Assembly (NCBI GenBank): GCA_028284765.1
Contig: JANQRA010000020.1
Span: forward strand, 14,513-78,512
Source of the DNA: Acidimicrobiia bacterium
GTDB taxonomy: Bacteria; Actinomycetota; Acidimicrobiia; Spongiisociales; ZC4RG35
Length of the DNA: 64,000 nucleotides
Reading direction: 5' to 3'
Each line of letters starts with the position of its first letter. The stretch's first letter is position 1. The notes beneath the pieces are model-generated. The model was not told where the DNA came from. It saw only the letters and a list, made by a program, of their open reading frames with translations, and did not search any database. The translations under genes were made by a program, and so were the position numbers. Shown here one piece after another: positions 1 to 64,000 of the stretch.

Positions 1-1
1 T

Positions 2-1069
2 TCGGTCACTAGATCGGCACTCTCGATTCCACCATGGTCTAAGGGCGCATTTCGGATCCTGAACAAGCACTGGCCAGTGTTCAAGGCGCTCGACCCGGCC
101 GCACTCCCCGGGCTGATCGAGAGCATGGGGCTGGCGGACAACACTCCGTATACGGTGGAAGATCTTGTTGAGTCGGTGAGGCTACGTCAGGGGCAAGAAG
201 CGAATCCGGAGGCCATTCCGGACCAAACGATCCGTGAGCAGGAGTATGAAGCTCTGACCAAAGGAGCGACTGACGCCGAAAGCAAGCTGGACCAGTTTGT
301 GTGCGAACCCGGAGCTCTAGGCGAGCGGGCCGACGAGTGGCTCGAACGGGTGATGCTCGTGCGACGACTCAGGGAGGTGCGGGTACTGCACTCGTTCACA
401 AGGGTCCAGCCGCCGAGCCCGGTCGATGATGAGTCAAGGCGACCCCCTCTGTTTGACGAACATCCGGGTTGGTACCCCGCGATCGAAGTCATCGGTGAGG
501 GCGTATTCCTCTCTGTCGACCAAGCACGGTTGAGGTCATGGGAAACCAATCAACACGTTGCGGCGCGAGCCGACAGCATCGACTCGAACTATCGCCAACG
601 CTTCACGGCAAAGGGGATCGCACCGGACAGGAAAATCACGCCGAGATTCCTCATGTTGCACGCCTTTGCCCACGCGATCATCAATCAGTGGAGCCTTGAT
701 TCCGGATACCCGGCCGCATCGTTGCGAGAACGCCTCTATGCGGGTGAGAACCAAGCAGGGGTGCTCATCTACACGGCAACAACGGACTCCGCCGGCAGCC
801 TGGGCGGGGTCGTGGGACTAGCCGAGCCTGACCGGCTTGATGATGCAATCGCGGAAGCGATCGCACGAGCCTCGTGGTGTTCGATGGACCCCGTGTGCAT
901 CGAATCCGAAGCAGGTGGAGTGGACGCGTTGAACCGGGCTGCGTGCCACGCCTGCTCGTTGCTACCCGAAGTGAGTTGCGAAGAGCAAAACGTCTTATTG
1001 GACCGGGGGATGCTGGTCGGCGCTGGGAGAACGCCGGGCTTTTTCTCTCATCTAGTCGCAGGCGTCTGA
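2..1069 (+). CDS. drmB: DISARM DrmB-like DUF1998 protein (5' partial; frame is open to the window edge)
   Basis: Frame open from base 2 (SALSIPPWS...). Motifs LHAFAHAII, GYPAASLRERLY, GVLIYT..DSAGSLGG and the C-terminal Cys cluster CSMDPVC...ACHACSLLPEVSCE are typical of DrmB/DUF1998. Confidence 0.85.
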   Translation, partial: SVTRSALSIPPWSKGAFRILNKHWPVFKALDPAALPGLIESMGLADNTPYTVEDLVESVRLRQGQEANPEAIPDQTIREQEYEALTKGATDAESKLDQFVCEPGALGERADEWLERVMLVRRLREVRVLHSFTRVQPPSPVDDESRRPPLFDEHPGWYPAIEVIGEGVFLSVDQARLRSWETNQHVAARADSIDSNYRQRFTAKGIAPDRKITPRFLMLHAFAHAIINQWSLDSGYPAASLRERLYAGENQAGVLIYTATTDSAGSLGGVVGLAEPDRLDDAIAEAIARASWCSMDPVCIESEAGGVDALNRAACHACSLLPEVSCEEQNVLLDRGMLVGAGRTPGFFSHLVAGV

Positions 1070-1071
1070 CC

Positions 1072-2787
1072 GTGACTCGCATGATCCCGGACCAGGTGTC
1101 TGACCATGTAACGAGCTCTGCCGAGCGTCGGATGTTCGATCGAATCCGGAAGGGTCTGAACGACAATTGGACCGCCCTGCACTCACTCGGTATCGCCCAC
1201 CACGCCACCAAACCATGGGCTGAGATCGACTTTGTTCTGATCGGGCCTCCCGGAGTTATCTGCCTCGAGGTGAAGGGTGGCCGGATCAGTCGAGAATCCG
1301 GAGAGTGGGCCTTTACCGACGGAGCGGAAAACCGGAGCCGAAAGCGTGAGGGTCCGTTCGAACAGGTCGGCTCTGCATCGTCTGCATTGCACAACTGGCT
1401 CAGGTCGAACGTGCATGGGCTTGGATCCCACTTCATTGCGTACGCAGTAGCTACACCGGATTCGACTTGGCGGGTCACGGGACCCGACATCGAACCAAAG
1501 CTCGTCTACGACGCGGCGAGTGCAGAATCCCCATTCGGGGACTTCATCGACCGGGTTGTCGAGTATTGGCGAGGCCTGGCATCCGATCGCATCGGGCTGT
1601 CGCCTGAACCGATCAACCAGATCATTCAGACGCGAATCGTTGACAGTCTGCGCGGTGACTTCGACCTTCGCCCGTCGATGAGAGCGCGAGTTCGAAACAT
1701 CAACGACGACCTCCTCTCCCTGACCACGGAGCAGTACCGAGTACTCGACGGTTTGGAAGAGAACAGCCGCGTCGTTGTCCGGGGCGGTGCTGGTACAGGT
1801 AAGACTCTCTTGGCGATCGAAGAGGCAGATCGCGCCATAAAGAAAGGCCGGAGTGTCGCCCTGCTCTGTTCTAGCCGACGGCTGAGTACGTATCTGGAAG
1901 AGGCTACGAACGGGTCCACCTTCGTAGGACATCTCCACGGGTTGATGGCCGACATCGTCAGGCGTTCAGGACGAAATTCACAGCTCCCCGACGTCGACGC
2001 CAACGATCTTTGGACACTTTTCTATCCAGAGCAGACTCTGGAAGGATTAGTGGATCTCGAAGAACTCGGGATAATTGATGTACTAATCGTGGATGAGTCA
2101 CAGGATCTTCTCCAAGACACCTACCTGGACGTCTTCGACGGACTGTTGGATGGTGGGCTCGCTCATGGAGCGTGGCGGTTCTTCCTCGATCCGGTCCAAA
2201 ACATCTTCGATGTAATGCACGCTCCAGCCATCCAGCGGCTCATGGCTCACGAACCGGCTCAGTTCACTCTGACGGTCAACTGCAGAAACACCCAACAGAT
2301 CGCGGTGCACACGTCACTTCTGTCCGACGTGGAGCTGCCGACTGTTCTTCAGGTCGAGGGCGAGAAGATCGACCAAGAGTGGTACTCGGACGACCGCGAC
2401 CTGAGACGTCGAGTTTCGCGACATGTGAATCGGCTGCTCGGTGGTGGTCTATCGCCACGTGACATAGCGGTCTTGGGCCCGTACCGCCTCGAGAATTCGG
2501 CTCTCTCTGATGGGCTCATCGACTCGGAGTATGCGATCTCCGATAACCCCGACGCCGACTGGAGACACATCCCATACTCGACCATCTCGAGTTTCAAAGG
2601 ACTCGAGGCAGATGCCGTTGTCGTCGTTGAGGTCGATGAGCTGTTGAGCGGTCAGGCGCGGTCTGACCTCTACGTTGGGACTTCGCGCGCTCGGGCGCTC
2701 CTGGCGGTCTTCGCTCAAGAAGGGGGTCGCGACGACTACGACGAGCTTGCCCGGCGGTTTGGTACGCGCCTGAAGAACGGTCCTTAG
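1072..2787 (+). CDS. NERD nuclease fused to a superfamily-1 (UvrD/DUF2075-like) helicase
   Basis: N-terminal EIDFVLIGPPGVICLEVKGG (NERD); Walker A GGAGTGKT; Walker B IVDESQD; C-terminal FKGLE and YVGTSRAR. Start GTG 1072 or ATG 1081, right after the drmB stop. Confidence 0.85.
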   Translation: MTRMIPDQVSDHVTSSAERRMFDRIRKGLNDNWTALHSLGIAHHATKPWAEIDFVLIGPPGVICLEVKGGRISRESGEWAFTDGAENRSRKREGPFEQVGSASSALHNWLRSNVHGLGSHFIAYAVATPDSTWRVTGPDIEPKLVYDAASAESPFGDFIDRVVEYWRGLASDRIGLSPEPINQIIQTRIVDSLRGDFDLRPSMRARVRNINDDLLSLTTEQYRVLDGLEENSRVVVRGGAGTGKTLLAIEEADRAIKKGRSVALLCSSRRLSTYLEEATNGSTFVGHLHGLMADIVRRSGRNSQLPDVDANDLWTLFYPEQTLEGLVDLEELGIIDVLIVDESQDLLQDTYLDVFDGLLDGGLAHGAWRFFLDPVQNIFDVMHAPAIQRLMAHEPAQFTLTVNCRNTQQIAVHTSLLSDVELPTVLQVEGEKIDQEWYSDDRDLRRRVSRHVNRLLGGGLSPRDIAVLGPYRLENSALSDGLIDSEYAISDNPDADWRHIPYSTISSFKGLEADAVVVVEVDELLSGQARSDLYVGTSRARALLAVFAQEGGRDDYDELARRFGTRLKNGP

Positions 2788-2853
2788 CGCACTCTAGGGT
2801 CAGGACACGTTGGGTTGGCGCGTCCGCAAGTTGATGGGCTGCAGCATGCAGAC

Positions 2854-2990
2854 CTGTCCCATCGGTCGGTGACGAAAGCGATCCCGGCGAGGGGGGCGTG
2901 TCCTGGGCCCTGGAAGACACCTGTCTAGGAGCTGACGCCATGGCTCAGCTGATTGCTGAATCTGGTATCGATCGCTTGGGGAGCGATCAC
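2854..2990 (+). repeat. Diverged copy 1 of the integrase leader (degenerate promoter/hairpin plus MAQLIAESGIDRLGSDH coding stretch)
   Basis: 2909-2990 aligns ungapped to 5144-5225 with 72/82 identities; weaker similarity extends back to CTGTCC at 2854. Confidence 0.9.
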
Positions 2991-3015
2991 CTTTGGAGGG
3001 ATCTAACTTTGGGGA

Positions 3016-3723
3016 GTGCCGATTTGCGATCCTGGAGAGCGGGTAGACGAGACAGGATTGGCTTACAAAGGTTCGATGCTCCAACTCCAGATCTACGTGA
3101 ATCGGTTCACCGACAGGATCAACTTGGCGGTGGCTAAAACGCTCAGATCGTCCGCGGAGATCAATTGGGTATCACCGCTTGCTGCCACTGGGTACGCCGA
3201 GTATCGCGACAAGAGCTTCCTTACCGCACTTGGTCTCGAGAGACACACACCTGAACTCGCTGACTTCTGGCCAGGTCGAGGGCCCTGTTGGGATGGACTG
3301 GGCCTTATCTCAGAAGGTTTCGGGCCTGAGCCCTTGCTCGTAGAGGCAAAAAGCTACCCCCAGGAGGGTTACTCGACCATGGCCGCAAAGTCGTCAGAGT
3401 CGGTCCGAAGGATCGAGGAAGCTCTGGACGTTACAGCCGTATGGCTCGGCTTGAATGAGCGGCCACCTTCGTGGACCCATGGCCGTTACCAGGTCGCCAA
3501 CCGCCTGGCGCACCTCTACTTCCTTCGCGAGGTGGTTGGCGTCGAAGCGCACGTAATCTTCGCCTTCTTTGTTAGAGACCCCACCCATATCTCGACAGAA
3601 CTCCGGGAATGGGAGCGAGCCACCGAGATCATGTGGGTCGAATTGGGAATGTCTGACCCACCTGACCACACGGGGGTTGTCTACCTGGACGGCGTTCGGC
3701 ATAACCCCAATCAAGGCATTTAG
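3016..3723 (+). CDS. Hypothetical protein, probable PD-(D/E)XK restriction-endonuclease-like nuclease
   Basis: GPCWDGLG...LLVEAKS (D...ExK) plus YQVANRLAHLYFLR motif; defence-island context; start uncertain. Confidence 0.6.
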   Translation: MPICDPGERVDETGLAYKGSMLQLQIYVNRFTDRINLAVAKTLRSSAEINWVSPLAATGYAEYRDKSFLTALGLERHTPELADFWPGRGPCWDGLGLISEGFGPEPLLVEAKSYPQEGYSTMAAKSSESVRRIEEALDVTAVWLGLNERPPSWTHGRYQVANRLAHLYFLREVVGVEAHVIFAFFVRDPTHISTELREWERATEIMWVELGMSDPPDHTGVVYLDGVRHNPNQGI

Positions 3724-3732
3724 GCTCGAAGC

Positions 3733-5066
3733 GTGAGTGAAACCAAGCTGCCGACCTACCTCGACCTGATGCTCCCGACCCTGTCCGCCGTCGAAGCGTT
3801 GGGCGGAAAAGCTCACATCCACGAGATCAATCCTGAGGCGATTGCCAAGGCCGGAATCACGGACGAGCAGATGGCCGTGGAGTTCCCGGAGGACTCTTCC
3901 CAAAGCGGACCGAAGGTCCTACATCGGCTGGCGTGGGCTCGAACTGTCCTTCGACGGGTGGACGCTCTGGAGTCGCTCGGTGGTGGCCTCTGGGCCTTGA
4001 CCGACACTGGCAGCACGATGCTCGCGCTTGATCCTGCTTAGGCCGATCATTGGCTGCAAGAAACCTTCGAGCTCAACGCGAACGAAAGGCAGCCGGGGAA
4101 AGACAAACTTGGCGCGTTCGAGGACAAGGCTACTTCCGGCTCACCAGAACAGATGACCGTCAGGGAACTAATCGGACTCTGGGGGGCAGGCCGACGGTGG
4201 TCGACTATCAATGAGAAGATCGTGGCTGCTCTGACCGCTCATGGACTCACCACCGACCCAGATTTCACAACCGTGGGGCTGGATCAGACGATTGAAATCG
4301 TCGGTGTCGAGGTTGGGAATGGCCAAGCGACTCCGATCACAGAACCCGCGACTCTCCGAGTAGGCACCTCCCGTCAGCTACGGCCGGTATCGAGAGCGTG
4401 ACTCCCAACGCCACCCTGCTCGAAGCCCAAACGAAGATGTGGACCAACGACTACTCACAGCTCGCTGTGATGAATGGGACCCGGAATCTGATTGGAGCCG
4501 TTTCGTGGGAATCGATTGCTCGCGCCCATTTGCAGAACCCTTCCGCCGAGCTCAAGGACTGCATCACCGACCCTGTCGAGGTGAAGGTCGAGACTCCACT
4601 GCTGGAGGCCATCCGAATCGTCGCTACCTCTGAGTTCGTGTTCGTAAGGGAGTACGACAACACGGTCTCCGGCATCGTCACCACGATGGATTTAAGTGAC
4701 CAGTTCTCAGCCCTGGCCGGACCCTTCTTGATTCTCGGAGAGATAGAGCGCCTACTCCGTATCCCCATCGATCGGGAATTCACGATCGACGAGCTCGTCG
4801 AGATGCTTGAACCCGACGATGGCCGCACCGTCACCGGGAGTCACTCTCTGACGTTGGGAGAGATTCAAAGAGTCATCACGGATCGTGAGAATTGGGAGAG
4901 GCTGAAATGGCCCGCTGATCGAAAGGTCTTCAACGAGGCGCTCGACAACATTCGAAAGACGCGCAACGAGATCATGCATTTCAATCCGGATCCGTTGGAA
5001 CCTGGTCGCCTCCACTTCCTCGAGGCCTTCTTGAAGATGGTGAGAGAGCTGGTCACCTCGGCTTAA
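3733..5066 (+). pseudogene. Disrupted Mrr_N winged-helix + CBS-pair + HEPN-like protein
   Basis: Mrr_N-like 3733-4041 (LPTYLDLMLPTL...RLAWARTVL...GLWALT). TAG at 4039-4041 is followed by the same open frame to the 4153 ORF. A 1-nt frameshift near 4366-4370 restores TLPSATAGIESVTP into the CBS domain (DYSQLAV, GIVTTMDL). C-terminal RNEIMH (RxxxxH). Confidence 0.7.
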
Positions 5067-5077
5067 GGCGCCAAAAA

Positions 5078-5100
5078 CTGTCCGTACCGTACGATACGTT
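5078..5100 (+). promoter_or_regulatory. RecA-NDp/PafBC-type promoter candidate upstream of the integrase
   Basis: cTGTCCgta-N8-TACGTT resembles the actinobacterial tTGTCRgtg-N8-TAnnnT consensus with the same spacing. Confidence 0.5.
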
Positions 5101-5114
5101 CACGTCAAGAAGGC

Positions 5115-5225
5115 GGCCCCGGCGGTGCTGGAACACCCCGGGGCCTGGACGACACCTAAACAGGAGGTGACGCCATGGCTCAGCTTATTGCTGACTCTGG
5201 TTTCGATCGCATGGGGAGCGATCAC
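5115..5225 (+). promoter_or_regulatory. Structured 5' leader of the integrase (three hairpins); copy 2 of the repeat
   Basis: GGCCCCGG-c-GGTG-ctggaa-CACC-CCGGGGCC (5115-5145); TGG.CG.CACCT/AGGTG.CG.CCA (5146-5175) covering the uORF RBS; GATCGC/GCGATC (5205-5223) around the integrase GGGGAG RBS. Confidence 0.65.
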
Positions 5226-5228
5226 TGA
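5175..5228 (+). CDS. 17-aa leader peptide MAQLIADSGFDRMGSDH, translationally coupled to the integrase
   Basis: AGGAGG RBS at 5162-5167; ATG 5175; its TGA overlaps the integrase ATG (TGATG); the paralogous copy at 2940 differs only by synonymous or conservative changes. Confidence 0.6.
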   Translation: MAQLIADSGFDRMGSDH

Positions 5229-6394
5229 TGCAGGGGCACATCCACAAGCGTGTCCGCACCTGCAAGAACGGTAGGAAGTCGACGCTTTGGTATGTGGTGG
5301 TCGACCTGCCGCAAGGCGCCAGCGGCGAGCGCCGGCAGAAATGGCACGGCGGGTTCCAGACTAAGAAGGCGGCGGAGGCGGTGCGGGCCCGTCTCGTCCA
5401 CGAGTTGACCACCGGGTTCTACGTGGAGCCGTCACGGATGCTGCTCAGCGAGTGGCTGGCCGACCACTGGTTGCCGGTTCACAAGACCCGGGTGAAGAAG
5501 ACGACGTATCGGGCGTATCGGTCGGCTGTCGTCCATCACATCAACCCGAGGATCGGTGGTGTGGCAATCGGGAAGCTGAAACCGCAGATGCTCAACAACC
5601 TCTACCAGCAGCTGTTGGCCGACGGACGATGTGACGGTGAAGGCGGGTTGGCTCCGGCGACGGTGAGCGGCGTCCACGTTGTGTTGCGTAAGGCGTTGGC
5701 CGACGCCGAGGACGCCGGGCTGATCCCGAGGAACCCGGCGATAGGGGCCAAACCGCCCCGTCCTAAGTCACAAGGAGGCGAGCTCCGCTACTGGACACCT
5801 GCCGAGCTGCGGGAGTTCCTCGATTTGGTCGAAGGGCATCGTCTCGAGGCGGCGTTTCATCTGCTGGCGATGACCGGAGCCCGACGTGGTGAGGTGGCTG
5901 GCCTTCGATGGGTCGATGTCGACCTCGATGCGGCCCGGATCACCATCCGTCAGAGGTTGCTGGCAGGAGACGGAGAGGTGTATCTGTCAAGTCCGAAGAG
6001 TGGGAGGGGGGGGACCGTCGATCTCGATCAGGCAACTGTGGACCAGCTGCGACAGCATCGGGAACGTCAGCGTCACGAGGCGGCGGAGACGTGGCGGTGG
6101 GAGGACAGCGGGTACGTGTTCACCAGGAAGGACGGGTCGGCGCTGAATCCGTCGACGTTGACCCGGGCGTTCCGGTGGATCGTCGACCATTCCGAGCTGC
6201 CCCGGATCCGTCTGCATGACCTGCGGCACACCCATGCCTCGATTGCGGTGAAGGCGGGTGTGCCCGTCGGTGTGGTCAGTGAGCGGTTGGGTCATGCCTC
6301 ACCGGAGTTCACCCTGCAACGGTATTCGCATGTGATGCCGGGGATGCAACGGGAGGCGGCGCATGCCGTGGCGAGGGCGGTTCGGTTTGGGTAA
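5228..6394 (+). CDS. Site-specific tyrosine integrase (ICE/phage type) with N-terminal arm-binding domain
   Basis: N-terminal WYVVVDL...RRQKWHGGFQTKKAAE arm-binding region; catalytic residues TGARRGE (R), SPKS (K), HDLRHTH, RLGH, YSH. Confidence 0.95.
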   Translation: MQGHIHKRVRTCKNGRKSTLWYVVVDLPQGASGERRQKWHGGFQTKKAAEAVRARLVHELTTGFYVEPSRMLLSEWLADHWLPVHKTRVKKTTYRAYRSAVVHHINPRIGGVAIGKLKPQMLNNLYQQLLADGRCDGEGGLAPATVSGVHVVLRKALADAEDAGLIPRNPAIGAKPPRPKSQGGELRYWTPAELREFLDLVEGHRLEAAFHLLAMTGARRGEVAGLRWVDVDLDAARITIRQRLLAGDGEVYLSSPKSGRGGTVDLDQATVDQLRQHRERQRHEAAETWRWEDSGYVFTRKDGSALNPSTLTRAFRWIVDHSELPRIRLHDLRHTHASIAVKAGVPVGVVSERLGHASPEFTLQRYSHVMPGMQREAAHAVARAVRFG

Positions 6395-6411
6395 GGATGC
6401 AATGGGACTGA

Positions 6412-7824
6412 CTAATCGTCGGTCGGCACGAAACCGAGTCGGCGCCTTGTATCATCGAAACTGAGAACTCGAGGTTGCAGCTCTGGGTCAAGAGCGGCGA
6501 GGGCAAGAAGGCCCTGGCAGTAACCGTGATATACGAGCTCTAATGTCCTGTCCACTCCGAGTCGGCTCAACACCGTCGGTGTTTCGTTTATGTCGTTCCG
6601 AGTCTCTCTCCAATGCTGCTCGTCCCACGAACCGAGGCTTTGAGGTAGAGCCGGAAAGGCGGTTAGGAGCCGCTCGTAGACGTCAGGCGATAGATCTCGA
6701 ATCCTCCGGGCCAACTCCATTGGGGTCTCCTGCAGCCTTATGACGTACCCGTCTACCCCAACATGGAGCGTCTCACGCTCCAAAAGGGCAGTTCTCGTAC
6801 GAGTGTTGCTCCGAAAGAGAACTCCTACGACCCTCAAATACGCTCCGAGTCGGCCCCATCTGCCCTTCCAGTCGTCGGGCGTTGATGCATCGAGACACAG
6901 GAACTCGATCGGATTGGATTCACCAATGGCGCCTTTGATGTGCCCGTGAAGCCACTCCGCTCCGAGGTTGTCGTGCACTCCCCCGTCGAGCAGCTTCAGG
7001 TGGGTTCCGAGCCTGCGGCGCGGGTGGTTGAAGCGCAGCTCACTCGTGGAGACCTTGACTGGAGGAAAAACCGGCGGAAAACCTGCACTGGCTGACACGG
7101 CTGTAGCGATCTTCAGATTGCGTGCCGAGTCGGCGGCTGCGGCGCCATAGTTCTCGAGTATCACTCCGGCGTTTGAGAAATACGCGTAACTGGCCGCCTT
7201 GAGATCCGTTGAGCACAGGACGTGCGTCGGATTGGGATGCATCTCACTGAGCGAGTACGAATTCCCGTCGGCTTGAGTTAGGTATCGGAACGCCGTTGTT
7301 GTCGATGCCTCAGTGCTCGGACTGAAGAAGAATTTCCAGTATGCCCCAGCAATGAGTGGTGCGAGCAGATAGACGTAGACGACGATCGCGGCGAGAATCA
7401 AGAACGCGAAGCCCAGCGCCATCAGCACCGTGGAGAATATGCCCCAGGCTTCGCCCCAAACGACCGTCCCAGTAAAGAAGGCTGCGTAGATCAGAGCAAT
7501 CGCACCTCCTATCCACAAAACCCTCTTCAGGGTGAAGTTCAGCACTCCGGTGTTTGCCACGAGACTCGCTAGCGGGCCAAGTTCGTTGGCGAGCGTCTCA
7601 TGGTCGATGTCTTCGAGGCCCTCGATCAGGCCGAGCTGGGCGTTGGTTACCGACCCTCCTGACACCGAAGCTATCGCCTTGACACGCCGGAATGCGCCGG
7701 TATCTGCCAAAGCGAGGGCGAGCCCGATTGCAAAAGCGGTAGCCCGGTGACCGCCTCCAGAGAAGGTAACAAACAGGTTTTGCTCCTGCGCGTCGGGAGC
7801 GGATCCACCGTTCCTACCAGACAT
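6412..7824 (-). CDS. Patatin-like phospholipase with two transmembrane helices
   Basis: FSGGGHRA glycine-rich loop, SVSGGS nucleophile elbow, DGGV motif; hydrophobic segments WIGGAIALIYAAFF and LMALGFAFLILAAIVVYVYLL. Start uncertain (7824 or 7896). Confidence 0.85.
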   Translation of the reverse strand: MSGRNGGSAPDAQEQNLFVTFSGGGHRATAFAIGLALALADTGAFRRVKAIASVSGGSVTNAQLGLIEGLEDIDHETLANELGPLASLVANTGVLNFTLKRVLWIGGAIALIYAAFFTGTVVWGEAWGIFSTVLMALGFAFLILAAIVVYVYLLAPLIAGAYWKFFFSPSTEASTTTAFRYLTQADGNSYSLSEMHPNPTHVLCSTDLKAASYAYFSNAGVILENYGAAAADSARNLKIATAVSASAGFPPVFPPVKVSTSELRFNHPRRRLGTHLKLLDGGVHDNLGAEWLHGHIKGAIGESNPIEFLCLDASTPDDWKGRWGRLGAYLRVVGVLFRSNTRTRTALLERETLHVGVDGYVIRLQETPMELARRIRDLSPDVYERLLTAFPALPQSLGSWDEQHWRETRNDINETPTVLSRLGVDRTLELVYHGYCQGLLALAALDPELQPRVLSFDDTRRRLGFVPTDD

Positions 7825-7909
7825 TCGTTCGATCCTATCAATAGAGGCATCCTCTAGTCCGCCCCGTTTGGTCCGACAGTGGCAGGCGATGAGCAAAGGC
7901 TCCCGACCA

Positions 7910-7929
7910 GTTTGACCCCCGTTTGACCC
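7910..7929 (+). repeat. Tandem GTTTGACCC direct repeat; possible integrase arm-type sites
   Basis: GTTTGACCCcc GTTTGACCC; a related CCCCGTTTGGTCC lies at 7862. Confidence 0.4.
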
Positions 7930-8095
7930 GAAGGTCGAAACTTCTCAAACCCCCAACAACCACAGCCCTCTCCCCCACGACCGCACCTAGTTCCCGATGC
8001 CCTCGCATGGCAATGAGTTCACTTCGTTCTGAACCTCATTGTCGTCCGAACTCGCAGCCAACAGCCACGACCGCAATTGTTAGCCTTGTGACTCA

Positions 8096-9577
8096 ATGCG
8101 TCACCACCGATTAGCAGTAGCCCTGCTATGCACAACTCTCCTTGTCTCAGCATGTGGCCAGACAGGCGAGGAGAGCACCACGACAACAACGTCGCCTGAT
8201 GAGCAGGTACCCGCTACGACATCTACTGAAACACCGCCGACGACTGGCTCCGCAGCTCCCGAGCCGCTCATCCGCAGCGATGACGGAATTCTCTCCGTGT
8301 TCGGCGAGACGGATGTGCCAATCACTGTTACCTCGGTCGACGACCACATCACCGACGGAAGCCTCGACGATGCCGAAACTGTCTTCAGCTACGAGCTAGG
8401 GCCGGATGGGCAGACGTTTGGCGAGCCGCTAACCCTCTTGTTCACGGTTCCCAGCCCCGAGAATGCCGGAGGTATCCCCGCAATCGCGATCGCCATCGAG
8501 TCGGGCGGGACCATCGAGACGCTGGAAGCCGACTCTGTCGAGGAAACGGAGGACGGCTACATCGTGGCTGTCGCCGTTGATCACTTCAGTCGTGTCACAT
8601 TCGGGATCGGCAGGTATGCGTATGCAGTCATCGAGTCCGAAGGCGGGCCCGTGGTTCGCCTCGGAGATCCCTATCGGATCCGCGTTTTCCTAGAGGGAGA
8701 CGAAGAAACGATCGACCAAAATGCCCGCAACTGGGCTCTCTCACTGCGAGTTAACGGGCCCGGCTTCGAAGATTCTTACGACATCGACTTCAGCAGAACG
8801 ACCGAAGAGACGTTGCTCTTCTCATGTGAGCGTGCCGGTTCAGTGACCATGAATGGGTTCTACAGCAGGTTCGTCAACGAACACCACATACCGAGATTCA
8901 TACCCGGAGACTTCTACAAACGCACCCAGCCGGTGGTCGAGTGCGTCGACCCCGATTCGATCGAGTTAGTTGCTCCGCACCCACCGCATGTAGCTCTCAT
9001 CAGTTGCATCGAGGTGAACGCAGGCGCTAACAGCTTGCCTGTAGACGAAACAGCCCTCGAAGATGCGATCCGGCGAATCGGAGGCAAACTCACAAAGAAG
9101 TCAGTCGAGTGCGACACTCACGGCGCTACCTTCGAAGCCGACGCGCGTGCTGCACACGCGATCGGAGCGGACCTCTACATATCGACGTTCGCTGCAGGCA
9201 GCAACTTCAGAGGCGCATATTGCGGAACGCTCGGCACGTGCACAGAAGAAGGGCGAAGCCCTCTCCCCGTCCTGCCACCGAATCAGAACTTCGTCCCCTT
9301 CGACACTCCAGGCGAGGTCGACGAAGATCTTCACACCTTTGCCAACGGTGAGTTCGACGGATATCGCCAATTCTCGGCCTATGAGACTTGGGAAATGCTG
9401 AACCAGGCGTTGCGCTGGTGGGTGGCTCTCGACGGCCGGACGGGTGCCCACAATCCTGAAGTCTCAGACGCTTACGGGACGATGACGTGGACCGATCTCG
9501 ACTGGACTGCTGACGCTGCGCCGTTTCCCGCTGACTACCAGAGTGCCTTCGTCGAGCAGTGGAAAGCGAATAAATAG
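8096..9577 (+). CDS. Hypothetical lipoprotein with a ZU5-like beta domain
   Basis: Lipobox LVSAC; Thr-rich linker; YELGPDGQTFGEPLTL...VDHFS motif. Confidence 0.7.
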   Translation: MRHHRLAVALLCTTLLVSACGQTGEESTTTTTSPDEQVPATTSTETPPTTGSAAPEPLIRSDDGILSVFGETDVPITVTSVDDHITDGSLDDAETVFSYELGPDGQTFGEPLTLLFTVPSPENAGGIPAIAIAIESGGTIETLEADSVEETEDGYIVAVAVDHFSRVTFGIGRYAYAVIESEGGPVVRLGDPYRIRVFLEGDEETIDQNARNWALSLRVNGPGFEDSYDIDFSRTTEETLLFSCERAGSVTMNGFYSRFVNEHHIPRFIPGDFYKRTQPVVECVDPDSIELVAPHPPHVALISCIEVNAGANSLPVDETALEDAIRRIGGKLTKKSVECDTHGATFEADARAAHAIGADLYISTFAAGSNFRGAYCGTLGTCTEEGRSPLPVLPPNQNFVPFDTPGEVDEDLHTFANGEFDGYRQFSAYETWEMLNQALRWWVALDGRTGAHNPEVSDAYGTMTWTDLDWTADAAPFPADYQSAFVEQWKANK

Positions 9578-9597
9578 GCGCTGAAGCAGGTTCCCGA

Positions 9598-10185
9598 TCA
9601 GGACCACAGCTCGATAGTCAACTCGTCGGTTTCGATGCCAAATCCGGGTGCGGCGCTGGCAACAACGTTGCCCTCAGCCGGGAAGGCCGTACCGGGGATC
9701 CGATCCGTCTCGGACAAAGGCACGCCGGGGTCTGAGCCGAGCCAGAACTCGGTCAAACCTGCCCAGGTCATGGCCATCCCAAAGTGTTGGCCTCACGGGG
9801 TGTTGCCCCCAACATGAGGAACGGCTTGGAGCCCCGCCGCTTCCGCAAGCGTGTGAACCCTCACAGCCTCCGGCAGCCCTCCACACCACTCGACATCCGG
9901 TTGGAGGATGTCTACAGCCCTCAGGTTCAGAAGTTCCGCAAAGGCGTGGCGACCGTGGTGGTCCTCCCCAGTCCGAACGTGCCGTCAGCGGCTGTGATTC
10001 GAACCCACAAACGACTTCCTTGAAGGGACGCGGCTGGCTCCGGAAGACGTTCCTGAACATCCCGATATCCCGACATCGCCGTGGCCCGATATGTCTTGCG
10101 ACTCCAGACTTCCGATGAGACGGCGTCGAGTTAGATCTCGGCCACTCGGCCCTGACTACTTCTACGGACTCGATGGCAGGAAGGT
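9598..10185 (-). pseudogene. Mandelate racemase/enolase-superfamily (rhamnonate dehydratase-like) pseudogene
   Basis: Manual translation: N-terminal ...LWVRITAADGTFGLG joined out of frame to TGEDHHGRHAFAELLNLRAVDILQPDVEWCGGL...PHVGGNTP*GQHFG...APGFGIE. Large internal deletion at ~9966-9972, in-frame TGA at 9793-9795, frameshift near 10107. Confidence 0.8.
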
Positions 10186-10245
10186 TGATTGATCAATGAT
10201 AGCGATGATTGATCTAGGGCTGTTTGGAAGAGTAGGGTTCGGTTC

Positions 10246-11301
10246 GTGCCTGAGGCACCCACGACACACCTCCCACCAGGTCCACCCGCTGGCGTATACC
10301 GGAAAGCCACTGGAGTCTCCTGGCCCCCACCTCCAATCCCTCAAGCCGAGGATTTAGAAAGGGCGGCTCGCTTGGTCGCGACCGCGGGCCCACCCACTCC
10401 CCTCCAGGCCTCACCTGGGCTGTCAGAGGTGCTGGGCCGGCGAGTGCTTCTGAAACTCGAGCCTGAGTCACCGATCCGTTCCTTCAAACATCGAGGCGCA
10501 CTGATGGCCCTGAAGACGATCGCCGAGGTTGGCGGGTCGCCGATCGTCGTCACAGCGTCAACCGGCAACCACGGGCAAGGTGTTGCCTATGCCGCGAGCC
10601 TTCTTGGGTTCGAGTCGATCGTCCTCTCACCCAGTACAACTGCCGACGTCAAGATCGACGCCATGCGTGCGTTGGGAGCGGACGTTCGAATCCAAGGCGA
10701 GAATCTCGGACAGTCACAGGCCATGGCAGAAGAGCTGTCATCGAGGCTGTCTGAGGGTGTCTACATCGAAGACGGTGAGAACCCAGATCTGATGTCAGGT
10801 GCGGGAACACTGATGATGGAGATCCTCGATACAAGACCCGATGTAGACACCGTCGTGGTTCCTGTCGGCGGCGGGAACCTCATCGCCGGCTGTCTTCTGG
10901 CCAAGCAGATCGCGGGCAGCTCCGTGGAAGTCATCGGGGTGCAATCGTCGGCGGCGTCGGGCGTCACCCGCAGTTGGCTGGAAGGACGAATGACGGAGTG
11001 TCGATGTGACACCTTTGCTGGTGGGCTGGCGACGACCCGCCCCGGCCACCTCTCGCTCGAGGTCATGATCAACCTGCTCGAGACAATGGCTGTGGTGGAT
11101 GAGCATGATCTCTACGACGGAATCAAGACCACATGGGAACTCGACCAGTTTGAAATCGAAGGCGCAGCAGCAGCCTCCATCGCTGCAGCGAAGCGCTTCC
11201 CGGATCTTCACCTCGGTGAGACGGTGGTTCTCATCGTCACCGGCAGCTGGCTATCAGCCGCCGAGCGAGAGATCGCCATCAACGGCGCTAGCCAGGCATG
11301 A
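10246..11301 (+). CDS. PLP-dependent threonine/serine dehydratase family protein
   Basis: SFKHRG (PLP lysine), ASTGNHG, PVGGGNL. Confidence 0.9.
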   Translation: MPEAPTTHLPPGPPAGVYRKATGVSWPPPPIPQAEDLERAARLVATAGPPTPLQASPGLSEVLGRRVLLKLEPESPIRSFKHRGALMALKTIAEVGGSPIVVTASTGNHGQGVAYAASLLGFESIVLSPSTTADVKIDAMRALGADVRIQGENLGQSQAMAEELSSRLSEGVYIEDGENPDLMSGAGTLMMEILDTRPDVDTVVVPVGGGNLIAGCLLAKQIAGSSVEVIGVQSSAASGVTRSWLEGRMTECRCDTFAGGLATTRPGHLSLEVMINLLETMAVVDEHDLYDGIKTTWELDQFEIEGAAAASIAAAKRFPDLHLGETVVLIVTGSWLSAAEREIAINGASQA

Positions 11302-12887
11302 CCAGAACCCTGCTTACCGGGGGAAGCGTCTTCGACGGCACCGGTTCCGAAGGGTCATCTCTCGACCTGATGATCGAGGACGATCGGATATCAGCAGTCT
11401 CGACGAGGATCGAGCCGAGTCCCGATGTCAGGGTCATCGACGTCAAAGGCAAGGTGGTCACTCCCGGGTTCATTGACCTCCACTCCCACGCCGATTTCTC
11501 GATCCTCGCCTTCCCTGATGCCCAGTCGGCGCTCCTTCAGGGCATCACGACTATCGCGACAGGCAACTGCGGAGGCGGAGTCGCGCCGATCGCTAGCGAG
11601 GATGCCTTGAGAAAGGTGGCCTTTGCCTACGACCCGTCCTGGGAAGTCGAGGTCGACTGGGCAACGTTCGGCGAATACGCCCACAGACTCGACGGAGCCG
11701 CCGTCAACGTGGCGCCTCTTGTCGCCCATGGTCCGATACGAAACAGCGTTATGGGAATGACACCCCGAGAGCCGACTCAAGACGAGCAGCAGGCGATGAA
11801 CGACCTCCTCCGTCAATGTCTCGAAGAAGGCGCTTTCGGCCTTTCATCAGGGCTCGAGTACGAGCCAGGCAAATGGGCCAGTCCGGCCGAGATCGAATCG
11901 CTAGTCGGCGTGGTCGGTCGTGAGGGAAGGCTCTACGCAACCCATATGAGAGACCGAGCTGACCGGTACGTCGAAGCCACAGCAGAGGCACTGACTGCAT
12001 CAATGAAGGGAAATGCGCGTCTGCAGCTCTCGCATTTTGCTCCCCGGCCACATGCCCCATCGGAAACAGCCAATCGGGCGTTCGATCTCGTTGAAGAAGC
12101 GTTCGGCGGAGGCTTTCCGATTGGGATCGATACCTTCCCGGAAGTTTGGGGTCCCGCACTTCTCATCGATCTGTTCCCCGAGTGGTCCCTCGAGGGATCC
12201 CCCAGCGAAGTTCTGGACCGTCTATCGGACCCAGACGCCAGACAGAAGATCTCGAGACATTTTCAGGCCGCCGACTCGTTCCTTGTTAGGGCCGCTGGGT
12301 ACGAGGAGATCTACATAGCCGACGCGCCTGGCGCACCTGAGCTGAGCGGCGTGAGCCTCGTTGATATCGACCACACCCAGGACGTCGGCACAGCAGCCAC
12401 CGAGGTTCTCCTTGGTGCCGGAGTCGACTTCAGATCTGTTGCTATCCGGCATGTATACGCAACCGAGGCAGATCTTCGACGCGTAATAGCCATGCCGAAC
12501 TGCTCGTTCGAGAGCGACGGCGTCGTCACCAGTGGCGAGGACGAGGCTTGTCGTTTGCTCTGGAACGCGTCGTCTTATGGATATACCGCACGTGTGATCG
12601 AGCACTATGTCGGGGCCGAAGCGTTCCTGACAATGGCGGAGGCGGTGCGCAAGATGACATCGTTGCCAGCGCGGGCCCTCGGGATCAGCGATCGTGGTGA
12701 GCTGCGCCCCGGAGCCGTTGCGGACATCGTCGTGATTGACCCTCAGCAGGTCGCGGACCGAACCACCCCAAACACCCCTGCTCGCCACCCGAGGGGCATC
12801 GAGCACGTGTTCGTCAATGGTGTACTCGCCGTTGAGAACACCCAATACAAGGGCGTCCGAGCCGGGCAACTCCTGAAGCCCCAGTAG
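11298..12887 (+). CDS. N-acyl-D-amino-acid deacylase (amidohydrolase)
   Basis: PGFIDLHSHAD, GNCG, YATHMRD, RKMTSLPA, ADIVV. Confidence 0.9.
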   Translation: MTRTLLTGGSVFDGTGSEGSSLDLMIEDDRISAVSTRIEPSPDVRVIDVKGKVVTPGFIDLHSHADFSILAFPDAQSALLQGITTIATGNCGGGVAPIASEDALRKVAFAYDPSWEVEVDWATFGEYAHRLDGAAVNVAPLVAHGPIRNSVMGMTPREPTQDEQQAMNDLLRQCLEEGAFGLSSGLEYEPGKWASPAEIESLVGVVGREGRLYATHMRDRADRYVEATAEALTASMKGNARLQLSHFAPRPHAPSETANRAFDLVEEAFGGGFPIGIDTFPEVWGPALLIDLFPEWSLEGSPSEVLDRLSDPDARQKISRHFQAADSFLVRAAGYEEIYIADAPGAPELSGVSLVDIDHTQDVGTAATEVLLGAGVDFRSVAIRHVYATEADLRRVIAMPNCSFESDGVVTSGEDEACRLLWNASSYGYTARVIEHYVGAEAFLTMAEAVRKMTSLPARALGISDRGELRPGAVADIVVIDPQQVADRTTPNTPARHPRGIEHVFVNGVLAVENTQYKGVRAGQLLKPQ

Positions 12888-12951
12888 ACACCAGCAACTC
12901 AACCCCAATTGAATGTCAATAGTTCAAGATGTTCGACTAATTTGAGAGGCT

Positions 12952-13728
12952 ATGCCAGAGCACACCGCGCCAAGAGTTCTAACTGAGGGTGACACATCAT
13001 CCTCGACCCTCAGATTCCATCCAGTCGCCCTGACCCGAGCCCACGAAGAAGTGGTTGATCAGATCATCTACGCCATCCGGTCCGGCTTGCTCGGAGTTGG
13101 CGACAGGCTTCCCACAATCGAGGAGCTGGCTGACCTGACGGAAGTCAGTAAACCGGTTGTTGGCGACGCCGTGAAGCTCTTGCGCGAGCACGGCATTCTC
13201 GAAACCAAACGAGGTGTTCAAGGTGGCGTCACGGTCATCAATGATGAGATCCCAACCAAGCTCATGCTTATCGCCTCCGGATGGCGGAAGGCAACACTTA
13301 CCGAGTTGGTGGAAGCTCGCAGGCCGATCGAGCTCGAGCTTGCCTTGCTCGCTGGGGAACGGGCAACACAAGAGAACTTCGACGCCATGAGAGATGCGTT
13401 ACGCCAGCTCAAAGAGGCCGGGGCAGACGAACGGAAAGGCGCCTTCCTGCGCTACGACCATCTTTTTCACTATCAGATCGGAATAGCTGCGCAAAGCGAG
13501 AAGCTCGCGTACCTCCAACATCGGGTGCTCAGCGAGATTGCCGCGAAGCTCTACGAATACGAGCTGTTCCACGAGGACATCAGCTTGGTGCTGACAACTC
13601 ATGAAGAGATCTTGAGGGCTCTCGAGACTCGGAACCCCGAGACCATCCACGGTGCGCTCGACAAGCACTGGAGAACCTCGGATGGTGCCTTTGCTTCTCT
13701 CGAAGCGATCGGCCCAACTGACGGCTAG
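12952..13728 (+). CDS. GntR/FadR family transcriptional regulator
   Basis: N-terminal wHTH (GDRLPTIEELA...RGVQGG); FCD domain (EARRPIE, FHYQI). Confidence 0.9.
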   Translation: MPEHTAPRVLTEGDTSSSTLRFHPVALTRAHEEVVDQIIYAIRSGLLGVGDRLPTIEELADLTEVSKPVVGDAVKLLREHGILETKRGVQGGVTVINDEIPTKLMLIASGWRKATLTELVEARRPIELELALLAGERATQENFDAMRDALRQLKEAGADERKGAFLRYDHLFHYQIGIAAQSEKLAYLQHRVLSEIAAKLYEYELFHEDISLVLTTHEEILRALETRNPETIHGALDKHWRTSDGAFASLEAIGPTDG

Positions 13729-13743
13729 ACGCCGACTCGAGTT

Positions 13744-14751
13744 GTGGCCAGAGTGTCGGCCCTACGGGTCGCAATCATCGGATGTGGCTTCCAGGGCGGC
13801 TACCATGCCCAGGCCCTCAGCAATACCCGAGATGTGAGGGTGACGGTCTGCTGCGACGCAGACCTGTCAGTCGCCACTCAACTCGCTGACCAATTCGACG
13901 GGTGTGATGCGACTAGTGACTGGGAAGCGATCATGTCCGACCCAGCTGTTGATGCGGTGGTGATCGCAACCCCCACCCATACCCACACCAACCTGGCTAT
14001 CGCTGCCGCCCGAGCCAATAAGCCGATGCTCTTGGAAAAGCCGATGGCAACGACAGTCGACGACTGTCTGAGAATCGAGGCAGCCGCTCGGGCGGCCGGT
14101 GTGCCAATCCTGATGGGCTTCAAGTTCCGGTTCGCACCCGCCGTGCTGCGAGCCAAACAGGCGGTACCTGTGGGCCGAGTCCTCAGTGGCCATACCCTCT
14201 ACGACTCGGCGCAAATCACGTCTTCCTGGGTCAGCAATCCTCACATGAGCGGCGGGCGCGTCACTAGCTCACTGGTCCACACCGTTGACCTCCTGCGATT
14301 TCTCACCGAAAGCGACCCCGCAAGGGTCTCGGCCGAGGCATCAGACCTGCTCGGCACCGGGGAGCCGACGACCATCGCAGCGACCATTCAATTCGAGAAC
14401 GGTGCCATCGCGTCGATCCTCCACGGCACATCGACGCGAAGCCCTCTCCTATCGGCATGGTCCTTCACCACGTCAACAAGCGACGCCTCGGCAACAGTGT
14501 TCGACCACTGCAGACAGGTCGCCGTCCGTGCCAATGGGCAGGACCAGGCGACATTCGTGGATGACGTTGAAGATCCCTTCGCTGCCGGCATGGAGGGACT
14601 CGCTCAGGCTTTCGCTGATTCGGCCAGATCGTCGACCGCACACAGCCCCCATGGACGTGACGGAGTCATATCGCTGGTGACATGCAGGGCAATAGAGAAG
14701 GCAGCGGGTTCGGGGAAGACCCAGAAGGTCGAAATCCCGAGTCAGGTCTAG
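13744..14751 (+). CDS. Gfo/Idh/MocA family oxidoreductase
   Basis: IIGCGFQG, IATPTHTH, LEKP. Confidence 0.9.
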   Translation: MARVSALRVAIIGCGFQGGYHAQALSNTRDVRVTVCCDADLSVATQLADQFDGCDATSDWEAIMSDPAVDAVVIATPTHTHTNLAIAAARANKPMLLEKPMATTVDDCLRIEAAARAAGVPILMGFKFRFAPAVLRAKQAVPVGRVLSGHTLYDSAQITSSWVSNPHMSGGRVTSSLVHTVDLLRFLTESDPARVSAEASDLLGTGEPTTIAATIQFENGAIASILHGTSTRSPLLSAWSFTTSTSDASATVFDHCRQVAVRANGQDQATFVDDVEDPFAAGMEGLAQAFADSARSSTAHSPHGRDGVISLVTCRAIEKAAGSGKTQKVEIPSQV

Positions 14752-14754
14752 GCC

Positions 14755-15660
14755 CTAGCTCATCTCACTAGTCCGCGGGTCGAGCGCATCCCGGAGCCCG
14801 TCACCAACGAAGTTGATCGACAAGACCGTCAATGTGATTAAGAGGCCGGGCGGAATCCACAGCCACGGCATCGTTTCGAGGATTGTGAGATTCTGAGCCT
14901 CATTGAGGATGCTTCCCCAGCTGGCAGTTGGCGGGGACAGTCCGAAACCGAGGAATGACAGCGCCGATTCGATGAGAATCGCTTGCGCAGCAAGGAGAGT
15001 TCCGGCAACGGTCAGTGGTCCGATTGCGGCAGGTATCAAATGCCGAACGGTCGTGTGAAGACCTCGGGCTCCAAAAGCACGCGCGGCCTGGACGAACTCC
15101 TGTTCTTTGATTGCAACTGTCATATTCCGCACCAGGCGACCCGAGATCGGCCATTGGAAGAGCGCCATCACCAGGACAATGGTTGTCACGTTCCGCCCGA
15201 AACGAGTGACGAAGAAGATGATAAGCACGAGGGTGGGGAACGACAGGACGACCTCGACAAGCCTCATGAAGATCCAGTCGAACACGCCTCCCCGGTATCC
15301 CGCAATCGTTCCAAAGACGAGCCCGATGAACACAGTCGAGATTGCAGACGCGAACCCGATCAACAGGGAGACCCGGCCTCCGTACAAGACCCGGGCAAAG
15401 ACGTCGCGCCCGGCCTGGTCAGTCCCCAACCAGTGCTCTGTAGAGGGCGGCTGAAGTACGACCGAGAGGTCAACCGCGTTGGGGTCTTGCGCGATCCAAG
15501 GGGCCAGGATTGACATCACTGTCACCAGTGTCAGGAAGAAAAGGCCGCCGATTGCAAGCTTGTTCCGCCGGAACCTCCGCCAGGCACGACTGCTCGGACT
15601 TTGGCCCACACTCGGTTCAGCCTCTAGACCTAGAGGTTCCATCGCGACGTCGGTCACCAC
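14755..15660 (-). CDS. Dpp/Opp-type ABC transporter permease (DppC-like)
   Basis: HWLGTDQAGRD, EFVQAARAFGA, ESALSFLGFG, NFVGDGLRDALDP. Confidence 0.92.
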   Translation of the reverse strand: MVTDVAMEPLGLEAEPSVGQSPSSRAWRRFRRNKLAIGGLFFLTLVTVMSILAPWIAQDPNAVDLSVVLQPPSTEHWLGTDQAGRDVFARVLYGGRVSLLIGFASAISTVFIGLVFGTIAGYRGGVFDWIFMRLVEVVLSFPTLVLIIFFVTRFGRNVTTIVLVMALFQWPISGRLVRNMTVAIKEQEFVQAARAFGARGLHTTVRHLIPAAIGPLTVAGTLLAAQAILIESALSFLGFGLSPPTASWGSILNEAQNLTILETMPWLWIPPGLLITLTVLSINFVGDGLRDALDPRTSEMS

Positions 15661-15709
15661 GACAACGTCCCCTGACGAACGGACAGACAGTTGCGACGAC
15701 TAGCCATGC

Positions 15710-16666
15710 CTACCCCTCGATCCTGACTCTGGGATCGAGCCATGCGATGAAGAGATCGAGGAACAACTGCGAGACGACCACGATCAAGGCCACCACGAGC
15801 GTGAACCCGATGATGACCGGAAAGTCGCGAGTGGTTATGGCGTTGAACACCACCAATCCCGTGCCGGGCCAAGAGAACATCGTCTCGATGACGATCGCTC
15901 CGCCGACTAGGAGCGGTATCTGAACAATCGTCACGGTTGCGATCGGAATGGCGGCGTTCTTCAGGGTGTGTTTGCCTACGACAAGCCTGCGAGACGCTCC
16001 TCTGGCTCGAGCCGCGGTGATGTAGGGCTCATTCAGAACCTCCAAGGCGGACTGACGGGTGTACCGCATGTACGGCCCGAACAAAGCGGCGCTCAAGACG
16101 CCTATCGGCATGATTGCGTGGATCAGGAAGTCCCCAAATCCATCCTGTCCCATGCCTCCGGGCGGCAGCCAGCGCAACTTGACGCCGAATATGTAGATCG
16201 CCGCAAGAGCGGTGAAGAAGCTCGGGATGGCGATCACTGACATGCCTACTGCCGATGCCGTGTAGTCGAAGGCACTGTTTCGGCGTAGGGCGGCCATCAG
16301 GCCCACTGGGACTGCCAGAGTCAAGGCGACGATCATCGAGCCGCCCATGAGAATCAGGGTCGGTCCAGCTCTGTCACCGAGAATCTCCGTCACGGGCGCT
16401 CCCAGGTGGAAGGAGAATCCAAGGTTCCCCTGAAACAGCTCGCCCACCCAATGAAAGAACTGGATGATGACCGGGTCGTTGAGCCCAAACCGCTCTCGCT
16501 GAGCCTCGAGGAACGCTTCGCCTTCCGGCCCTTGGAGGAGGTCGGGCGGGACGAGCATCCTGAGTGGATCCCCCGGCATCGACTGCACGAGGAGAAACGA
16601 CAACAACATGATTCCGGCAACAACGGGTATCGCAGTCATCAGTCGACGTGTCATGTACCGGCCCAA
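15710..16666 (-). CDS. Dpp/Opp-type ABC transporter permease (DppB-like)
   Basis: MPGDP, GNLGFS, YITAARARG, IETMFSWPG, DPRVR. Confidence 0.92.
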   Translation of the reverse strand: MGRYMTRRLMTAIPVVAGIMLLSFLLVQSMPGDPLRMLVPPDLLQGPEGEAFLEAQRERFGLNDPVIIQFFHWVGELFQGNLGFSFHLGAPVTEILGDRAGPTLILMGGSMIVALTLAVPVGLMAALRRNSAFDYTASAVGMSVIAIPSFFTALAAIYIFGVKLRWLPPGGMGQDGFGDFLIHAIMPIGVLSAALFGPYMRYTRQSALEVLNEPYITAARARGASRRLVVGKHTLKNAAIPIATVTIVQIPLLVGGAIVIETMFSWPGTGLVVFNAITTRDFPVIIGFTLVVALIVVVSQLFLDLFIAWLDPRVRIEG

Positions 16667-16717
16667 CGGTCCTCCTGTTCAAGTGCCTGGCACACCGCAG
16701 TATCCGCAGCCAAGGCT

Positions 16718-16755
16718 AACGAGACCGGGGCGCCAGTTGGGCGCCCCGGCTCGTT
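16718..16755 (-). terminator. GC-rich hairpin after the substrate-binding gene (terminator/mRNA stabiliser)
   Basis: AACGAG.CCGGGGCGCC-agttg-GGCGCCCCGG.CTCGTT inverted repeat. Confidence 0.6.
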
Positions 16756-16792
16756 TGCATCAGCCCTCAGTTACGGAGGTGTATTGAGGTTC

Positions 16793-18532
16793 TCAGCCTT
16801 CCCACGTCCAGTCACCGATATTCCAGGTGACGTGTTCTGGCTGGCCGACAGGTTGGACACCCGCAAGGTCCGTGGCTTGGGCCACAATTGTCTCAGGCCA
16901 GTAGAGGATCAGGGAGTCAATGTCCTCGTTCAGGATCGAGAAGGCCTCGTGGTAGATCGGAGCCCTCTCCTCCGGTGAGGCGACTTCAAGTCCCGCTGCC
17001 CACAGCGCATCCAGGTCTTCCCTGCAGTAGAACGACAGGTTCGCGCCGTTCGGGAAGAACGTGTCGCAACTGTTGTACGGCGACACCTGGTTGGGATCGG
17101 CTGCGAAGTGTGCACCACGGTTGATGAACATTGCAGCTTCGCTGCGACGTGCGGGGTCACGTCCACCGATCTCGAGCAGAGTGCCAACATCTGTTGACAG
17201 AATGTCCATGCCGATACCGACTGCGGCGAAGTTGGCCTGAATGATGACGGACTCTGTGCTGCGCACCCGGTCGTCGCCACCGATGTTGACCATTGTCAAA
17301 CGAGTACTGGGGTCCCATCCTGCTTCCTCGAGCAGCTCTATCGCCCTTTCGGGGTTGTACTCGTACTGAATCGGCACATCATCGGGAATCGCCCAAGCTG
17401 GTGCCAGCAACCGAACCTGATCGCGCGTTACTGCGCAGTATCCAGCAAGTACTTCTGAGCACAAGCCTTCGAGGTCCAGAGCGAAAGCCATCGCTTGGCG
17501 AACCCTCGGGTCTTGCAGCGCTGGCGTGTCCACGAAGAACTGCAGCACCTCTGGCCACACCCCGGTGACCGTCTGGATCTCAACATTGTCGAGACCCTCG
17601 AGGCGAGCAACATCGATGGGCGCCACCTGCGCCGTTAGGTGAAGGTCGCCGGTCTCGAGTTGGGCGGTAGCGACGTCCGTCTGCAGCAGGCTCATCGTCA
17701 CCTTCTGGAATGCAGGTGGTGTCGGCCAATTCGGGTCGGCCTCCAGCTCTACGAACTGATCTCGCTCCCATCTCACGAACTTGTATGGGCCCAATGTGAC
17801 GGGCTCGTCGTTGAAGTACTCGCTCGTCGCAAGCTCTTCGTTCGACAGTCCGCCAAGAATGTGCTCAGGCAGCATCGATATCACGAAGCCCTGGGCAGCA
17901 AGGATTGAAAGCCAGGGCGGATTGGAACCAGCGAGCTGGACCACGAAGGTGTAGTCGTCTGGAGCTGTGAGGCCCTCCGGAATGTCACCTTCGCCTTGGC
18001 CCAGCACACCACCGATTCGGTTGGCCCACTGGCTCAACTCGGCTGTGAGCATCTTGGACATGGTCCAGAGCACGTCTTCAGATGTGAACGGCTCGCCGTC
18101 GCTCCAAACAAGGTCCTGACGAAGATTGAAGGTGATGGTCAGGCCGTCGTCGCTTATCTCCCAGGACTCTGCAGCCCCGCCTCGAATCTCGTTGTTGGGA
18201 TCGAGGAAGACGAGTGGCTGATAGATCGCAGCAGTAACCGTGCCACGACCAATTCCGCTGGAGAGGAACGGATTCAGTGTCGAGAACTCCCCAACCTGGA
18301 TGTTCAGGGTGTCCGGCGCCGTTGCCGATCCCCCATCGCCGTCACCACTTGACGTCGTGGTGGTGGTGTCGCCGTCATCGCCGCCACCGCCACCTCCACT
18401 GGTAGTGGTTGTGCCACCCCCGTCACCACCAGCGGTCGTTGTGGTCTCTGCAGTCTCTCCTGAGCATGCAGCGACGACCATCGCGAGGGCAAGTAGCAGA
18501 CCTGCCCACCTTTTAAAGTTGAGGTTCCTCAT
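16793..18532 (-). CDS. ABC transporter substrate-binding lipoprotein (family 5)
   Basis: Lipobox VVAAC, Thr/Gly linker, WSDGEPFTSEDV, GPYKF, DPRVRQAM. Confidence 0.92.
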   Translation of the reverse strand: MRNLNFKRWAGLLLALAMVVAACSGETAETTTTAGGDGGGTTTTSGGGGGGDDGDTTTTTSSGDGDGGSATAPDTLNIQVGEFSTLNPFLSSGIGRGTVTAAIYQPLVFLDPNNEIRGGAAESWEISDDGLTITFNLRQDLVWSDGEPFTSEDVLWTMSKMLTAELSQWANRIGGVLGQGEGDIPEGLTAPDDYTFVVQLAGSNPPWLSILAAQGFVISMLPEHILGGLSNEELATSEYFNDEPVTLGPYKFVRWERDQFVELEADPNWPTPPAFQKVTMSLLQTDVATAQLETGDLHLTAQVAPIDVARLEGLDNVEIQTVTGVWPEVLQFFVDTPALQDPRVRQAMAFALDLEGLCSEVLAGYCAVTRDQVRLLAPAWAIPDDVPIQYEYNPERAIELLEEAGWDPSTRLTMVNIGGDDRVRSTESVIIQANFAAVGIGMDILSTDVGTLLEIGGRDPARRSEAAMFINRGAHFAADPNQVSPYNSCDTFFPNGANLSFYCREDLDALWAAGLEVASPEERAPIYHEAFSILNEDIDSLILYWPETIVAQATDLAGVQPVGQPEHVTWNIGDWTWEG

Positions 18533-18583
18533 CTCGATCCCTTCAGAAGCCAACGGGCAGCCCTTCCCAGAGCCATTTCGACC

Positions 18584-20716
18584 CTAATACTGATCAACGT
18601 TCTTTTTCAATTGATATTGGTTAATTGTTTTTGCCCGACGATTTTCCAGTGTTTCGCCAGGCTCCAGAAAGAAGTGGCAGGCGACCATGTGCCCATCGGC
18701 GATCGACCTCAGCGGTGGCTTCTCGACCTCACAGGTATCCTGGGCGATCGGACATCGCGTGTGAAACGCACAGCCTCCAGGAAGATCTGAAGGGTCAGGG
18801 ATATCACCTTCCAACACGATCCGCTTCTGGCTTCGCGCCGAAGTCGGGTCAGGAACAGGCACAGCCGAAAGGAGCGAATGGGTGTAGGGGTGGGCGGGCG
18901 ATTCGTACAGTTGGTCGCTGTCAGCGGTCTCCACGACTTCACCCAGATACATGACAGCCACCCGGTCCGAGACATGCCGAACGACGGATAGATCGTGGGC
19001 GATATAGATGTACGCGAGATCAAACGCTGCCTGGAGGCTGTCCAACATGTTTAGAACCTGTGCCTGAACTGACACGTCGAGGGCAGACACTGGCTCGTCG
19101 AGTATCAGCAGGCTCGGACCCAAGGACAGAGAGCGAGCAATACCGATTCTTTGTCTCTGACCCCCGGAGAACTCGTGGGGATAGCGAGTCAAGTGCCCTT
19201 CCGACAAACCCACCGCCTCCAGAAGCTCGACAACCCGCTTGCGACTCTCAGACTTTGACCAGCCATGAATCTTCAGTGGTTCAGCCACTATCTCCCGCAC
19301 TGTCATCCTGGGGTTGAGGGAGGCATATGGATCCTGAAAGACGAGCTGAAGATCCTTGCGGAGCTCTCGCATCTCACTCTCCTCCAGATCCTGAATCTCG
19401 AGACCTTTGAACTTGATTGAGCCGGACGTGGGCTCCGTCATGCGCAGAATGCAACGGGCCACGGTGGTCTTTCCCGATCCGCTTTCGCCCACTATGCCAA
19501 GCGACTCCTGCTTACCGACCGTGAGGTCGACACCGTTGACCGCCTTGACCACTGCTGTCGATCGCTTGAAGAATCCGTCGCGCACCGGGAAGTGCTTGAC
19601 GAGATTCTTCACCTCGAGCACAGGGGCCGCCTCCTCGTACTCGATCGACCTTCGGGAGCGCAGGTCAGCTACTCCTCCGTCCGTCTCATCCACGATGAAA
19701 TCGCTGGAGGATGCGAAGTGACACCGGCTGTGATGTCCCGAGCCCACTTCGATCAATGGGGGCACCTGCTCTGCGCATACGTCCTCCGCGAAATCGCAGC
19801 GCGGCGCGAACACACAGCCGACCGGCTTTCTCACGGCAGTCGGCGGAGCCCCCCTAATCAGCTGCAGCTGCTCGTCTCGGCGATCAGCCCTCGGGATCGA
19901 GTTGAGTAGGCCAAGTGTGTAGGGGTTCTTGCTCCGATAGAAGACCTCGTCAGCCTGGCCCATTTCGAAAGCAAAACCGCCATACATGACCAGGACCCGG
20001 TCGGCGTAGCTGGCAACCAGCCCAAGGTCATGCGTGATCAAGAGAATCGCCGCTCCGGTTGCATCCTGCGCGAGAGCGAGCGCCTCCATCACCTGGGCCT
20101 GGATGGTGACGTCCAACGCTGTCGTCGGCTCATCTGCGATGAGGACCGACGGCTCGTTTGCGATAGCGACAGCGATCATGGCCCTCTGTCGCATTCCACC
20201 GGACATCTCGTGGGGGAAGTCGTCGACTCGACGGTGCGGAGCTGCAATGCCGACCACATCAAGTAGCTCGACTGCTCGGGCACGGGCATCTTTGGCCCCG
20301 ATGCTCGGGTTGTGGGCCTTGATCGTCTCGATGATCTGGTTCCCAACCGTGAAGACGGGGTCCAGGGAGGTCATTGCATCCTGAAAGACCATTGAGATAT
20401 CCCGACCCCGTAGCCTTCTCATTTTCCGATCGCTCAGACCGAGCAACTCTCGGCCATCGAACTTCACCGACCCCTCAACGGTGGCCTCTCCAGGCAGAAG
20501 ACCCATGATCGCAAGAGAAGTCACTGACTTGCCTGAACCAGACTCACCAACGATTGCCAGGGTCTCGCCCTTCTCCAGGTCCAAGCTCAGACCATTGACC
20601 GCATGCACCTCACCTTCGGTGGTCCGAAATCGCACCGTTAGGTCACGAACGCTGAGCAGCGAGTCCTCAAGTCCAGAGCCGTTCGGACCTCCCGGGGCTT
20701 CACGTTGCTCAGTCAT
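18584..20716 (-). CDS. Fused double ABC ATP-binding protein (DppD/F-like)
   Basis: Two GESGSGK Walker A motifs; SGGMRQR and SGGQRQR signatures; two Cys-rich oligopeptide C-terminal domains. Confidence 0.93.
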   Translation of the reverse strand: MTEQREAPGGPNGSGLEDSLLSVRDLTVRFRTTEGEVHAVNGLSLDLEKGETLAIVGESGSGKSVTSLAIMGLLPGEATVEGSVKFDGRELLGLSDRKMRRLRGRDISMVFQDAMTSLDPVFTVGNQIIETIKAHNPSIGAKDARARAVELLDVVGIAAPHRRVDDFPHEMSGGMRQRAMIAVAIANEPSVLIADEPTTALDVTIQAQVMEALALAQDATGAAILLITHDLGLVASYADRVLVMYGGFAFEMGQADEVFYRSKNPYTLGLLNSIPRADRRDEQLQLIRGAPPTAVRKPVGCVFAPRCDFAEDVCAEQVPPLIEVGSGHHSRCHFASSSDFIVDETDGGVADLRSRRSIEYEEAAPVLEVKNLVKHFPVRDGFFKRSTAVVKAVNGVDLTVGKQESLGIVGESGSGKTTVARCILRMTEPTSGSIKFKGLEIQDLEESEMRELRKDLQLVFQDPYASLNPRMTVREIVAEPLKIHGWSKSESRKRVVELLEAVGLSEGHLTRYPHEFSGGQRQRIGIARSLSLGPSLLILDEPVSALDVSVQAQVLNMLDSLQAAFDLAYIYIAHDLSVVRHVSDRVAVMYLGEVVETADSDQLYESPAHPYTHSLLSAVPVPDPTSARSQKRIVLEGDIPDPSDLPGGCAFHTRCPIAQDTCEVEKPPLRSIADGHMVACHFFLEPGETLENRRAKTINQYQLKKNVDQY

Positions 20717-20753
20717 CGTCGAGCGACCCTAATCCAAATATCTTTATCAATAG

Positions 20754-21194
20754 TCAATCCGCTTCCGAGTCCAAATCCAGGCGACGGGCGATGGTCTTGT
20801 GCGGCACTACATCGATGATGACCCGCTCTTGATCCGAATCGAAGATGCGCCTCATGTGAGCTGCCGCTGCGTCATCGTCACCCGGGTAATACTTGGCCAC
20901 AATCGGCCATGTGCGTTCTTGCACCGCGTCACCTGTTATGAGCCGGGCTCTCCCGTAGGCGACAACCATCTGGCCGGTATCTGGGTCGTCAACACACACT
21001 GAGCAGCGGGGGTCCCGATGCAAGTTCAGCCATTTCGCCGTGGTATCGATCGTCGAGATCGCATACACCTCCCCCGTCCAGAGGTACCAGACGGGTGAGA
21101 GCTGCGGGGCTCCACCACTGGCGATAGTTGCGAGCACGAGGTTCTTCTGCCGAAGCAGGAACTCCGTCGTTTCCGGGCCGACCATGTCTTTCAT
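20754..21194 (-). CDS. PPOX-class (pyridoxamine-5'-phosphate oxidase-like, possibly F420-dependent) oxidoreductase
   Basis: LATIASGGAPQLSPVWY, AKWLNLHRDPRCSVCV. Confidence 0.8.
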   Translation of the reverse strand: MKDMVGPETTEFLLRQKNLVLATIASGGAPQLSPVWYLWTGEVYAISTIDTTAKWLNLHRDPRCSVCVDDPDTGQMVVAYGRARLITGDAVQERTWPIVAKYYPGDDDAAAAHMRRIFDSDQERVIIDVVPHKTIARRLDLDSEAD

Positions 21195-22333
21195 CGGCTC
21201 GGGCCAAAAACATGTTCAATGGCGTTGGCTGCGAGGAACTCTTCGTCGATCTCGATCCCAAGGCCGGGGCCGTTCGGAATCGAAACCCAGCCTGAATCCG
21301 TGTCGAAGTCACGCTTCAGAAGCGTCTTGCGAAACGGCGAGTCGTCCACTCCGTACTCCAACAGCGGCTCGAGCGGCTCGATCGCCCTCGTATAGGGCGG
21401 CAAACAGGCGATGACTTGAAGGGCTGCGGCGATTCCGATAGCCGAATTCGATGTGTGGGGTGTGGCGACGATCCCATAGAGACCTGCGAGCTCAGCGATC
21501 GACAGTGCGTCACCGACACCTCCCGCAATTACCGGGTCTGGCTGAACTATGTCCACGCCTCTCTTCTCAAAAAGCTGGCGGGCCCGGGTACCAGTCATGA
21601 GAGCCTCGCCGCCAGCGATCGGCACTTCGAGTTCCCGCTGAAGCAGTTCGTAGTCGAGGTATCCATCGCGCTGCTGCATTGGCTCCTCGTACCAACCAAA
21701 CCGCAGTGCCTCCATGACCCGGCCCATCCGCAAGGCTTCTTTGTACGTGTACGCGGCATTCCCGTCGGCCAACAGATCGAAGGAGTCACCGGCAGCTTCC
21801 CGGATCTTCTCGAGCAGTGACGCCTCTTCTTCGATGGGATAACCACCGATGCGCAACTTGAGGGCTGTGAATCCGAGGCCCAAGACTCTTTCCAACTCGT
21901 CGAACCAGGTCTCACCTGGCCTACGCCCTTCGATATAGCCACCGCTGGCCGCGTACATGCGGACGCGATCTCTGGTGGGGCCGCCAAGCATTTCAGCGAC
22001 CGAGACGCCCAGTTGCTTTGCTCGGAGGTCTTCGAGGGCGATTCCAATGGCTGACGTGGCGAAGCCTCCACCGTTTAGACCGCCGGCTATCCAACGTGTG
22101 GTTCTCTTCAGGTCACGCAGTGAGCTCTCATCGGCTAGCACGGCTTCGAGACTCCCTACCACTGCCCCCAGGACACCAGGAGTGCTGTAGGTCTCGCCCC
22201 AGCCAACACGCCCGTCCTCGTCAACGATTTTGACGACGACGTAGTCATGCGTCGTGCTGTATGCGATCGATGGACCGGTGCGTGGGTCGAGACGGTGGCT
22301 GACCACAAAGCACTCAAAGGCCTCAATCTTCAT
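21191..22333 (-). CDS. Mandelate racemase/muconate lactonizing enzyme family protein
   Basis: GRVGWGE, LKLRIG, LADGN, WYEEP, AGGE, IVQPD, GPGLGIE. Confidence 0.9.
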   Translation of the reverse strand: MKIEAFECFVVSHRLDPRTGPSIAYSTTHDYVVVKIVDEDGRVGWGETYSTPGVLGAVVGSLEAVLADESSLRDLKRTTRWIAGGLNGGGFATSAIGIALEDLRAKQLGVSVAEMLGGPTRDRVRMYAASGGYIEGRRPGETWFDELERVLGLGFTALKLRIGGYPIEEEASLLEKIREAAGDSFDLLADGNAAYTYKEALRMGRVMEALRFGWYEEPMQQRDGYLDYELLQRELEVPIAGGEALMTGTRARQLFEKRGVDIVQPDPVIAGGVGDALSIAELAGLYGIVATPHTSNSAIGIAAALQVIACLPPYTRAIEPLEPLLEYGVDDSPFRKTLLKRDFDTDSGWVSIPNGPGLGIEIDEEFLAANAIEHVFGPSR

Positions 22334-24164
22334 TGCTCTCTACTCCTTCGTCAGGAATCAGGTGCGCACTCAAGAACGCATCCAGTTTTTCTGTTCGAGC
22401 CATCCGACTCGAGGGCTTTCCGAAAACGTTGATCATGTGGCCCTCATCAGGAATCGTCTCGATTGAGACTTCGGCGCCAGCTTCCAAAAGGGCCTCATAG
22501 AACATGAGACTCTGAGTCAGGGGAACGTTGTCATCATCCTCGGCATGGATGAGGAGGACCGAAGAGGCGACCTTTGAAACAGCCTCGATGGGCGACCTAT
22601 CGGAGTAGAGGGCCGGGTTCTCCGAAGGCGTACCCCGCATTTCAGGATGCCAAAAGGACTCGCCTCGTGGACCGCTGGCGATGGAAACCAAGTCGGACAC
22701 GCCGTTCTCAGCCACTGCCACGTCGTATCGATTGCCTTTGGTGATAGCGAGATTGGCCATGTAGCCCCCGTAGCTCTCTCCGATGATCGCCACCGGCTTT
22801 CCGGCGACTGAGCCGCTCCTAAGGGCGACGTCAGTGAGCGAGAGGACGTCATCGTGATCGGCACCACCCCAGTCGCCAATGATCGCTCGGGCGAATTCTG
22901 CCCCGTATCCCTGACTTCCCCTCGGGTTGCTTCGCAGAGTCGCGAGCCCATAGGAGGCGAACCGTTGAGAGTCGAATGAGAATCTCTCTCCAATGGGGAA
23001 GTGGGGTCCTCCGTGCACTTGGACGACTAGAGGACTCTGGCTCGCAGAATCCGAAGGAACGGTCAGCCATCCTTGCACACCGTTGTCGAGCTCGATTCGC
23101 TGAGTCGGCGTCAAGGCGACACTCTCCAACCAACCCGCATTGACTGCCGTGATCGTCTGCTCATGTGAGTCCGTGAGCAGCGAAAGCTCACCTGGCGAGC
23201 TGGGACTGGACCAGGAGACCACGACGTCACCGCTCTGCTGGGCAACAGTGAAGTCGAGGATGGAGCCCTCCTCGGCAAAGGTGACCTCGTAGTCACCGTC
23301 GATCCGGAACACCCCGAGCCCGCTTCTCCCGTCAACGCTCACGACCGAATAGACGGCGTCGGACTCCGGCACCCAGTCGATCTTCACCGGCTCGAGCCCT
23401 CGCTCGTCGTCTCCTCTGATTGCCTGCCCGAAGCTGAGATCCAAACCCTCGCCGAGCTGAGAGTGGCCATCGCCATCGACGTCGAGGACCCAGATTTCAT
23501 GGTTGGCCCACAGCCCGGGAGCCATTGGGTTGACGAGAGCTCCGAGCCGACTTCCGTCGGGACTCCAACAGAGCCGATAGATAGGTCCCCGCCACGACCA
23601 GAGGAGTCTCCGGGTTCCATCGTTCAGCTCAAGCAGCCAAACCTCCCCTTCTTCTGTCTCGGTATTGGTCGAGGCGATCGCAACTGAGTCTTCGGAGGGA
23701 GCGGCCGAAACGATATGGGGAGCGAAGCCAGCAAGATCAAATTGGACTGCCTCTGCCCCGAGTTCCGAAGCCGACACTTTGAGCCCACATGTGTGACCTT
23801 CTCGCTCGGCGACAGCGAACAGGAACTCATCACCCAGCCAATCGAAGTTGGATGAGGCCGTACCCAAGTTCAACCCGCCGGTCGGACTCTCAGACGTAGC
23901 CAACTGCCATCCAGATTGGGCCTCGCGGACAAAGGCAAGCTGTGAACCAGAGGGCGACCATGAGGGATGTCTTGTCCGCTGGCTGCCCAGTTCTCGGAAC
24001 TCCCGGTCGCCGACCTCGCCAGCCATCAACTGATAGGCGAGTCGATCCGACTCGGCGCACGGTCGAGACCGCACAAACGCCAGCTTGTCTCCACGGGGAC
24101 TCAGAGCAGGATCCAGCGGCCACGCGATGCGATAGAGGTCCTCGAGGTCGACTCTCCGCGACAC
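22323..24164 (-). CDS. S9 family peptidase (acylaminoacyl-peptidase-like)
   Basis: Beta-propeller WSPSG/WSPDG repeats; VHGGP; GESYGG serine; D and H of the triad (EDDDNV, DEGH). Confidence 0.9.
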   Translation of the reverse strand: MSRRVDLEDLYRIAWPLDPALSPRGDKLAFVRSRPCAESDRLAYQLMAGEVGDREFRELGSQRTRHPSWSPSGSQLAFVREAQSGWQLATSESPTGGLNLGTASSNFDWLGDEFLFAVAEREGHTCGLKVSASELGAEAVQFDLAGFAPHIVSAAPSEDSVAIASTNTETEEGEVWLLELNDGTRRLLWSWRGPIYRLCWSPDGSRLGALVNPMAPGLWANHEIWVLDVDGDGHSQLGEGLDLSFGQAIRGDDERGLEPVKIDWVPESDAVYSVVSVDGRSGLGVFRIDGDYEVTFAEEGSILDFTVAQQSGDVVVSWSSPSSPGELSLLTDSHEQTITAVNAGWLESVALTPTQRIELDNGVQGWLTVPSDSASQSPLVVQVHGGPHFPIGERFSFDSQRFASYGLATLRSNPRGSQGYGAEFARAIIGDWGGADHDDVLSLTDVALRSGSVAGKPVAIIGESYGGYMANLAITKGNRYDVAVAENGVSDLVSIASGPRGESFWHPEMRGTPSENPALYSDRSPIEAVSKVASSVLLIHAEDDDNVPLTQSLMFYEALLEAGAEVSIETIPDEGHMINVFGKPSSRMARTEKLDAFLSAHLIPDEGVESNED

Positions 24165-24165
24165 C

Positions 24166-25305
24166 TCACTCTGGCCCGTTGTAGCTCAGAACCACCGTGG
24201 GTGGCCGTTCTGGGCTGCTGAGTAGGTCGTACGCCTTCTGCGCTTCCGCCATCGGCACCTGCGTCGGCGCTATCACATTCGAGTCGATGCGACCTGAGGC
24301 GACTAGATCGAGAAAGTAACCCTGGTTTCGGTTTCCGGTCCATCGGCCGAGACCGATTGGATAGTCGATGTTGCCTTCTTCGTAGACGGGGTCATAGCGA
24401 CCTAGTCCGTACCCGATCGCCGGTACGAGTTCGACCTGATTTCGGTAGAACCGAGAACGCTCGATCTCCATCCCAAACAGACCCTGAGCGACAATGCGCC
24501 CTCTCTGGCCGCTCATGTCGAACGAAAGATTCAGAGGCTCGCTCGACTCGGTCTTGACCCCGAGCACGACTGCATCAGCGCCGAAACCATCCGTGGCCTC
24601 CTTGACCGCTGCTACGACGTCGACCTGCGAAGGGTTGAGCACCGTTGAGACTCCAAGACCACGTGCCATCTCGATCTGCCTGTCGTCGATGTCTACTCCA
24701 ATGATGTGGAAACCTGCCGCGAGTCCAATCTGAGCCGATAACAGTCCTAGGAGGCCGAGCCCATAGAGCACGACGGTCTCCCCAAATCGGCAGTCCGTCG
24801 ACCGGAGTCCTGCAACTGCCACCGAACCGAGCGTGACAAGGGACGCGTCGCGAAGACTTAGGCCATCTGGAACCCGGGCCACAAGGTTGCGCGGCACCGA
24901 CACCAACTCGGCGTGATGCGCACATTGGGATCCTGAGGCCGCCACGAGGTCGCCCGGTTTCAGATCGACAACGGCATCGTCGACAGCGATCACCTGACCC
25001 GACATGCTGTAGCCAAGAGAGATCGCTCCCTCGATGGGAGGCCTTGGAAGTGGGTGAGACCTCTTGATCTCGGACCGAATCTTGGGCCAGCTCGGCGGGA
25101 CCGTCGGGTATTCGTGGTTCAAGAATGAGGGATCCGCCGACCCGCGGAGGAGCCACATCTCGGTTCCGACGCTGATCGCGGAGTAGGCGGTCTCGATCAA
25201 CACTTCGCCTTGCCTCAGCTCGGGTTCGGGGACCTCCAGGACTGCCGCTTTCCCGTCGCGAGCGAATACTCGTCTCAACCGCCTACCAGACCTTTCAGAT
25301 GCCAA
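24166..25305 (-). CDS. MDR (zinc-binding dehydrogenase superfamily) oxidoreductase
   Basis: SAISVGTE, LGYSMSG, YGLGLLG Rossmann motif. Confidence 0.85.
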   Translation of the reverse strand: MASERSGRRLRRVFARDGKAAVLEVPEPELRQGEVLIETAYSAISVGTEMWLLRGSADPSFLNHEYPTVPPSWPKIRSEIKRSHPLPRPPIEGAISLGYSMSGQVIAVDDAVVDLKPGDLVAASGSQCAHHAELVSVPRNLVARVPDGLSLRDASLVTLGSVAVAGLRSTDCRFGETVVLYGLGLLGLLSAQIGLAAGFHIIGVDIDDRQIEMARGLGVSTVLNPSQVDVVAAVKEATDGFGADAVVLGVKTESSEPLNLSFDMSGQRGRIVAQGLFGMEIERSRFYRNQVELVPAIGYGLGRYDPVYEEGNIDYPIGLGRWTGNRNQGYFLDLVASGRIDSNVIAPTQVPMAEAQKAYDLLSSPERPPTVVLSYNGPE

Positions 25306-25519
25306 TTGTTCATTGATCAGGTTCTTTGTACTGTAACTCTCATCTTGATGCCACGCCCGACTTCAACCCACTGGGCCCAACCATGACGTCTTCGCTGATC
25401 ACGGTATACGACCCACTCTCGTGGGATCACGGATGGCCTAAACGATGGCCGCTCATGGGGGCCCTCGAGTTGCTCAGGGCTACCGGCCGGATGCGGACGA
25501 GAATCGATAGGAGAATCCA

Positions 25520-26155
25520 ATGACATCGAGACCCAGCAAACTGATCTGCATAGGACTCAACTATCGCGAGCACGCTGAGGAGGCCAATCTGCCAATACCC
25601 GACCGGCCAATTGCGTTTGCGAAGTGGACAAGTTCGATCATCGGGAACGGTGACACCATTCGCCTGCCGGCCTTCTCCCAGCAGATCGACTTCGAAGCCG
25701 AACTCGCCGTGATCATTGGCAGAGCTGCTGTGGATGTTGACCCAGAATCAGCTCTGGATCACGTCCAGGGCTACGCCTGCTTCAACGATGTTTCCGCTCG
25801 CGACGTCCAGGCTGCCGAGAACCAGTGGTCACGTTCTAAGTCGTTTGACACGTTTGGTCCTCTCGGACCGATGACATCCGCAGCCAAGATCCCTGACCCG
25901 CAGAACCTTGGAATCCGTTGCCTCATCAATGGTGAGCTGATGCAGGATGGAAACACGGCTGACATGGTGTTCTCCGTAGCAGAGATCGTCTCGTTTCTCA
26001 GCCAAGGAACAACCCTCCAACCCGGGGACGTAATCGCGACCGGCACGCCGGCCGGAATAGGCCTGACTCGTGAACCACCCCGATTCCTGCAAACGGGTGA
26101 TGTCGTGAGCATCGAGATCGACGGAATAGCGACGCTGAGCAATCCGGTTGCATGA
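25520..26155 (+). CDS. Fumarylacetoacetate hydrolase family protein
   Basis: CIGLNYREH, DFEAEL, NDVSARD, KSFDTF, TGTPAG. Confidence 0.93.
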   Translation: MTSRPSKLICIGLNYREHAEEANLPIPDRPIAFAKWTSSIIGNGDTIRLPAFSQQIDFEAELAVIIGRAAVDVDPESALDHVQGYACFNDVSARDVQAAENQWSRSKSFDTFGPLGPMTSAAKIPDPQNLGIRCLINGELMQDGNTADMVFSVAEIVSFLSQGTTLQPGDVIATGTPAGIGLTREPPRFLQTGDVVSIEIDGIATLSNPVA

Positions 26156-26234
26156 CCTGATTGAAACATCAATATACAAACATTATGGTCTTTGACTTCA
26201 TCGCATATGCCGATGATGGAAAGGCGCTTAGGTC

Positions 26235-27236
26235 ATGCGAATCGAGCCGCGCGAGGCAGTGATCACTGACGCTGCTGATGTCCTTTCCCCAGTGATCGAC
26301 CACCTCAGAGCAGCCGACGTCAAAGTAACTGCCTTCGAAAACGGCGTTCCCCACGAGCAAATCGTCCATGCGGTAGCCAAGGCACCTGTAGCGGTCATTG
26401 GAGGCATGCAGTTTGGGATGACCGAGATCGATCAACTGATTGAGACGGGGCTCCTGTTGAGAGCAGGAATTGGGTACGACGTGATCGATGTGGACGCCGC
26501 CACAGCGAACTCCATCTGGGTCGCAAACGTGCCGGACTTCTGCGCCGACGAGGTTGCGGACCACACGATTCTCGTGTTGCTGAGCGCACTTCGGCGACTC
26601 CCAGAGTCGATGACGACATGGCGAACCAAGAACAATTGGCACGTGACCGCCGAACTCCCTGAAATGAGGCGAGCGAGCTCAATTCGGCTGGGCCTGCTCG
26701 GACTCGGCCGCATCGGAAGGCTGGTAGCACAACGCGCAAATGGCTTCGGAATCGATGTCGTCTCATACGATCCCAACCTGACGGACTCAGAACAAAAAGC
26801 CCACGGGGCGAGCCCGGTTTCGCAATCCGAACTCCTCGCCACTTCTGATGCGATCTCGCTTCACATCCCACTCACGCCCGAAAGCAAACACATCCTGAAT
26901 CGAGAGTCCCTAGCCCAGACCAAAGCCGGAGTAGTGATCATCAACACCAGTCGTGGAGGTCTGATCGACCTAGACGCCCTCGACGAAGGACTTGGCAGCG
27001 GTCACGTCGGCTATGCCGCTCTGGATGTACTGGACGGTGAGCCGGACCCGGACCTCGATCACCCGATACTGACCAGAGCGAACGTCCTCGTCACCTCTCA
27101 CACGGCGTGGTTTTCCAAACAGGCTGCGAGGCAGCTGTCAATCAATACCGCGAAAGAGGTCCTCCGATTCCTGGACGGAGACAGGCCATTGAACCTCATC
27201 AATCCAGACGCTAGAGCGTTCGTCTCAGGTGAGTAG
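26235..27236 (+). CDS. D-isomer-specific 2-hydroxyacid dehydrogenase (CtBP-like)
   Basis: GIGYDVID, NVPDFCADEVADH, GLGRIG, NTSRG, ALDV. Confidence 0.9.
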   Translation: MRIEPREAVITDAADVLSPVIDHLRAADVKVTAFENGVPHEQIVHAVAKAPVAVIGGMQFGMTEIDQLIETGLLLRAGIGYDVIDVDAATANSIWVANVPDFCADEVADHTILVLLSALRRLPESMTTWRTKNNWHVTAELPEMRRASSIRLGLLGLGRIGRLVAQRANGFGIDVVSYDPNLTDSEQKAHGASPVSQSELLATSDAISLHIPLTPESKHILNRESLAQTKAGVVIINTSRGGLIDLDALDEGLGSGHVGYAALDVLDGEPDPDLDHPILTRANVLVTSHTAWFSKQAARQLSINTAKEVLRFLDGDRPLNLINPDARAFVSGE

Positions 27237-27984
27237 CAGCGAATCTGAAAGGACTGCCCTGATCACGGGTGCCGCATCAGGCATCGGGCAAGCCACCGCA
27301 GTTCGCCTTGCCAGGGACGGGTGTTCCGTAGCGGTCAACGACCTGAACGAAGACAGCCTCGACGCCACTCTCAGGATCCTCAACGGAATAGGGGCAAGAG
27401 CACTCGCCGCCCCGGGTGATATCACCGACAGTGATCAGGTGGCATCGATCTACGAACTTTGCACAGCGGAGCTAAACGGTGTCGACATCCTCGTCAACAA
27501 CGCGGGAGTGCTGACTCCCAACACATTTCTCGAGATCTCAGAAGAGGAGTGGGACTGGGTCATGGACGTGTCGGTGAAGGGAACATTCCTTTGCACGAGA
27601 GCCTTCATCGGCGACATGGCAACCCGCGGCTGGGGGCGCATCATCAACATGTCATCAACAGCCGGCAAGAACGTGAGCACCATCGGCGGTGCTCACTACA
27701 CAACCGCCAAGACCGCCATCATCGGCATCACAAGAGCGGTCGCAAACGAGTTCGCCTCGTTAGGCGTAACGGTGAACGCCGTATGCCCCGGACTATTCGA
27801 TACCGACATGATGCGCCGAACCATTGATGCCGAACAGGCTGCAAGATATGCGCAGAGTTTTCCGATCTCCAGGCTGGGACAACCCGAAGAAGTCGCTGAC
27901 TTGATTGCCTTCCTCGCTTCAGACTCAGCGAGCTATGTGACAGGAGCGGCCTTCGACATCAACGGCGGAGACTTGATGGTCTGA
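27229..27984 (+). CDS. Short-chain dehydrogenase/reductase
   Basis: TGAASGIG, NNAG, YTTAK. Confidence 0.93.
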   Translation: MSSSESERTALITGAASGIGQATAVRLARDGCSVAVNDLNEDSLDATLRILNGIGARALAAPGDITDSDQVASIYELCTAELNGVDILVNNAGVLTPNTFLEISEEEWDWVMDVSVKGTFLCTRAFIGDMATRGWGRIINMSSTAGKNVSTIGGAHYTTAKTAIIGITRAVANEFASLGVTVNAVCPGLFDTDMMRRTIDAEQAARYAQSFPISRLGQPEEVADLIAFLASDSASYVTGAAFDINGGDLMV

Positions 27985-29219
27985 TGCGGAACATCGACAC
28001 AATCGAATCTGACCTGACGGCTCCAGACTTCGCGCGCCGGCAACACGAAACCTATCGGCGGCTGAGGGAAGCTTCTCCAGTGTTCTGGAGCAAGGCATCG
28101 GCCGGGTGGATAGTGACGACCTTCGACCTGGTCGACGAGGTTCTGACCGATCCGGCTCGGTTCACCAGCGTCGGCGCCGAACTGGCTCACATTGACGCGG
28201 CTCCCGGCGAAACCGAAGAGGTGCGCACCCATTTCGCCTCTCCGCAACTCAACATATCCGATCCTCCGGACCACACCAGGATAAGACGGGCATTCGGCCG
28301 GTCCTTCCTTCCTCGAGAAGTGGCGGGCTATCGGGACAGCTTTCGATCGCTTGCAAGGGAACTCTTAGAGGGCTCGTCGTCAGAAGCTGAGTTCGACCTC
28401 GTCAATTCGTATGCCGAGCCTCTTCCCGTTCAAGTGGTGGCCGAAGTGATGGGTGTGCCCGGCTCGCTCCGCGATCTAGTTCCTGACGTGACCCTGGGAC
28501 AAAGGCATTTCTTTGGAGAAAGCCCCCCGGGGGAAAGAGTCGTAGACGAATTCAGTGCAAGCCTCACCGAATGGCGAAATCAGCTGAGAGCCCTTCTCGC
28601 AGAGAGACTGAAGGACCCCAAAGGGGACGTCATCTCCCGCGCAGCACAGGCCGTAACTGATGGAAAGATCACGCTTGACGAAGCGATTGCCACATGTCTC
28701 CATCTGATCATTGCCGGCAACGGCACAACCACAGCCCTGATCAGCAACACCCTCCACCTCCTCCTGACTCACCGAGACCAACTCGAAACTGTCGCAAGCG
28801 ACCCCAACCTCATACCCAATGCGGTCGAGGAGAGCCTGCGCTTTGAGGCCCCACTTCCACGCGACAGGCGCATCGCCACCGTGGATACAGAGCTAGGCGG
28901 ACACCAAATCAAGGCTGGCGACCGGGTTTACGCCGTGCTGGCCTCCGCAAACCGAGATCCGGCGCAGTTCGATCGGCCTGACACCTTTGACGTGACCAGG
29001 GAGTTCACGGCGAACCAGCACGCTGCTTTCGGTCGTGGAATTCACTTCTGTTTGGGCGCACCGGTGGCCCGGCTCGAAACGCAGGTTGCGATCGAGGTTC
29101 TTCTGGAGGTTGTTCCCGACCTCGAGCTCGTTCCAGGCTTTGCTCCCGAATGGCACCGGATCACGACACACAGGGCTCTCGTTCGACTCCCAATCACGAC
29201 CAACCTGGTCCCGGCATAG
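27984..29219 (+). CDS. Cytochrome P450
   Basis: DPPDHTRIR, EESLRF (ExxR), SANRDP, FGRGIHFCLG haem-Cys motif. Confidence 0.95.
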   Translation: MRNIDTIESDLTAPDFARRQHETYRRLREASPVFWSKASAGWIVTTFDLVDEVLTDPARFTSVGAELAHIDAAPGETEEVRTHFASPQLNISDPPDHTRIRRAFGRSFLPREVAGYRDSFRSLARELLEGSSSEAEFDLVNSYAEPLPVQVVAEVMGVPGSLRDLVPDVTLGQRHFFGESPPGERVVDEFSASLTEWRNQLRALLAERLKDPKGDVISRAAQAVTDGKITLDEAIATCLHLIIAGNGTTTALISNTLHLLLTHRDQLETVASDPNLIPNAVEESLRFEAPLPRDRRIATVDTELGGHQIKAGDRVYAVLASANRDPAQFDRPDTFDVTREFTANQHAAFGRGIHFCLGAPVARLETQVAIEVLLEVVPDLELVPGFAPEWHRITTHRALVRLPITTNLVPA

Positions 29220-29229
29220 GAGCCGCTGA

Positions 29230-29433
29230 ATGAGGTTGGAAGTCACAAGCGAGTGCATGGGTGTTGCCAATTGTGTCGGGATAGCCCCGTTGCTGTTCAA
29301 ACTCAACGAAGAAGGATTGTCATCAACCATGCCCGGTGAAGTGCCGGCGGTGCTCGTGGAGAAAGCCCAGCACGCGGTTGCCAGCTGCCCAACGAGGGCG
29401 ATCGTCGCGATCGATGACAACAACGACGGTTAG
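29230..29433 (+). CDS. [3Fe-4S]-type ferredoxin
   Basis: CMGVANC...CPTRAI; directly after the P450. Confidence 0.85.
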   Translation: MRLEVTSECMGVANCVGIAPLLFKLNEEGLSSTMPGEVPAVLVEKAQHAVASCPTRAIVAIDDNNDG

Positions 29434-30473
29434 CTAGCGGCTAATACAACGTCAGCGGCGTGTTCGACATCAGACATGTCGTTGTATACGTAGAACGAGA
29501 ATCGCGCGCGACCAGCACGTGCCGATACATGGATGCCCTCAGCGGCTAAGGCGGGCCCCGCTGAGGTCTCGATACTCACAATCGCGCTGTCTGCGGATTC
29601 AAGCCCCAGCATGCCTCTGAAAGCGTTGGCTAAGCCAACTGAGTGGGAGTTGGCAGATGACACCCCAATGGAGGCGATGACCTCCAGGGCCTCAACTGCA
29701 CCCGAATATGAGAACCAAGCGGGGGACAAATCGAACCTTCTTGCGTCATCGGCGAGTCGAAGCGGTGGACCGTAGATCGACGACCAAGGGTCATGCCCTG
29801 CGTACCAATTGGGTGCGATCGGGCGCAGCCAATCAGAGGATGGCGAGACAGTCATGAAACCGGCCCCTCGGGGAGAGCACAGCCATTTGTATCCGTGAAC
29901 GACGGTGACATCGAATCGCGAAGCCTCGACAGGCAACCACCCGCACGCCTGTGTGGTGTCTACGAAAGTCCGGAAACCAAGCTCTTCGGACATACCGGCT
30001 AGACGATCGAGATCGAAGACCCGTCCGTCGCTCGACTGAACTGCACTGACAGCTACAAGGTCAACGTCGGAATCAATCTGATCGAGCATCTCAACGAGAG
30101 GGACGGTCACGACCTCCAGTCGCGGATCCTGCATGAACGGAAACAGAACTGAAGTGAACTCCTCCTCAGCGCAAAGCACCAGCGAACCCGCCGGGAGAGA
30201 AGCAGCGACAACGCCAGCGCCGACCGACGCCTGGCTAACGATGCCTACCGACTCAACTCCCACTTGAACCAAGTCCGCAATCAGCTCTCGGCAGCGATCG
30301 ACCTCAGGGTCAAAATCCGCAGGCTTCACGCGTCCGGTCGTCCACTCATCAATCCGACGCTGGAGACGAGTGACAGCACTTCGCGGAGGTAACCCGATCG
30401 CAGCGGTGTCGAGATAGCCAGGGACCCGGGTCCACTCGACGTGTGCCTGACTCAATTCAAACATCTTGCTCAT
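29430..30473 (-). CDS. Aminotransferase class V / PLP-dependent C-S lyase-like protein
   Basis: YLDTAAIG, VDTTQACG, GYKWLCSPRG; start 30464 or 30473. Confidence 0.85.
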   Translation of the reverse strand: MSKMFELSQAHVEWTRVPGYLDTAAIGLPPRSAVTRLQRRIDEWTTGRVKPADFDPEVDRCRELIADLVQVGVESVGIVSQASVGAGVVAASLPAGSLVLCAEEEFTSVLFPFMQDPRLEVVTVPLVEMLDQIDSDVDLVAVSAVQSSDGRVFDLDRLAGMSEELGFRTFVDTTQACGWLPVEASRFDVTVVHGYKWLCSPRGAGFMTVSPSSDWLRPIAPNWYAGHDPWSSIYGPPLRLADDARRFDLSPAWFSYSGAVEALEVIASIGVSSANSHSVGLANAFRGMLGLESADSAIVSIETSAGPALAAEGIHVSARAGRARFSFYVYNDMSDVEHAADVVLAAS

Positions 30474-30532
30474 TCGACAATTGCGGAAATACACTTGCAC
30501 ACTAGGCCCTCTGGCAATCGCTGGTGATCCGT

Positions 30533-30554
30533 ACTGCCGTATTGATACGGCAGT
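30533..30554. promoter_or_regulatory. Perfect inverted repeat, probable operator abutting a TTGACG -35 box
   Basis: ACTGCCGTAT-tg-ATACGGCAGT; TTGACG at 30554; CATACT at 30578. Confidence 0.55.
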
Positions 30555-30613
30555 TGACGAGGAGGGGTCAGGTAGTGCATACTCGCCTTGTCACCTGAGT
30601 TTGGGAGCAATGT

Positions 30614-32260
30614 ATGAGTGACCGATTGAGTTCGTTGGCGAGGATCACACGCTTCAGAGGCGTTCTACTCCTTGCCCTGATAGCCGCGTTGGCACTGGTT
30701 GTCAGCGCTTGTTCGCCAGATGGAGCCGACGACTCCACCACCACTGCCGGCGAGGGGGCAACAACCACCGCTGGCGATAGTGGTGATGACGGCGACGCGA
30801 CCACGACCACAGCCGAGATGGTTGATGATGACGAGCCGGAGACGCTGATCATCGGGATGGGTTTCGCCATCCGGAACCTCTGGGCCAATAGCTCCACGAC
30901 CCAACAGGAGATCAACATCTCGGAACAGATCACCGAGAAGCTGATCGAGTTTGGCCCCGACGGCCAGTTTGAACCCCGACTCGCTGCGTCCTGGGAGCAA
31001 ATCGACGACACGACACTCGAGCTGAAACTCCAAGAAGGCGTCACCTTCACCAACGGGGAGCCGTTCAACGCTGAGAGTGCCGCATTCAGCATCGACGTGA
31101 TGCTCAACTCGTTCGCTTACGGAACCTTCACGTCCGCCGTGGCCGGCGCCGAAGTGGTCGATGAGTACACCCTGCACATCAAGACCGCCACTCCTACCGG
31201 CCTGCACATGCCAGCACTCGCAGTCGGCTCCTTCCAATACCCGATGGCGTACTTCGCCGAAGTAGGTGAGGAAGAGTTTGGAATGGCACCAATCGGAACT
31301 GGTCCGTACATGCTCGAAGAGTGGATCGTTGGCGAGGAAGTCAGGCTGACTGTCAACCCCGACTACTGGTGGGGCACACCAGATATTGAGAACGTGACAT
31401 TCCGAGCCATTCCTGAGGAGGCGTCCAGGCTGGCAGCTCTCGAGACCGGAGAGATTGGCTTGCTGCTCGATCTTCCTCTCGATTCCGCAAGCCGTATCGA
31501 AGACAATCCGGATCTCCAGGTCATTGGCCGACCAGGCAACCGCCTATACGGCCTGACACTGAGCACCCTTTCGGATACACCTCTGGTTGAGCCTGAGGTT
31601 CGCCAAGCAATCAAGTACGCGATCGATATCCAAGAGATCATCGACGGACCGCTTCAGGGCCGTGCAGTTGCACTGCAGGACCAGCGGATGACGTCGGCCT
31701 ACTTCGGTTTCGATCCGACTCGTGAGGCGATTGAATACAACCCCGATCTGGCTCGTCAGATGCTGGCCGACGCTGGCTACCCCGACGGGTTCGAGGTCAC
31801 GTTCAAGTATCCGTCAGGTCGGTACACCAAAGACGCGGAAGTCGGACAGGTGATCGCAGCACAGCTCGCTGAGGTTGGCATCGATGTCACCCAGGAGGTG
31901 CTGGAGCCCGGAACATTCCTGGACCAGCTGAACGCCCTGGAACTCAACGACCTGTTCTTCAGTGGAACGTTGCCGCCACCCGATGCACACTTCGTCTACT
32001 TCCAGAACGAGTGTGAGTGGCGCTACGCGTACTACTGCCGTGAGGACGTTGACCAGTTGATCGTGGACGGCACTCAGACGGTCGATACCGACGAGCGCCA
32101 AGCGATCTACGATCAAATCCGTGCCATCTTCGACGAAGATCCGCCACAGGTGAACCTGTATGTCACCGAGGATCTCTACGGGGCAACAACGGCACTGAGT
32201 GGATTCACCCCTTGGGGAAGCCAGTTCACAGACGTCCGAAACTTCACCCTGGACGGATAA
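30614..32260 (+). CDS. ABC transporter substrate-binding lipoprotein (family 5)
   Basis: Lipobox VVSAC, Thr-rich linker, GVTFTNGEPFNAE, IGTGPY, VRQAI. Confidence 0.92.
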   Translation: MSDRLSSLARITRFRGVLLLALIAALALVVSACSPDGADDSTTTAGEGATTTAGDSGDDGDATTTTAEMVDDDEPETLIIGMGFAIRNLWANSSTTQQEINISEQITEKLIEFGPDGQFEPRLAASWEQIDDTTLELKLQEGVTFTNGEPFNAESAAFSIDVMLNSFAYGTFTSAVAGAEVVDEYTLHIKTATPTGLHMPALAVGSFQYPMAYFAEVGEEEFGMAPIGTGPYMLEEWIVGEEVRLTVNPDYWWGTPDIENVTFRAIPEEASRLAALETGEIGLLLDLPLDSASRIEDNPDLQVIGRPGNRLYGLTLSTLSDTPLVEPEVRQAIKYAIDIQEIIDGPLQGRAVALQDQRMTSAYFGFDPTREAIEYNPDLARQMLADAGYPDGFEVTFKYPSGRYTKDAEVGQVIAAQLAEVGIDVTQEVLEPGTFLDQLNALELNDLFFSGTLPPPDAHFVYFQNECEWRYAYYCREDVDQLIVDGTQTVDTDERQAIYDQIRAIFDEDPPQVNLYVTEDLYGATTALSGFTPWGSQFTDVRNFTLDG

Positions 32261-32273
32261 GCAGATCAAACAT

Positions 32274-32311
32274 CATGGCGGGGCCTCCGATCGAGGAGGT
32301 TCCCCGCCATG
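32274..32311 (+). terminator. Hairpin after the substrate-binding gene
   Basis: CATGGCGGGG.CCTCC-gatcga-GGAGG.tt.CCCCGCCATG. Confidence 0.6.
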
Positions 32312-32330
32312 AGATCACTGAAAGGCAACT

Positions 32331-33341
32331 TTGACTCCGCTCTTGAGCGTTCAGAACTTGACGACCGAGTTCACGGTTGAGAGCGGAGTTCTTCGTGCAG
32401 TCGACAGCGTCTCCTTTGATCTCCATGCCGGCGAAGTCTTAGGTGTTGTCGGCGAGTCAGGTTCCGGAAAGTCGGCGACAGTGCTCTCAGCCCTAAGACT
32501 GATTCCGCAACCGCCGGCAGTCATCCGGGGTGGAGAGGTCTGGTTCAACGGACGCGACCTCCTCCAATTGAGCGAACGGGAGCTGAAGCGGGTTCGGGGT
32601 CGGGACATCAGCATGATCTTCCAGGACCCGATGACCTCGCTGAATCCTGTCCTGACCATCGGCCAACAGATCGCCGAGGTCCTCGAGGCACACGACCGCG
32701 ATCTGTCCGGACGCGAGGTCGTAGAGAGATCTGTCGAACTCCTCGACTCGGTCGGTGTCCCCGATGCAAGAAACCGGCTCAAGCAATACCCCCACGAGTT
32801 CTCGGGAGGGATGAGACAACGAGCAATGATCGCCATCGCAATGGCCAACACCCCCTCGGTCCTCATCGCTGATGAGCCGACTACGGCCCTCGATGTGACG
32901 ATTCAGGCACAAGTATTGAGTGTTCTCGAGAAGTCGAGAACCGAGTCCGGCGCGGCCACCATCCTCATTACCCACGACCTCGGCCTGATCGCCGAGATGG
33001 CGGACCGGGTGGTGGTGATGTACGCCGGACGCGTTGTGGAAAGCGGACCGACCGACGAGATCTTCAACTCGCCCAAGCACCCGTACACCGTTGGTCTTCT
33101 CGGGTCGCTACCCAAACTCGAGGGTGAGATACAGCGCCTGGTGTCGATCGACGGTTCACCGCCAGACCTGATTGCACTAGGCCCTGGTTGTCCGTTCTAC
33201 GTTCGCTGCGAGCTGGCCGGGACGCGATCTTTGTGTTCCTCCGAACGTCCATCGCTCGAAGTCGCCTCGTCGAACCATCTCTCTGCTTGCCACTTCCACG
33301 ACGAGGTCGAAAGCTTCGCCCAGAGAGCAGGTGTCCTGTGA
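32331..33341 (+). CDS. ABC ATP-binding protein (DppD-like)
   Basis: GESGSGKS, FSGGMRQR, IADEPTTALD. Confidence 0.93.
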   Translation: MTPLLSVQNLTTEFTVESGVLRAVDSVSFDLHAGEVLGVVGESGSGKSATVLSALRLIPQPPAVIRGGEVWFNGRDLLQLSERELKRVRGRDISMIFQDPMTSLNPVLTIGQQIAEVLEAHDRDLSGREVVERSVELLDSVGVPDARNRLKQYPHEFSGGMRQRAMIAIAMANTPSVLIADEPTTALDVTIQAQVLSVLEKSRTESGAATILITHDLGLIAEMADRVVVMYAGRVVESGPTDEIFNSPKHPYTVGLLGSLPKLEGEIQRLVSIDGSPPDLIALGPGCPFYVRCELAGTRSLCSSERPSLEVASSNHLSACHFHDEVESFAQRAGVL

Positions 33342-34363
33342 GCAACCAGGCACTGCTCACCGTCACAGATCTCGAGAAGCACTTCGAGCAATCAAAGGGT
33401 GCCTTCTCGGGTCCGTCTTCGCCCATTCGTGCTGTCGATGGCGTCAGCTTCGAGATCGGCAAGTCGACGACGCTGGGATTAGTTGGCGAGTCGGGAAGCG
33501 GCAAAACGACCACAGGACGGCTAATCACAAGATTGCTCGAGCCAAGTGCTGGCTCGATCGTGTTCGACGGAGCCGACATCACAGAACTCTCCAGAACTGA
33601 GCTCCGACCGATTCGCCGAAAAATGCAGATCGTCTTCCAAGACCCCTTCGCCTCCCTCGATCCAAGAATGAAGGTGAGACAGATCGTCGAGGAGCCGGTC
33701 CGATACAGCACAGACGTGGGCAGCAACGAGAGGCGCTCGCGAGTTATGGAAACGCTCGAGGTTGTTGGACTCAACCCGGACCATGCCGAGCGCTATCCAC
33801 ACGAGTTCTCCGGTGGTCAACGCCAGCGCATCGGGATTGCACGAGCCCTAATCGTTCGACCTGATCTTCTGATACTCGATGAGCCGGTGTCTGCGTTGGA
33901 TGTCTCTATTCAGGCACAAATCGTGAACCTCCTCGAAGATCTGCAGGAGGAGTTCGGGCTGTCATATCTGTTGATCGCTCACGACCTTTCAGTTGTCCGC
34001 CAGATCTGCGATGAAGTCGCGGTGATGTATCTCGGCAAGATCGTTGAGTTCGGTACTCGAGACGAGGTGTACGAGTCTCCAACGCATCCCTATACCCGAG
34101 CTCTTCTGTCAGCAGTCCCCATTTCGAACCCTCGACTTAGGGGGACAAGGGACCGAATCGTGCTCAAGGGGGACATACCCGATCCGGCCAACAAGCCAAG
34201 CGGCTGCGACTTCCACACCCGCTGCTACATGGCCGCAGACGTCTGTCGCTCCGACCCGCCCGAGCTTGAGGATTCCACCAGTGAAGGACACCTCGTCTCA
34301 TGTCACTTCGCGGAAACGATCGTGAAAGAAAACAACCAAGACACGAAAGGAAAAGACAAATGA
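33338..34363 (+). CDS. ABC ATP-binding protein (DppF-like)
   Basis: GESGSGKT, FSGGQRQR, LDEPVSALD; GTG start overlaps the upstream TGA. Confidence 0.93.
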   Translation: MSNQALLTVTDLEKHFEQSKGAFSGPSSPIRAVDGVSFEIGKSTTLGLVGESGSGKTTTGRLITRLLEPSAGSIVFDGADITELSRTELRPIRRKMQIVFQDPFASLDPRMKVRQIVEEPVRYSTDVGSNERRSRVMETLEVVGLNPDHAERYPHEFSGGQRQRIGIARALIVRPDLLILDEPVSALDVSIQAQIVNLLEDLQEEFGLSYLLIAHDLSVVRQICDEVAVMYLGKIVEFGTRDEVYESPTHPYTRALLSAVPISNPRLRGTRDRIVLKGDIPDPANKPSGCDFHTRCYMAADVCRSDPPELEDSTSEGHLVSCHFAETIVKENNQDTKGKDK

Positions 34364-35397
34364 CCTACTCAAGACCCGTTAGCGATGAGGCCCTAGCCCT
34401 ACACCATGACTCGATCGTCATAGATGCGACATCGTTCTTCTGCGAGGGCCACACCGAGCTCTTGAGCACAGCGGGCGTCACAGCCCTCAACATGACGGTC
34501 CCTGACATCGAAGACGACGTCGGTGAGGCCACCAAGTCGATCGCGGAGCACTACGCCCTCATCAACTCGGACGAGAAGCTCGACTTTGCCTTCACCACCG
34601 ATGACATACGCGCCAGCAAGAAGAACGGAAACGTCGGGCTGATCATCGGGGCGCAAAACGCCCGACACATGGCGTCAAAGCCGTATCTGGTCGAGCTCTT
34701 CTATCGGATGGGTATGCGCGTGAGCCAGATCGCTTACAACGACCGGAACTTCGCCGCCGACGGATCGGCCACGGGTGCCGATGCCGGCCTCAGCAACGAA
34801 GGTCGGGTCCTAATCGACGAGATGAACCGGCTCGGCATGGTGCTGGATATAAGCCACGTCGGAGCGCGTTCGGCAGCTGAAGCAGTTGCTCACTCGAACA
34901 AGCCATCGGTTGCATCACATGCCAACCCGTACGAGGTGGGCGCCAAGGTTCCGCGAAACCTCAGTGACGACCTGATGAAGGCGATTGCAGATGGCGGAGG
35001 AGTCATTGGGCTCTCACCCTTCCCCTCCCTCGTCTGGCAAGGAGGAGACACTCCACCAAATGTCGAGGAGTACTTCGACATCATGGACTATGCCGTCAAT
35101 CTCGTCGGTGAAGACCACATCGGAATCGGCACCGACAAAGAGGCGACTTCAGGGGCCTATCCGAGGGAGGTGCGAATCAGGCTGCGCAGGCGATTCGCGT
35201 TCTCGACAACCTCTCCCCAGGGGTCTCTCCGAGACAAGTTCCCGGACGGGTTGCTCCCGGTCCTGGATGGCTTCGCGAGCCTCGCCGACTTCCCGGTTCT
35301 AACGCAAGGAATGATGAACATGGGTTACTCCAGCGAACGGATCCAGAAGATCCTGGGCCTCAACTTCATGCGAGTGTTCGAGGACAACTGGACGTAG
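34360..35397 (+). CDS. Membrane dipeptidase (peptidase M19) family protein
   Basis: EMNRLGMVLDISH, SHAN, RNLSDD, HIGIGTD, KILGLNFMRV. Confidence 0.88.
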   Translation: MTYSRPVSDEALALHHDSIVIDATSFFCEGHTELLSTAGVTALNMTVPDIEDDVGEATKSIAEHYALINSDEKLDFAFTTDDIRASKKNGNVGLIIGAQNARHMASKPYLVELFYRMGMRVSQIAYNDRNFAADGSATGADAGLSNEGRVLIDEMNRLGMVLDISHVGARSAAEAVAHSNKPSVASHANPYEVGAKVPRNLSDDLMKAIADGGGVIGLSPFPSLVWQGGDTPPNVEEYFDIMDYAVNLVGEDHIGIGTDKEATSGAYPREVRIRLRRRFAFSTTSPQGSLRDKFPDGLLPVLDGFASLADFPVLTQGMMNMGYSSERIQKILGLNFMRVFEDNWT

Positions 35398-35423
35398 GTG
35401 AAGGTCGACCAACGGCTTAGGCG

Positions 35424-36341
35424 ATGACACGTTTCGTCCTCCGACGGATCGTCCAAACGATCCCGACTCTGATCGGGATCTCCATTGCCGCGTTCCTGCT
35501 GGTGAGGCTGACAGGCGACCCCGCTGCGTTGATGTTGCCACCCGAGGCGACTCAGGAGGCCATTGACGCGTTCAACGAGAAGTTCGGGTTAGACCAATCG
35601 CTACCCGTTCAGTATTGGAAGTTCATGTCGGCGGTGCTGACAGGAGATCTGGGGACATCCATACGGTTCAACATTCCCGTTTGGGATCTGTTCGTCGAAC
35701 GCATGCCAGCAACGGTGGAGCTTGCAGCGGCCTCAATGAGCATTGCCCTACTCGTCGGGCTGCCCGCCGGGATCATCGCCGGACTCAAGAACAGATCTTG
35801 GATGGATGCTGTCATCCGATTCTTCGCTTTCTTGGGTCAGGCAGTTCCTGGGTTCTATCTCGGCCTGATGCTGATAGTCATCTTCGCTGTCCAACTGCGC
35901 TGGCTACCTACTGGCGGGCGCGGTACCTGGCAACAGCTGATACTCCCAGCGATCACACTTGCGGCCTACCTGATTGCACTCCTCGTCAGGTTCACTCGAG
36001 GTGCTGTTCTCGACACGAAACGCCAACTTCACATCACGACAGCAAGGTCGAAAGGGCTGTCGTCATGGCTGATTCTCCGAAGCCACATACTCAAGAACTC
36101 GATGATCCCGATCATCACGATCATCGGTCTGCAGGTGGGGGCTGTTCTGAGCGGAACCGTAGTGACCGAGGTTGTCTTCAACTGGCCGGGTATTGGTCGG
36201 ATGATGGTCGATGCCATCTACACCCGTGACTTCCCCGTCGTGCAAGCGATGGTGATGATCGTGGCGGTCATCTTCATCGTGGTGAACCTGATCGTCGATA
36301 TCGCCTACTCGTTCTTCGATCCTCGGATCAGGAGGGATTGA
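35424..36341 (+). CDS. ABC permease (DppB-like)
   Basis: TGDPA, GDLGTS, ITTARSKG, TEVVFNWPG, DPRIR. Confidence 0.92.
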   Translation: MTRFVLRRIVQTIPTLIGISIAAFLLVRLTGDPAALMLPPEATQEAIDAFNEKFGLDQSLPVQYWKFMSAVLTGDLGTSIRFNIPVWDLFVERMPATVELAAASMSIALLVGLPAGIIAGLKNRSWMDAVIRFFAFLGQAVPGFYLGLMLIVIFAVQLRWLPTGGRGTWQQLILPAITLAAYLIALLVRFTRGAVLDTKRQLHITTARSKGLSSWLILRSHILKNSMIPIITIIGLQVGAVLSGTVVTEVVFNWPGIGRMMVDAIYTRDFPVVQAMVMIVAVIFIVVNLIVDIAYSFFDPRIRRD

Positions 36342-37220
36342 GTGGCGCAGCACCAGACAGAACCTCAAGCCTCGACAGGCCGACCCGGACGACGCTGGCC
36401 GATACCTGCTCTTCTAAGCGCGGTCGTCCTGGTTGGGGTCGTAGTGATGGCCATCTGGCCCCACAGCTGGCTCCCGAACGACCCCATACAGATCGAGCCA
36501 GCTCTTCGCTTCCTGCCCCCGGCTTTCATGGAGGGCGGAGATCCGCAGTACTGGCTAGGGACTGATGTACTGGGGCGCGACATCTTCAGCCAGATGATTG
36601 CTGGGGCACGTGCCTCGCTCGTGATCGTGGTATCAGCTGCTTTGCTCTCGCTGGTCATCGGGGTGGCCGCTGGGCTGGTGGCCGGTCACTTCGGCGGTCG
36701 GACGGACTCGATAATCATGCGGCTGGTAGACGTTCAGCTGGCCTTTCCGGTGCTGGTGCTGATTATCGCCGTTGTCGCTGTTTTCGGGCCTTCGATCCCA
36801 AACCTCATATTGGTTTTGGCCCTGGCGAGTTGGGCAACCTATGCCCGGCTGGTTCGAGGACTCGTCCTATCCCTGAAAGAGCAAGAGTTCATCGACGCCG
36901 CGTGGGCATCCGGAGCGTCGCATGGTGCGGTACTCATTCGTCACTACCTCCCGAACGTCGCTACCTCGATTGTGATCTTCACAACGTTCGAGCTGGCCAG
37001 ACTCCTCCTGGTAGAAGCCGCCCTCTCTTTCCTGGGACTTGGCGTGCAGCCACCAACACCAAGTTGGGGGCGGATGATCTCGGAAGCGCGCAACTACTTG
37101 TTCGAAGCGTGGTGGGCATCCGCACTTCCCGGTCTGCTGATCGTTGCGACGGTTCTCGCTTTCAACTTGCTCGGAGACGAGTTCCGGGATCGGCTCGACC
37201 CACACAGGGAGAGAGGGTGA
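36342..37220 (+). CDS. ABC permease (DppC-like)
   Basis: LGTDVLGRD, EFIDAAWASGA, EAALSFLGLG. Confidence 0.92.
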   Translation: MAQHQTEPQASTGRPGRRWPIPALLSAVVLVGVVVMAIWPHSWLPNDPIQIEPALRFLPPAFMEGGDPQYWLGTDVLGRDIFSQMIAGARASLVIVVSAALLSLVIGVAAGLVAGHFGGRTDSIIMRLVDVQLAFPVLVLIIAVVAVFGPSIPNLILVLALASWATYARLVRGLVLSLKEQEFIDAAWASGASHGAVLIRHYLPNVATSIVIFTTFELARLLLVEAALSFLGLGVQPPTPSWGRMISEARNYLFEAWWASALPGLLIVATVLAFNLLGDEFRDRLDPHRERG

Positions 37221-37292
37221 TCGTGGTTGTCGCGCCCTCCGGATCACACTAACGTGCTAGTACGCTATAACGCTTGAATCAAGGAGAATTGC

Positions 37293-38348
37293 GTGCCTAC
37301 GTCGAGCACCGGGATCACCATCTACGGGACCCAGATCGAACTTGACACCAAGCAAATCGTCGAAATCCCAATCACCACCGGACTCAACGGCACAACCATC
37401 AAGCTCATAGCGCATGCGGTCGTCGGAGCCCGCCCCGGCCCGGTGCTGTGCATCATGAACACAATCCACGGTGGCGAGTGGTTCGCTATGGAGCCCCTCA
37501 GGCAAGTGCGGAACGCCCTGGACACATCCCAAATGGCAGGGGCTGTGATCATCGCCCCCGTCGTCAACCCGGCAGCGTTCGCTCTTGACGTTCGAAATGT
37601 GCCGGATCAGGTTGATTCCCCAGATTTGAATCGGATATTCCCTGGACCGCTCACATCGACCGGCGACCAAATCGTTGCGGCCTTGACCGAGCATCTCATC
37701 CGAAACTCCGATGCACTGATCGATTTTCACATGGGTCCCAAAGGCGCGGCGTTCACCGACGCACTCACCGGATCCGACTTCCCCGAAGAGGTCTCGAAAA
37801 GAAGCTTGGAGCTCGCACTTGCGTTCGGCTCCCCGATCGTTCGCCACGCCCCGATGATCTCGGGATTCCCAGGACCGAAGTCATCAAAGCCGTACGCGGC
37901 CGCAGTGCTCGGCATACCCGGATTCGGCGGTGAGGTTGGAGGCGCCGGTTTTGGACCCAAACTCGATGCCGTGTGGCATCGCAGAACTGTCGACGGTATC
38001 CACGGAGTGATGGCGGCCATGGGCATTCTGGCCCAAGCACCAGACCACCTCCCGACAAGGCAGCTGGTTTATCGAAACGCCCATCGGATCAATCCCCGTG
38101 TCGGCGGAATCCTCCGTCCGGAACTCACCGGATCCGAGATGGGCATCGAAGTGGAGGAAGGCCAGGTACTGGGTCGCATCACAAGCCCCTACACAGGGGA
38201 GGTCCTCGAGGAGTTGAAGGCTCCAGCGAATGGCTTGGCGTACTACGTCGGGCGGGAGCATCCGGTATATCCGGGTGGTTGGGCCTTCGGATTGGCACAG
38301 ATCGACGACGACGCCCGATGGGTCACCAACGAGGAAGGAGCCGTCTGA
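37293..38348 (+). CDS. Succinylglutamate desuccinylase/aspartoacylase family protein
   Basis: IHGGE, DLNRIFPG, IDFH, GEVGG. Confidence 0.88.
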   Translation: MPTSSTGITIYGTQIELDTKQIVEIPITTGLNGTTIKLIAHAVVGARPGPVLCIMNTIHGGEWFAMEPLRQVRNALDTSQMAGAVIIAPVVNPAAFALDVRNVPDQVDSPDLNRIFPGPLTSTGDQIVAALTEHLIRNSDALIDFHMGPKGAAFTDALTGSDFPEEVSKRSLELALAFGSPIVRHAPMISGFPGPKSSKPYAAAVLGIPGFGGEVGGAGFGPKLDAVWHRRTVDGIHGVMAAMGILAQAPDHLPTRQLVYRNAHRINPRVGGILRPELTGSEMGIEVEEGQVLGRITSPYTGEVLEELKAPANGLAYYVGREHPVYPGGWAFGLAQIDDDARWVTNEEGAV

Positions 38349-38349
38349 C

Positions 38350-39348
38350 ATGGCGACGAAAGACAACTCAGTCGTAGGGCGCAGATTGCGCCACTTTCCC
38401 GTGACCACGGATCTGGACAACTCCGAGATCTCGGTCATCGTCAACGAACTGACGGGACAGCATGCGGGGCCGACACTTGCCATCGTGTCAGGCCTCCACG
38501 GCTCGGAGTGGCTGGCCCCGATTGCCAATACGGACCTGATCCAGCACATCGACCTCGAAGCATTGCACGGGACGCTTCTCGTGGTCCCGGTCGCCAATCC
38601 GATCGCATTCGCCTCCGGTACTCGCAACATACGAGATGAGTCGGACTCTCCTGACCTCAACAGGTCCTTCGGCGGAAAACAAACCTGGCTAGCGGATCAG
38701 ATCGCAAGGGTTATCTCCCAAGAGGTGTTGGAAGGCGCGGACGCCGTGATCGACTTCCATACGGGTCCATGGGGCGCCGCCATGGATGTTGTGGCGTGTC
38801 CCTCGGATTACAGCAACGCTGACCTGAACGAGAGGTCACTGGGTCTCGCCAAGGCTTTTGGTCGACCATTCATCCGACGAGGTCCCATGGTTTCCGATTT
38901 TCCAGGCCCCAAGAGCATGATCGGGTACGCAGGCGAAGTACTTGGAGTGCCCGGCATAGTGGCAGAGGTGGGTGGCGTCGGTTTCGATCTCGAAGTCGAG
39001 ACAGCGTGGAAGCGGATCCTCATCGACGGCGTTCTTAACGTGATGGCCCACCTCGGAATGCTGGAGCGACCGGCGGGCAACGCGTCGATCGCCTACGTAG
39101 GCGCAGCACACCGCGTCAACCCGAGCCAGGGCGGAATGGTCGAGGCCTTGCTCGGTGCCGACCGTCTGATGAGCAACGTTGCCGAAGGTGAACTACTGGG
39201 ACGCGTCTGGAGCCCATACACATTCGATGTGATCGAGGAGCTTCGGGCCCCAGTTGCCGGTATTCTCGGGATGGTGCCTACAAATCATCCAGCACGCCCC
39301 GGAGACTGGGCCTATTTGGTATTCGAGCGGACTCAGTCGCCAGGGTGA
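38350..39348 (+). CDS. Succinylglutamate desuccinylase/aspartoacylase family protein (tandem paralogue)
   Basis: LHGSE, DLNRSF, IDFH, AEVGG. Confidence 0.88.
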   Translation: MATKDNSVVGRRLRHFPVTTDLDNSEISVIVNELTGQHAGPTLAIVSGLHGSEWLAPIANTDLIQHIDLEALHGTLLVVPVANPIAFASGTRNIRDESDSPDLNRSFGGKQTWLADQIARVISQEVLEGADAVIDFHTGPWGAAMDVVACPSDYSNADLNERSLGLAKAFGRPFIRRGPMVSDFPGPKSMIGYAGEVLGVPGIVAEVGGVGFDLEVETAWKRILIDGVLNVMAHLGMLERPAGNASIAYVGAAHRVNPSQGGMVEALLGADRLMSNVAEGELLGRVWSPYTFDVIEELRAPVAGILGMVPTNHPARPGDWAYLVFERTQSPG

Positions 39349-39439
39349 CAAGATCCGATCGGTCTAGGATTGATTATCAATCCCGAGTGGCTTGCGCGGG
39401 CCGCAGGCTATTCCGTCATCTGACAACGCGGAGAGTTAG

Positions 39440-40495
39440 GTGGGAATGACCGACCTCAACCACGACATCGACAAGTCCAGCGACGAACCAAAGCACGCCG
39501 ACCGAGGCGTATTCAGTCTCAACCTTGATCGATCGAGTGCAATACCGGCCTATCAGCAGCTGAAGTTTCACATCATCCACGCGCTCTCGACAAGGAGGCT
39601 CCGCGCCGGGGATGTCATGCCATCCGTTCGCGAGGCCTCCCAGCTCCTCGGGCTCGCCCCGGCCACCGTCCAAAGGACCTACGGAGAGCTCCGTCAAGAG
39701 GGCTTTCTTGACAGCAAACCCGGACACTACGTCTTCGTCACGGGTCTTGATAGCCGCCGAGCCGATCGGGCCGATCAGAACCGATACTCATCATTGAGAG
39801 ATGTATTGGTCCCTGTCTACGTCAACGCTCGGTCGATGGGTTTCACCGACTCAGAGATCATGAGCACCCTCGAAGACCTGACAGCACACGAGGAGGTCGA
39901 TCGCTCCAAGCCCAGACTCGCTTTCGTCGGATTGGGCAGAAGCGTCGTGGACAAATACGTTCCCATACTCGCCGATGCACTCTCTGTTCTCGGAGCTGAG
40001 GTGGTCGGCGTTGAATTGGATGAATTCATCGCATCCGACGGAGCTGTGTTAGAGGAGATAGGTCCAGTACACCTGGCGGTCAGCTTGGTGTCATGGCTCA
40101 GTGAAGTCCGCGAGATCGGGGCCAGGCGAGGGATCCATACAGTTGGTCTACTCGTCGAGCCTTCCCCGGAAACCAAGCGGGTATTGGTTTCTTATCCGTA
40201 TGGAACCAAGATCGGGCTGATCACAGAGCCGCGATACGTGACCAATGTCGCTGCCATCATCGAGCAGCTGTGTGGACCTCAAGTGCAGGTCGTCACCGTC
40301 GTCGAAGACTCAGCAGTCTCGAAGAAGACTCTCGCTAGCTGCGACGTGTACGTCAGAACGTTCCGAGCAGAAGAGCTTGCTAGGTCTCTGCTCCCTCCAG
40401 GTGTCGAAGCGACTGAGTTCCGCGTGCTCCCAGTGCAGGCCTCTCTGGAACATACAGAGGCTCTACTGCTACAGCACTGGCTCGAGGCCGAGTAA
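39440..40495 (+). CDS. GntR family regulator (YtrA-like HTH with long C-terminal domain)
   Basis: PAYQQL...GDVMPSVRE...PATVQRTYGELRQEG. Confidence 0.85.
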   Translation: MGMTDLNHDIDKSSDEPKHADRGVFSLNLDRSSAIPAYQQLKFHIIHALSTRRLRAGDVMPSVREASQLLGLAPATVQRTYGELRQEGFLDSKPGHYVFVTGLDSRRADRADQNRYSSLRDVLVPVYVNARSMGFTDSEIMSTLEDLTAHEEVDRSKPRLAFVGLGRSVVDKYVPILADALSVLGAEVVGVELDEFIASDGAVLEEIGPVHLAVSLVSWLSEVREIGARRGIHTVGLLVEPSPETKRVLVSYPYGTKIGLITEPRYVTNVAAIIEQLCGPQVQVVTVVEDSAVSKKTLASCDVYVRTFRAEELARSLLPPGVEATEFRVLPVQASLEHTEALLLQHWLEAE

Positions 40496-40506
40496 GAGAT
40501 GTCGCA

Positions 40507-41541
40507 ATGACCTCGGGCGGGTCAGCACGACACTCAGTGCTGGTCCTTTCGGATCTTCCCCATGAAGAGCTTGCGGCTTACGCACGTCACGTAGAGAGCC
40601 TCGGGTTCGACGGGATTTGGTATGCAGACGAACGCTTCTACCACGAGCCATACATCGGGCTCACCGTGATCGCTTCTGCCACCGAACGAATCTTCCTCGG
40701 GCCAGGAGTTACGGACCCGAGATCTCGTCACCCGGCACTCACGGCAGCGGCGATCAACTCGCTGAATGAACTGTCGGGTGGCCGCGCAGTCCTTGGGGTT
40801 GGGGCGGGCAAGTCCGGATTCCACAATCTCGGTTTGACACGCAAGAACTCGGCTGTGGCGATCCGAGAAGCCGTGAGGGTCATAGACGGTCTCCTGAACC
40901 GCCGGCAGATGACCCAAGAGGGTCAGGTTGTGTTCATCAAGGACGGAGCCATGAAGGTGCCAGCTGCTCCCGTCCCTATCTGCGTCGCAGCCAACGGGCC
41001 ACTAACGCTTGAAGTTGCTGGCTCGGTCGCGGACATGGTCATGGTTCCTCACTGCCGATCTCTTGTGTTGCTTGAACACAAGATTGCAAGCGTCTCGAAA
41101 GGAGCCGAACGAGCAGGTCGGCCGCTGCCACAGGTGATCCTGCGCTTGGACACTGCCATTTCAGAAGATGAAGAGTTGGCAAAGCTCACCGCCAAGACTC
41201 GGCTAGGGCGGACGCTCTGGGCCGCCTATCCAAACATCGCATTCATGGACACGCTTGGACTCGACCTACCGGGTGAGCTCGATCGACGCCTACGGGAGGC
41301 CGGACCATTTCAATACACCTTCGACTTGTCAGTCTTCAGGCAGTTCGCTGATGCGATCCCGGATGAAATCCTCGACGCCGTGTGTCTGGCAGGGACGCCA
41401 GCGCAAGTAGCAGAACAGGTGGCAGAACTCGTATCCAGTGGCGTCGATGAAATCAACATTCTCCCAGTCACTCACGAAGGGCAGACTGAAGCGGATCTGA
41501 TCGAACTCTATGCGTCGGCATTGTTGATCACCCCTGCCTAG
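40507..41541 (+). CDS. LLM-class flavin/F420-dependent oxidoreductase (Mer-like)
   Basis: GFDGIWYADERF, LGPGVTDPRSRHPA, ELSGGRAVLGVGAG. Confidence 0.88.
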   Translation: MTSGGSARHSVLVLSDLPHEELAAYARHVESLGFDGIWYADERFYHEPYIGLTVIASATERIFLGPGVTDPRSRHPALTAAAINSLNELSGGRAVLGVGAGKSGFHNLGLTRKNSAVAIREAVRVIDGLLNRRQMTQEGQVVFIKDGAMKVPAAPVPICVAANGPLTLEVAGSVADMVMVPHCRSLVLLEHKIASVSKGAERAGRPLPQVILRLDTAISEDEELAKLTAKTRLGRTLWAAYPNIAFMDTLGLDLPGELDRRLREAGPFQYTFDLSVFRQFADAIPDEILDAVCLAGTPAQVAEQVAELVSSGVDEINILPVTHEGQTEADLIELYASALLITPA

Positions 41542-41661
41542 TTTTTGACAAGCACCGGAATTCCTCCCCAACGACCCTCCCCCAGAAAAGGGTTTTGGTC
41601 CTACCGGTAAGGGTCATTGGACCGAGGCGCCCACTACCCCCGCCTCGTACGTTCGAGTCGA

Positions 41662-42972
41662 ATGGTAGGAAGACCTCTCATCCTCAACCGGAGATGGCTG
41701 GTGGTTGTGGGGGCGGTTCTCATCCAGCTGTGTCTCGGAGCTATCTACGCATGGTCGGTGTTCACCCCCACGCTTCGAGACGCCGGATGGAGCCGGTTTC
41801 AAACTCAAGTCGTCTTCTCCGCCGGGCTGGCCTCGTTTGCGATTGTCATGGTTCTCGCCGGCAGGAAGCTGGCTGACTGGGGGCCACAAAGGCTTGCCGT
41901 TGCCGGCGGTGTAACCGTTGGGCTCGGCTACCTGGTTGCCTCCCTTGACAGCGGGACTGACTTCTGGACGGTCCTTGCCGGAGTGGGGCTGATCGCGGGT
42001 GCCGGAATCGGCCTGGCGTATGTCGTTCCGATCGCAGTCGGCATGCGATGGTTCCCTGACCGAAAAGGGCTCATCACAGGGGCCGCCGTAGCTGGATTCG
42101 GTTTCGGAGCCCTGGCGTGGATCAAGGTGGCTGGCGAATGGGGCGAGCTGATCAGCCGTGTTGGCCTCGACGGCACGTTCCTCACCTACGCCGTCGTCTT
42201 CGCCGGCCTGGTGCTGCTGGGCAGCTCCACCATGGTCTTCCCTCCCGACGGATGGCTTCCAGAAGGCTTCGTCCCGGCCAGTGGCGCCAACTCAGGAGAG
42301 GTCGACTACACCCCTCGGGAAATGCTGCGTACACCGCAGTTCCACCTGATATCCCTGACCTTCGCCGTTTCCGCTGGAGCAGGGCTCATGGCGATCGGGT
42401 TGATGAAGCTGTGGCCGGTCGAGGCCCTCACCGAACAGGGATTGGACCAAGCACAGGCAAGCGCCATCGCAGGAACGGCCATGGCCGTGTTCTTCAGCCT
42501 TGCCAATGGCATCGGCCGCATCGTCTGGGGTTCTCTGAGCGACAAGCTGGGCCGCAAACTATCCATCATCGTCATGGCGGCCAGCCAGGGAATCCTGATG
42601 TTCGCCTTCATCCCGATGGCTGGATCCGAGTACACGCTGTACGCGGCATCGGCGCTGATCGGATTCAACTTCGGTGGCAACTTCGCCCTGTTCCCAGCGA
42701 TCACCGCAGACCGCTTTGGGAACAGCTCGGTCGGCGCCAATTACCCATGGGTGTTCCTCGCCTACGGATTTGGCGGGATTGTCTTCCCCATCCTCGGCGG
42801 CTGGCTCGGCGACCTGGGCAACTTCCCTCTCGCCTTCTCCATCTGCGGAGTCGCATGTGTGGTCGGCGCCGTGGCCGCATTCCTCGTGTACCCACCGCAC
42901 CACGACGAAGCGATGCATCGATTCACGGTCCGCCGCTTCTTCCACAACGCCCACCTTTTTGAAGAGGGATAG
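41662..42972 (+). CDS. MFS transporter, oxalate/formate antiporter (OFA) family
   Basis: LGAIYAWSVF, RWFPDRKGLITG, NGIGRIVWGSLSDKLGR; ~12 transmembrane segments. Confidence 0.9.
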   Translation: MVGRPLILNRRWLVVVGAVLIQLCLGAIYAWSVFTPTLRDAGWSRFQTQVVFSAGLASFAIVMVLAGRKLADWGPQRLAVAGGVTVGLGYLVASLDSGTDFWTVLAGVGLIAGAGIGLAYVVPIAVGMRWFPDRKGLITGAAVAGFGFGALAWIKVAGEWGELISRVGLDGTFLTYAVVFAGLVLLGSSTMVFPPDGWLPEGFVPASGANSGEVDYTPREMLRTPQFHLISLTFAVSAGAGLMAIGLMKLWPVEALTEQGLDQAQASAIAGTAMAVFFSLANGIGRIVWGSLSDKLGRKLSIIVMAASQGILMFAFIPMAGSEYTLYAASALIGFNFGGNFALFPAITADRFGNSSVGANYPWVFLAYGFGGIVFPILGGWLGDLGNFPLAFSICGVACVVGAVAAFLVYPPHHDEAMHRFTVRRFFHNAHLFEEG

Positions 42973-43180
42973 AGGCTCACGCTCGACCGCCTCCCGAAGT
43001 TCATCGGCACGACATTTCAAGATCGGCGCCTGGAAGGTCGATAACAAGTCGATCGAGTTCGCCGCGTGCTGCTCGATGACAATCGACTGGCAGGCCAGTT
43101 ATGAACTATGCCAAGGATCGGCCGGGAGCGACGGGGGCCACCACTCCAAAACAGACGCCGAAGAAAGGCCTTGTCGCGTC

Positions 43181-44986
43181 GTGAAAACCTCTCCCGATAT
43201 CTCTGAAGTTTGGAATCAGTTCCGCCTGCGGGGATCGTCGTTGACGCTGGTCGTCCTAGTGGTTCTCGGCTTCAGTTGGGACTGGCCGGGCGCTCTCGTT
43301 CTAGTAGGGGTGGCGGCTGTGTCGGTCGTCGATGCGTATTTGCGAAGCAAGGGACGAGGGTACGGATCGCTGTTCACTTCAATCGCCTTGGACGTGACTC
43401 TGATCGGCGCCGGGGTTGTGATCGCGGATCTAGAGGTCGAGGCGCTGGCAATGCCCTACATCTATGCAATGGCCATCCCCCTACTGCTCCTGCCGTTGGC
43501 AAGGAGCTTCTATTTGGTCGCCTACGCAACGCTGTGGACGGTCGTGGCCCTTGGGACATCCGACCTGTTGGCTCCGCCCGCAAGCGTCGACCCCCAACTC
43601 GTTTCCATCGTGGCGTTTGCGCTGTTCGCCACCCTCCTTCTCTTCTTGATAGGAATCGTCGCCTTTGCGCTTCAGCGCGTTCGCGACATGGAATCCAATC
43701 AGCTACTCCACGAGCAGGCTCTTCGGATCGCCGGTCAAAAGCTCCTAGCCGAGCCCGGCGATCCGGGGCTGACCGACGCTCTCGCTGCGATCCGTGCCGC
43801 AACCGGGGCCAGCGTCGCCTTCGTTGGAGAGAACACGGGTGACAAAGAGACCGGCCCTGCTGCCCGAGTTCTCCAGGTCTCCGCCGAGGCAGACATGGTG
43901 ACAGGAAAGGCAACTGGGCTCTGGACCCTGCCCTGGCTCGGACACGCCGAAGTGGCGCGCCAGCTCGCCAGTGGTGACGCCGTCTCCCTCGACAGTGCCG
44001 TGGCTATGGCTCTTGGAGCGGTTCCTGCGGAGATCCATTCGATCGCAGTGCCCGTCTTCGTGAATGGCGAGTGGGACGGATTTCTTGGAGTCGCGCACCA
44101 TGGCCACGCCAAGGACGACTCAGAAGCCGACCTGAGGACGTTGGAGACCATCGCAACCATGATCGGTGCGTCTCTCGAGCGTCAAGCCGTTCGCCAACGC
44201 CTCGAGCAGCTGATCAAGTCGAAGGACCAGTTCCTCGCGAGCGTCAGCCACGAAATCCGAACACCACTCACCTCGGTTCTCGGATTCGCTTCAGTGCTCA
44301 AAGAAGAGCCGGGCCAGCTTTCGGAAGAAGAAGGCCGAGAAATCGTAGAACTGATCGAACAGCAGGCGATCGAAGTGTCGGACCTCGTCGAGGATCTGCT
44401 GGTGGCTGCCCGTGCCGACATCGATGCCGTCAACGTGCAGATCGTCCCTGTTGTCCTGTCCGACGAGATCCAGTCAGTGCTGTCAGCGAGACTTGGCGAG
44501 CAACAGAGCGACATATTTGTAGCCGCCTCCCCTGCACATCGGGTGATGGCAGACCCGACCAGGGTTCGTCAGATAATCCGCAACCTGCTGACCAACGCGC
44601 TCCGATACGGCGGTGAGCAGATCACCATCACGACCCATCTCGATGGATCCGAGGTGCTCATGGTCTTCTCCGACAACGGCGCTGGCATCCCCAGTGAGCT
44701 TCGGCGGCGGCTGTTCGATCCTTACGAGCGCGGTCGGGACGGATTGATGAAGCCCGAGTCCATTGGCCTCGGCCTGGCAGTGTCCCGCCAGCTAGCGCGG
44801 CTCATGGACGGCGATCTCACGCTCAGGTCCGATCTCGGCGGCGCCGCTTTCCAACTATCGCTCCCGAGGGCCGTCGTCGATGAACCGGAGCAAGCAGATC
44901 GTCTGCCAGCAGGCGCCTTGGTCGTGGGCAAAGAAGTGCACATCTCGATCCCCCCTGAGGACTGGACAGAAGTCGGAGCCGACTGA
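43181..44986 (+). CDS. Membrane sensor histidine kinase with GAF domain
   Basis: N-terminal TM helices; SHEIRTPLT H-box; NLLTNALRY, DNGAGI, GLGLA; start uncertain. Confidence 0.88.
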   Translation: MKTSPDISEVWNQFRLRGSSLTLVVLVVLGFSWDWPGALVLVGVAAVSVVDAYLRSKGRGYGSLFTSIALDVTLIGAGVVIADLEVEALAMPYIYAMAIPLLLLPLARSFYLVAYATLWTVVALGTSDLLAPPASVDPQLVSIVAFALFATLLLFLIGIVAFALQRVRDMESNQLLHEQALRIAGQKLLAEPGDPGLTDALAAIRAATGASVAFVGENTGDKETGPAARVLQVSAEADMVTGKATGLWTLPWLGHAEVARQLASGDAVSLDSAVAMALGAVPAEIHSIAVPVFVNGEWDGFLGVAHHGHAKDDSEADLRTLETIATMIGASLERQAVRQRLEQLIKSKDQFLASVSHEIRTPLTSVLGFASVLKEEPGQLSEEEGREIVELIEQQAIEVSDLVEDLLVAARADIDAVNVQIVPVVLSDEIQSVLSARLGEQQSDIFVAASPAHRVMADPTRVRQIIRNLLTNALRYGGEQITITTHLDGSEVLMVFSDNGAGIPSELRRRLFDPYERGRDGLMKPESIGLGLAVSRQLARLMDGDLTLRSDLGGAAFQLSLPRAVVDEPEQADRLPAGALVVGKEVHISIPPEDWTEVGAD

Positions 44987-45051
44987 CTGTCAACGTCGCT
45001 CCAGGTCGCCTGGGGAACGCCTACCGATCTGCCAGACGTAGCATCCGCTCG

Positions 45052-46842
45052 ATGCGCCCCTTCCCCCGTGGCAGACCAAGACTGGAGACCACGGACGTCC
45101 GTCTGCGCGAGCAGATCGGCCAACTGCGCAATCTCCTCAGTTTCGTCCGGCCCTTTCGGAAGTGGCTGGCCGCGGCCATCGTCGGGGTCACCGTCGCTTC
45201 GCTACTGGGTCTGGTCTTTCCTTTCATCATGGGCAACCTGGTCGACACCGCACTCGATCAAACTGGCAGTACGGAAGGTTTGGACCGCACCGCCCTCCTC
45301 CTCCTCGGAGTCTTCTTCGCTCAAGCACTCTTCAACTATCTCCGCTCCTACTCGCTGGCGGTGGTCGGGGAAGGTGTCGTCGCCAACCTGCGCAAGGCCG
45401 TCTACACGCGCATCATCTCTCTGCCTATCCCGTTCTTCGACAACCGGCGCACCGGGGAGATCACATCACGTCTGACGTCCGACGCTTCGGTGATCCAATC
45501 CACCGTCTCCTCAGCGGTGGCATCGGCCCTGGCCCAGGGCATCACTCTCATCGGCGGAGTGGCATTGATGATCTTCCTCAGTCCGCTGCTGTCACTAACT
45601 GTCTTGGTGTTCCTGCCGGTGATGATCATCGGAGCAGCCATCTTCGGACGCCGCCTCAACCGGATCTCCACCGCCTTCCAGGACGAGATTGCCTCCGCCA
45701 ACGCGTACGCCGAGGAGTCGATTGCGTCCATACGAGTCGTGAAGTGGTTCACCGCCGAGAAGGAGTCGACCGCTCGCTACGACCGTTCCATCGCCGAGTC
45801 CTACCGCATCGCACTGCGGCGTGCTCGCCTGAGGGCCCTGTTCGTTCCCGGTGTCACCTTCTTCGCATTCGGCACTTTGGCGTTGGTCCTCTGGGTGGGT
45901 GGACGTCAGGTCATCGCCGGAACCATCACCGCAGGCGAGTTGGTCTCCTTCCTGCTCTACACGCTGACCGTCGCCGGAGCCATCGGGACATTCACCGGTC
46001 TCTACTCCCAACTCCAGGAAGCCCTGGGAGCATCTCGCCGGATCTTCGAACTACTGGAGGAGCGTGTCGAGGTTCCCGAGATAGCGAACCCAAAAACACC
46101 CCAAACCGAAGTGGGCTCGGTCCAGTTCGTAGACGTGAGCTTCAGCTACTCCGGTCGGGACACGGGAGTACTCCACGACATCGACCTCACCGTCGCCCCC
46201 GGCAAGGTGGTCGCTCTCGTAGGATCCTCAGGGTCCGGCAAGACCACCATCACCCAGCTCATCCCCCGTTTCTACGACGTCTCCGAGGGCCAGGTGGTCG
46301 TCAATGGAGTCGACGTCAAACACCAGGCTCTCAACCAGCTCAGATCACAAATGGCCGCTGTTCCTCAGGACGTTCAGCTCTTTTCGGGGACCATCGCCGA
46401 GAACCTCCGAGTGTCGGCTCCCGACGCTGATGACGCCGCCCTCCAAGAGGCCTGCCTAGCTGCAAACGCACATGACTTCATCACCGCGTTTCCCGACGGC
46501 TATGCCACGGTGATCGGCGAACGAGGCGTCCAACTCTCAGGCGGTCAACGCCAACGGGTCGCCATAGCCAGGGCCCTTCTCGCCGATCCCCGCATCCTCA
46601 TCCTCGACGAAGCCACCTCTTCACTCGACGCCGAGTCGGAAGGTCTCGTTCAGGAAGCCCTAGAGCGACTAATGGTCGGACGAACAACGCTCGTGATCGC
46701 CCACCGATTGAGCACGGTCCGCAACGCCGATCGGCTGATCGTGCTCGAGGGCGGACGTATCGTGGAAGACGGCGTCCATGAGTCCCTGGTTGCAGCGGAT
46801 GGTGTCTATGCCCGTCTCCTCGAACGGCAACTCACCGACTGA
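45052..46842 (+). CDS. ABC exporter, fused permease/ATPase (MsbA-like)
   Basis: TM domain plus GSSGSGKT, LSGGQRQR, LDEATSSLD. Confidence 0.93.
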   Translation: MRPFPRGRPRLETTDVRLREQIGQLRNLLSFVRPFRKWLAAAIVGVTVASLLGLVFPFIMGNLVDTALDQTGSTEGLDRTALLLLGVFFAQALFNYLRSYSLAVVGEGVVANLRKAVYTRIISLPIPFFDNRRTGEITSRLTSDASVIQSTVSSAVASALAQGITLIGGVALMIFLSPLLSLTVLVFLPVMIIGAAIFGRRLNRISTAFQDEIASANAYAEESIASIRVVKWFTAEKESTARYDRSIAESYRIALRRARLRALFVPGVTFFAFGTLALVLWVGGRQVIAGTITAGELVSFLLYTLTVAGAIGTFTGLYSQLQEALGASRRIFELLEERVEVPEIANPKTPQTEVGSVQFVDVSFSYSGRDTGVLHDIDLTVAPGKVVALVGSSGSGKTTITQLIPRFYDVSEGQVVVNGVDVKHQALNQLRSQMAAVPQDVQLFSGTIAENLRVSAPDADDAALQEACLAANAHDFITAFPDGYATVIGERGVQLSGGQRQRVAIARALLADPRILILDEATSSLDAESEGLVQEALERLMVGRTTLVIAHRLSTVRNADRLIVLEGGRIVEDGVHESLVAADGVYARLLERQLTD

Positions 46843-46876
46843 CTAGATCTCTGTCATCCGAAGGTAAGTTCGGACC

Positions 46877-47755
46877 GTGCGGATAGCCACCTGGAACGTC
46901 AACTCACTCATGGCCCGAATGGAAGTCGTCCAAGCCTGGCTGGACCGGGCTGATCCGGACGTACTGCTCCTCCAGGAGACCAAGTTGGCCGATGACAAGG
47001 CGCCGCACATGGACTTCCAGATCGCAGGCTACGAGCTGGCACACCACGGGGAAGGTAGGTGGAACGGTGTGGCAATCGCCTCGAAGCTGCCCATCTCCGA
47101 CGTGGTGACAAACTTCGGAGACGGCGAGGTCGGGGCAAGCACAGCCAAGACCGACGAAGGCGACTACTCACCCCAACGGCAAGCCCGGATGATCAGCGTC
47201 ACCGCCGGAGATGTTCGTTTCGTCAGCGTCTACGTCCCGAACGGACGACAGATCGGCACCGAGTTTTACGACGGGAAGCTGGCCTGGATGGAACGTCTGC
47301 AGACCTGGCTCCGAGAAGAGTGCACCGCAGACGAGCCGCTCGTCGTTGCCGGAGACTTCAACATCACTCCGACGGACGACGACGTTTGGGATGCGAGGTC
47401 TGCGCACGGCGGGACCCACGTCTCGGAACCGGAGCGTGAGGCACTCGGGGCATTACGGAAGTGGGGGCTCACCGACGCCTACCGCCTGCACCACACCGAC
47501 CCCGGGCGTTACTCGTGGTGGGACTACCGGGCGGGGATGTTCCAGAAAAACATGGGCATGAGGTTGGACCTCGTCTACGTGTCAAAGCCTCTCGTCGACC
47601 GAGTGGTCTGGGCCGAGATCGATAGGGAGGCCAGAAAAGGCAAGCCGACACCGTCGGACCACGCCCCCGTCGTTGTCGACCTTGACGAACCTGGCAAGGA
47701 ACTCGACGCCGGATGGGAAGCTGCGATGAAGCGGATCGCCCAACGGAGTACATGA
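46877..47755 (+). CDS. xth: Exodeoxyribonuclease III
   Basis: ATWNVNS, LQETK, YVPNG, GDFNI, WWDYR, SDHAP. Confidence 0.95.
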   Translation: MRIATWNVNSLMARMEVVQAWLDRADPDVLLLQETKLADDKAPHMDFQIAGYELAHHGEGRWNGVAIASKLPISDVVTNFGDGEVGASTAKTDEGDYSPQRQARMISVTAGDVRFVSVYVPNGRQIGTEFYDGKLAWMERLQTWLREECTADEPLVVAGDFNITPTDDDVWDARSAHGGTHVSEPEREALGALRKWGLTDAYRLHHTDPGRYSWWDYRAGMFQKNMGMRLDLVYVSKPLVDRVVWAEIDREARKGKPTPSDHAPVVVDLDEPGKELDAGWEAAMKRIAQRST

Positions 47756-47814
47756 TCTTCGACACCACTGTCTTAGGGGCAGCCGCATATGCCATGATCT
47801 GACTCGTCTGAAGC

Positions 47815-48003
47815 GTCACCAAGGACCTCCGCCCTAAGCGGAGTCTTTCCTTGAGAGTCAGCCCAACCTCGTGGTGAGCGCAGATCGTAAGTCGGCTCCC
47901 CTCAGACCTCGCCCATTGGTGCCTGTGGACCGGGTCGGAATTCCTCATCTCGACGTTTGACCCAGCTGCCAAGTGGAGTCCGAGCCAGCGGGCATTCATC
48001 TAG
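47815..48003 (+). pseudogene. Remnant of a PPOX-class oxidoreductase paralogous to 20754-21194
   Basis: Across frameshifts reads FLESQPNLVVSA../GSPQTSP/WCLWTGSEFLISTFDPAAKW versus FLLRQKNLVLAT..GAPQLSPVWYLWTGEVYAISTIDTTAKW. Confidence 0.65.
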
Positions 48004-48041
48004 GTCGTGCCAGATGAGATCGTCACCCGGAGACTGACTAG

Positions 48042-48074
48042 CCGTGGAGCTATTGCCGCCCAATAGCTCCACGG
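48042..48074. terminator. Perfect 14-bp inverted repeat (probable terminator downstream of the MaoC gene)
   Basis: CCGTGGAGCTATTG-ccgcc-CAATAGCTCCACGG. Confidence 0.55.
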
Positions 48075-48139
48075 GACAGCTGCCCTGCTGCAGAGGCTCA
48101 GGGCGGTTGACTCCCCGAGCCAGACTCAGACCTTCTACT

Positions 48140-48649
48140 TCACCAATCAGTCGATGGCTCAGGGAACGGCGACTGAGCGCCTTCTGCCCCGCGCCTGTAC
48201 ACGAGGAAGCTCCGAGTCCAGCGGATGACTTCGTCGCCGTCCTGGTTCAGACCCCTCGTTCTCACAGTGACGACGCCGGCGTTCGGGCGCGAGTTGGACT
48301 CCCTCAGCGCAACCACCTCGGACTCGGAGTAGAGGGTGTCACCCACGAATACCGGACGCTTCAACTCGATGTTCTCCCAGCCCAGGTTGGCAAAGGCCAG
48401 CTGCGAAGTGTCCATGACCGATTGGCCGGTAACGATCGCCACAGTGAGCGCCGAGTTGACGAGCGGCTTTCCAAACTCCGACTTGGAGGCATAACTCGCA
48501 TCGAGGTGCATCGGATTGGTGTTCATCGTCAACAGCGAGAACCAGACGTTGTCGTTTTCGGTGATCGTGCGACCCAGACGGTGTCTATAGATATCACCCA
48601 CGACGAAGTCCTCGAAGAACCTGCCAAGCGGAGCGTCATGGATTGTCAT
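48140..48649 (-). CDS. MaoC family (R)-hydratase/dehydratase
   Basis: GRFFEDFVVG, RTITENDN, NPMHLD, PVFVGDTL. Confidence 0.92.
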   Translation of the reverse strand: MTIHDAPLGRFFEDFVVGDIYRHRLGRTITENDNVWFSLLTMNTNPMHLDASYASKSEFGKPLVNSALTVAIVTGQSVMDTSQLAFANLGWENIELKRPVFVGDTLYSESEVVALRESNSRPNAGVVTVRTRGLNQDGDEVIRWTRSFLVYRRGAEGAQSPFPEPSTDW

Positions 48650-48798
48650 TAGGCACCTCTAATCATATGTCTGACTTTTATTCGAGAATGCGAGTGATGC
48701 TGCCACATTCCGGGCGAAAATGACGCTCCGGGCCAGGAAGCGGCGCAATACATCAGACCTATGCTGGGCAATCAAGGCTGCGAGTAGTAAGGAAAGCT

Positions 48799-49824
48799 GT
48801 GACGGATTTCGACACTGAAACCAAGACGGTGGTCATTCTGGACGGGAGTCTCCACCCATCAAACGACTTCAGCTCAGAGAGGGATCGGTGGGCCAAGAGG
48901 GGGATCGAACTGGTCTTGAAGGAGTGCCGAACCGAAGCAGACATCTTGGCGATGGATCTGGATGCTGACGCACTCGTGTACTGGGGTCTTGACGTGCCAA
49001 TCACCAGAAGGGTCATCGAGTCGCAGAGACGGTGTCGCATCATCATCAGGTACGGAACAGGTGTGGACTCCGTTGACCTCGACGCAGCGACCGAACACGG
49101 GATACCAGTCGCCATTCCCGCCGGATACTGCACCGACGAGGTCGCGCTCCATGCGACCACTCTCATGTTGACTCTGGCACGGCGGGTCTCCTTCCTCGAT
49201 CGTGTGATTGCTTCAGGTGGCTGGAGGGAGCCGTCTCCACATACAGACACCGTCGATCGACTATCGAATCAGACCCTGGGACTACTCGGCTTTGGTCGAA
49301 TCGCCCAGCAGGTGGCCAAGAACATGAAACCAATGGTGGCGGAAATTCTATGCGCAGACCCATTCGTCAGCGAAAGCGTCGCAGCCGCTCAAGGTGTCCA
49401 GAAGGTCGAATTCGACGAACTCCTCCGACAATCGGATTTCGTATCGGTGCACTTGCCCCTCACGGACGAAACCCTCGGAATACTCGGAAAGGATGAGTTC
49501 GAATTGATGAAATCAGGCTCCTATCTAGTCAACACAAGCCGTGGTCCAGTAATCGACGAGTCAGCGTTGGCTGAAGCCCTCGCTGGAGGCCAGCTCGCGG
49601 GCGCCGGACTCGACGTGTTCACCGTGGAGCCGTTACCGGCCGACAGTCCGCTTCGCGGTCTGCCGAATGTCGTCTTCACCCCTCACTTCGCTTCGAACTC
49701 AGAAGAGGCCAAGGAGGACATGTTTGAAGGTGTCGCAGATATTGTCGAGAAGTCGCTCTCCGGCAAGTGGCCGAACGGTGTCGTGAATCCTTCAGTCGAG
49801 CCGAGATTCGCCTTCGATGCTTGA
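48799..49824 (+). CDS. D-isomer-specific 2-hydroxyacid dehydrogenase (CtBP-like)
   Basis: RYGTGVD, YCTDEVALH, GFGRIA, NTSRG, LDVFTVEP, TPH. Confidence 0.9.
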   Translation: MTDFDTETKTVVILDGSLHPSNDFSSERDRWAKRGIELVLKECRTEADILAMDLDADALVYWGLDVPITRRVIESQRRCRIIIRYGTGVDSVDLDAATEHGIPVAIPAGYCTDEVALHATTLMLTLARRVSFLDRVIASGGWREPSPHTDTVDRLSNQTLGLLGFGRIAQQVAKNMKPMVAEILCADPFVSESVAAAQGVQKVEFDELLRQSDFVSVHLPLTDETLGILGKDEFELMKSGSYLVNTSRGPVIDESALAEALAGGQLAGAGLDVFTVEPLPADSPLRGLPNVVFTPHFASNSEEAKEDMFEGVADIVEKSLSGKWPNGVVNPSVEPRFAFDA

Positions 49825-49825
49825 A

Positions 49826-51442
49826 CTACATGGGGATCGTGGCGTCAATCAACAGAGGGCCTCGACGCTCCCTGACCAGAAGCTCCGCTGCGATGAGGTC
49901 GGCCTTCGATTTCACCGAAATCGACTCAGCTCCAAGAGCTCGAGCCACGCTGTGAGGAGAGGGCCACGGCATTGATGCGACCGATGGGTCTGAGCCCTTG
50001 GCCACCAGGGCTCGATGTTCGATTCCATAGCCGCCATCATTGAGAAGGCAGACCACCAAGTCGAGCCCAAGCGACACCGCCGTGTCGAGTGCATTGACCC
50101 CGCCCATCATCCATCCCCCGTCGCCCATGACCGCCACCGTCGGCCTTTTGGATGAAGCAACTCCCGCACCGATGGCAGCCGCCATCGAAAGCCCGACAGA
50201 CCCGAACGCTGCTGGCAAGACATGCGCCCTCGGATCGATCACGTCGAGGTGTCGAAGTGGCACCTCCATGAACCCGCCAACATCACAAACCACGATCCGA
50301 TCTGACGGCAACGTCTCGTTCAGCCAAATCATGAGGGCCCTCGGATCAATTGCCGAATCCGTGCTCACATCGACGAACTCATCGAGAGGCGATTGTGCGG
50401 CAAGCCGGTCCGCCACATCTCTTGATCCCCAAGGGCGGGGACTGTGGCCGGACTCGGCCAGAGCCTCATGCATCAGAGCGGCGGTGGTTCCCACATCTCC
50501 AATCACTCCGACATCCACCGCATACCAGCGCCCGAAGGCTTGCGGATCGGCATCTACCTGGATCACAGTTTTGCCATCCAACAACGAACCGTAGGACGTC
50601 GTGTAGCGGTTCAATCCCGCACCGAAGACCACGAGACAATCGGCTTCGCCGATCACCTCGGCGCTCGCCTGCGACGAGACGGTCCCACAGACACCGAGAT
50701 CGAGACTCTCGCCACGGAAAAGGCCTCTGGCTTTGAGAGTTGTGGCAACGGGAGCCCCAACGGCCTCGGCAAGGCGCAAAACGTCGCTGCGGGCTCCGGC
50801 GTCGACAACTCCCCTCCCAGCGATGACGACCGGCCTCTGCGCAGTGGCTATGACCCCGAGAGCCACATCCAGGGCCTCTTCGTCGGTTTGCGGTGCGATT
50901 CGGTGTGGCGTCGGCGCCGCCACGTCTTCTGGAATCACCTTGGCAGAGAGGATGTGCGTCGGAAGGTTGAGGACCACAGGCCGCCGCTCTCCAATGGCAA
51001 GCGCGTAGGCGCGGGCGAAGTCGTAGGCGACCCGCCCCGCGGACACGACCGAGACGAACTCAGCACCTGTCGGCGCAACGGTGGCCTCTTGGTCAATGGC
51101 TTGGTTGTGGGCAAGGTCAGACGGGTCGGTGTCCCCGCACAAGACGAGAAGTGGGGTGCGCGACCGGGCCGCCTCGTGGATCGCCGTGACGGCGTTGGTC
51201 AACCCAGGGCCGTGAGTGACGGCGGCGACGCCCACCCCTCCTGACACTCGCGAGAAACCATCAGCAGCAGATACTGCGATGTCCTCTCGGTTGACCGGAA
51301 TGTACGTAACACTCTCCTTGGACACGAGTGCATCGATAACGTCGAGGTTTCCGTCACCAAGCAAACCGAACACCGTGCCGATTCCGGCGCTCCCCATTGA
51401 TCGTGCCAATAGCTCATAAGCAGGAATGGGCGTGGCATTCAT
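49826..51442 (-). CDS. Thiamine-diphosphate-dependent enzyme (acetolactate synthase-like family)
   Basis: FGLLGDGN, NRED, THGPGLTN, GDGG...NDGGYG ThDP motif. Confidence 0.9.
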   Translation of the reverse strand: MNATPIPAYELLARSMGSAGIGTVFGLLGDGNLDVIDALVSKESVTYIPVNREDIAVSAADGFSRVSGGVGVAAVTHGPGLTNAVTAIHEAARSRTPLLVLCGDTDPSDLAHNQAIDQEATVAPTGAEFVSVVSAGRVAYDFARAYALAIGERRPVVLNLPTHILSAKVIPEDVAAPTPHRIAPQTDEEALDVALGVIATAQRPVVIAGRGVVDAGARSDVLRLAEAVGAPVATTLKARGLFRGESLDLGVCGTVSSQASAEVIGEADCLVVFGAGLNRYTTSYGSLLDGKTVIQVDADPQAFGRWYAVDVGVIGDVGTTAALMHEALAESGHSPRPWGSRDVADRLAAQSPLDEFVDVSTDSAIDPRALMIWLNETLPSDRIVVCDVGGFMEVPLRHLDVIDPRAHVLPAAFGSVGLSMAAAIGAGVASSKRPTVAVMGDGGWMMGGVNALDTAVSLGLDLVVCLLNDGGYGIEHRALVAKGSDPSVASMPWPSPHSVARALGAESISVKSKADLIAAELLVRERRGPLLIDATIPM

Positions 51443-51516
51443 GAAGAGCCCTCCGGACGTCCGATCGAGGCGCTTCCTACTTGTTCCACCATACGTCGGA
51501 CATTTAAACTGGACCG

Positions 51517-52233
51517 GTGACGACAGATCAAACACCTGCCTATCGAGCTATCTCTGATTCGATACGCAACGACATCCTCGCCCAACGCCTCGTGCCAGGA
51601 GATCGGCTACCTGTTGAGACTGAGCTGGCTGATCGGTTCAGCGTCAGCAGGTCCACGGTTCGTGAGGCACTCCGCGAACTTGCGTCACAAAACCTGGTCG
51701 TCACCACGCGAGGCGCCACCGGTGGAACGTTCGTCGTCGTGCCGAGCACTGAAAACCTCGCTCGCAGTCTCACCATCGGCATCGAAATGATGGCAGCAAG
51801 CACAGACCTGACTGTCCAGGAGATGTTGGAAGCCCGAGAATTCCTTGAACTCCCGGCGGCGAGGCTTGCAGCTGAGCGAGGGACGGAAGAGCAACACGAG
51901 CTCATTCGTGAATACCTCAGGTCGAGACAGGCAGACGAAGAGGCCGGTCGCGAGCTAATCGCCAATTGGCGATTGCACCAGCTCATTCTCAAGGCAGCCA
52001 ACAACCCCCTGCTCGAGCTGATGGCACAGCCAATCTTCCACGTGTTGCAAACGAGGTTCGCTCAGATATCCGCGCCATCGGGTTTTCGTCGGCAGGTGCT
52101 CCAAAACCACCGCGCCATTGCTGACGCGATCCTCAACCGGGACGCGGACCTTGCGGCTCAAGTCATGTTCGATCATCTCGAGTGGCTGAGACCGTCGTAT
52201 CAGGAGTTCGACACCCGCCTCGGCGGTCGATGA
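51517..52233 (+). CDS. GntR/FadR family transcriptional regulator
   Basis: GDRLPVETELADRFSVSRSTVREAL, RGATGGTFV, FCD domain. Confidence 0.92.
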   Translation: MTTDQTPAYRAISDSIRNDILAQRLVPGDRLPVETELADRFSVSRSTVREALRELASQNLVVTTRGATGGTFVVVPSTENLARSLTIGIEMMAASTDLTVQEMLEAREFLELPAARLAAERGTEEQHELIREYLRSRQADEEAGRELIANWRLHQLILKAANNPLLELMAQPIFHVLQTRFAQISAPSGFRRQVLQNHRAIADAILNRDADLAAQVMFDHLEWLRPSYQEFDTRLGGR

Positions 52234-53420
52234 AACCGCTTGCAGACATTCGAATAGTCGCCGTCGAGCAATACGGGGCAGGGCCCTACGGAAGCCTGTA
52301 CCTGGCAGATCTCGGAGCCGACGTGATCAAGGTCGAAGACCCTTCTTCGGGGGGCGATATCAGTCGATATGTGCCGCCGTTCCAACAAGGGACCGACTCG
52401 CTGTTCTACGAGACTTTCAATCGGAACAAGAGGTCGATATCCCTAGACCTTCACTCCCCTGAGGGTCGCTCCGTCTTCGAACGGCTGGTTGGAACAGCAG
52501 ATGCTGTCTACTCCAACCTGCGGGGCGACGTTCCGGCTCAGCTCAGAATCCGATACGAAGACCTTTCAGACATCAATCCCCAGGTCGTCTGTGTGAGTCT
52601 CTCTGGATACGGAGCAACAGGCCCCGGCTCGCACACGCCAGGCTACGACTACATCTTCCAAGCCACTTCCGGTTGGATGTCGATCACTGGCGATCCGGCA
52701 GGTCCGCCGTCGAAATCGGGGCTGTCTCTGGTCGACTTCTCAGGCGGTGTAGTGGCCGCGTTCACAGTCCTGGCTGCGATTCATGCCGCCCGACGAGATG
52801 GGCACGGCGGGGACTGTGATCTGAGCCTCAATGACGTAGCGACATCCCTCCTCACCTACGAAGCAACATGGGCACTCAACCGGGACTGGATTCCCCAACG
52901 ACGCGAGCGTTCGGCTCATCCGTCTCTAGTCCCCTTCCAGGCCTTTTCCGGAGGCGATGGCCAGTGGTTCATAGTCGCGTGCGCGAAAGAGAAGTTTTGG
53001 TCGTCGACAGTCGCAGCGCTTGACGACGCTCGATTGCTCTCTGAGGACTTCAAGAACTTCGAGAAGCGGCGACAAAGCAAATCTGAACTCATCCCAATTC
53101 TCGACGAGATCTTCGCAACGGCTCCGGGGGCTCATTGGGTGGGCGTACTCGGCGATGCCGGTGTGCCGGTTGGCGAAGTCAGGTCGGTCAAGGAAGTTCT
53201 ACAGGACCTCGAGCAAACCGGAAGCGACCTCCTGATCGAAGTCGAACACGAGGAGTTCGGAACGATCAAGGAGATCCGCACCCCTGTCCAAGTTGGTGAT
53301 GAACTGCCCGAAACGAGGCGCGCTCCTCGGCTTCACGAACACGGCGCCGAAATCCTCGCCGAACTCGGATATCAGGAGGCTGACATCCAGGAGTTGACTG
53401 CCGCGGGGGCATTCGGGTGA
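52230..53420 (+). CDS. CaiB/BaiF family III CoA-transferase
   Basis: GAGPYG, LADLGADVIKVE, NRNKRS, GYDYIFQA, SLVDFSGG. Confidence 0.92.
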   Translation: MKPLADIRIVAVEQYGAGPYGSLYLADLGADVIKVEDPSSGGDISRYVPPFQQGTDSLFYETFNRNKRSISLDLHSPEGRSVFERLVGTADAVYSNLRGDVPAQLRIRYEDLSDINPQVVCVSLSGYGATGPGSHTPGYDYIFQATSGWMSITGDPAGPPSKSGLSLVDFSGGVVAAFTVLAAIHAARRDGHGGDCDLSLNDVATSLLTYEATWALNRDWIPQRRERSAHPSLVPFQAFSGGDGQWFIVACAKEKFWSSTVAALDDARLLSEDFKNFEKRRQSKSELIPILDEIFATAPGAHWVGVLGDAGVPVGEVRSVKEVLQDLEQTGSDLLIEVEHEEFGTIKEIRTPVQVGDELPETRRAPRLHEHGAEILAELGYQEADIQELTAAGAFG

Positions 53421-54514
53421 TGAGAACCCTGAGTGCTCCGTTGTTGACAAAGATTGGAGCCGGCCTGGAAATCACCGAACTGACTCTCGACCCTCCCAAG
53501 GCCGAAGAGGTGCTGGTGAAGATGACGGCTTCGGGGGTTTGTCACAGTTGCCTCCACGCGATGGACGGCACTCACGGCGGAATGCCCCTGCCATTAGTCC
53601 TCGGCGATGAAGGTGCGGGGGTTGTCGAGGAGGTTGGTTCCTCTGTCAACGAGGTGAAGGTGGGAGATCACGTAGTGATCTCCTGGGCCCCGAATTGCGG
53701 AAGATGCAAGTTCTGCGTTTCTGGCAGGCCAGTGCTCTGTCATAGGGGCGCACCTGCCGGGCACCTGCCCGACGGATCGACCCGGTTCCATCGTGGCGGG
53801 CGGCCGGTCTACCACTTTGGACCGGCAACTTACTCTCCGTATACAGTCGTTCATTCGAGCGCCGCCATCCCCATCAGAAGAGACCTCCCACTTGACCTGG
53901 CTGCAATGATCGGTTGTGCCGTCGCGACTGGCGTCGGTGCGGTGGTGAACACCTCGGGGGCTCGACTCGGAGATTCAATTGCCGTCTTCGGATGCGGCGG
54001 CGTTGGGCTGAATGCTGTGCAAGGAGCCAGCCTCGTTGGTGCACACCCCGTCGTAGCCGTCGACCTGAATGACGACCGCCTCGATCTGGCAAGTCAGCTA
54101 GGTGCCACCCATCGAGTCCGCGCCGACTCTCCCGACTCTCTCGAACAGTTGATGGAGATCTCGGATGGTGGCTTCGATGTGACGATCCTCGCTGTTGGTG
54201 CCACTCGGGCCTTCGACCAAGCGTGGGAAGCAACAGGCCGCGGAGGCACATGTGTCATTGTCGGACGCACCCCCGACGGCGAGCGAACCGAGTTCAACCC
54301 ACAGACCATCCACACAGGAGAGAGACGGCTGGTGGGGTCGATCTACGGCTCGGTCAGACCATCTTTGGACTTTCCGAAGTTCGCAGACCTCGTAGCTGAG
54401 GGAGCTCTAGAACTCGAAGCGATGGTGACGAACCGCTACGCCATCGAACAGATAAACGAAGCGTTCGCCGACCTTGCGGGTGGACGTCTAGCGAGGGGCC
54501 TAATCGTCTTCTGA
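53417..54514 (+). CDS. Zn-dependent alcohol dehydrogenase (class III-like)
   Basis: GVCHS, CGRCKFCVSGRPVLC, GCAVATG, GCGGVG. Confidence 0.9.
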   Translation: MMRTLSAPLLTKIGAGLEITELTLDPPKAEEVLVKMTASGVCHSCLHAMDGTHGGMPLPLVLGDEGAGVVEEVGSSVNEVKVGDHVVISWAPNCGRCKFCVSGRPVLCHRGAPAGHLPDGSTRFHRGGRPVYHFGPATYSPYTVVHSSAAIPIRRDLPLDLAAMIGCAVATGVGAVVNTSGARLGDSIAVFGCGGVGLNAVQGASLVGAHPVVAVDLNDDRLDLASQLGATHRVRADSPDSLEQLMEISDGGFDVTILAVGATRAFDQAWEATGRGGTCVIVGRTPDGERTEFNPQTIHTGERRLVGSIYGSVRPSLDFPKFADLVAEGALELEAMVTNRYAIEQINEAFADLAGGRLARGLIVF

Positions 54515-55528
54515 ACGGGAGTGGAGCGCTCCAGCCAAGACTTTGGCGTGCATGATGAACTCAAGGGTGATTTCGAGTACGTCTGCTGAAGTGTCTTCGA
54601 CCCATGGGTGCCACCAGCCTTCAGGTTCCTGAGTGTCTGCGTACCACGCCGCCATCCGGTGGAGCCAATCCCGATACTGCTGCTCACCAGTGATTTGATA
54701 GAGAAGCGCGGCCCCCCAACTGCTCTTGCAAACCGACGGGTACTTGAACTGAGCCTCAGTACTCGCCATGGAGAAGTCTTGATAGCGACGAGCGAGATCC
54801 AGGTAGGCCGGCAAGGGCTCTGCCAGATAGAGACGCCCGAGGAATGCGGCTGCTATTCCTCCAAGGGTCCAACGCTGCATTCGATCGACCTGACTCGCAA
54901 CTACGAAACGCTGCTGAAAGCCTGGATCGGACTCCAAGATCACTCGCTGCTCGGATCGCGACCAGAAACAATAAAAGCGATCGGGGAGACTCTCCTGCGC
55001 CTCATAAACAGCCTTGAGAAATGCGGCAACCCGACGAGCTTCTTGGAGTCGCCCTGTGGCCAGAAGAGCGAACCCAGGTCCGGCCGCATAGGGGATGTCC
55101 ATCTCATCGCTACCCGTTCCGTCGGGCCGTCGATCGTTGGCGAAGCCTCCGGACACGGGGTCCTGCCATTCCACCATCGAGTCGACGAGCCCCAAAGAAA
55201 GGTCGTACTGAGCCAGCATGTGGGCCCCCACGATCAAGGCCGAGTCGCGATATGCCCATCCATCTTCAAGAACTCGGAGGTCACCCTGGACTCGACCGTC
55301 GCTGACCAAGTTCTGTCGAATCCAACGACACAACTCCAGAGCCGCCGATCGCTCACCCATGAGGGCTAGCGACCAAGGGCCGCGGTAGTACTTGTAGCCG
55401 AAGGCGGGGTCTCCGATGACACCAGAAGGGTGTTGTTGGGTCAGTATCCAGTCAGTGGCCCTTCTCGCGACGGTGTCTAGCTCGCGCACCGCCCTGCGAT
55501 CCTCCCCCGTGTTTGGGATTCCACTCAT
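54500..55528 (-). CDS. Hypothetical protein, probable (alpha/alpha) barrel (prenyltransferase/squalene-cyclase-like repeats)
   Basis: WILTQQHPSG, WQDPVSGGF, TQEPEGWW QxxxG-type repeats; helical; coupled to the upstream epimerase. Confidence 0.55.
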   Translation of the reverse strand: MSGIPNTGEDRRAVRELDTVARRATDWILTQQHPSGVIGDPAFGYKYYRGPWSLALMGERSAALELCRWIRQNLVSDGRVQGDLRVLEDGWAYRDSALIVGAHMLAQYDLSLGLVDSMVEWQDPVSGGFANDRRPDGTGSDEMDIPYAAGPGFALLATGRLQEARRVAAFLKAVYEAQESLPDRFYCFWSRSEQRVILESDPGFQQRFVVASQVDRMQRWTLGGIAAAFLGRLYLAEPLPAYLDLARRYQDFSMASTEAQFKYPSVCKSSWGAALLYQITGEQQYRDWLHRMAAWYADTQEPEGWWHPWVEDTSADVLEITLEFIMHAKVLAGALHSRSEDD

Positions 55529-56535
55529 CGGGTCGTCGCTCCCACCGCTTCGGCAATCATCTCAAACACCGTCCATTTCGGCTGATAGCCAAGAGTGCCG
55601 CGCGCCTTGCTGCTACTGACATACCAGCTGGGTCTCAACTCAGAATCGGATATCTCAACAACCTCGAGGTTGAGAACACGACCTATCTCCTCAACAATCT
55701 GCCGCTCGGTATGCGGAGCTGAGGGCCCGACGTTGAAAGCCTCTCCTTCAGCATCAGGGCTCTCGATCATCAAATGGATGGCACGGGCGATATCTCGGGC
55801 GTCAGTGATCATCGTCAGACTGGAGCGACCCTTCAGATCGGTACGCAGGAGAAGCTTCTGGGCTCTCTTCTCGATGCTCAATAGCTCGCGCAATAGACCT
55901 TCGCTGCGGCCATCCTGCGCACGCGTCTGAAGCCACGCGATGGCGGAGTCAAGAAACCACCTTCTCCCGAAGGGACTCTTCGGGTCGATCAACTCTTCAG
56001 GGCTGGCCGTCGCTGTGGGCCGAACGATGGTGAATGGGAGGCCGTAGCTCCTCCAAAACGCTCTACACATTGCCTCTGCTCCGACTTTGGTGGCTCCATA
56101 CACGGAACCCGCGACCAATGGGTGGTTCTCGTCGACGGGGAGATAGTCGGGTTGTCCGGTGAGAGCCGGCCAATAGACGGCATCACTCGATACGTAAACG
56201 AAACGACCCGCATCTGGTGCGTGGTCTCGAGTCGCATTGAGCAGGTTGTAGGTCCCGTTGAAGTTGACCTCGACGTAACGGTCGTCATCTACATCGTGTG
56301 TGGTCAGAGCCGCGGCAAGGTGGCACACGATGTCAACGCCGGACACCGCTGGCTCGAGTGAGCTCGGTTCACCCAGATCACCGCGGAAAACAGCCACGGG
56401 CACGTCGGCTCCAAGTGCGTCTAGCGCCTTATCGCCTGGAAGACCGAACCCCCGGACTTGATGACCGGCCTCACAGAGTCTCCTGACCAACTGGGATCCG
56501 ATGCGACCGCTCGCTCCAGTCACCAGAACTCTCAT
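55525..56535 (-). CDS. NAD-dependent epimerase/dehydratase
   Basis: TGASGRIG, HLAA, SSDAVY, YGATK. Confidence 0.9.
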   Translation of the reverse strand: MRVLVTGASGRIGSQLVRRLCEAGHQVRGFGLPGDKALDALGADVPVAVFRGDLGEPSSLEPAVSGVDIVCHLAAALTTHDVDDDRYVEVNFNGTYNLLNATRDHAPDAGRFVYVSSDAVYWPALTGQPDYLPVDENHPLVAGSVYGATKVGAEAMCRAFWRSYGLPFTIVRPTATASPEELIDPKSPFGRRWFLDSAIAWLQTRAQDGRSEGLLRELLSIEKRAQKLLLRTDLKGRSSLTMITDARDIARAIHLMIESPDAEGEAFNVGPSAPHTERQIVEEIGRVLNLEVVEISDSELRPSWYVSSSKARGTLGYQPKWTVFEMIAEAVGATTR

Positions 56536-56713
56536 TGGGATTCAGGACGAGTGCCGTCAAACACTCTGATCCGTGCGTCACGGTGTCTCATCGCACTCCG
56601 CCCCGTTCATTGTCGGACTTATGACCGCAATGCGACCTTAGCTGCCCCCTACCCAATATCCCCTGCGAGTAAGCCGGAATCTCTTGGAACCAATACCAAC
56701 CAGCACGGCCGAT

Positions 56714-57253
56714 ATGGCAAATGCTATTGTCCGACGTATCGACGGAGTCAGTGATATCAAGGTTGCTTTCCTGAACGGCCCGATTGCCACCGTCATCGGA
56801 TACTTCGAACAGAAAACCGATGTCACCGAGGCAGGTGCTCGAGTCGACGTGAGGCGGACATCAATCATCGAAGGGCCGCGACACCACAGAGGCGCGGAGG
56901 GTGTCGCCATCGCTCCCGTCGGAGGCGGCGGAGGACTCTGGCGCGCCGATCTCCTAGTTGAACTCGAGACCCAAAAGAGCTGTTTCCACTATCACCCGGC
57001 GTTCCGAGACGACGACGTCGGCGACCGATTCTTCGATGAGCAGCTGGATGCTGACCCTTTGGGCTGGATCGAAAGTCGTCTAGAAGACTTGCCATCTCTC
57101 CTGGAAGAGGCTTCCGCACCAGACCTGACTCCGATGGTCGACCTCCACCAGCACCAGCGCAGCATCCACTTCATGATGTCGCTGATCGAGTCTGCGTTGG
57201 CACGGGTACCACTGGCCCGAACCGCACCCCAGGAGCTACTTGAAAATGTCTGA
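56714..57253 (+). CDS. Hypothetical protein
   Basis: Protein-like ~180-aa ORF (FHYHP...DPLGWIESRLEDL) filling the gap before the ABC operon; no family recognised. Confidence 0.65.
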   Translation: MANAIVRRIDGVSDIKVAFLNGPIATVIGYFEQKTDVTEAGARVDVRRTSIIEGPRHHRGAEGVAIAPVGGGGGLWRADLLVELETQKSCFHYHPAFRDDDVGDRFFDEQLDADPLGWIESRLEDLPSLLEEASAPDLTPMVDLHQHQRSIHFMMSLIESALARVPLARTAPQELLENV

Positions 57254-57327
57254 CATTCGGAATGAACGGCGGGAGAGGAGATACGGCGAGGAACGCGAAA
57301 ACCTTCTGACAAAACCTCAGAAGACAG

Positions 57328-57370
57328 TTGACGTCGTCTCATCCCACCCCCTAAATTCAAAATGTCAGGC
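57328..57370 (+). promoter_or_regulatory. Sigma70-like promoter with downstream operator-like motif
   Basis: TTGACG-N18-TAAATT followed by CAAAATGTCAGGC. Confidence 0.45.
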
Positions 57371-57490
57371 TATTGACTTAAGGCAGCTGACAAGAGAAAA
57401 GGCCGCCTGTTGGTCAGTCTCCCGAGAGCGACGTCACGTTGCCCTGGGGAAGCGGGCCGCCTGGCAAGCCTGTACGAGGAGGAACGGCAA

Positions 57491-59239
57491 ATGACACGAT
57501 CCGGGCAGAAACCTTGGCGAAAGCTATTGCTATTAGCGATGGTCTTCGCCCTCGTTGTCGCGGCGTGTTCTGGCGAGACCACGGACACAACCGAAGGCGG
57601 CGAGACAACCGATACCACAGAGGCAGACTCCACAGATACCACCGACGGTTCCAGCGACACGACTGAACCGGACGATGGTGGTGAGGAGTTGGTCCTACAG
57701 GCAGTCATGTCCGAGGAGGCCACGGACCTGAACCCACTGACGACCGGTCAGCAGGGTAAGGGCCACGTCTTCCAGGCCATATTCATGCCACTGTTGGAGA
57801 CTGACAACGAAAAGCAGATCTACTCGAGAACCCTCGAGTCCTGGTCCATGTCGGAAGACGCCAGAACCGCAACGCTGGTTCTGAAGAGCGACGTTGAATG
57901 GAACGACGGGACCCCGATGACGTCCGAAGACGTGTACATGTCATTGACGATGTACCTCGACGCCAACATCAGCAACCGGGCAAACCGGATTGGTGGAGTG
58001 TTGGGTCAACAGGCGTTCATCGACGGAACTGCGGACACCATCGAAGGTTTGACCATCGTCGATGAGCAGACGGTCACCGTGGATTTGGAGAACCCAGATG
58101 CCGCGTGGCTGCCGAACATCGCCGCACAAGCCGAGGACCTCCCGATCCTCCCCCACCATGTGTTGGGAGATGTACCGCACTCAGAAATGCTCGACAACGA
58201 GTACTTCCGGACCTATCCCGTTTCGAGCGGGCCGTACCAGCTAGTTCAGTTCGTTGACGGCCAGTTCGCAGAGTTCGTCCGTAATGACAACTGGTCACTG
58301 GGTACACCAGGATTTGACCGTGTGTTCTTCAGGATCGTCTCAACCGATGTGATGGCCGCTCAGTTGGAGACAGGTGAGATTCAGGTCATGTTCCCGGTCG
58401 ACCCGGCGGATGTGGATCGCATCAGCGGCATCGACGGCGTCACTGTTGGTTCAGAGCAGGGCATCGCACCTGAGCTGTGGTCAATCATGTTTGACGATGA
58501 AGAGCTCGACGCTCGAGTTCGACAGGCGATGCTGCATGCAATCGACAGAGAGGCAATCTGCCAAGAGGCGATGGCCGGATACTGCTCGACGCCTATCACC
58601 AACATCCGACAGATCGCACCCGAGTGGTCCATTCCGACAGTCGAGGAATACCCCGACCTGATCGAATACACCTACGACCCCGACCGTGCCCGTGAACTCC
58701 TCGCCGAGGCGGAGGCAGACGGTGCGTGGGATCCGGACACGGAGTTGATCTTCAACGCCCGCCCAGGTCGTAGCTATGTCGACACAGCGATCGCTATCGC
58801 TCAAGCACAGATGGCGGAAGTGGGGATCAACTGGACGATCATCAACACCGACACCGGTGGTCTGATCGACAACATCCGGGAACAGCCCCTCGGAACCATT
58901 GATGGATTCTGGGTCAGCGGAGCCGACTTCACAGTCGACCCGAGTGCTGTGCAGGTCTACACAAGCTGTGAGAACGCCCGTACCGGCGCCAACCTGATCT
59001 CCTATTGCCGTCCTGAGTTGGACGAGCTGTGGGCGGCCGGGCGCCAGACATCGGTCCAAGAAGAGAGAGCCGAGATCTACCACGAGGCATTCCGATTCCT
59101 CAACCAGGATCCGGCAGAGATCTATCTCTACATCGTCGACTCGATCATCGCCTTTGACTCCCGCATCGAGGGAATCAAGCCGCACGGTGGCATTGGCCAG
59201 CCGTACTGGAACATCGGCGAATGGACGTGGAACGGATAG
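57491..59239 (+). CDS. ABC transporter substrate-binding lipoprotein (family 5)
   Basis: GAGGAGG RBS, lipobox VVAAC, WNDGTPMTSEDV, SGPYQ, RVRQAM. Confidence 0.92.
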   Translation: MTRSGQKPWRKLLLLAMVFALVVAACSGETTDTTEGGETTDTTEADSTDTTDGSSDTTEPDDGGEELVLQAVMSEEATDLNPLTTGQQGKGHVFQAIFMPLLETDNEKQIYSRTLESWSMSEDARTATLVLKSDVEWNDGTPMTSEDVYMSLTMYLDANISNRANRIGGVLGQQAFIDGTADTIEGLTIVDEQTVTVDLENPDAAWLPNIAAQAEDLPILPHHVLGDVPHSEMLDNEYFRTYPVSSGPYQLVQFVDGQFAEFVRNDNWSLGTPGFDRVFFRIVSTDVMAAQLETGEIQVMFPVDPADVDRISGIDGVTVGSEQGIAPELWSIMFDDEELDARVRQAMLHAIDREAICQEAMAGYCSTPITNIRQIAPEWSIPTVEEYPDLIEYTYDPDRARELLAEAEADGAWDPDTELIFNARPGRSYVDTAIAIAQAQMAEVGINWTIINTDTGGLIDNIREQPLGTIDGFWVSGADFTVDPSAVQVYTSCENARTGANLISYCRPELDELWAAGRQTSVQEERAEIYHEAFRFLNQDPAEIYLYIVDSIIAFDSRIEGIKPHGGIGQPYWNIGEWTWNG

Positions 59240-59252
59240 GACCTCCTCCTAC

Positions 59253-59284
59253 GTTGGGGCTCTGCCTGGTGGCAGAGCCCCAAC
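59253..59284 (+). terminator. Hairpin after the substrate-binding gene
   Basis: GTTGGGGCTCTGCC-tggt-GGCAGAGCCCCAAC perfect 14-bp inverted repeat. Confidence 0.65.
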
Positions 59285-59397
59285 AGGGTGAATAGGAACC
59301 GTCCTGATAAGCAACTTCGGCCCAGCGGCTGCAGACGCTGTTATGCCGACTACCTAACCTGACGCAAGGCCACTAGTAGACCGGGAGTGAGCGAGAC

Positions 59398-60354
59398 ATG
59401 CTGAGGTACCTGCTCAGAAGGATCCTTATCGCGATCCCGGTCCTGCTGGGCATTCTCTTCCTCGCCTTCGTCATGACTCGTGCTCTCCCCGGAGACCCGT
59501 TGCTCATGATGATGAGCATCGAAGAGTTCGAAGCTTCGGAGGAGTTCCTTGAAACGCGGAGAGAACAGCTTGGTCTGTCCGATCCCCTCCCGGTTCAGTA
59601 CATCACATGGGTCGGAGAGGTAGTCCAAGGCAATCTGGGCGTCTCATTCCATCGACGGGCCAACGTTGCCGAAGTGATCGCCGGGCGCATCGGGCCAACA
59701 GCGCTATTGACCGGAACCGCAGTCTTCATGGCTCTGGCTGTGGGGATACCAACGGGGGTGATCGCCGCCATAAGGCAGAACAGTTGGTTCGATTACACAT
59801 CTGCAGCAGGGAGCATGCTCGCAATCTCGATTCCCAACTTCTTCTTGGGGCTCATGGCGATTTACGTGTTCTCACTTCAGCTCGGATGGTTACCGACAGG
59901 TGGTTTGAACACCCTGGGAGCTGAACCATCCTTCGTTGACTCGCTACGACACCTGATCATGCCAGCGGGAGTACTAGCCGCCGTCTTGATCGGCCCCTAT
60001 GTTCGATACACGAGGCAAAGCATGCTCGACGTGCTCCATCAGGACTACATCACGACAGCCACTGCGAAGGGCGTGAAGCGCTCATCCATCTTGATTTTTC
60101 ACGGATTGCGGAACGCACTCGTCCCCCTCACGACGGTGGTTGCAATCCAAATTCCAGCCCTCCTCGCTGGAACAGTCATCATCGAGACCATCTTCACCTG
60201 GCCAGGAATGGGACAACTCGTCTTGGAAGGGATCTCGCGACGCGACTATCCAATCATCGTCGGGGTGGTTCTTGTCAGCGCCGTGCTCGTGATGGTCTTC
60301 AACCTTCTCGCCGACCTACTCGCCGCCGTCCTTGACCCGAGGATCAGATTGTGA
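59398..60354 (+). CDS. ABC permease (DppB-like)
   Basis: LPGDP, GNLGVS, YITTATAKG, IETIFTWPG, DPRIR. Confidence 0.92.
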   Translation: MLRYLLRRILIAIPVLLGILFLAFVMTRALPGDPLLMMMSIEEFEASEEFLETRREQLGLSDPLPVQYITWVGEVVQGNLGVSFHRRANVAEVIAGRIGPTALLTGTAVFMALAVGIPTGVIAAIRQNSWFDYTSAAGSMLAISIPNFFLGLMAIYVFSLQLGWLPTGGLNTLGAEPSFVDSLRHLIMPAGVLAAVLIGPYVRYTRQSMLDVLHQDYITTATAKGVKRSSILIFHGLRNALVPLTTVVAIQIPALLAGTVIIETIFTWPGMGQLVLEGISRRDYPIIVGVVLVSAVLVMVFNLLADLLAAVLDPRIRL

Positions 60355-61307
60355 ACGACGAACGTACTGAACAGATACTCGACGAAGAGGCCCAGGCGCT
60401 GATTGGAGCCGGTGAAGCACCGGACCCCAGAGGCGACATGAAGCGAGCGAAGGCCAAGATCCAGTCTCCAGGACGAATCGCGTGGAGGCGGTTCCTCCGC
60501 CATCGACTTGCGTTGGGCGGAATGGTCTTCGTCGGGATCCTCTTCCTCGTGGCGATCTTTGCCGAGTTCCTCGCACCGTACGACCCCAACGTGGTCAACA
60601 CGTCAGCATTTCGCACCCCACCAAGCTCTGAACACTGGTTGGGCACAGATTCGGCCGGCCGAGACGTTCTCAGCCGCTTGATCTTCGGAGCTCGAGTCTC
60701 TTTGACCGTGGGTGTCGCTGCAGCTCTCTCTGCCCTCGGGCTGGGCACTCTCCTCGGCTTGCTGGCCGGTGTGGTGGGCGGTTGGGTGGACTCATTCATC
60801 ATGCGGGCCGTCGACGTGTTCCTCTCTTTCCCGTCGCTCATGTTGATTCTGCTGCTCGTTGCCGTTCTTGGCCCAAGTATCGGAACAATCGTGGTGGTCA
60901 TCGCCCTCTTCGAATGGCCAACGGCGGCCCGCATAGTTCGACAGATGGCCCTGTCGGTCAAAGAAACAGACTTCGTCCTCTCGGCACGCGCTGTCGGATC
61001 GAGCCGCTGGCGAATCATGCGGAAACACGTCGCGCCGGCTGTCCTCTCACCTCTGACAGTCGTAGGAACGTTGCTCGCTGCGCAGGCGATACTCCTGGAA
61101 GCGGCGCTCTCGTTCCTAGGTCTTGGCGTCAAGCAGCCGCAGGCGAGTTGGGGTGGGATGCTCGAGGAAGCCAAGTCGTTGACCATCCTGGAGCAAATGC
61201 CGTGGATGTGGATTCCGCCAGGTCTCACGATCGCCGTCACTGTCCTCGCGATCAATTTCATCGGCGACGGGCTCAGGGACGCATTCGATCCGAGGCAACA
61301 GATGTGA
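60351..61307 (+). CDS. ABC permease (DppC-like)
   Basis: HWLGTDSAGRD, EAALSFLGLG, NFIGDGLRDAFDP. Confidence 0.92.
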   Translation: MNDERTEQILDEEAQALIGAGEAPDPRGDMKRAKAKIQSPGRIAWRRFLRHRLALGGMVFVGILFLVAIFAEFLAPYDPNVVNTSAFRTPPSSEHWLGTDSAGRDVLSRLIFGARVSLTVGVAAALSALGLGTLLGLLAGVVGGWVDSFIMRAVDVFLSFPSLMLILLLVAVLGPSIGTIVVVIALFEWPTAARIVRQMALSVKETDFVLSARAVGSSRWRIMRKHVAPAVLSPLTVVGTLLAAQAILLEAALSFLGLGVKQPQASWGGMLEEAKSLTILEQMPWMWIPPGLTIAVTVLAINFIGDGLRDAFDPRQQM

Positions 61308-61317
61308 GCCGGATCAC

Positions 61318-62388
61318 ATGACACAGCGCCCAAACGATTCGTCACGTGAACCCCTACTCGAGGTCCGCAATCTGAACACGACATTCAAGACTGAGACCGG
61401 CACCGTCCAAGCCGTGCGCGGTGTCAACTGGGAGATCTACCCCGGTGAGTTCCTTGGAGTCGTCGGTGAATCCGGGAGCGGCAAGAGTGTGACGATGGCC
61501 TCGATCATGGGCCTCGTACCGACACCACCGGGGTCCGTGGGCGCTGACTCCGTCACGTTCGAGGGTAAGGATCTCCTGTCGCTCAACGAACGACAGATGC
61601 GAAGAATCAGGGGTCACGAGATCTCGATGATCTTTCAGGACCCGATGACGTCATTCAATCCCGTGCACACCATTGGAAACCAGATCTCTGAAGCGATTCG
61701 AGTCCATGACTCGAAGATGACGAGACGAGCGGCAAAGAAGCGCTCGATAGAGTTGCTGTCACTGGTCGGTGTTCCCAGCCCCGAAGTTCGATTCGCTCAG
61801 TTTCCCCACGAGTACTCCGGCGGTATGAGGCAACGGGCGATGATCGCCATGGCGATCGCCAATCAGCCGAAACTGATAATCGCGGACGAGCCGACCACGG
61901 CGCTCGACGTCACGATTCAGGCACAGATACTTGACGTCTTGAATCTGATTCAGGAAGAAACGGACGCGGCGACCATCCTTATCACGCATGACCTCGGCCT
62001 CATCGCCGAGATGTCAGATCGAGTGCTTGTCATGTACGCAGGAAAGGTCGTGGAGACAGCGACAGTCTTTGAGCTCTTCGCCGATCCGAAGCATCCATAC
62101 ACGCTCGGGTTGCTTGCAAGTCTTCCTCGATTGGACAGTCAGCTCGACTCGCTTCTGTCAATACCGGGACAGCCTCCTTCCTTGATCACTCCACCCACTG
62201 GGTGCTCCTTTCATCCACGATGTGACCTGACAAAGGGTCGCTCTGAATGCAGAAGCGAACTCCCGGTGCTCGTTGAAGCCTCCAATGGCCACCACACGGC
62301 GTGCCACTTCTGGGACGAGATGACAGAGATTGCCGAAGTTGTCACTGACACGGTCGGCATAGATGTCAGGTCGAGCGTGGAAACATGA
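61318..62388 (+). CDS. ABC ATP-binding protein (DppD-like)
   Basis: GESGSGKS, YSGGMRQR, ADEPTTALD. Confidence 0.93.
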   Translation: MTQRPNDSSREPLLEVRNLNTTFKTETGTVQAVRGVNWEIYPGEFLGVVGESGSGKSVTMASIMGLVPTPPGSVGADSVTFEGKDLLSLNERQMRRIRGHEISMIFQDPMTSFNPVHTIGNQISEAIRVHDSKMTRRAAKKRSIELLSLVGVPSPEVRFAQFPHEYSGGMRQRAMIAMAIANQPKLIIADEPTTALDVTIQAQILDVLNLIQEETDAATILITHDLGLIAEMSDRVLVMYAGKVVETATVFELFADPKHPYTLGLLASLPRLDSQLDSLLSIPGQPPSLITPPTGCSFHPRCDLTKGRSECRSELPVLVEASNGHHTACHFWDEMTEIAEVVTDTVGIDVRSSVET

Positions 62389-63428
62389 CATCGACCGTCG
62401 ATGTGAGTGCGGACGATCGAATGCCGCTGGGAGAAGAGATGCTCCGGGTCGAGGATCTCAAGGTCCACTTTCCAGTGAAGTCGACCGTGCTGCGTCGCAA
62501 ACTCGGAGAGGTCAAAGCTGTCGATGGGATCGATCTGGAGCTGGCTGCAGGCGAGACGCTAGGCCTGGTCGGCGAATCCGGATGCGGAAAGTCAACCACG
62601 GGGCAGGCCATTCTCCGTCTCATCGAACCCACCGCTGGGAAAGTCATCTTCCGAGGAAGAGATATCACGGCGATCAGCAGACGCCAGATGAGCCCGCTGA
62701 GACGAGAGATGCAGATCGTGTTGCAAGACCCCTTCGCATCACTCGATCCGAGGATGACGGTCCGCTCGATCATTGCCGAACCGCTGAAGGTTCATGGCGT
62801 CTACACGTCGGGCAAGGACCGAAGGAAGCGTGTCGACGAGCTCCTCGAGCTGGTGGGGTTGAGCAGCGAGCTCGGCTCCCGGTTTCCCCATGAGTTTTCT
62901 GGCGGGCAGCGCCAACGAATTGGGATCGCTCGCGCCCTCGCCCTGAATCCTCAGCTGTTGATTCTCGATGAACCGGTTTCCGCACTAGACGTGTCCATCC
63001 AGGCACAGATCATCAACCTGCTGGAAGAGCTTCAGAAAGAGTTCTCCCTTGCCTATCTGCTGATCGCCCACGACTTGGCGGTGGTCAAACACATCTGTGA
63101 TCGCGTTGCGGTCATGTACCTCGGCAAGATCGTTGAGACCGGAACTCGTGACGAGATCTACAACGACCCCACGCATCCGTACACGCAAGCTCTGCTCTCA
63201 GCGGTCCCGACTCCGGATCCGGCCAAGCGTGACGACAAGACGCGCATTCTGCTCGAGGGCGATGTGCCAACTCCAGAGAATCCGCCGTCAGGGTGTCGCT
63301 TCAGGACAAGGTGTTGGAAGGCGCAACCCGAGTGTGCCGACGAAGTCCCAGCTCTGATCGACCGAGAGGGACTCGGTCATCCGAGTGCCTGCCTTTTTCC
63401 AGAGTCGATCGCCGCAGAAGATCTGTGA
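62385..63428 (+). CDS. ABC ATP-binding protein (DppF-like)
   Basis: GESGCGKS, FSGGQRQR, LDEPVSALD. Confidence 0.93.
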   Translation: MTSTVDVSADDRMPLGEEMLRVEDLKVHFPVKSTVLRRKLGEVKAVDGIDLELAAGETLGLVGESGCGKSTTGQAILRLIEPTAGKVIFRGRDITAISRRQMSPLRREMQIVLQDPFASLDPRMTVRSIIAEPLKVHGVYTSGKDRRKRVDELLELVGLSSELGSRFPHEFSGGQRQRIGIARALALNPQLLILDEPVSALDVSIQAQIINLLEELQKEFSLAYLLIAHDLAVVKHICDRVAVMYLGKIVETGTRDEIYNDPTHPYTQALLSAVPTPDPAKRDDKTRILLEGDVPTPENPPSGCRFRTRCWKAQPECADEVPALIDREGLGHPSACLFPESIAAEDL

Positions 63429-64000
63429 GAGCCCTCGTCGCCAAGGGATTGGGTGACCTGGAGCTTCTCGACTTGCCGGAACCGACCGCACAGCCCGGGC
63501 AAGTGCTAGTCAAGACGATGATCACAGCGGTCAGCGCTGGGACCGAACGACGCATGGTCTACGGCCGGCCGAACGATTTGCGGGAGCATGCGCCGGACTT
63601 CCCCGTTGAAGGTGGATTCGGGTATCTAGCTGCTGGTGAGATCCTCGAGCTGGGTCGAGGTGTCGAGGGCTTGAAGGTTGGCGATCGAGTCAGCGCCGGA
63701 AGAGCGTGGGGCGCCCACCGCGAGATTCTCGATACGGACGCAACGTCTGTGATCCCAGTGCCAGACACCATGAGCTACATGGAGGCCGCAGCGTCGTATT
63801 GGGCAGTACCGCCGTTGGCGGGGATCCTGGCAACCAAGCCCCGCATCTACACAAACTCAGCGGTTGTCGGGCTTGGGCCTCTAGGTCTCTGCGCCGTCCA
63901 GATCCTCGCTCGATCCTCTCGGCGCGTGCTCGCGGTGGACATCGTGGACTCGAGAGTCGAAAAGGCGAGATCATTTGGCGCGGTGGGAGTCAACACGACC
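63425..64000 (+). CDS. MDR (zinc-binding dehydrogenase superfamily) oxidoreductase, 3' partial
   Basis: Not in the ORF track (no stop in window). GTG 63425 overlaps the upstream TGA; reads MRALVAKGLGDLELLDLPEP...TAVSAGTE...FGYLAAG...VGLGPLG. Confidence 0.85.
   Translation, partial: MRALVAKGLGDLELLDLPEPTAQPGQVLVKTMITAVSAGTERRMVYGRPNDLREHAPDFPVEGGFGYLAAGEILELGRGVEGLKVGDRVSAGRAWGAHREILDTDATSVIPVPDTMSYMEAAASYWAVPPLAGILATKPRIYTNSAVVGLGPLGLCAVQILARSSRRVLAVDIVDSRVEKARSFGAVGVNTT

What the first reader, a model, noticed from the sequence alone, without database searches (positions are those of the whole stretch)
2854..5230. Integrase leader module is duplicated, and the orphan copy sits in front of defence genes
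Seen: 2909-2990 and 5144-5225 are ungapped direct repeats (72/82 identical), with weaker similarity further upstream. Similarity stops exactly where the integrase begins (…GATCAC|TGATG versus …GATCAC|CTTTGG). The two copies bracket a 2.2-kb block holding a nuclease and the Mrr_N-CBS-HEPN gene. Inference: either related integrative elements inserted serially at one hotspot and the first lost its integrase, or the leader acts as a cassette boundary or expression module that captures defence genes next to a single integrase (integron-like accretion without attC sites). The repeats could also let the block be deleted or amplified by recombination.
Basis: partly seen in the sequence, partly recalled or inferred. 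Interest (0 to 1): 0.78.

Follow-up and report, generated by a model that had tools for sequence, protein, structure and literature searches.

The report
Leftover integrase leader in defence island
The repeated stretch is the control region that sits in front of a mobile-element integrase gene, and the extra copy is most likely the decayed stump of an older, related element whose integrase was lost, which is an ordinary way for defence islands to grow.

Summary
The repeat is real: 72 of 82 bases match, and weaker similarity extends over 2869-3000 vs 5104-5235.

The unit is the 5' region of a tyrosine-integrase module. It consists of a 12-bp GC hairpin, a Shine-Dalgarno site and a 17-codon ORF whose stop overlaps the integrase ATG. 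Relatives carry a full 73-84 aa HTH_17 excisionase-like gene at that position, so the short ORF is probably an internally deleted xis.

I found 14 copies of this unit in the own genome, relatives and metagenome contigs. Thirteen lie directly before an integrase. Only the copy at 2.9 kb does not.

That orphan copy shows decay:
- its hairpin no longer folds better than shuffled sequence;
- the stop/ATG overlap is gone;
- it is more diverged from every intact copy than those are from each other, and no closer to its neighbour;
- the DS-11 (CBS-HEPN) defence gene behind it is frameshifted.

Related genomes hold arrays of an intact integrase followed by truncated integrases.

Verdict: serial insertion followed by decay is supported. 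Integron-like capture at the leader is not. One point stays unexplained: the break falls at gene boundaries. No syntenic strains or raw reads were available to test block gain or loss.

The parts
2855..3000 (+). Orphan leader. It holds the decayed left-end region, the hairpin remnant (about 2880-2910), the SD remnant AGGAGC (2927-2932), and the 17 uORF codons (2940-2990). The uORF has no stop and runs on as a 65-codon ORF to 3137.
   Evidence: alignment; hairpin remnant -12.6 kcal/mol, with 193 of 200 shuffles folding at least as well; model R1 scores 88.5 bits here, against 123-174 bits for the six copies the model was built from (G009, a training copy, scores 173.5 bits). Other full-length matches before an integrase score lower: G386 75.9 bits and G148 70.2 bits.
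3016..3723 (+). ORF of 235 aa, intact. It belongs to a widespread family of hypothetical proteins with a PD-(D/E)xK-like fold.
   Evidence: 1108 homologues with E <= 0.001, none with a nuclease Pfam domain. D93, E110 and K112 are invariant. AlphaFold2 model with pLDDT 95.1; best structural neighbours are NucS/EndoMS, BstEII, SfsA and PaqCI at Z 7.5-6.2. Foldseek found nothing at E <= 0.001.
3733..4041 (+). Small ORF (102 aa) with an Mrr_N domain, ended by TAG.
   Evidence: PF14338, E 1.6e-12; translation; weak match to the N-terminus of a type IV restriction enzyme.
4153..5066 (+). DS-11-type (CBS + HEPN) anti-phage gene, broken by a frameshift between 4318 and 4398.
   Evidence: residues encoded by 4398-5066 match NF053863 positions 89-304 of 305, E 1.3e-73; residues from 4153 match positions 1-52 in another frame; translations; an independent contig of run X1 covers 2600-5192 with no differences.
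5092..5228 (+). Intact leader: hairpin 5115-5145, SD AGGAGG 5162-5167, and the 17-codon uORF 5175-5228 (MAQLIADSGFDRMGSDH) whose TGA overlaps the integrase ATG.
   Evidence: The conserved module starts at 5092-5113 in all contexts compared.
5228..6394 (+). Tyrosine integrase, 388 aa, with Arm-DNA-binding, SAM-like and catalytic domains.
   Evidence: PF00589 E 1.4e-23, PF14659, PF14657; paralogue on contig C4 at 96% aa identity and orthologues at 90-94% in G003, G009 and G023; orthologues at 94% in G141 and G148.
6412..7896 (-). Cargo gene of the intact element: a patatin-like phospholipase domain protein (494 aa).
   Evidence: PF01734, E 2.1e-10. It is replaced by other genes between integrase and 'seg' in the C4 paralogue and in relatives.
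7909..7997 (+). 'seg': a conserved ~90-nt element (two GTTTGAC repeats 12 nt apart, then CCCAACAAC.ACAGGCCTCTCC...ACCGCACCTA). It follows integrase + cargo in related elements and is the probable right end or arm of the element.
   Evidence: In other metagenomes, similarity resumes at 7909/7910 after the integrase end.

Best explanation
The repeated unit is the 5' control region of the recombination module of a family of small integrase-carrying mobile elements. It has three parts:
- a 12-bp GC-rich hairpin with one bulged C;
- a strong ribosome-binding site;
- a 17-codon ORF whose stop codon overlaps the integrase start.

The short ORF is most likely what remains of an excisionase (xis) gene. 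Translation of it would deliver ribosomes to the integrase start; this is inferred, not shown.

The copy at 5092-5228 belongs to an intact element made of leader, integrase, one cargo gene (patatin-like) and a ~90-nt terminal element.

The copy at about 2855-3000 is the decayed left end of an older, related element that sat at the same place and lost its integrase. A PD-(D/E)xK-like gene, an Mrr_N ORF and a frameshifted DS-11 gene now follow it.

The island therefore grew by serial insertion (accretion) and later decay of the older recombination module. The orphan leader is a scar, not a capture site.

Shown: the anatomy, the conservation and covariation of the hairpin, the distribution of copies, and the decay of the orphan. 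Inferred: the order of events, the xis origin of the short ORF, and the translational coupling.
For: 1. Distribution. There are 14 copies of the 17-codon unit: three in the own genome, one each in G003, G009, G023, G141 and G148, and six metagenome contigs. Thirteen lie directly before an integrase ORF with the stop/start overlap kept. Only the copy at 2.9 kb does not.

2. Hairpin. It folds at -25.7 to -27.3 kcal/mol in 6 of 6 leaders before intact integrases. In the orphan it folds at -12.6 kcal/mol, and 193 of 200 shuffles fold at least as well. Across 24 matches, not counting the orphan, 97.8% of cells pair and 8 of 12 pairs change on both sides; 0 of 500 shuffles reach either value. The hairpin is therefore under selection elsewhere and has been released in the orphan.

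3. Divergence. The orphan is 87-93 of 110-111 bases identical to the intact 17-codon copies, which share 98-104 of 110-111 with each other. It is no closer to its neighbour (88/111) than to G009 (93/111). It is not a recent local duplication.

4. Decay next door. The DS-11 homologue is split between two frames.

5. Precedent in relatives. G003, G141 and G148 have an intact integrase followed by cargo and 5'-truncated integrase copies.

6. xis origin. G326 and G285 (and the unpublished G269) have the same hairpin and SD followed by a 73-84 aa ORF and then the integrase; its stop overlaps the integrase ATG as TGATG in G326 and G285, while G269 has the integrase ATG a few bases after the stop. 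The ORFs of G326 and G285 match HTH_17. The uORF aligns to the first 19 nt and the last ~30 nt of that gene.

7. The hairpin is not the terminator of an upstream gene. On contig C4 the upstream gene is divergent.
Against: - The loss of the integrase is oddly tidy. Similarity ends at about integrase codon 3, and the next gene starts 16 nt later at GTG 3016. Random deletion end points would rarely give this.
- No 'seg' or other end remnant lies between the DS-11 stop (5066) and the left end of the intact leader (5092). A simple tandem of two complete elements therefore needs a second loss.
- The orphan's uORF part (44-48 of 51) is no more diverged than that of G023 or G141. Decay is clear only in the hairpin, the left end and the stop/ATG.
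- The hairpin + SD part alone precedes other kinds of first genes in other genomes, so a portable leader is not excluded.
- The att sites of the element were not identified.
- No strain or read data allow a test of block gain or loss.
- The frameshift rests on one metagenome's reads.
Confidence: 0.7

Rival explanations
1. Cassette capture at the leader. A circular DNA carrying a leader copy plus the block (3001-5091) recombined with the leader of the resident integrase, by homologous or integrase-mediated recombination in Campbell fashion. This left leader-block-leader-integrase. The leader would then act as a recurrent entry point for defence genes, integron-like but without attC.
For: Direct repeats flank the block exactly as a Campbell insertion would leave them. 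The junctions fall at gene boundaries. In relatives, partial copies of the integrase 3' end likewise flank inserted cargo. Cargo between integrase and 'seg' differs in every element compared, so module boundaries are exchange points.
Against: Only 1 of 14 copies of the unit is orphaned. No second leader-block-leader case was found in 151 family genomes, 60 relatives or 6 metagenome contigs. The orphan's hairpin is broken. The integrase is not an integron integrase: TIGR02249 gives 33.1 bits against a cut-off of 265. The block is not a unit elsewhere: 0 of 80 loci with a homologue of 3016-3723 hold Mrr_N, DS-11 or this integrase within 4 kb.
Confidence: 0.12
2. Exapted expression module. Whatever its origin, the orphan leader is kept because its promoter region and ribosome-binding site now drive the PD-(D/E)xK-like gene and the genes behind it.
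For: The SD remnant (AGGAGC) and the ATG are kept, and the uORF part is 47 of 51 identical to the intact copy. The next gene starts 16 nt after the end of similarity and is intact and conserved.
Against: The extended uORF (65 codons, ending at 3137) overlaps the next gene's start out of frame instead of ending at it. The hairpin and the conserved left-end motif (TACGTT) are lost. No promoter-like site was predicted in 2700-5300. No expression data exist.
Confidence: 0.12
3. Assembly artefact. The orphan copy or its junctions come from a mis-join of metagenomic contigs at a repeated sequence.
For: The genome is a 23-contig assembly whose only holder is one metagenome run. The integrase module is present twice at 92% identity, which breaks contigs in the second assembly.
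Against: A separate assembly of run X1 has one 28,574-nt contig covering 2600-5192 without a single difference. The orphan differs from both other copies at 12-21% of positions, so it cannot be a collapsed or copied repeat.
Confidence: 0.03

Closest known systems
Tandem accretion of integrative elements and their decay to CIME-like remnants (ICE/IME/CIME tandems of streptococci)
   Same: In both, a resident element loses its recombination genes and a related element with an intact integrase sits next to it, giving a composite island with internal remnants. The review PMC5704250 (passages read) describes a three-step route of integration, decay and integration of a further element, and says the partners in tandems are generally decayed elements.
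   Different: CIMEs are defined by retained attL and attR sites. Here no att site could be identified, and no right-end remnant separates the two units. The elements are far smaller (about 3-5.5 kb: integrase plus one or a few cargo genes), and no transfer genes were seen.
Integrons (IntI, attI, attC cassettes)
   Same: One integrase stands next to variable single-gene cargo, and a structured hairpin lies close to the integrase.
   Different: The integrase scores far below the integron-integrase cut-offs. It has an arm-binding N-terminal domain. The hairpin lies in the integrase leader and not at cassette ends. The block is not bounded by a folded site on its right side.
xis-int operons of temperate phages and integrative elements with overlapping genes
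   Same: Relatives have an HTH_17 excisionase-like gene whose stop overlaps the integrase start. That such overlap is common in xis-int operons is recalled knowledge, not tested here.
   Different: In this clade the xis is reduced to 13-17 codons lacking the HTH, while the overlap is kept in all 13 copies that precede an integrase. These elements therefore appear to lack their own excisionase.
Small tyrosine-recombinase cargo elements in tandem arrays: tycheposons, and Dehalococcoides ssrA genomic islands
   Same: Short integrase-led elements carry variable cargo and pile up at one site. For bioRxiv 10.1101/2020.12.28.424599 and PMC3146451 I saw only the search listings and the starts of the abstracts.
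   Different: As I recall, those elements integrate at tRNA or tmRNA genes and leave direct repeats of the gene end. No tRNA or tmRNA is present in the window or in 9 related loci.

Membership tests
Tyrosine (phage-type) integrase | Catalytic Phage_integrase domain with an N-terminal SAM-like core-binding domain | tested here: met
   PF00589 E 1.4e-23 (84 bits against a cut-off of 27.1), PF14659 E 6.7e-10, and Arm-DNA-bind_4 PF14657 E 5e-07.
Integron | Integron-type integrase (IntI) | tested here: not met
   TIGR02249 gives 33.1 bits against a cut-off of 265; NF011946 gives 21.3 bits against 435.
Integron | Cassettes each bounded by a folded attC-like site | tested here: not met
   Only one hairpin-type site lies near the block, and it is degraded. 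Model R1 finds no site at the block's right end other than the leader of the intact integrase.
CIME / tandem accretion of integrative elements | Remnant element that has lost its integrase but keeps attL and attR | tested here: inconclusive
   Loss of the integrase behind a retained left-end region is seen. The att sites were not identified and no flanking direct repeat was found.
CIME / tandem accretion of integrative elements | A related element with an intact integrase lies adjacent | tested here: met
   Leader, integrase, cargo and seg occupy 5092-7997.
Excisionase (HTH_17 / Xis) | Helix-turn-helix domain of about 50 residues | tested here: not met
   The window's ORF has 17 codons. The ORFs at the same position in G326 and G285 match PF12728 at E 5e-10 and 3e-12.
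DS-11 anti-phage protein (CBS + HEPN) | Full-length match to NF053863 above its cut-off, in one open frame | tested here: not met
   The match is 247.8 bits for profile positions 89-304 plus 32.4 bits for positions 1-52, in two different frames; the cut-off is 260. This is a homologue with a broken frame. The family was shown to defend in PMC13092281 (passages read).
PD-(D/E)xK nuclease (for ORF 3016-3723) | Restriction-endonuclease-like fold with a D...(D/E)xK motif | tested here: inconclusive
   D93, E110 and K112 are invariant in 30 sequences. The top structural neighbours are PD-(D/E)xK enzymes at Z 7.5-5.0, which is in the range the tool calls common. Foldseek found nothing at E <= 0.001.
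Any Rfam RNA family (for the leader hairpin) | Match at the gathering score | tested here: not met
   0 matches in the window; the best match is E 0.15 on the opposite strand.

The most novel reading that the evidence does not exclude
The leader, the integrase stop and the ~90-nt 'seg' element are fixed exchange points of a modular mini-element family made of an integrase plus one defence gene. This family spreads among several genera of this actinobacterial-type family and into soil and mangrove communities. On this reading, the orphan leader is the scar of a cargo swap or capture at the leader/integrase boundary. The hairpin, or seg, would serve as a recognised recombination site. The system would then accrete defence genes next to a single excisionase-less integrase in an integron-like way, but with different sites.
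Probability: 0.1. Interest if true: 0.7.

Novelty: new member of a known kind. Interest (0 to 1): 0.3.

Why it matters
The main result is a clarification. A feature that looked like a gene-capture module is best read as the stump of a decayed integrative element, so defence-island growth here follows the familiar route of accretion and decay.

Three by-products may be useful to people who study mobile elements:
- A conserved, covarying hairpin-plus-SD leader, absent from Rfam, precedes the first genes of recombination and regulatory modules in this bacterial family.
- A clade of integrases has an excisionase reduced to a 13-17-codon coupled ORF, yet looks recently mobile. Integrase identity is 90-96% across four genera.
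- A compact 'integrase + one defence gene + 90-nt end' architecture carries patatin-like or kinase cargo.

If the recombination sites of these elements were mapped, they could show how single defence genes are shuttled in little-studied marine and soil Actinobacteria-like lineages.

Tried and rejected
- tRNA/tmRNA as target: none in the window or in 9 related loci.
- Rfam: nothing at gathering score. With the E-value threshold there were only two chance-level rows.
- Promoter scan of 2700-5300: 0 sigma-70-like sites. The terminator-like sites are not at the hairpin.
- Remains of the lost integrase: tblastn found no integrase similarity in the 1.7 kb behind the orphan.
- Search for 'seg' near the block: the profile finds only one copy on this contig, at 7909-7996.
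- att core: comparing left and right junctions by eye gave no shared direct repeat. Left open.
- Empty site: the right flank of the C4 element is shared with G003, G009 and G141. It is itself patchy and multi-copy, so no clean empty site was obtained.
- Syntenic locus for block gain or loss: in 60 relatives, only 2874-2990 of window 1-5091 matches anything. In 5 relatives, window 1-20000 matches only in the integrase module and an ABC-transporter segment.
- ORF 3016-3723 was not found in 300 other genomes of the order.
- Reads: only run X1 (the probable source) holds the region, and only as contigs. No joint from 2990 to 5225 was listed. Contigs drop rare variants, so this says nothing about excision.
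- Foldseek against PDB gave no match at E <= 0.001.
- Supplements of the cited papers were not consulted.
Full report
THE OBSERVATION

The repeat is real. Window 2909-2990 and 5144-5225 match at 72 of 82 positions without gaps. In the same register, identity is 24/40 over 2869-2908 and 6/10 over 2991-3000, then drops to background (10/40). The repeat finder gives 2869-3000 vs 5104-5235 at 77%, and blastn against the whole genome gives E 1.3e-22.

A third copy lies on contig C4 of the same genome. It sits in front of a second integrase that is 96% identical in protein.

WHAT THE UNIT IS

Reading the intact copy gives three parts:
- a GC hairpin at 5115-5145, with 8 bp, a bulged C, 4 bp and a 6-nt loop;
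- an AGGAGG site at 5162-5167;
- a 17-codon ORF at 5175-5228 (MAQLIADSGFDRMGSDH), whose TGA shares its A with the ATG of a 388-aa tyrosine integrase.

The integrase has Phage_integrase, SAM-like and arm-binding domains.

The hairpin folds at -25.7 to -27.3 kcal/mol in all six leaders that precede intact close homologues: window, C4, G003, G009, G023 and G017. It shows compensatory changes.

I built a covariance model from these six. It found 24 matches in 15 of 151 genomes of the family. On 24 matches aligned to the model, with the orphan left out, 97.8% of cells pair and 8 of 12 pairs change on both sides. No shuffle out of 500 reaches either value, and sliding the partners gives 34-59% paired. 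This alignment was fitted to the model and so leans towards the structure.

On C4 the upstream gene is divergent. The hairpin therefore belongs to the integrase module and is not a neighbour's terminator. No Rfam family matches.

THE SHORT ORF IS PROBABLY A GUTTED xis

In G326 and G285, and in the unpublished G269, the same hairpin and SD are followed by a 73-84 aa ORF and then an integrase that is 46-54% identical. In G326 and G285 the stop of that ORF overlaps the integrase ATG as TGATG; in G269 the ATG lies a few bases after the stop. The G326 and G285 ORFs match HTH_17.

The window's ORF aligns to the first 19 nt and the last ~30 nt of that gene, with the middle missing. G017 and G386 have other short forms of 16 and 13 codons.

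The six metagenome contigs and the other integrase-preceding copies for which the sequence was printed keep the 17-codon length, while the peptide varies (F/C, M/I/L, H/R/Y). All 13 copies before an integrase keep the stop/start overlap. This fits selection for translation up to the integrase start rather than for the peptide. That last point is inference.

WHAT FOLLOWS EACH COPY

The 24 model matches fall into five groups:
- 8 are a leader plus short ORF plus integrase: window, C4, G003, G023, G141, G017, G386 (integrase in two frames at a contig end), and G148.
- 3 are a leader plus HTH_17-type ORF plus integrase: G326, G285, G269.
- 1 is the G148 hairpin, separated from its own SD and integrase by a 1.19-kb insertion.
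- 11 are the hairpin + SD part alone, in front of other first genes. Seven are in G349; one of those was tested and is an XRE-type HTH. The others are in G033, G384 (weak Phage_integrase, E 0.0012), the unpublished G297, and G364.
- 1 is the orphan.

Adding G009 and six metagenome contigs found with a motif of the short ORF, the 17-codon unit occurs 14 times. It lies directly before an integrase 13 times.

THE ORPHAN IS DECAYED

- Its hairpin remnant folds at -12.6 kcal/mol, and 193 of 200 shuffles fold at least as well.
- The left-end motif conserved in the others is lost to substitutions and a small deletion.
- TGATG has become CTTTG, so the ORF runs on for 65 codons, out of frame, across the start of the next gene.
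- It is 87-93 of 110-111 bases identical to the intact 17-codon copies, which share 98-104 with each other. It is not closest to its neighbour. It is therefore an older or separately acquired copy, not a local duplication.

The excess divergence sits in the hairpin (18-22 of 31, against 25-29 among intact copies). The uORF part is no more diverged than in G023 or G141.

THE BLOCK BETWEEN THE COPIES

ORF 3016-3723 is intact and belongs to a large family of hypothetical proteins (1108 hits). D93, E110 and K112 are invariant. The model is confident (pLDDT 95). Its best structural neighbours are PD-(D/E)xK nucleases, but only at Z 7.5-5.

Mrr_N is a separate 102-aa ORF.

The CBS-HEPN gene is a DS-11 homologue. 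DS-11 is a one-protein defence system shown to act in PMC13092281 (passages read). Here it is split between two frames. A second assembly of the same run agrees base for base over 2600-5192.

The three genes are not a unit elsewhere. None of 80 loci with a homologue of the first gene holds Mrr_N, DS-11 or this integrase within 4 kb.

Upstream of the orphan lie DrmB-like and NERD-helicase genes. From about 10.2 kb onward the window is metabolic. The island therefore ends shortly after the intact element.

THE ELEMENT FAMILY

Only the leader + integrase (5092-6396) and a ~90-nt element, 'seg' (7909-7997), are shared with relatives. What lies between them differs:
- patatin-like in the window;
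- a PD-T4-6-like kinase on C4;
- other genes in G009, G023 and elsewhere.

In other metagenomes only these two parts are covered, and similarity breaks at 6381-6391 and resumes at 7909/7910. What lies between is not known there.

G003, G141 and G148 carry arrays of an intact integrase, cargo, 5'-truncated integrase copies and seg copies. This shows that these elements do pile up and decay. The same route is described for ICE/IME/CIME tandems (PMC5704250, passages read).

WHAT DOES NOT FIT NEATLY

- The loss of the integrase begins at about its third codon, and the next gene starts 16 nt later.
- No seg remnant separates the block from the intact leader.
- The att sites could not be found.

A Campbell-type insertion of a leader-bearing circle, or a cargo swap at module boundaries, would also leave this picture. 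I give that about 0.1, because no second example was found in any data set searched.

Block gain or loss between strains could not be tested. No relative has a syntenic locus, and only contigs of the probable source run hold the region.

VERDICT

The integron-like half is not.

Claims that rest partly on unpublished genomes:
- G269 is one of three examples of the full xis; G326 and G285 are not flagged.
- G297 is one of eleven hairpin-only matches.
- G039 and G050 appear only as rows among distant integrase homologues.

Noticed in passing
G000 contig C4:4613-8306 (locus L046), C22:2267-2356 (L047), and window 7909-7997: The ~90-nt 'seg' element occurs five times in inverted orientation within 3.7 kb on C4. 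The copies lie between single accessory genes (GNAT, Fic and unknowns), about 7 kb upstream of the C4 integrase. One further copy is on C22. The pattern looks like an array of cassette boundaries or of old element ends.
   Followed up: partly
L039:13965, L040:482, L073:4770 and 3547, L072:5593 and 7459, L043:11359: All 5'-truncated integrase copies in related arrays begin within window-equivalent 6017-6306. Three begin at 6125, 6126 and 6137 (the last in a contig of run X2), with unrelated upstream flanks. This is either a hotspot or chance.
   Followed up: partly
L065 (G148:C4), oriented 61-1290: In G148 the hairpin is separated from the SD, short ORF and integrase by a 1.19-kb insertion. By eye its minus strand encodes an IS110-like transposase remnant; the motif is recalled and was not tested.
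   Followed up: no
Loci L055, L064, L067-L071 (G349), L056 (G033), L059 (G384), L062 (G364): The hairpin + SD leader, without the short ORF, precedes other first genes: XRE-type HTH, weakly recombinase-like, and unknown. There are seven copies in one genome. This is a candidate new leader motif of mobile-element modules, with no Rfam family.
   Followed up: partly
Window 2-2787: The window opens with a DrmB-like (DISARM) gene and a NERD + UvrD-type helicase similar to DRT-associated helicases. The orphan leader therefore sits inside a larger defence island that continues to the left of the window.
   Followed up: no
G000 contig C4:15486-19526 (L044:7500-11527): A paralogous element has the same leader and integrase. 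Its cargo is an 847-aa protein with a PD-T4-6-like Ser/Thr kinase and an HD/dGTPase-like domain. A Shedu SduA_C gene lies just upstream. Its right flank is shared with the loci of G003, G009 and G141, which marks a common insertion hotspot.
   Followed up: partly
Window 5031-6526 and 7836-8022, in runs X2, X6, X8: The integrase module and seg, but nothing else of 2600-8200, are covered at high summed depth in contigs from other metagenomes (organism A, soil, mangrove). The element family is therefore widespread outside the source sample.
   Followed up: no
Window 10246-24164: From about 10.2 kb the genes are metabolic or transport genes: a PLP enzyme, an amidohydrolase, GntR, an oxidoreductase, an Opp-type ABC transporter, an enolase-superfamily protein and a peptidase S9. 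Yet almost none of 8-20 kb matches five same-genus or same-family genomes at the DNA level.
   Followed up: no
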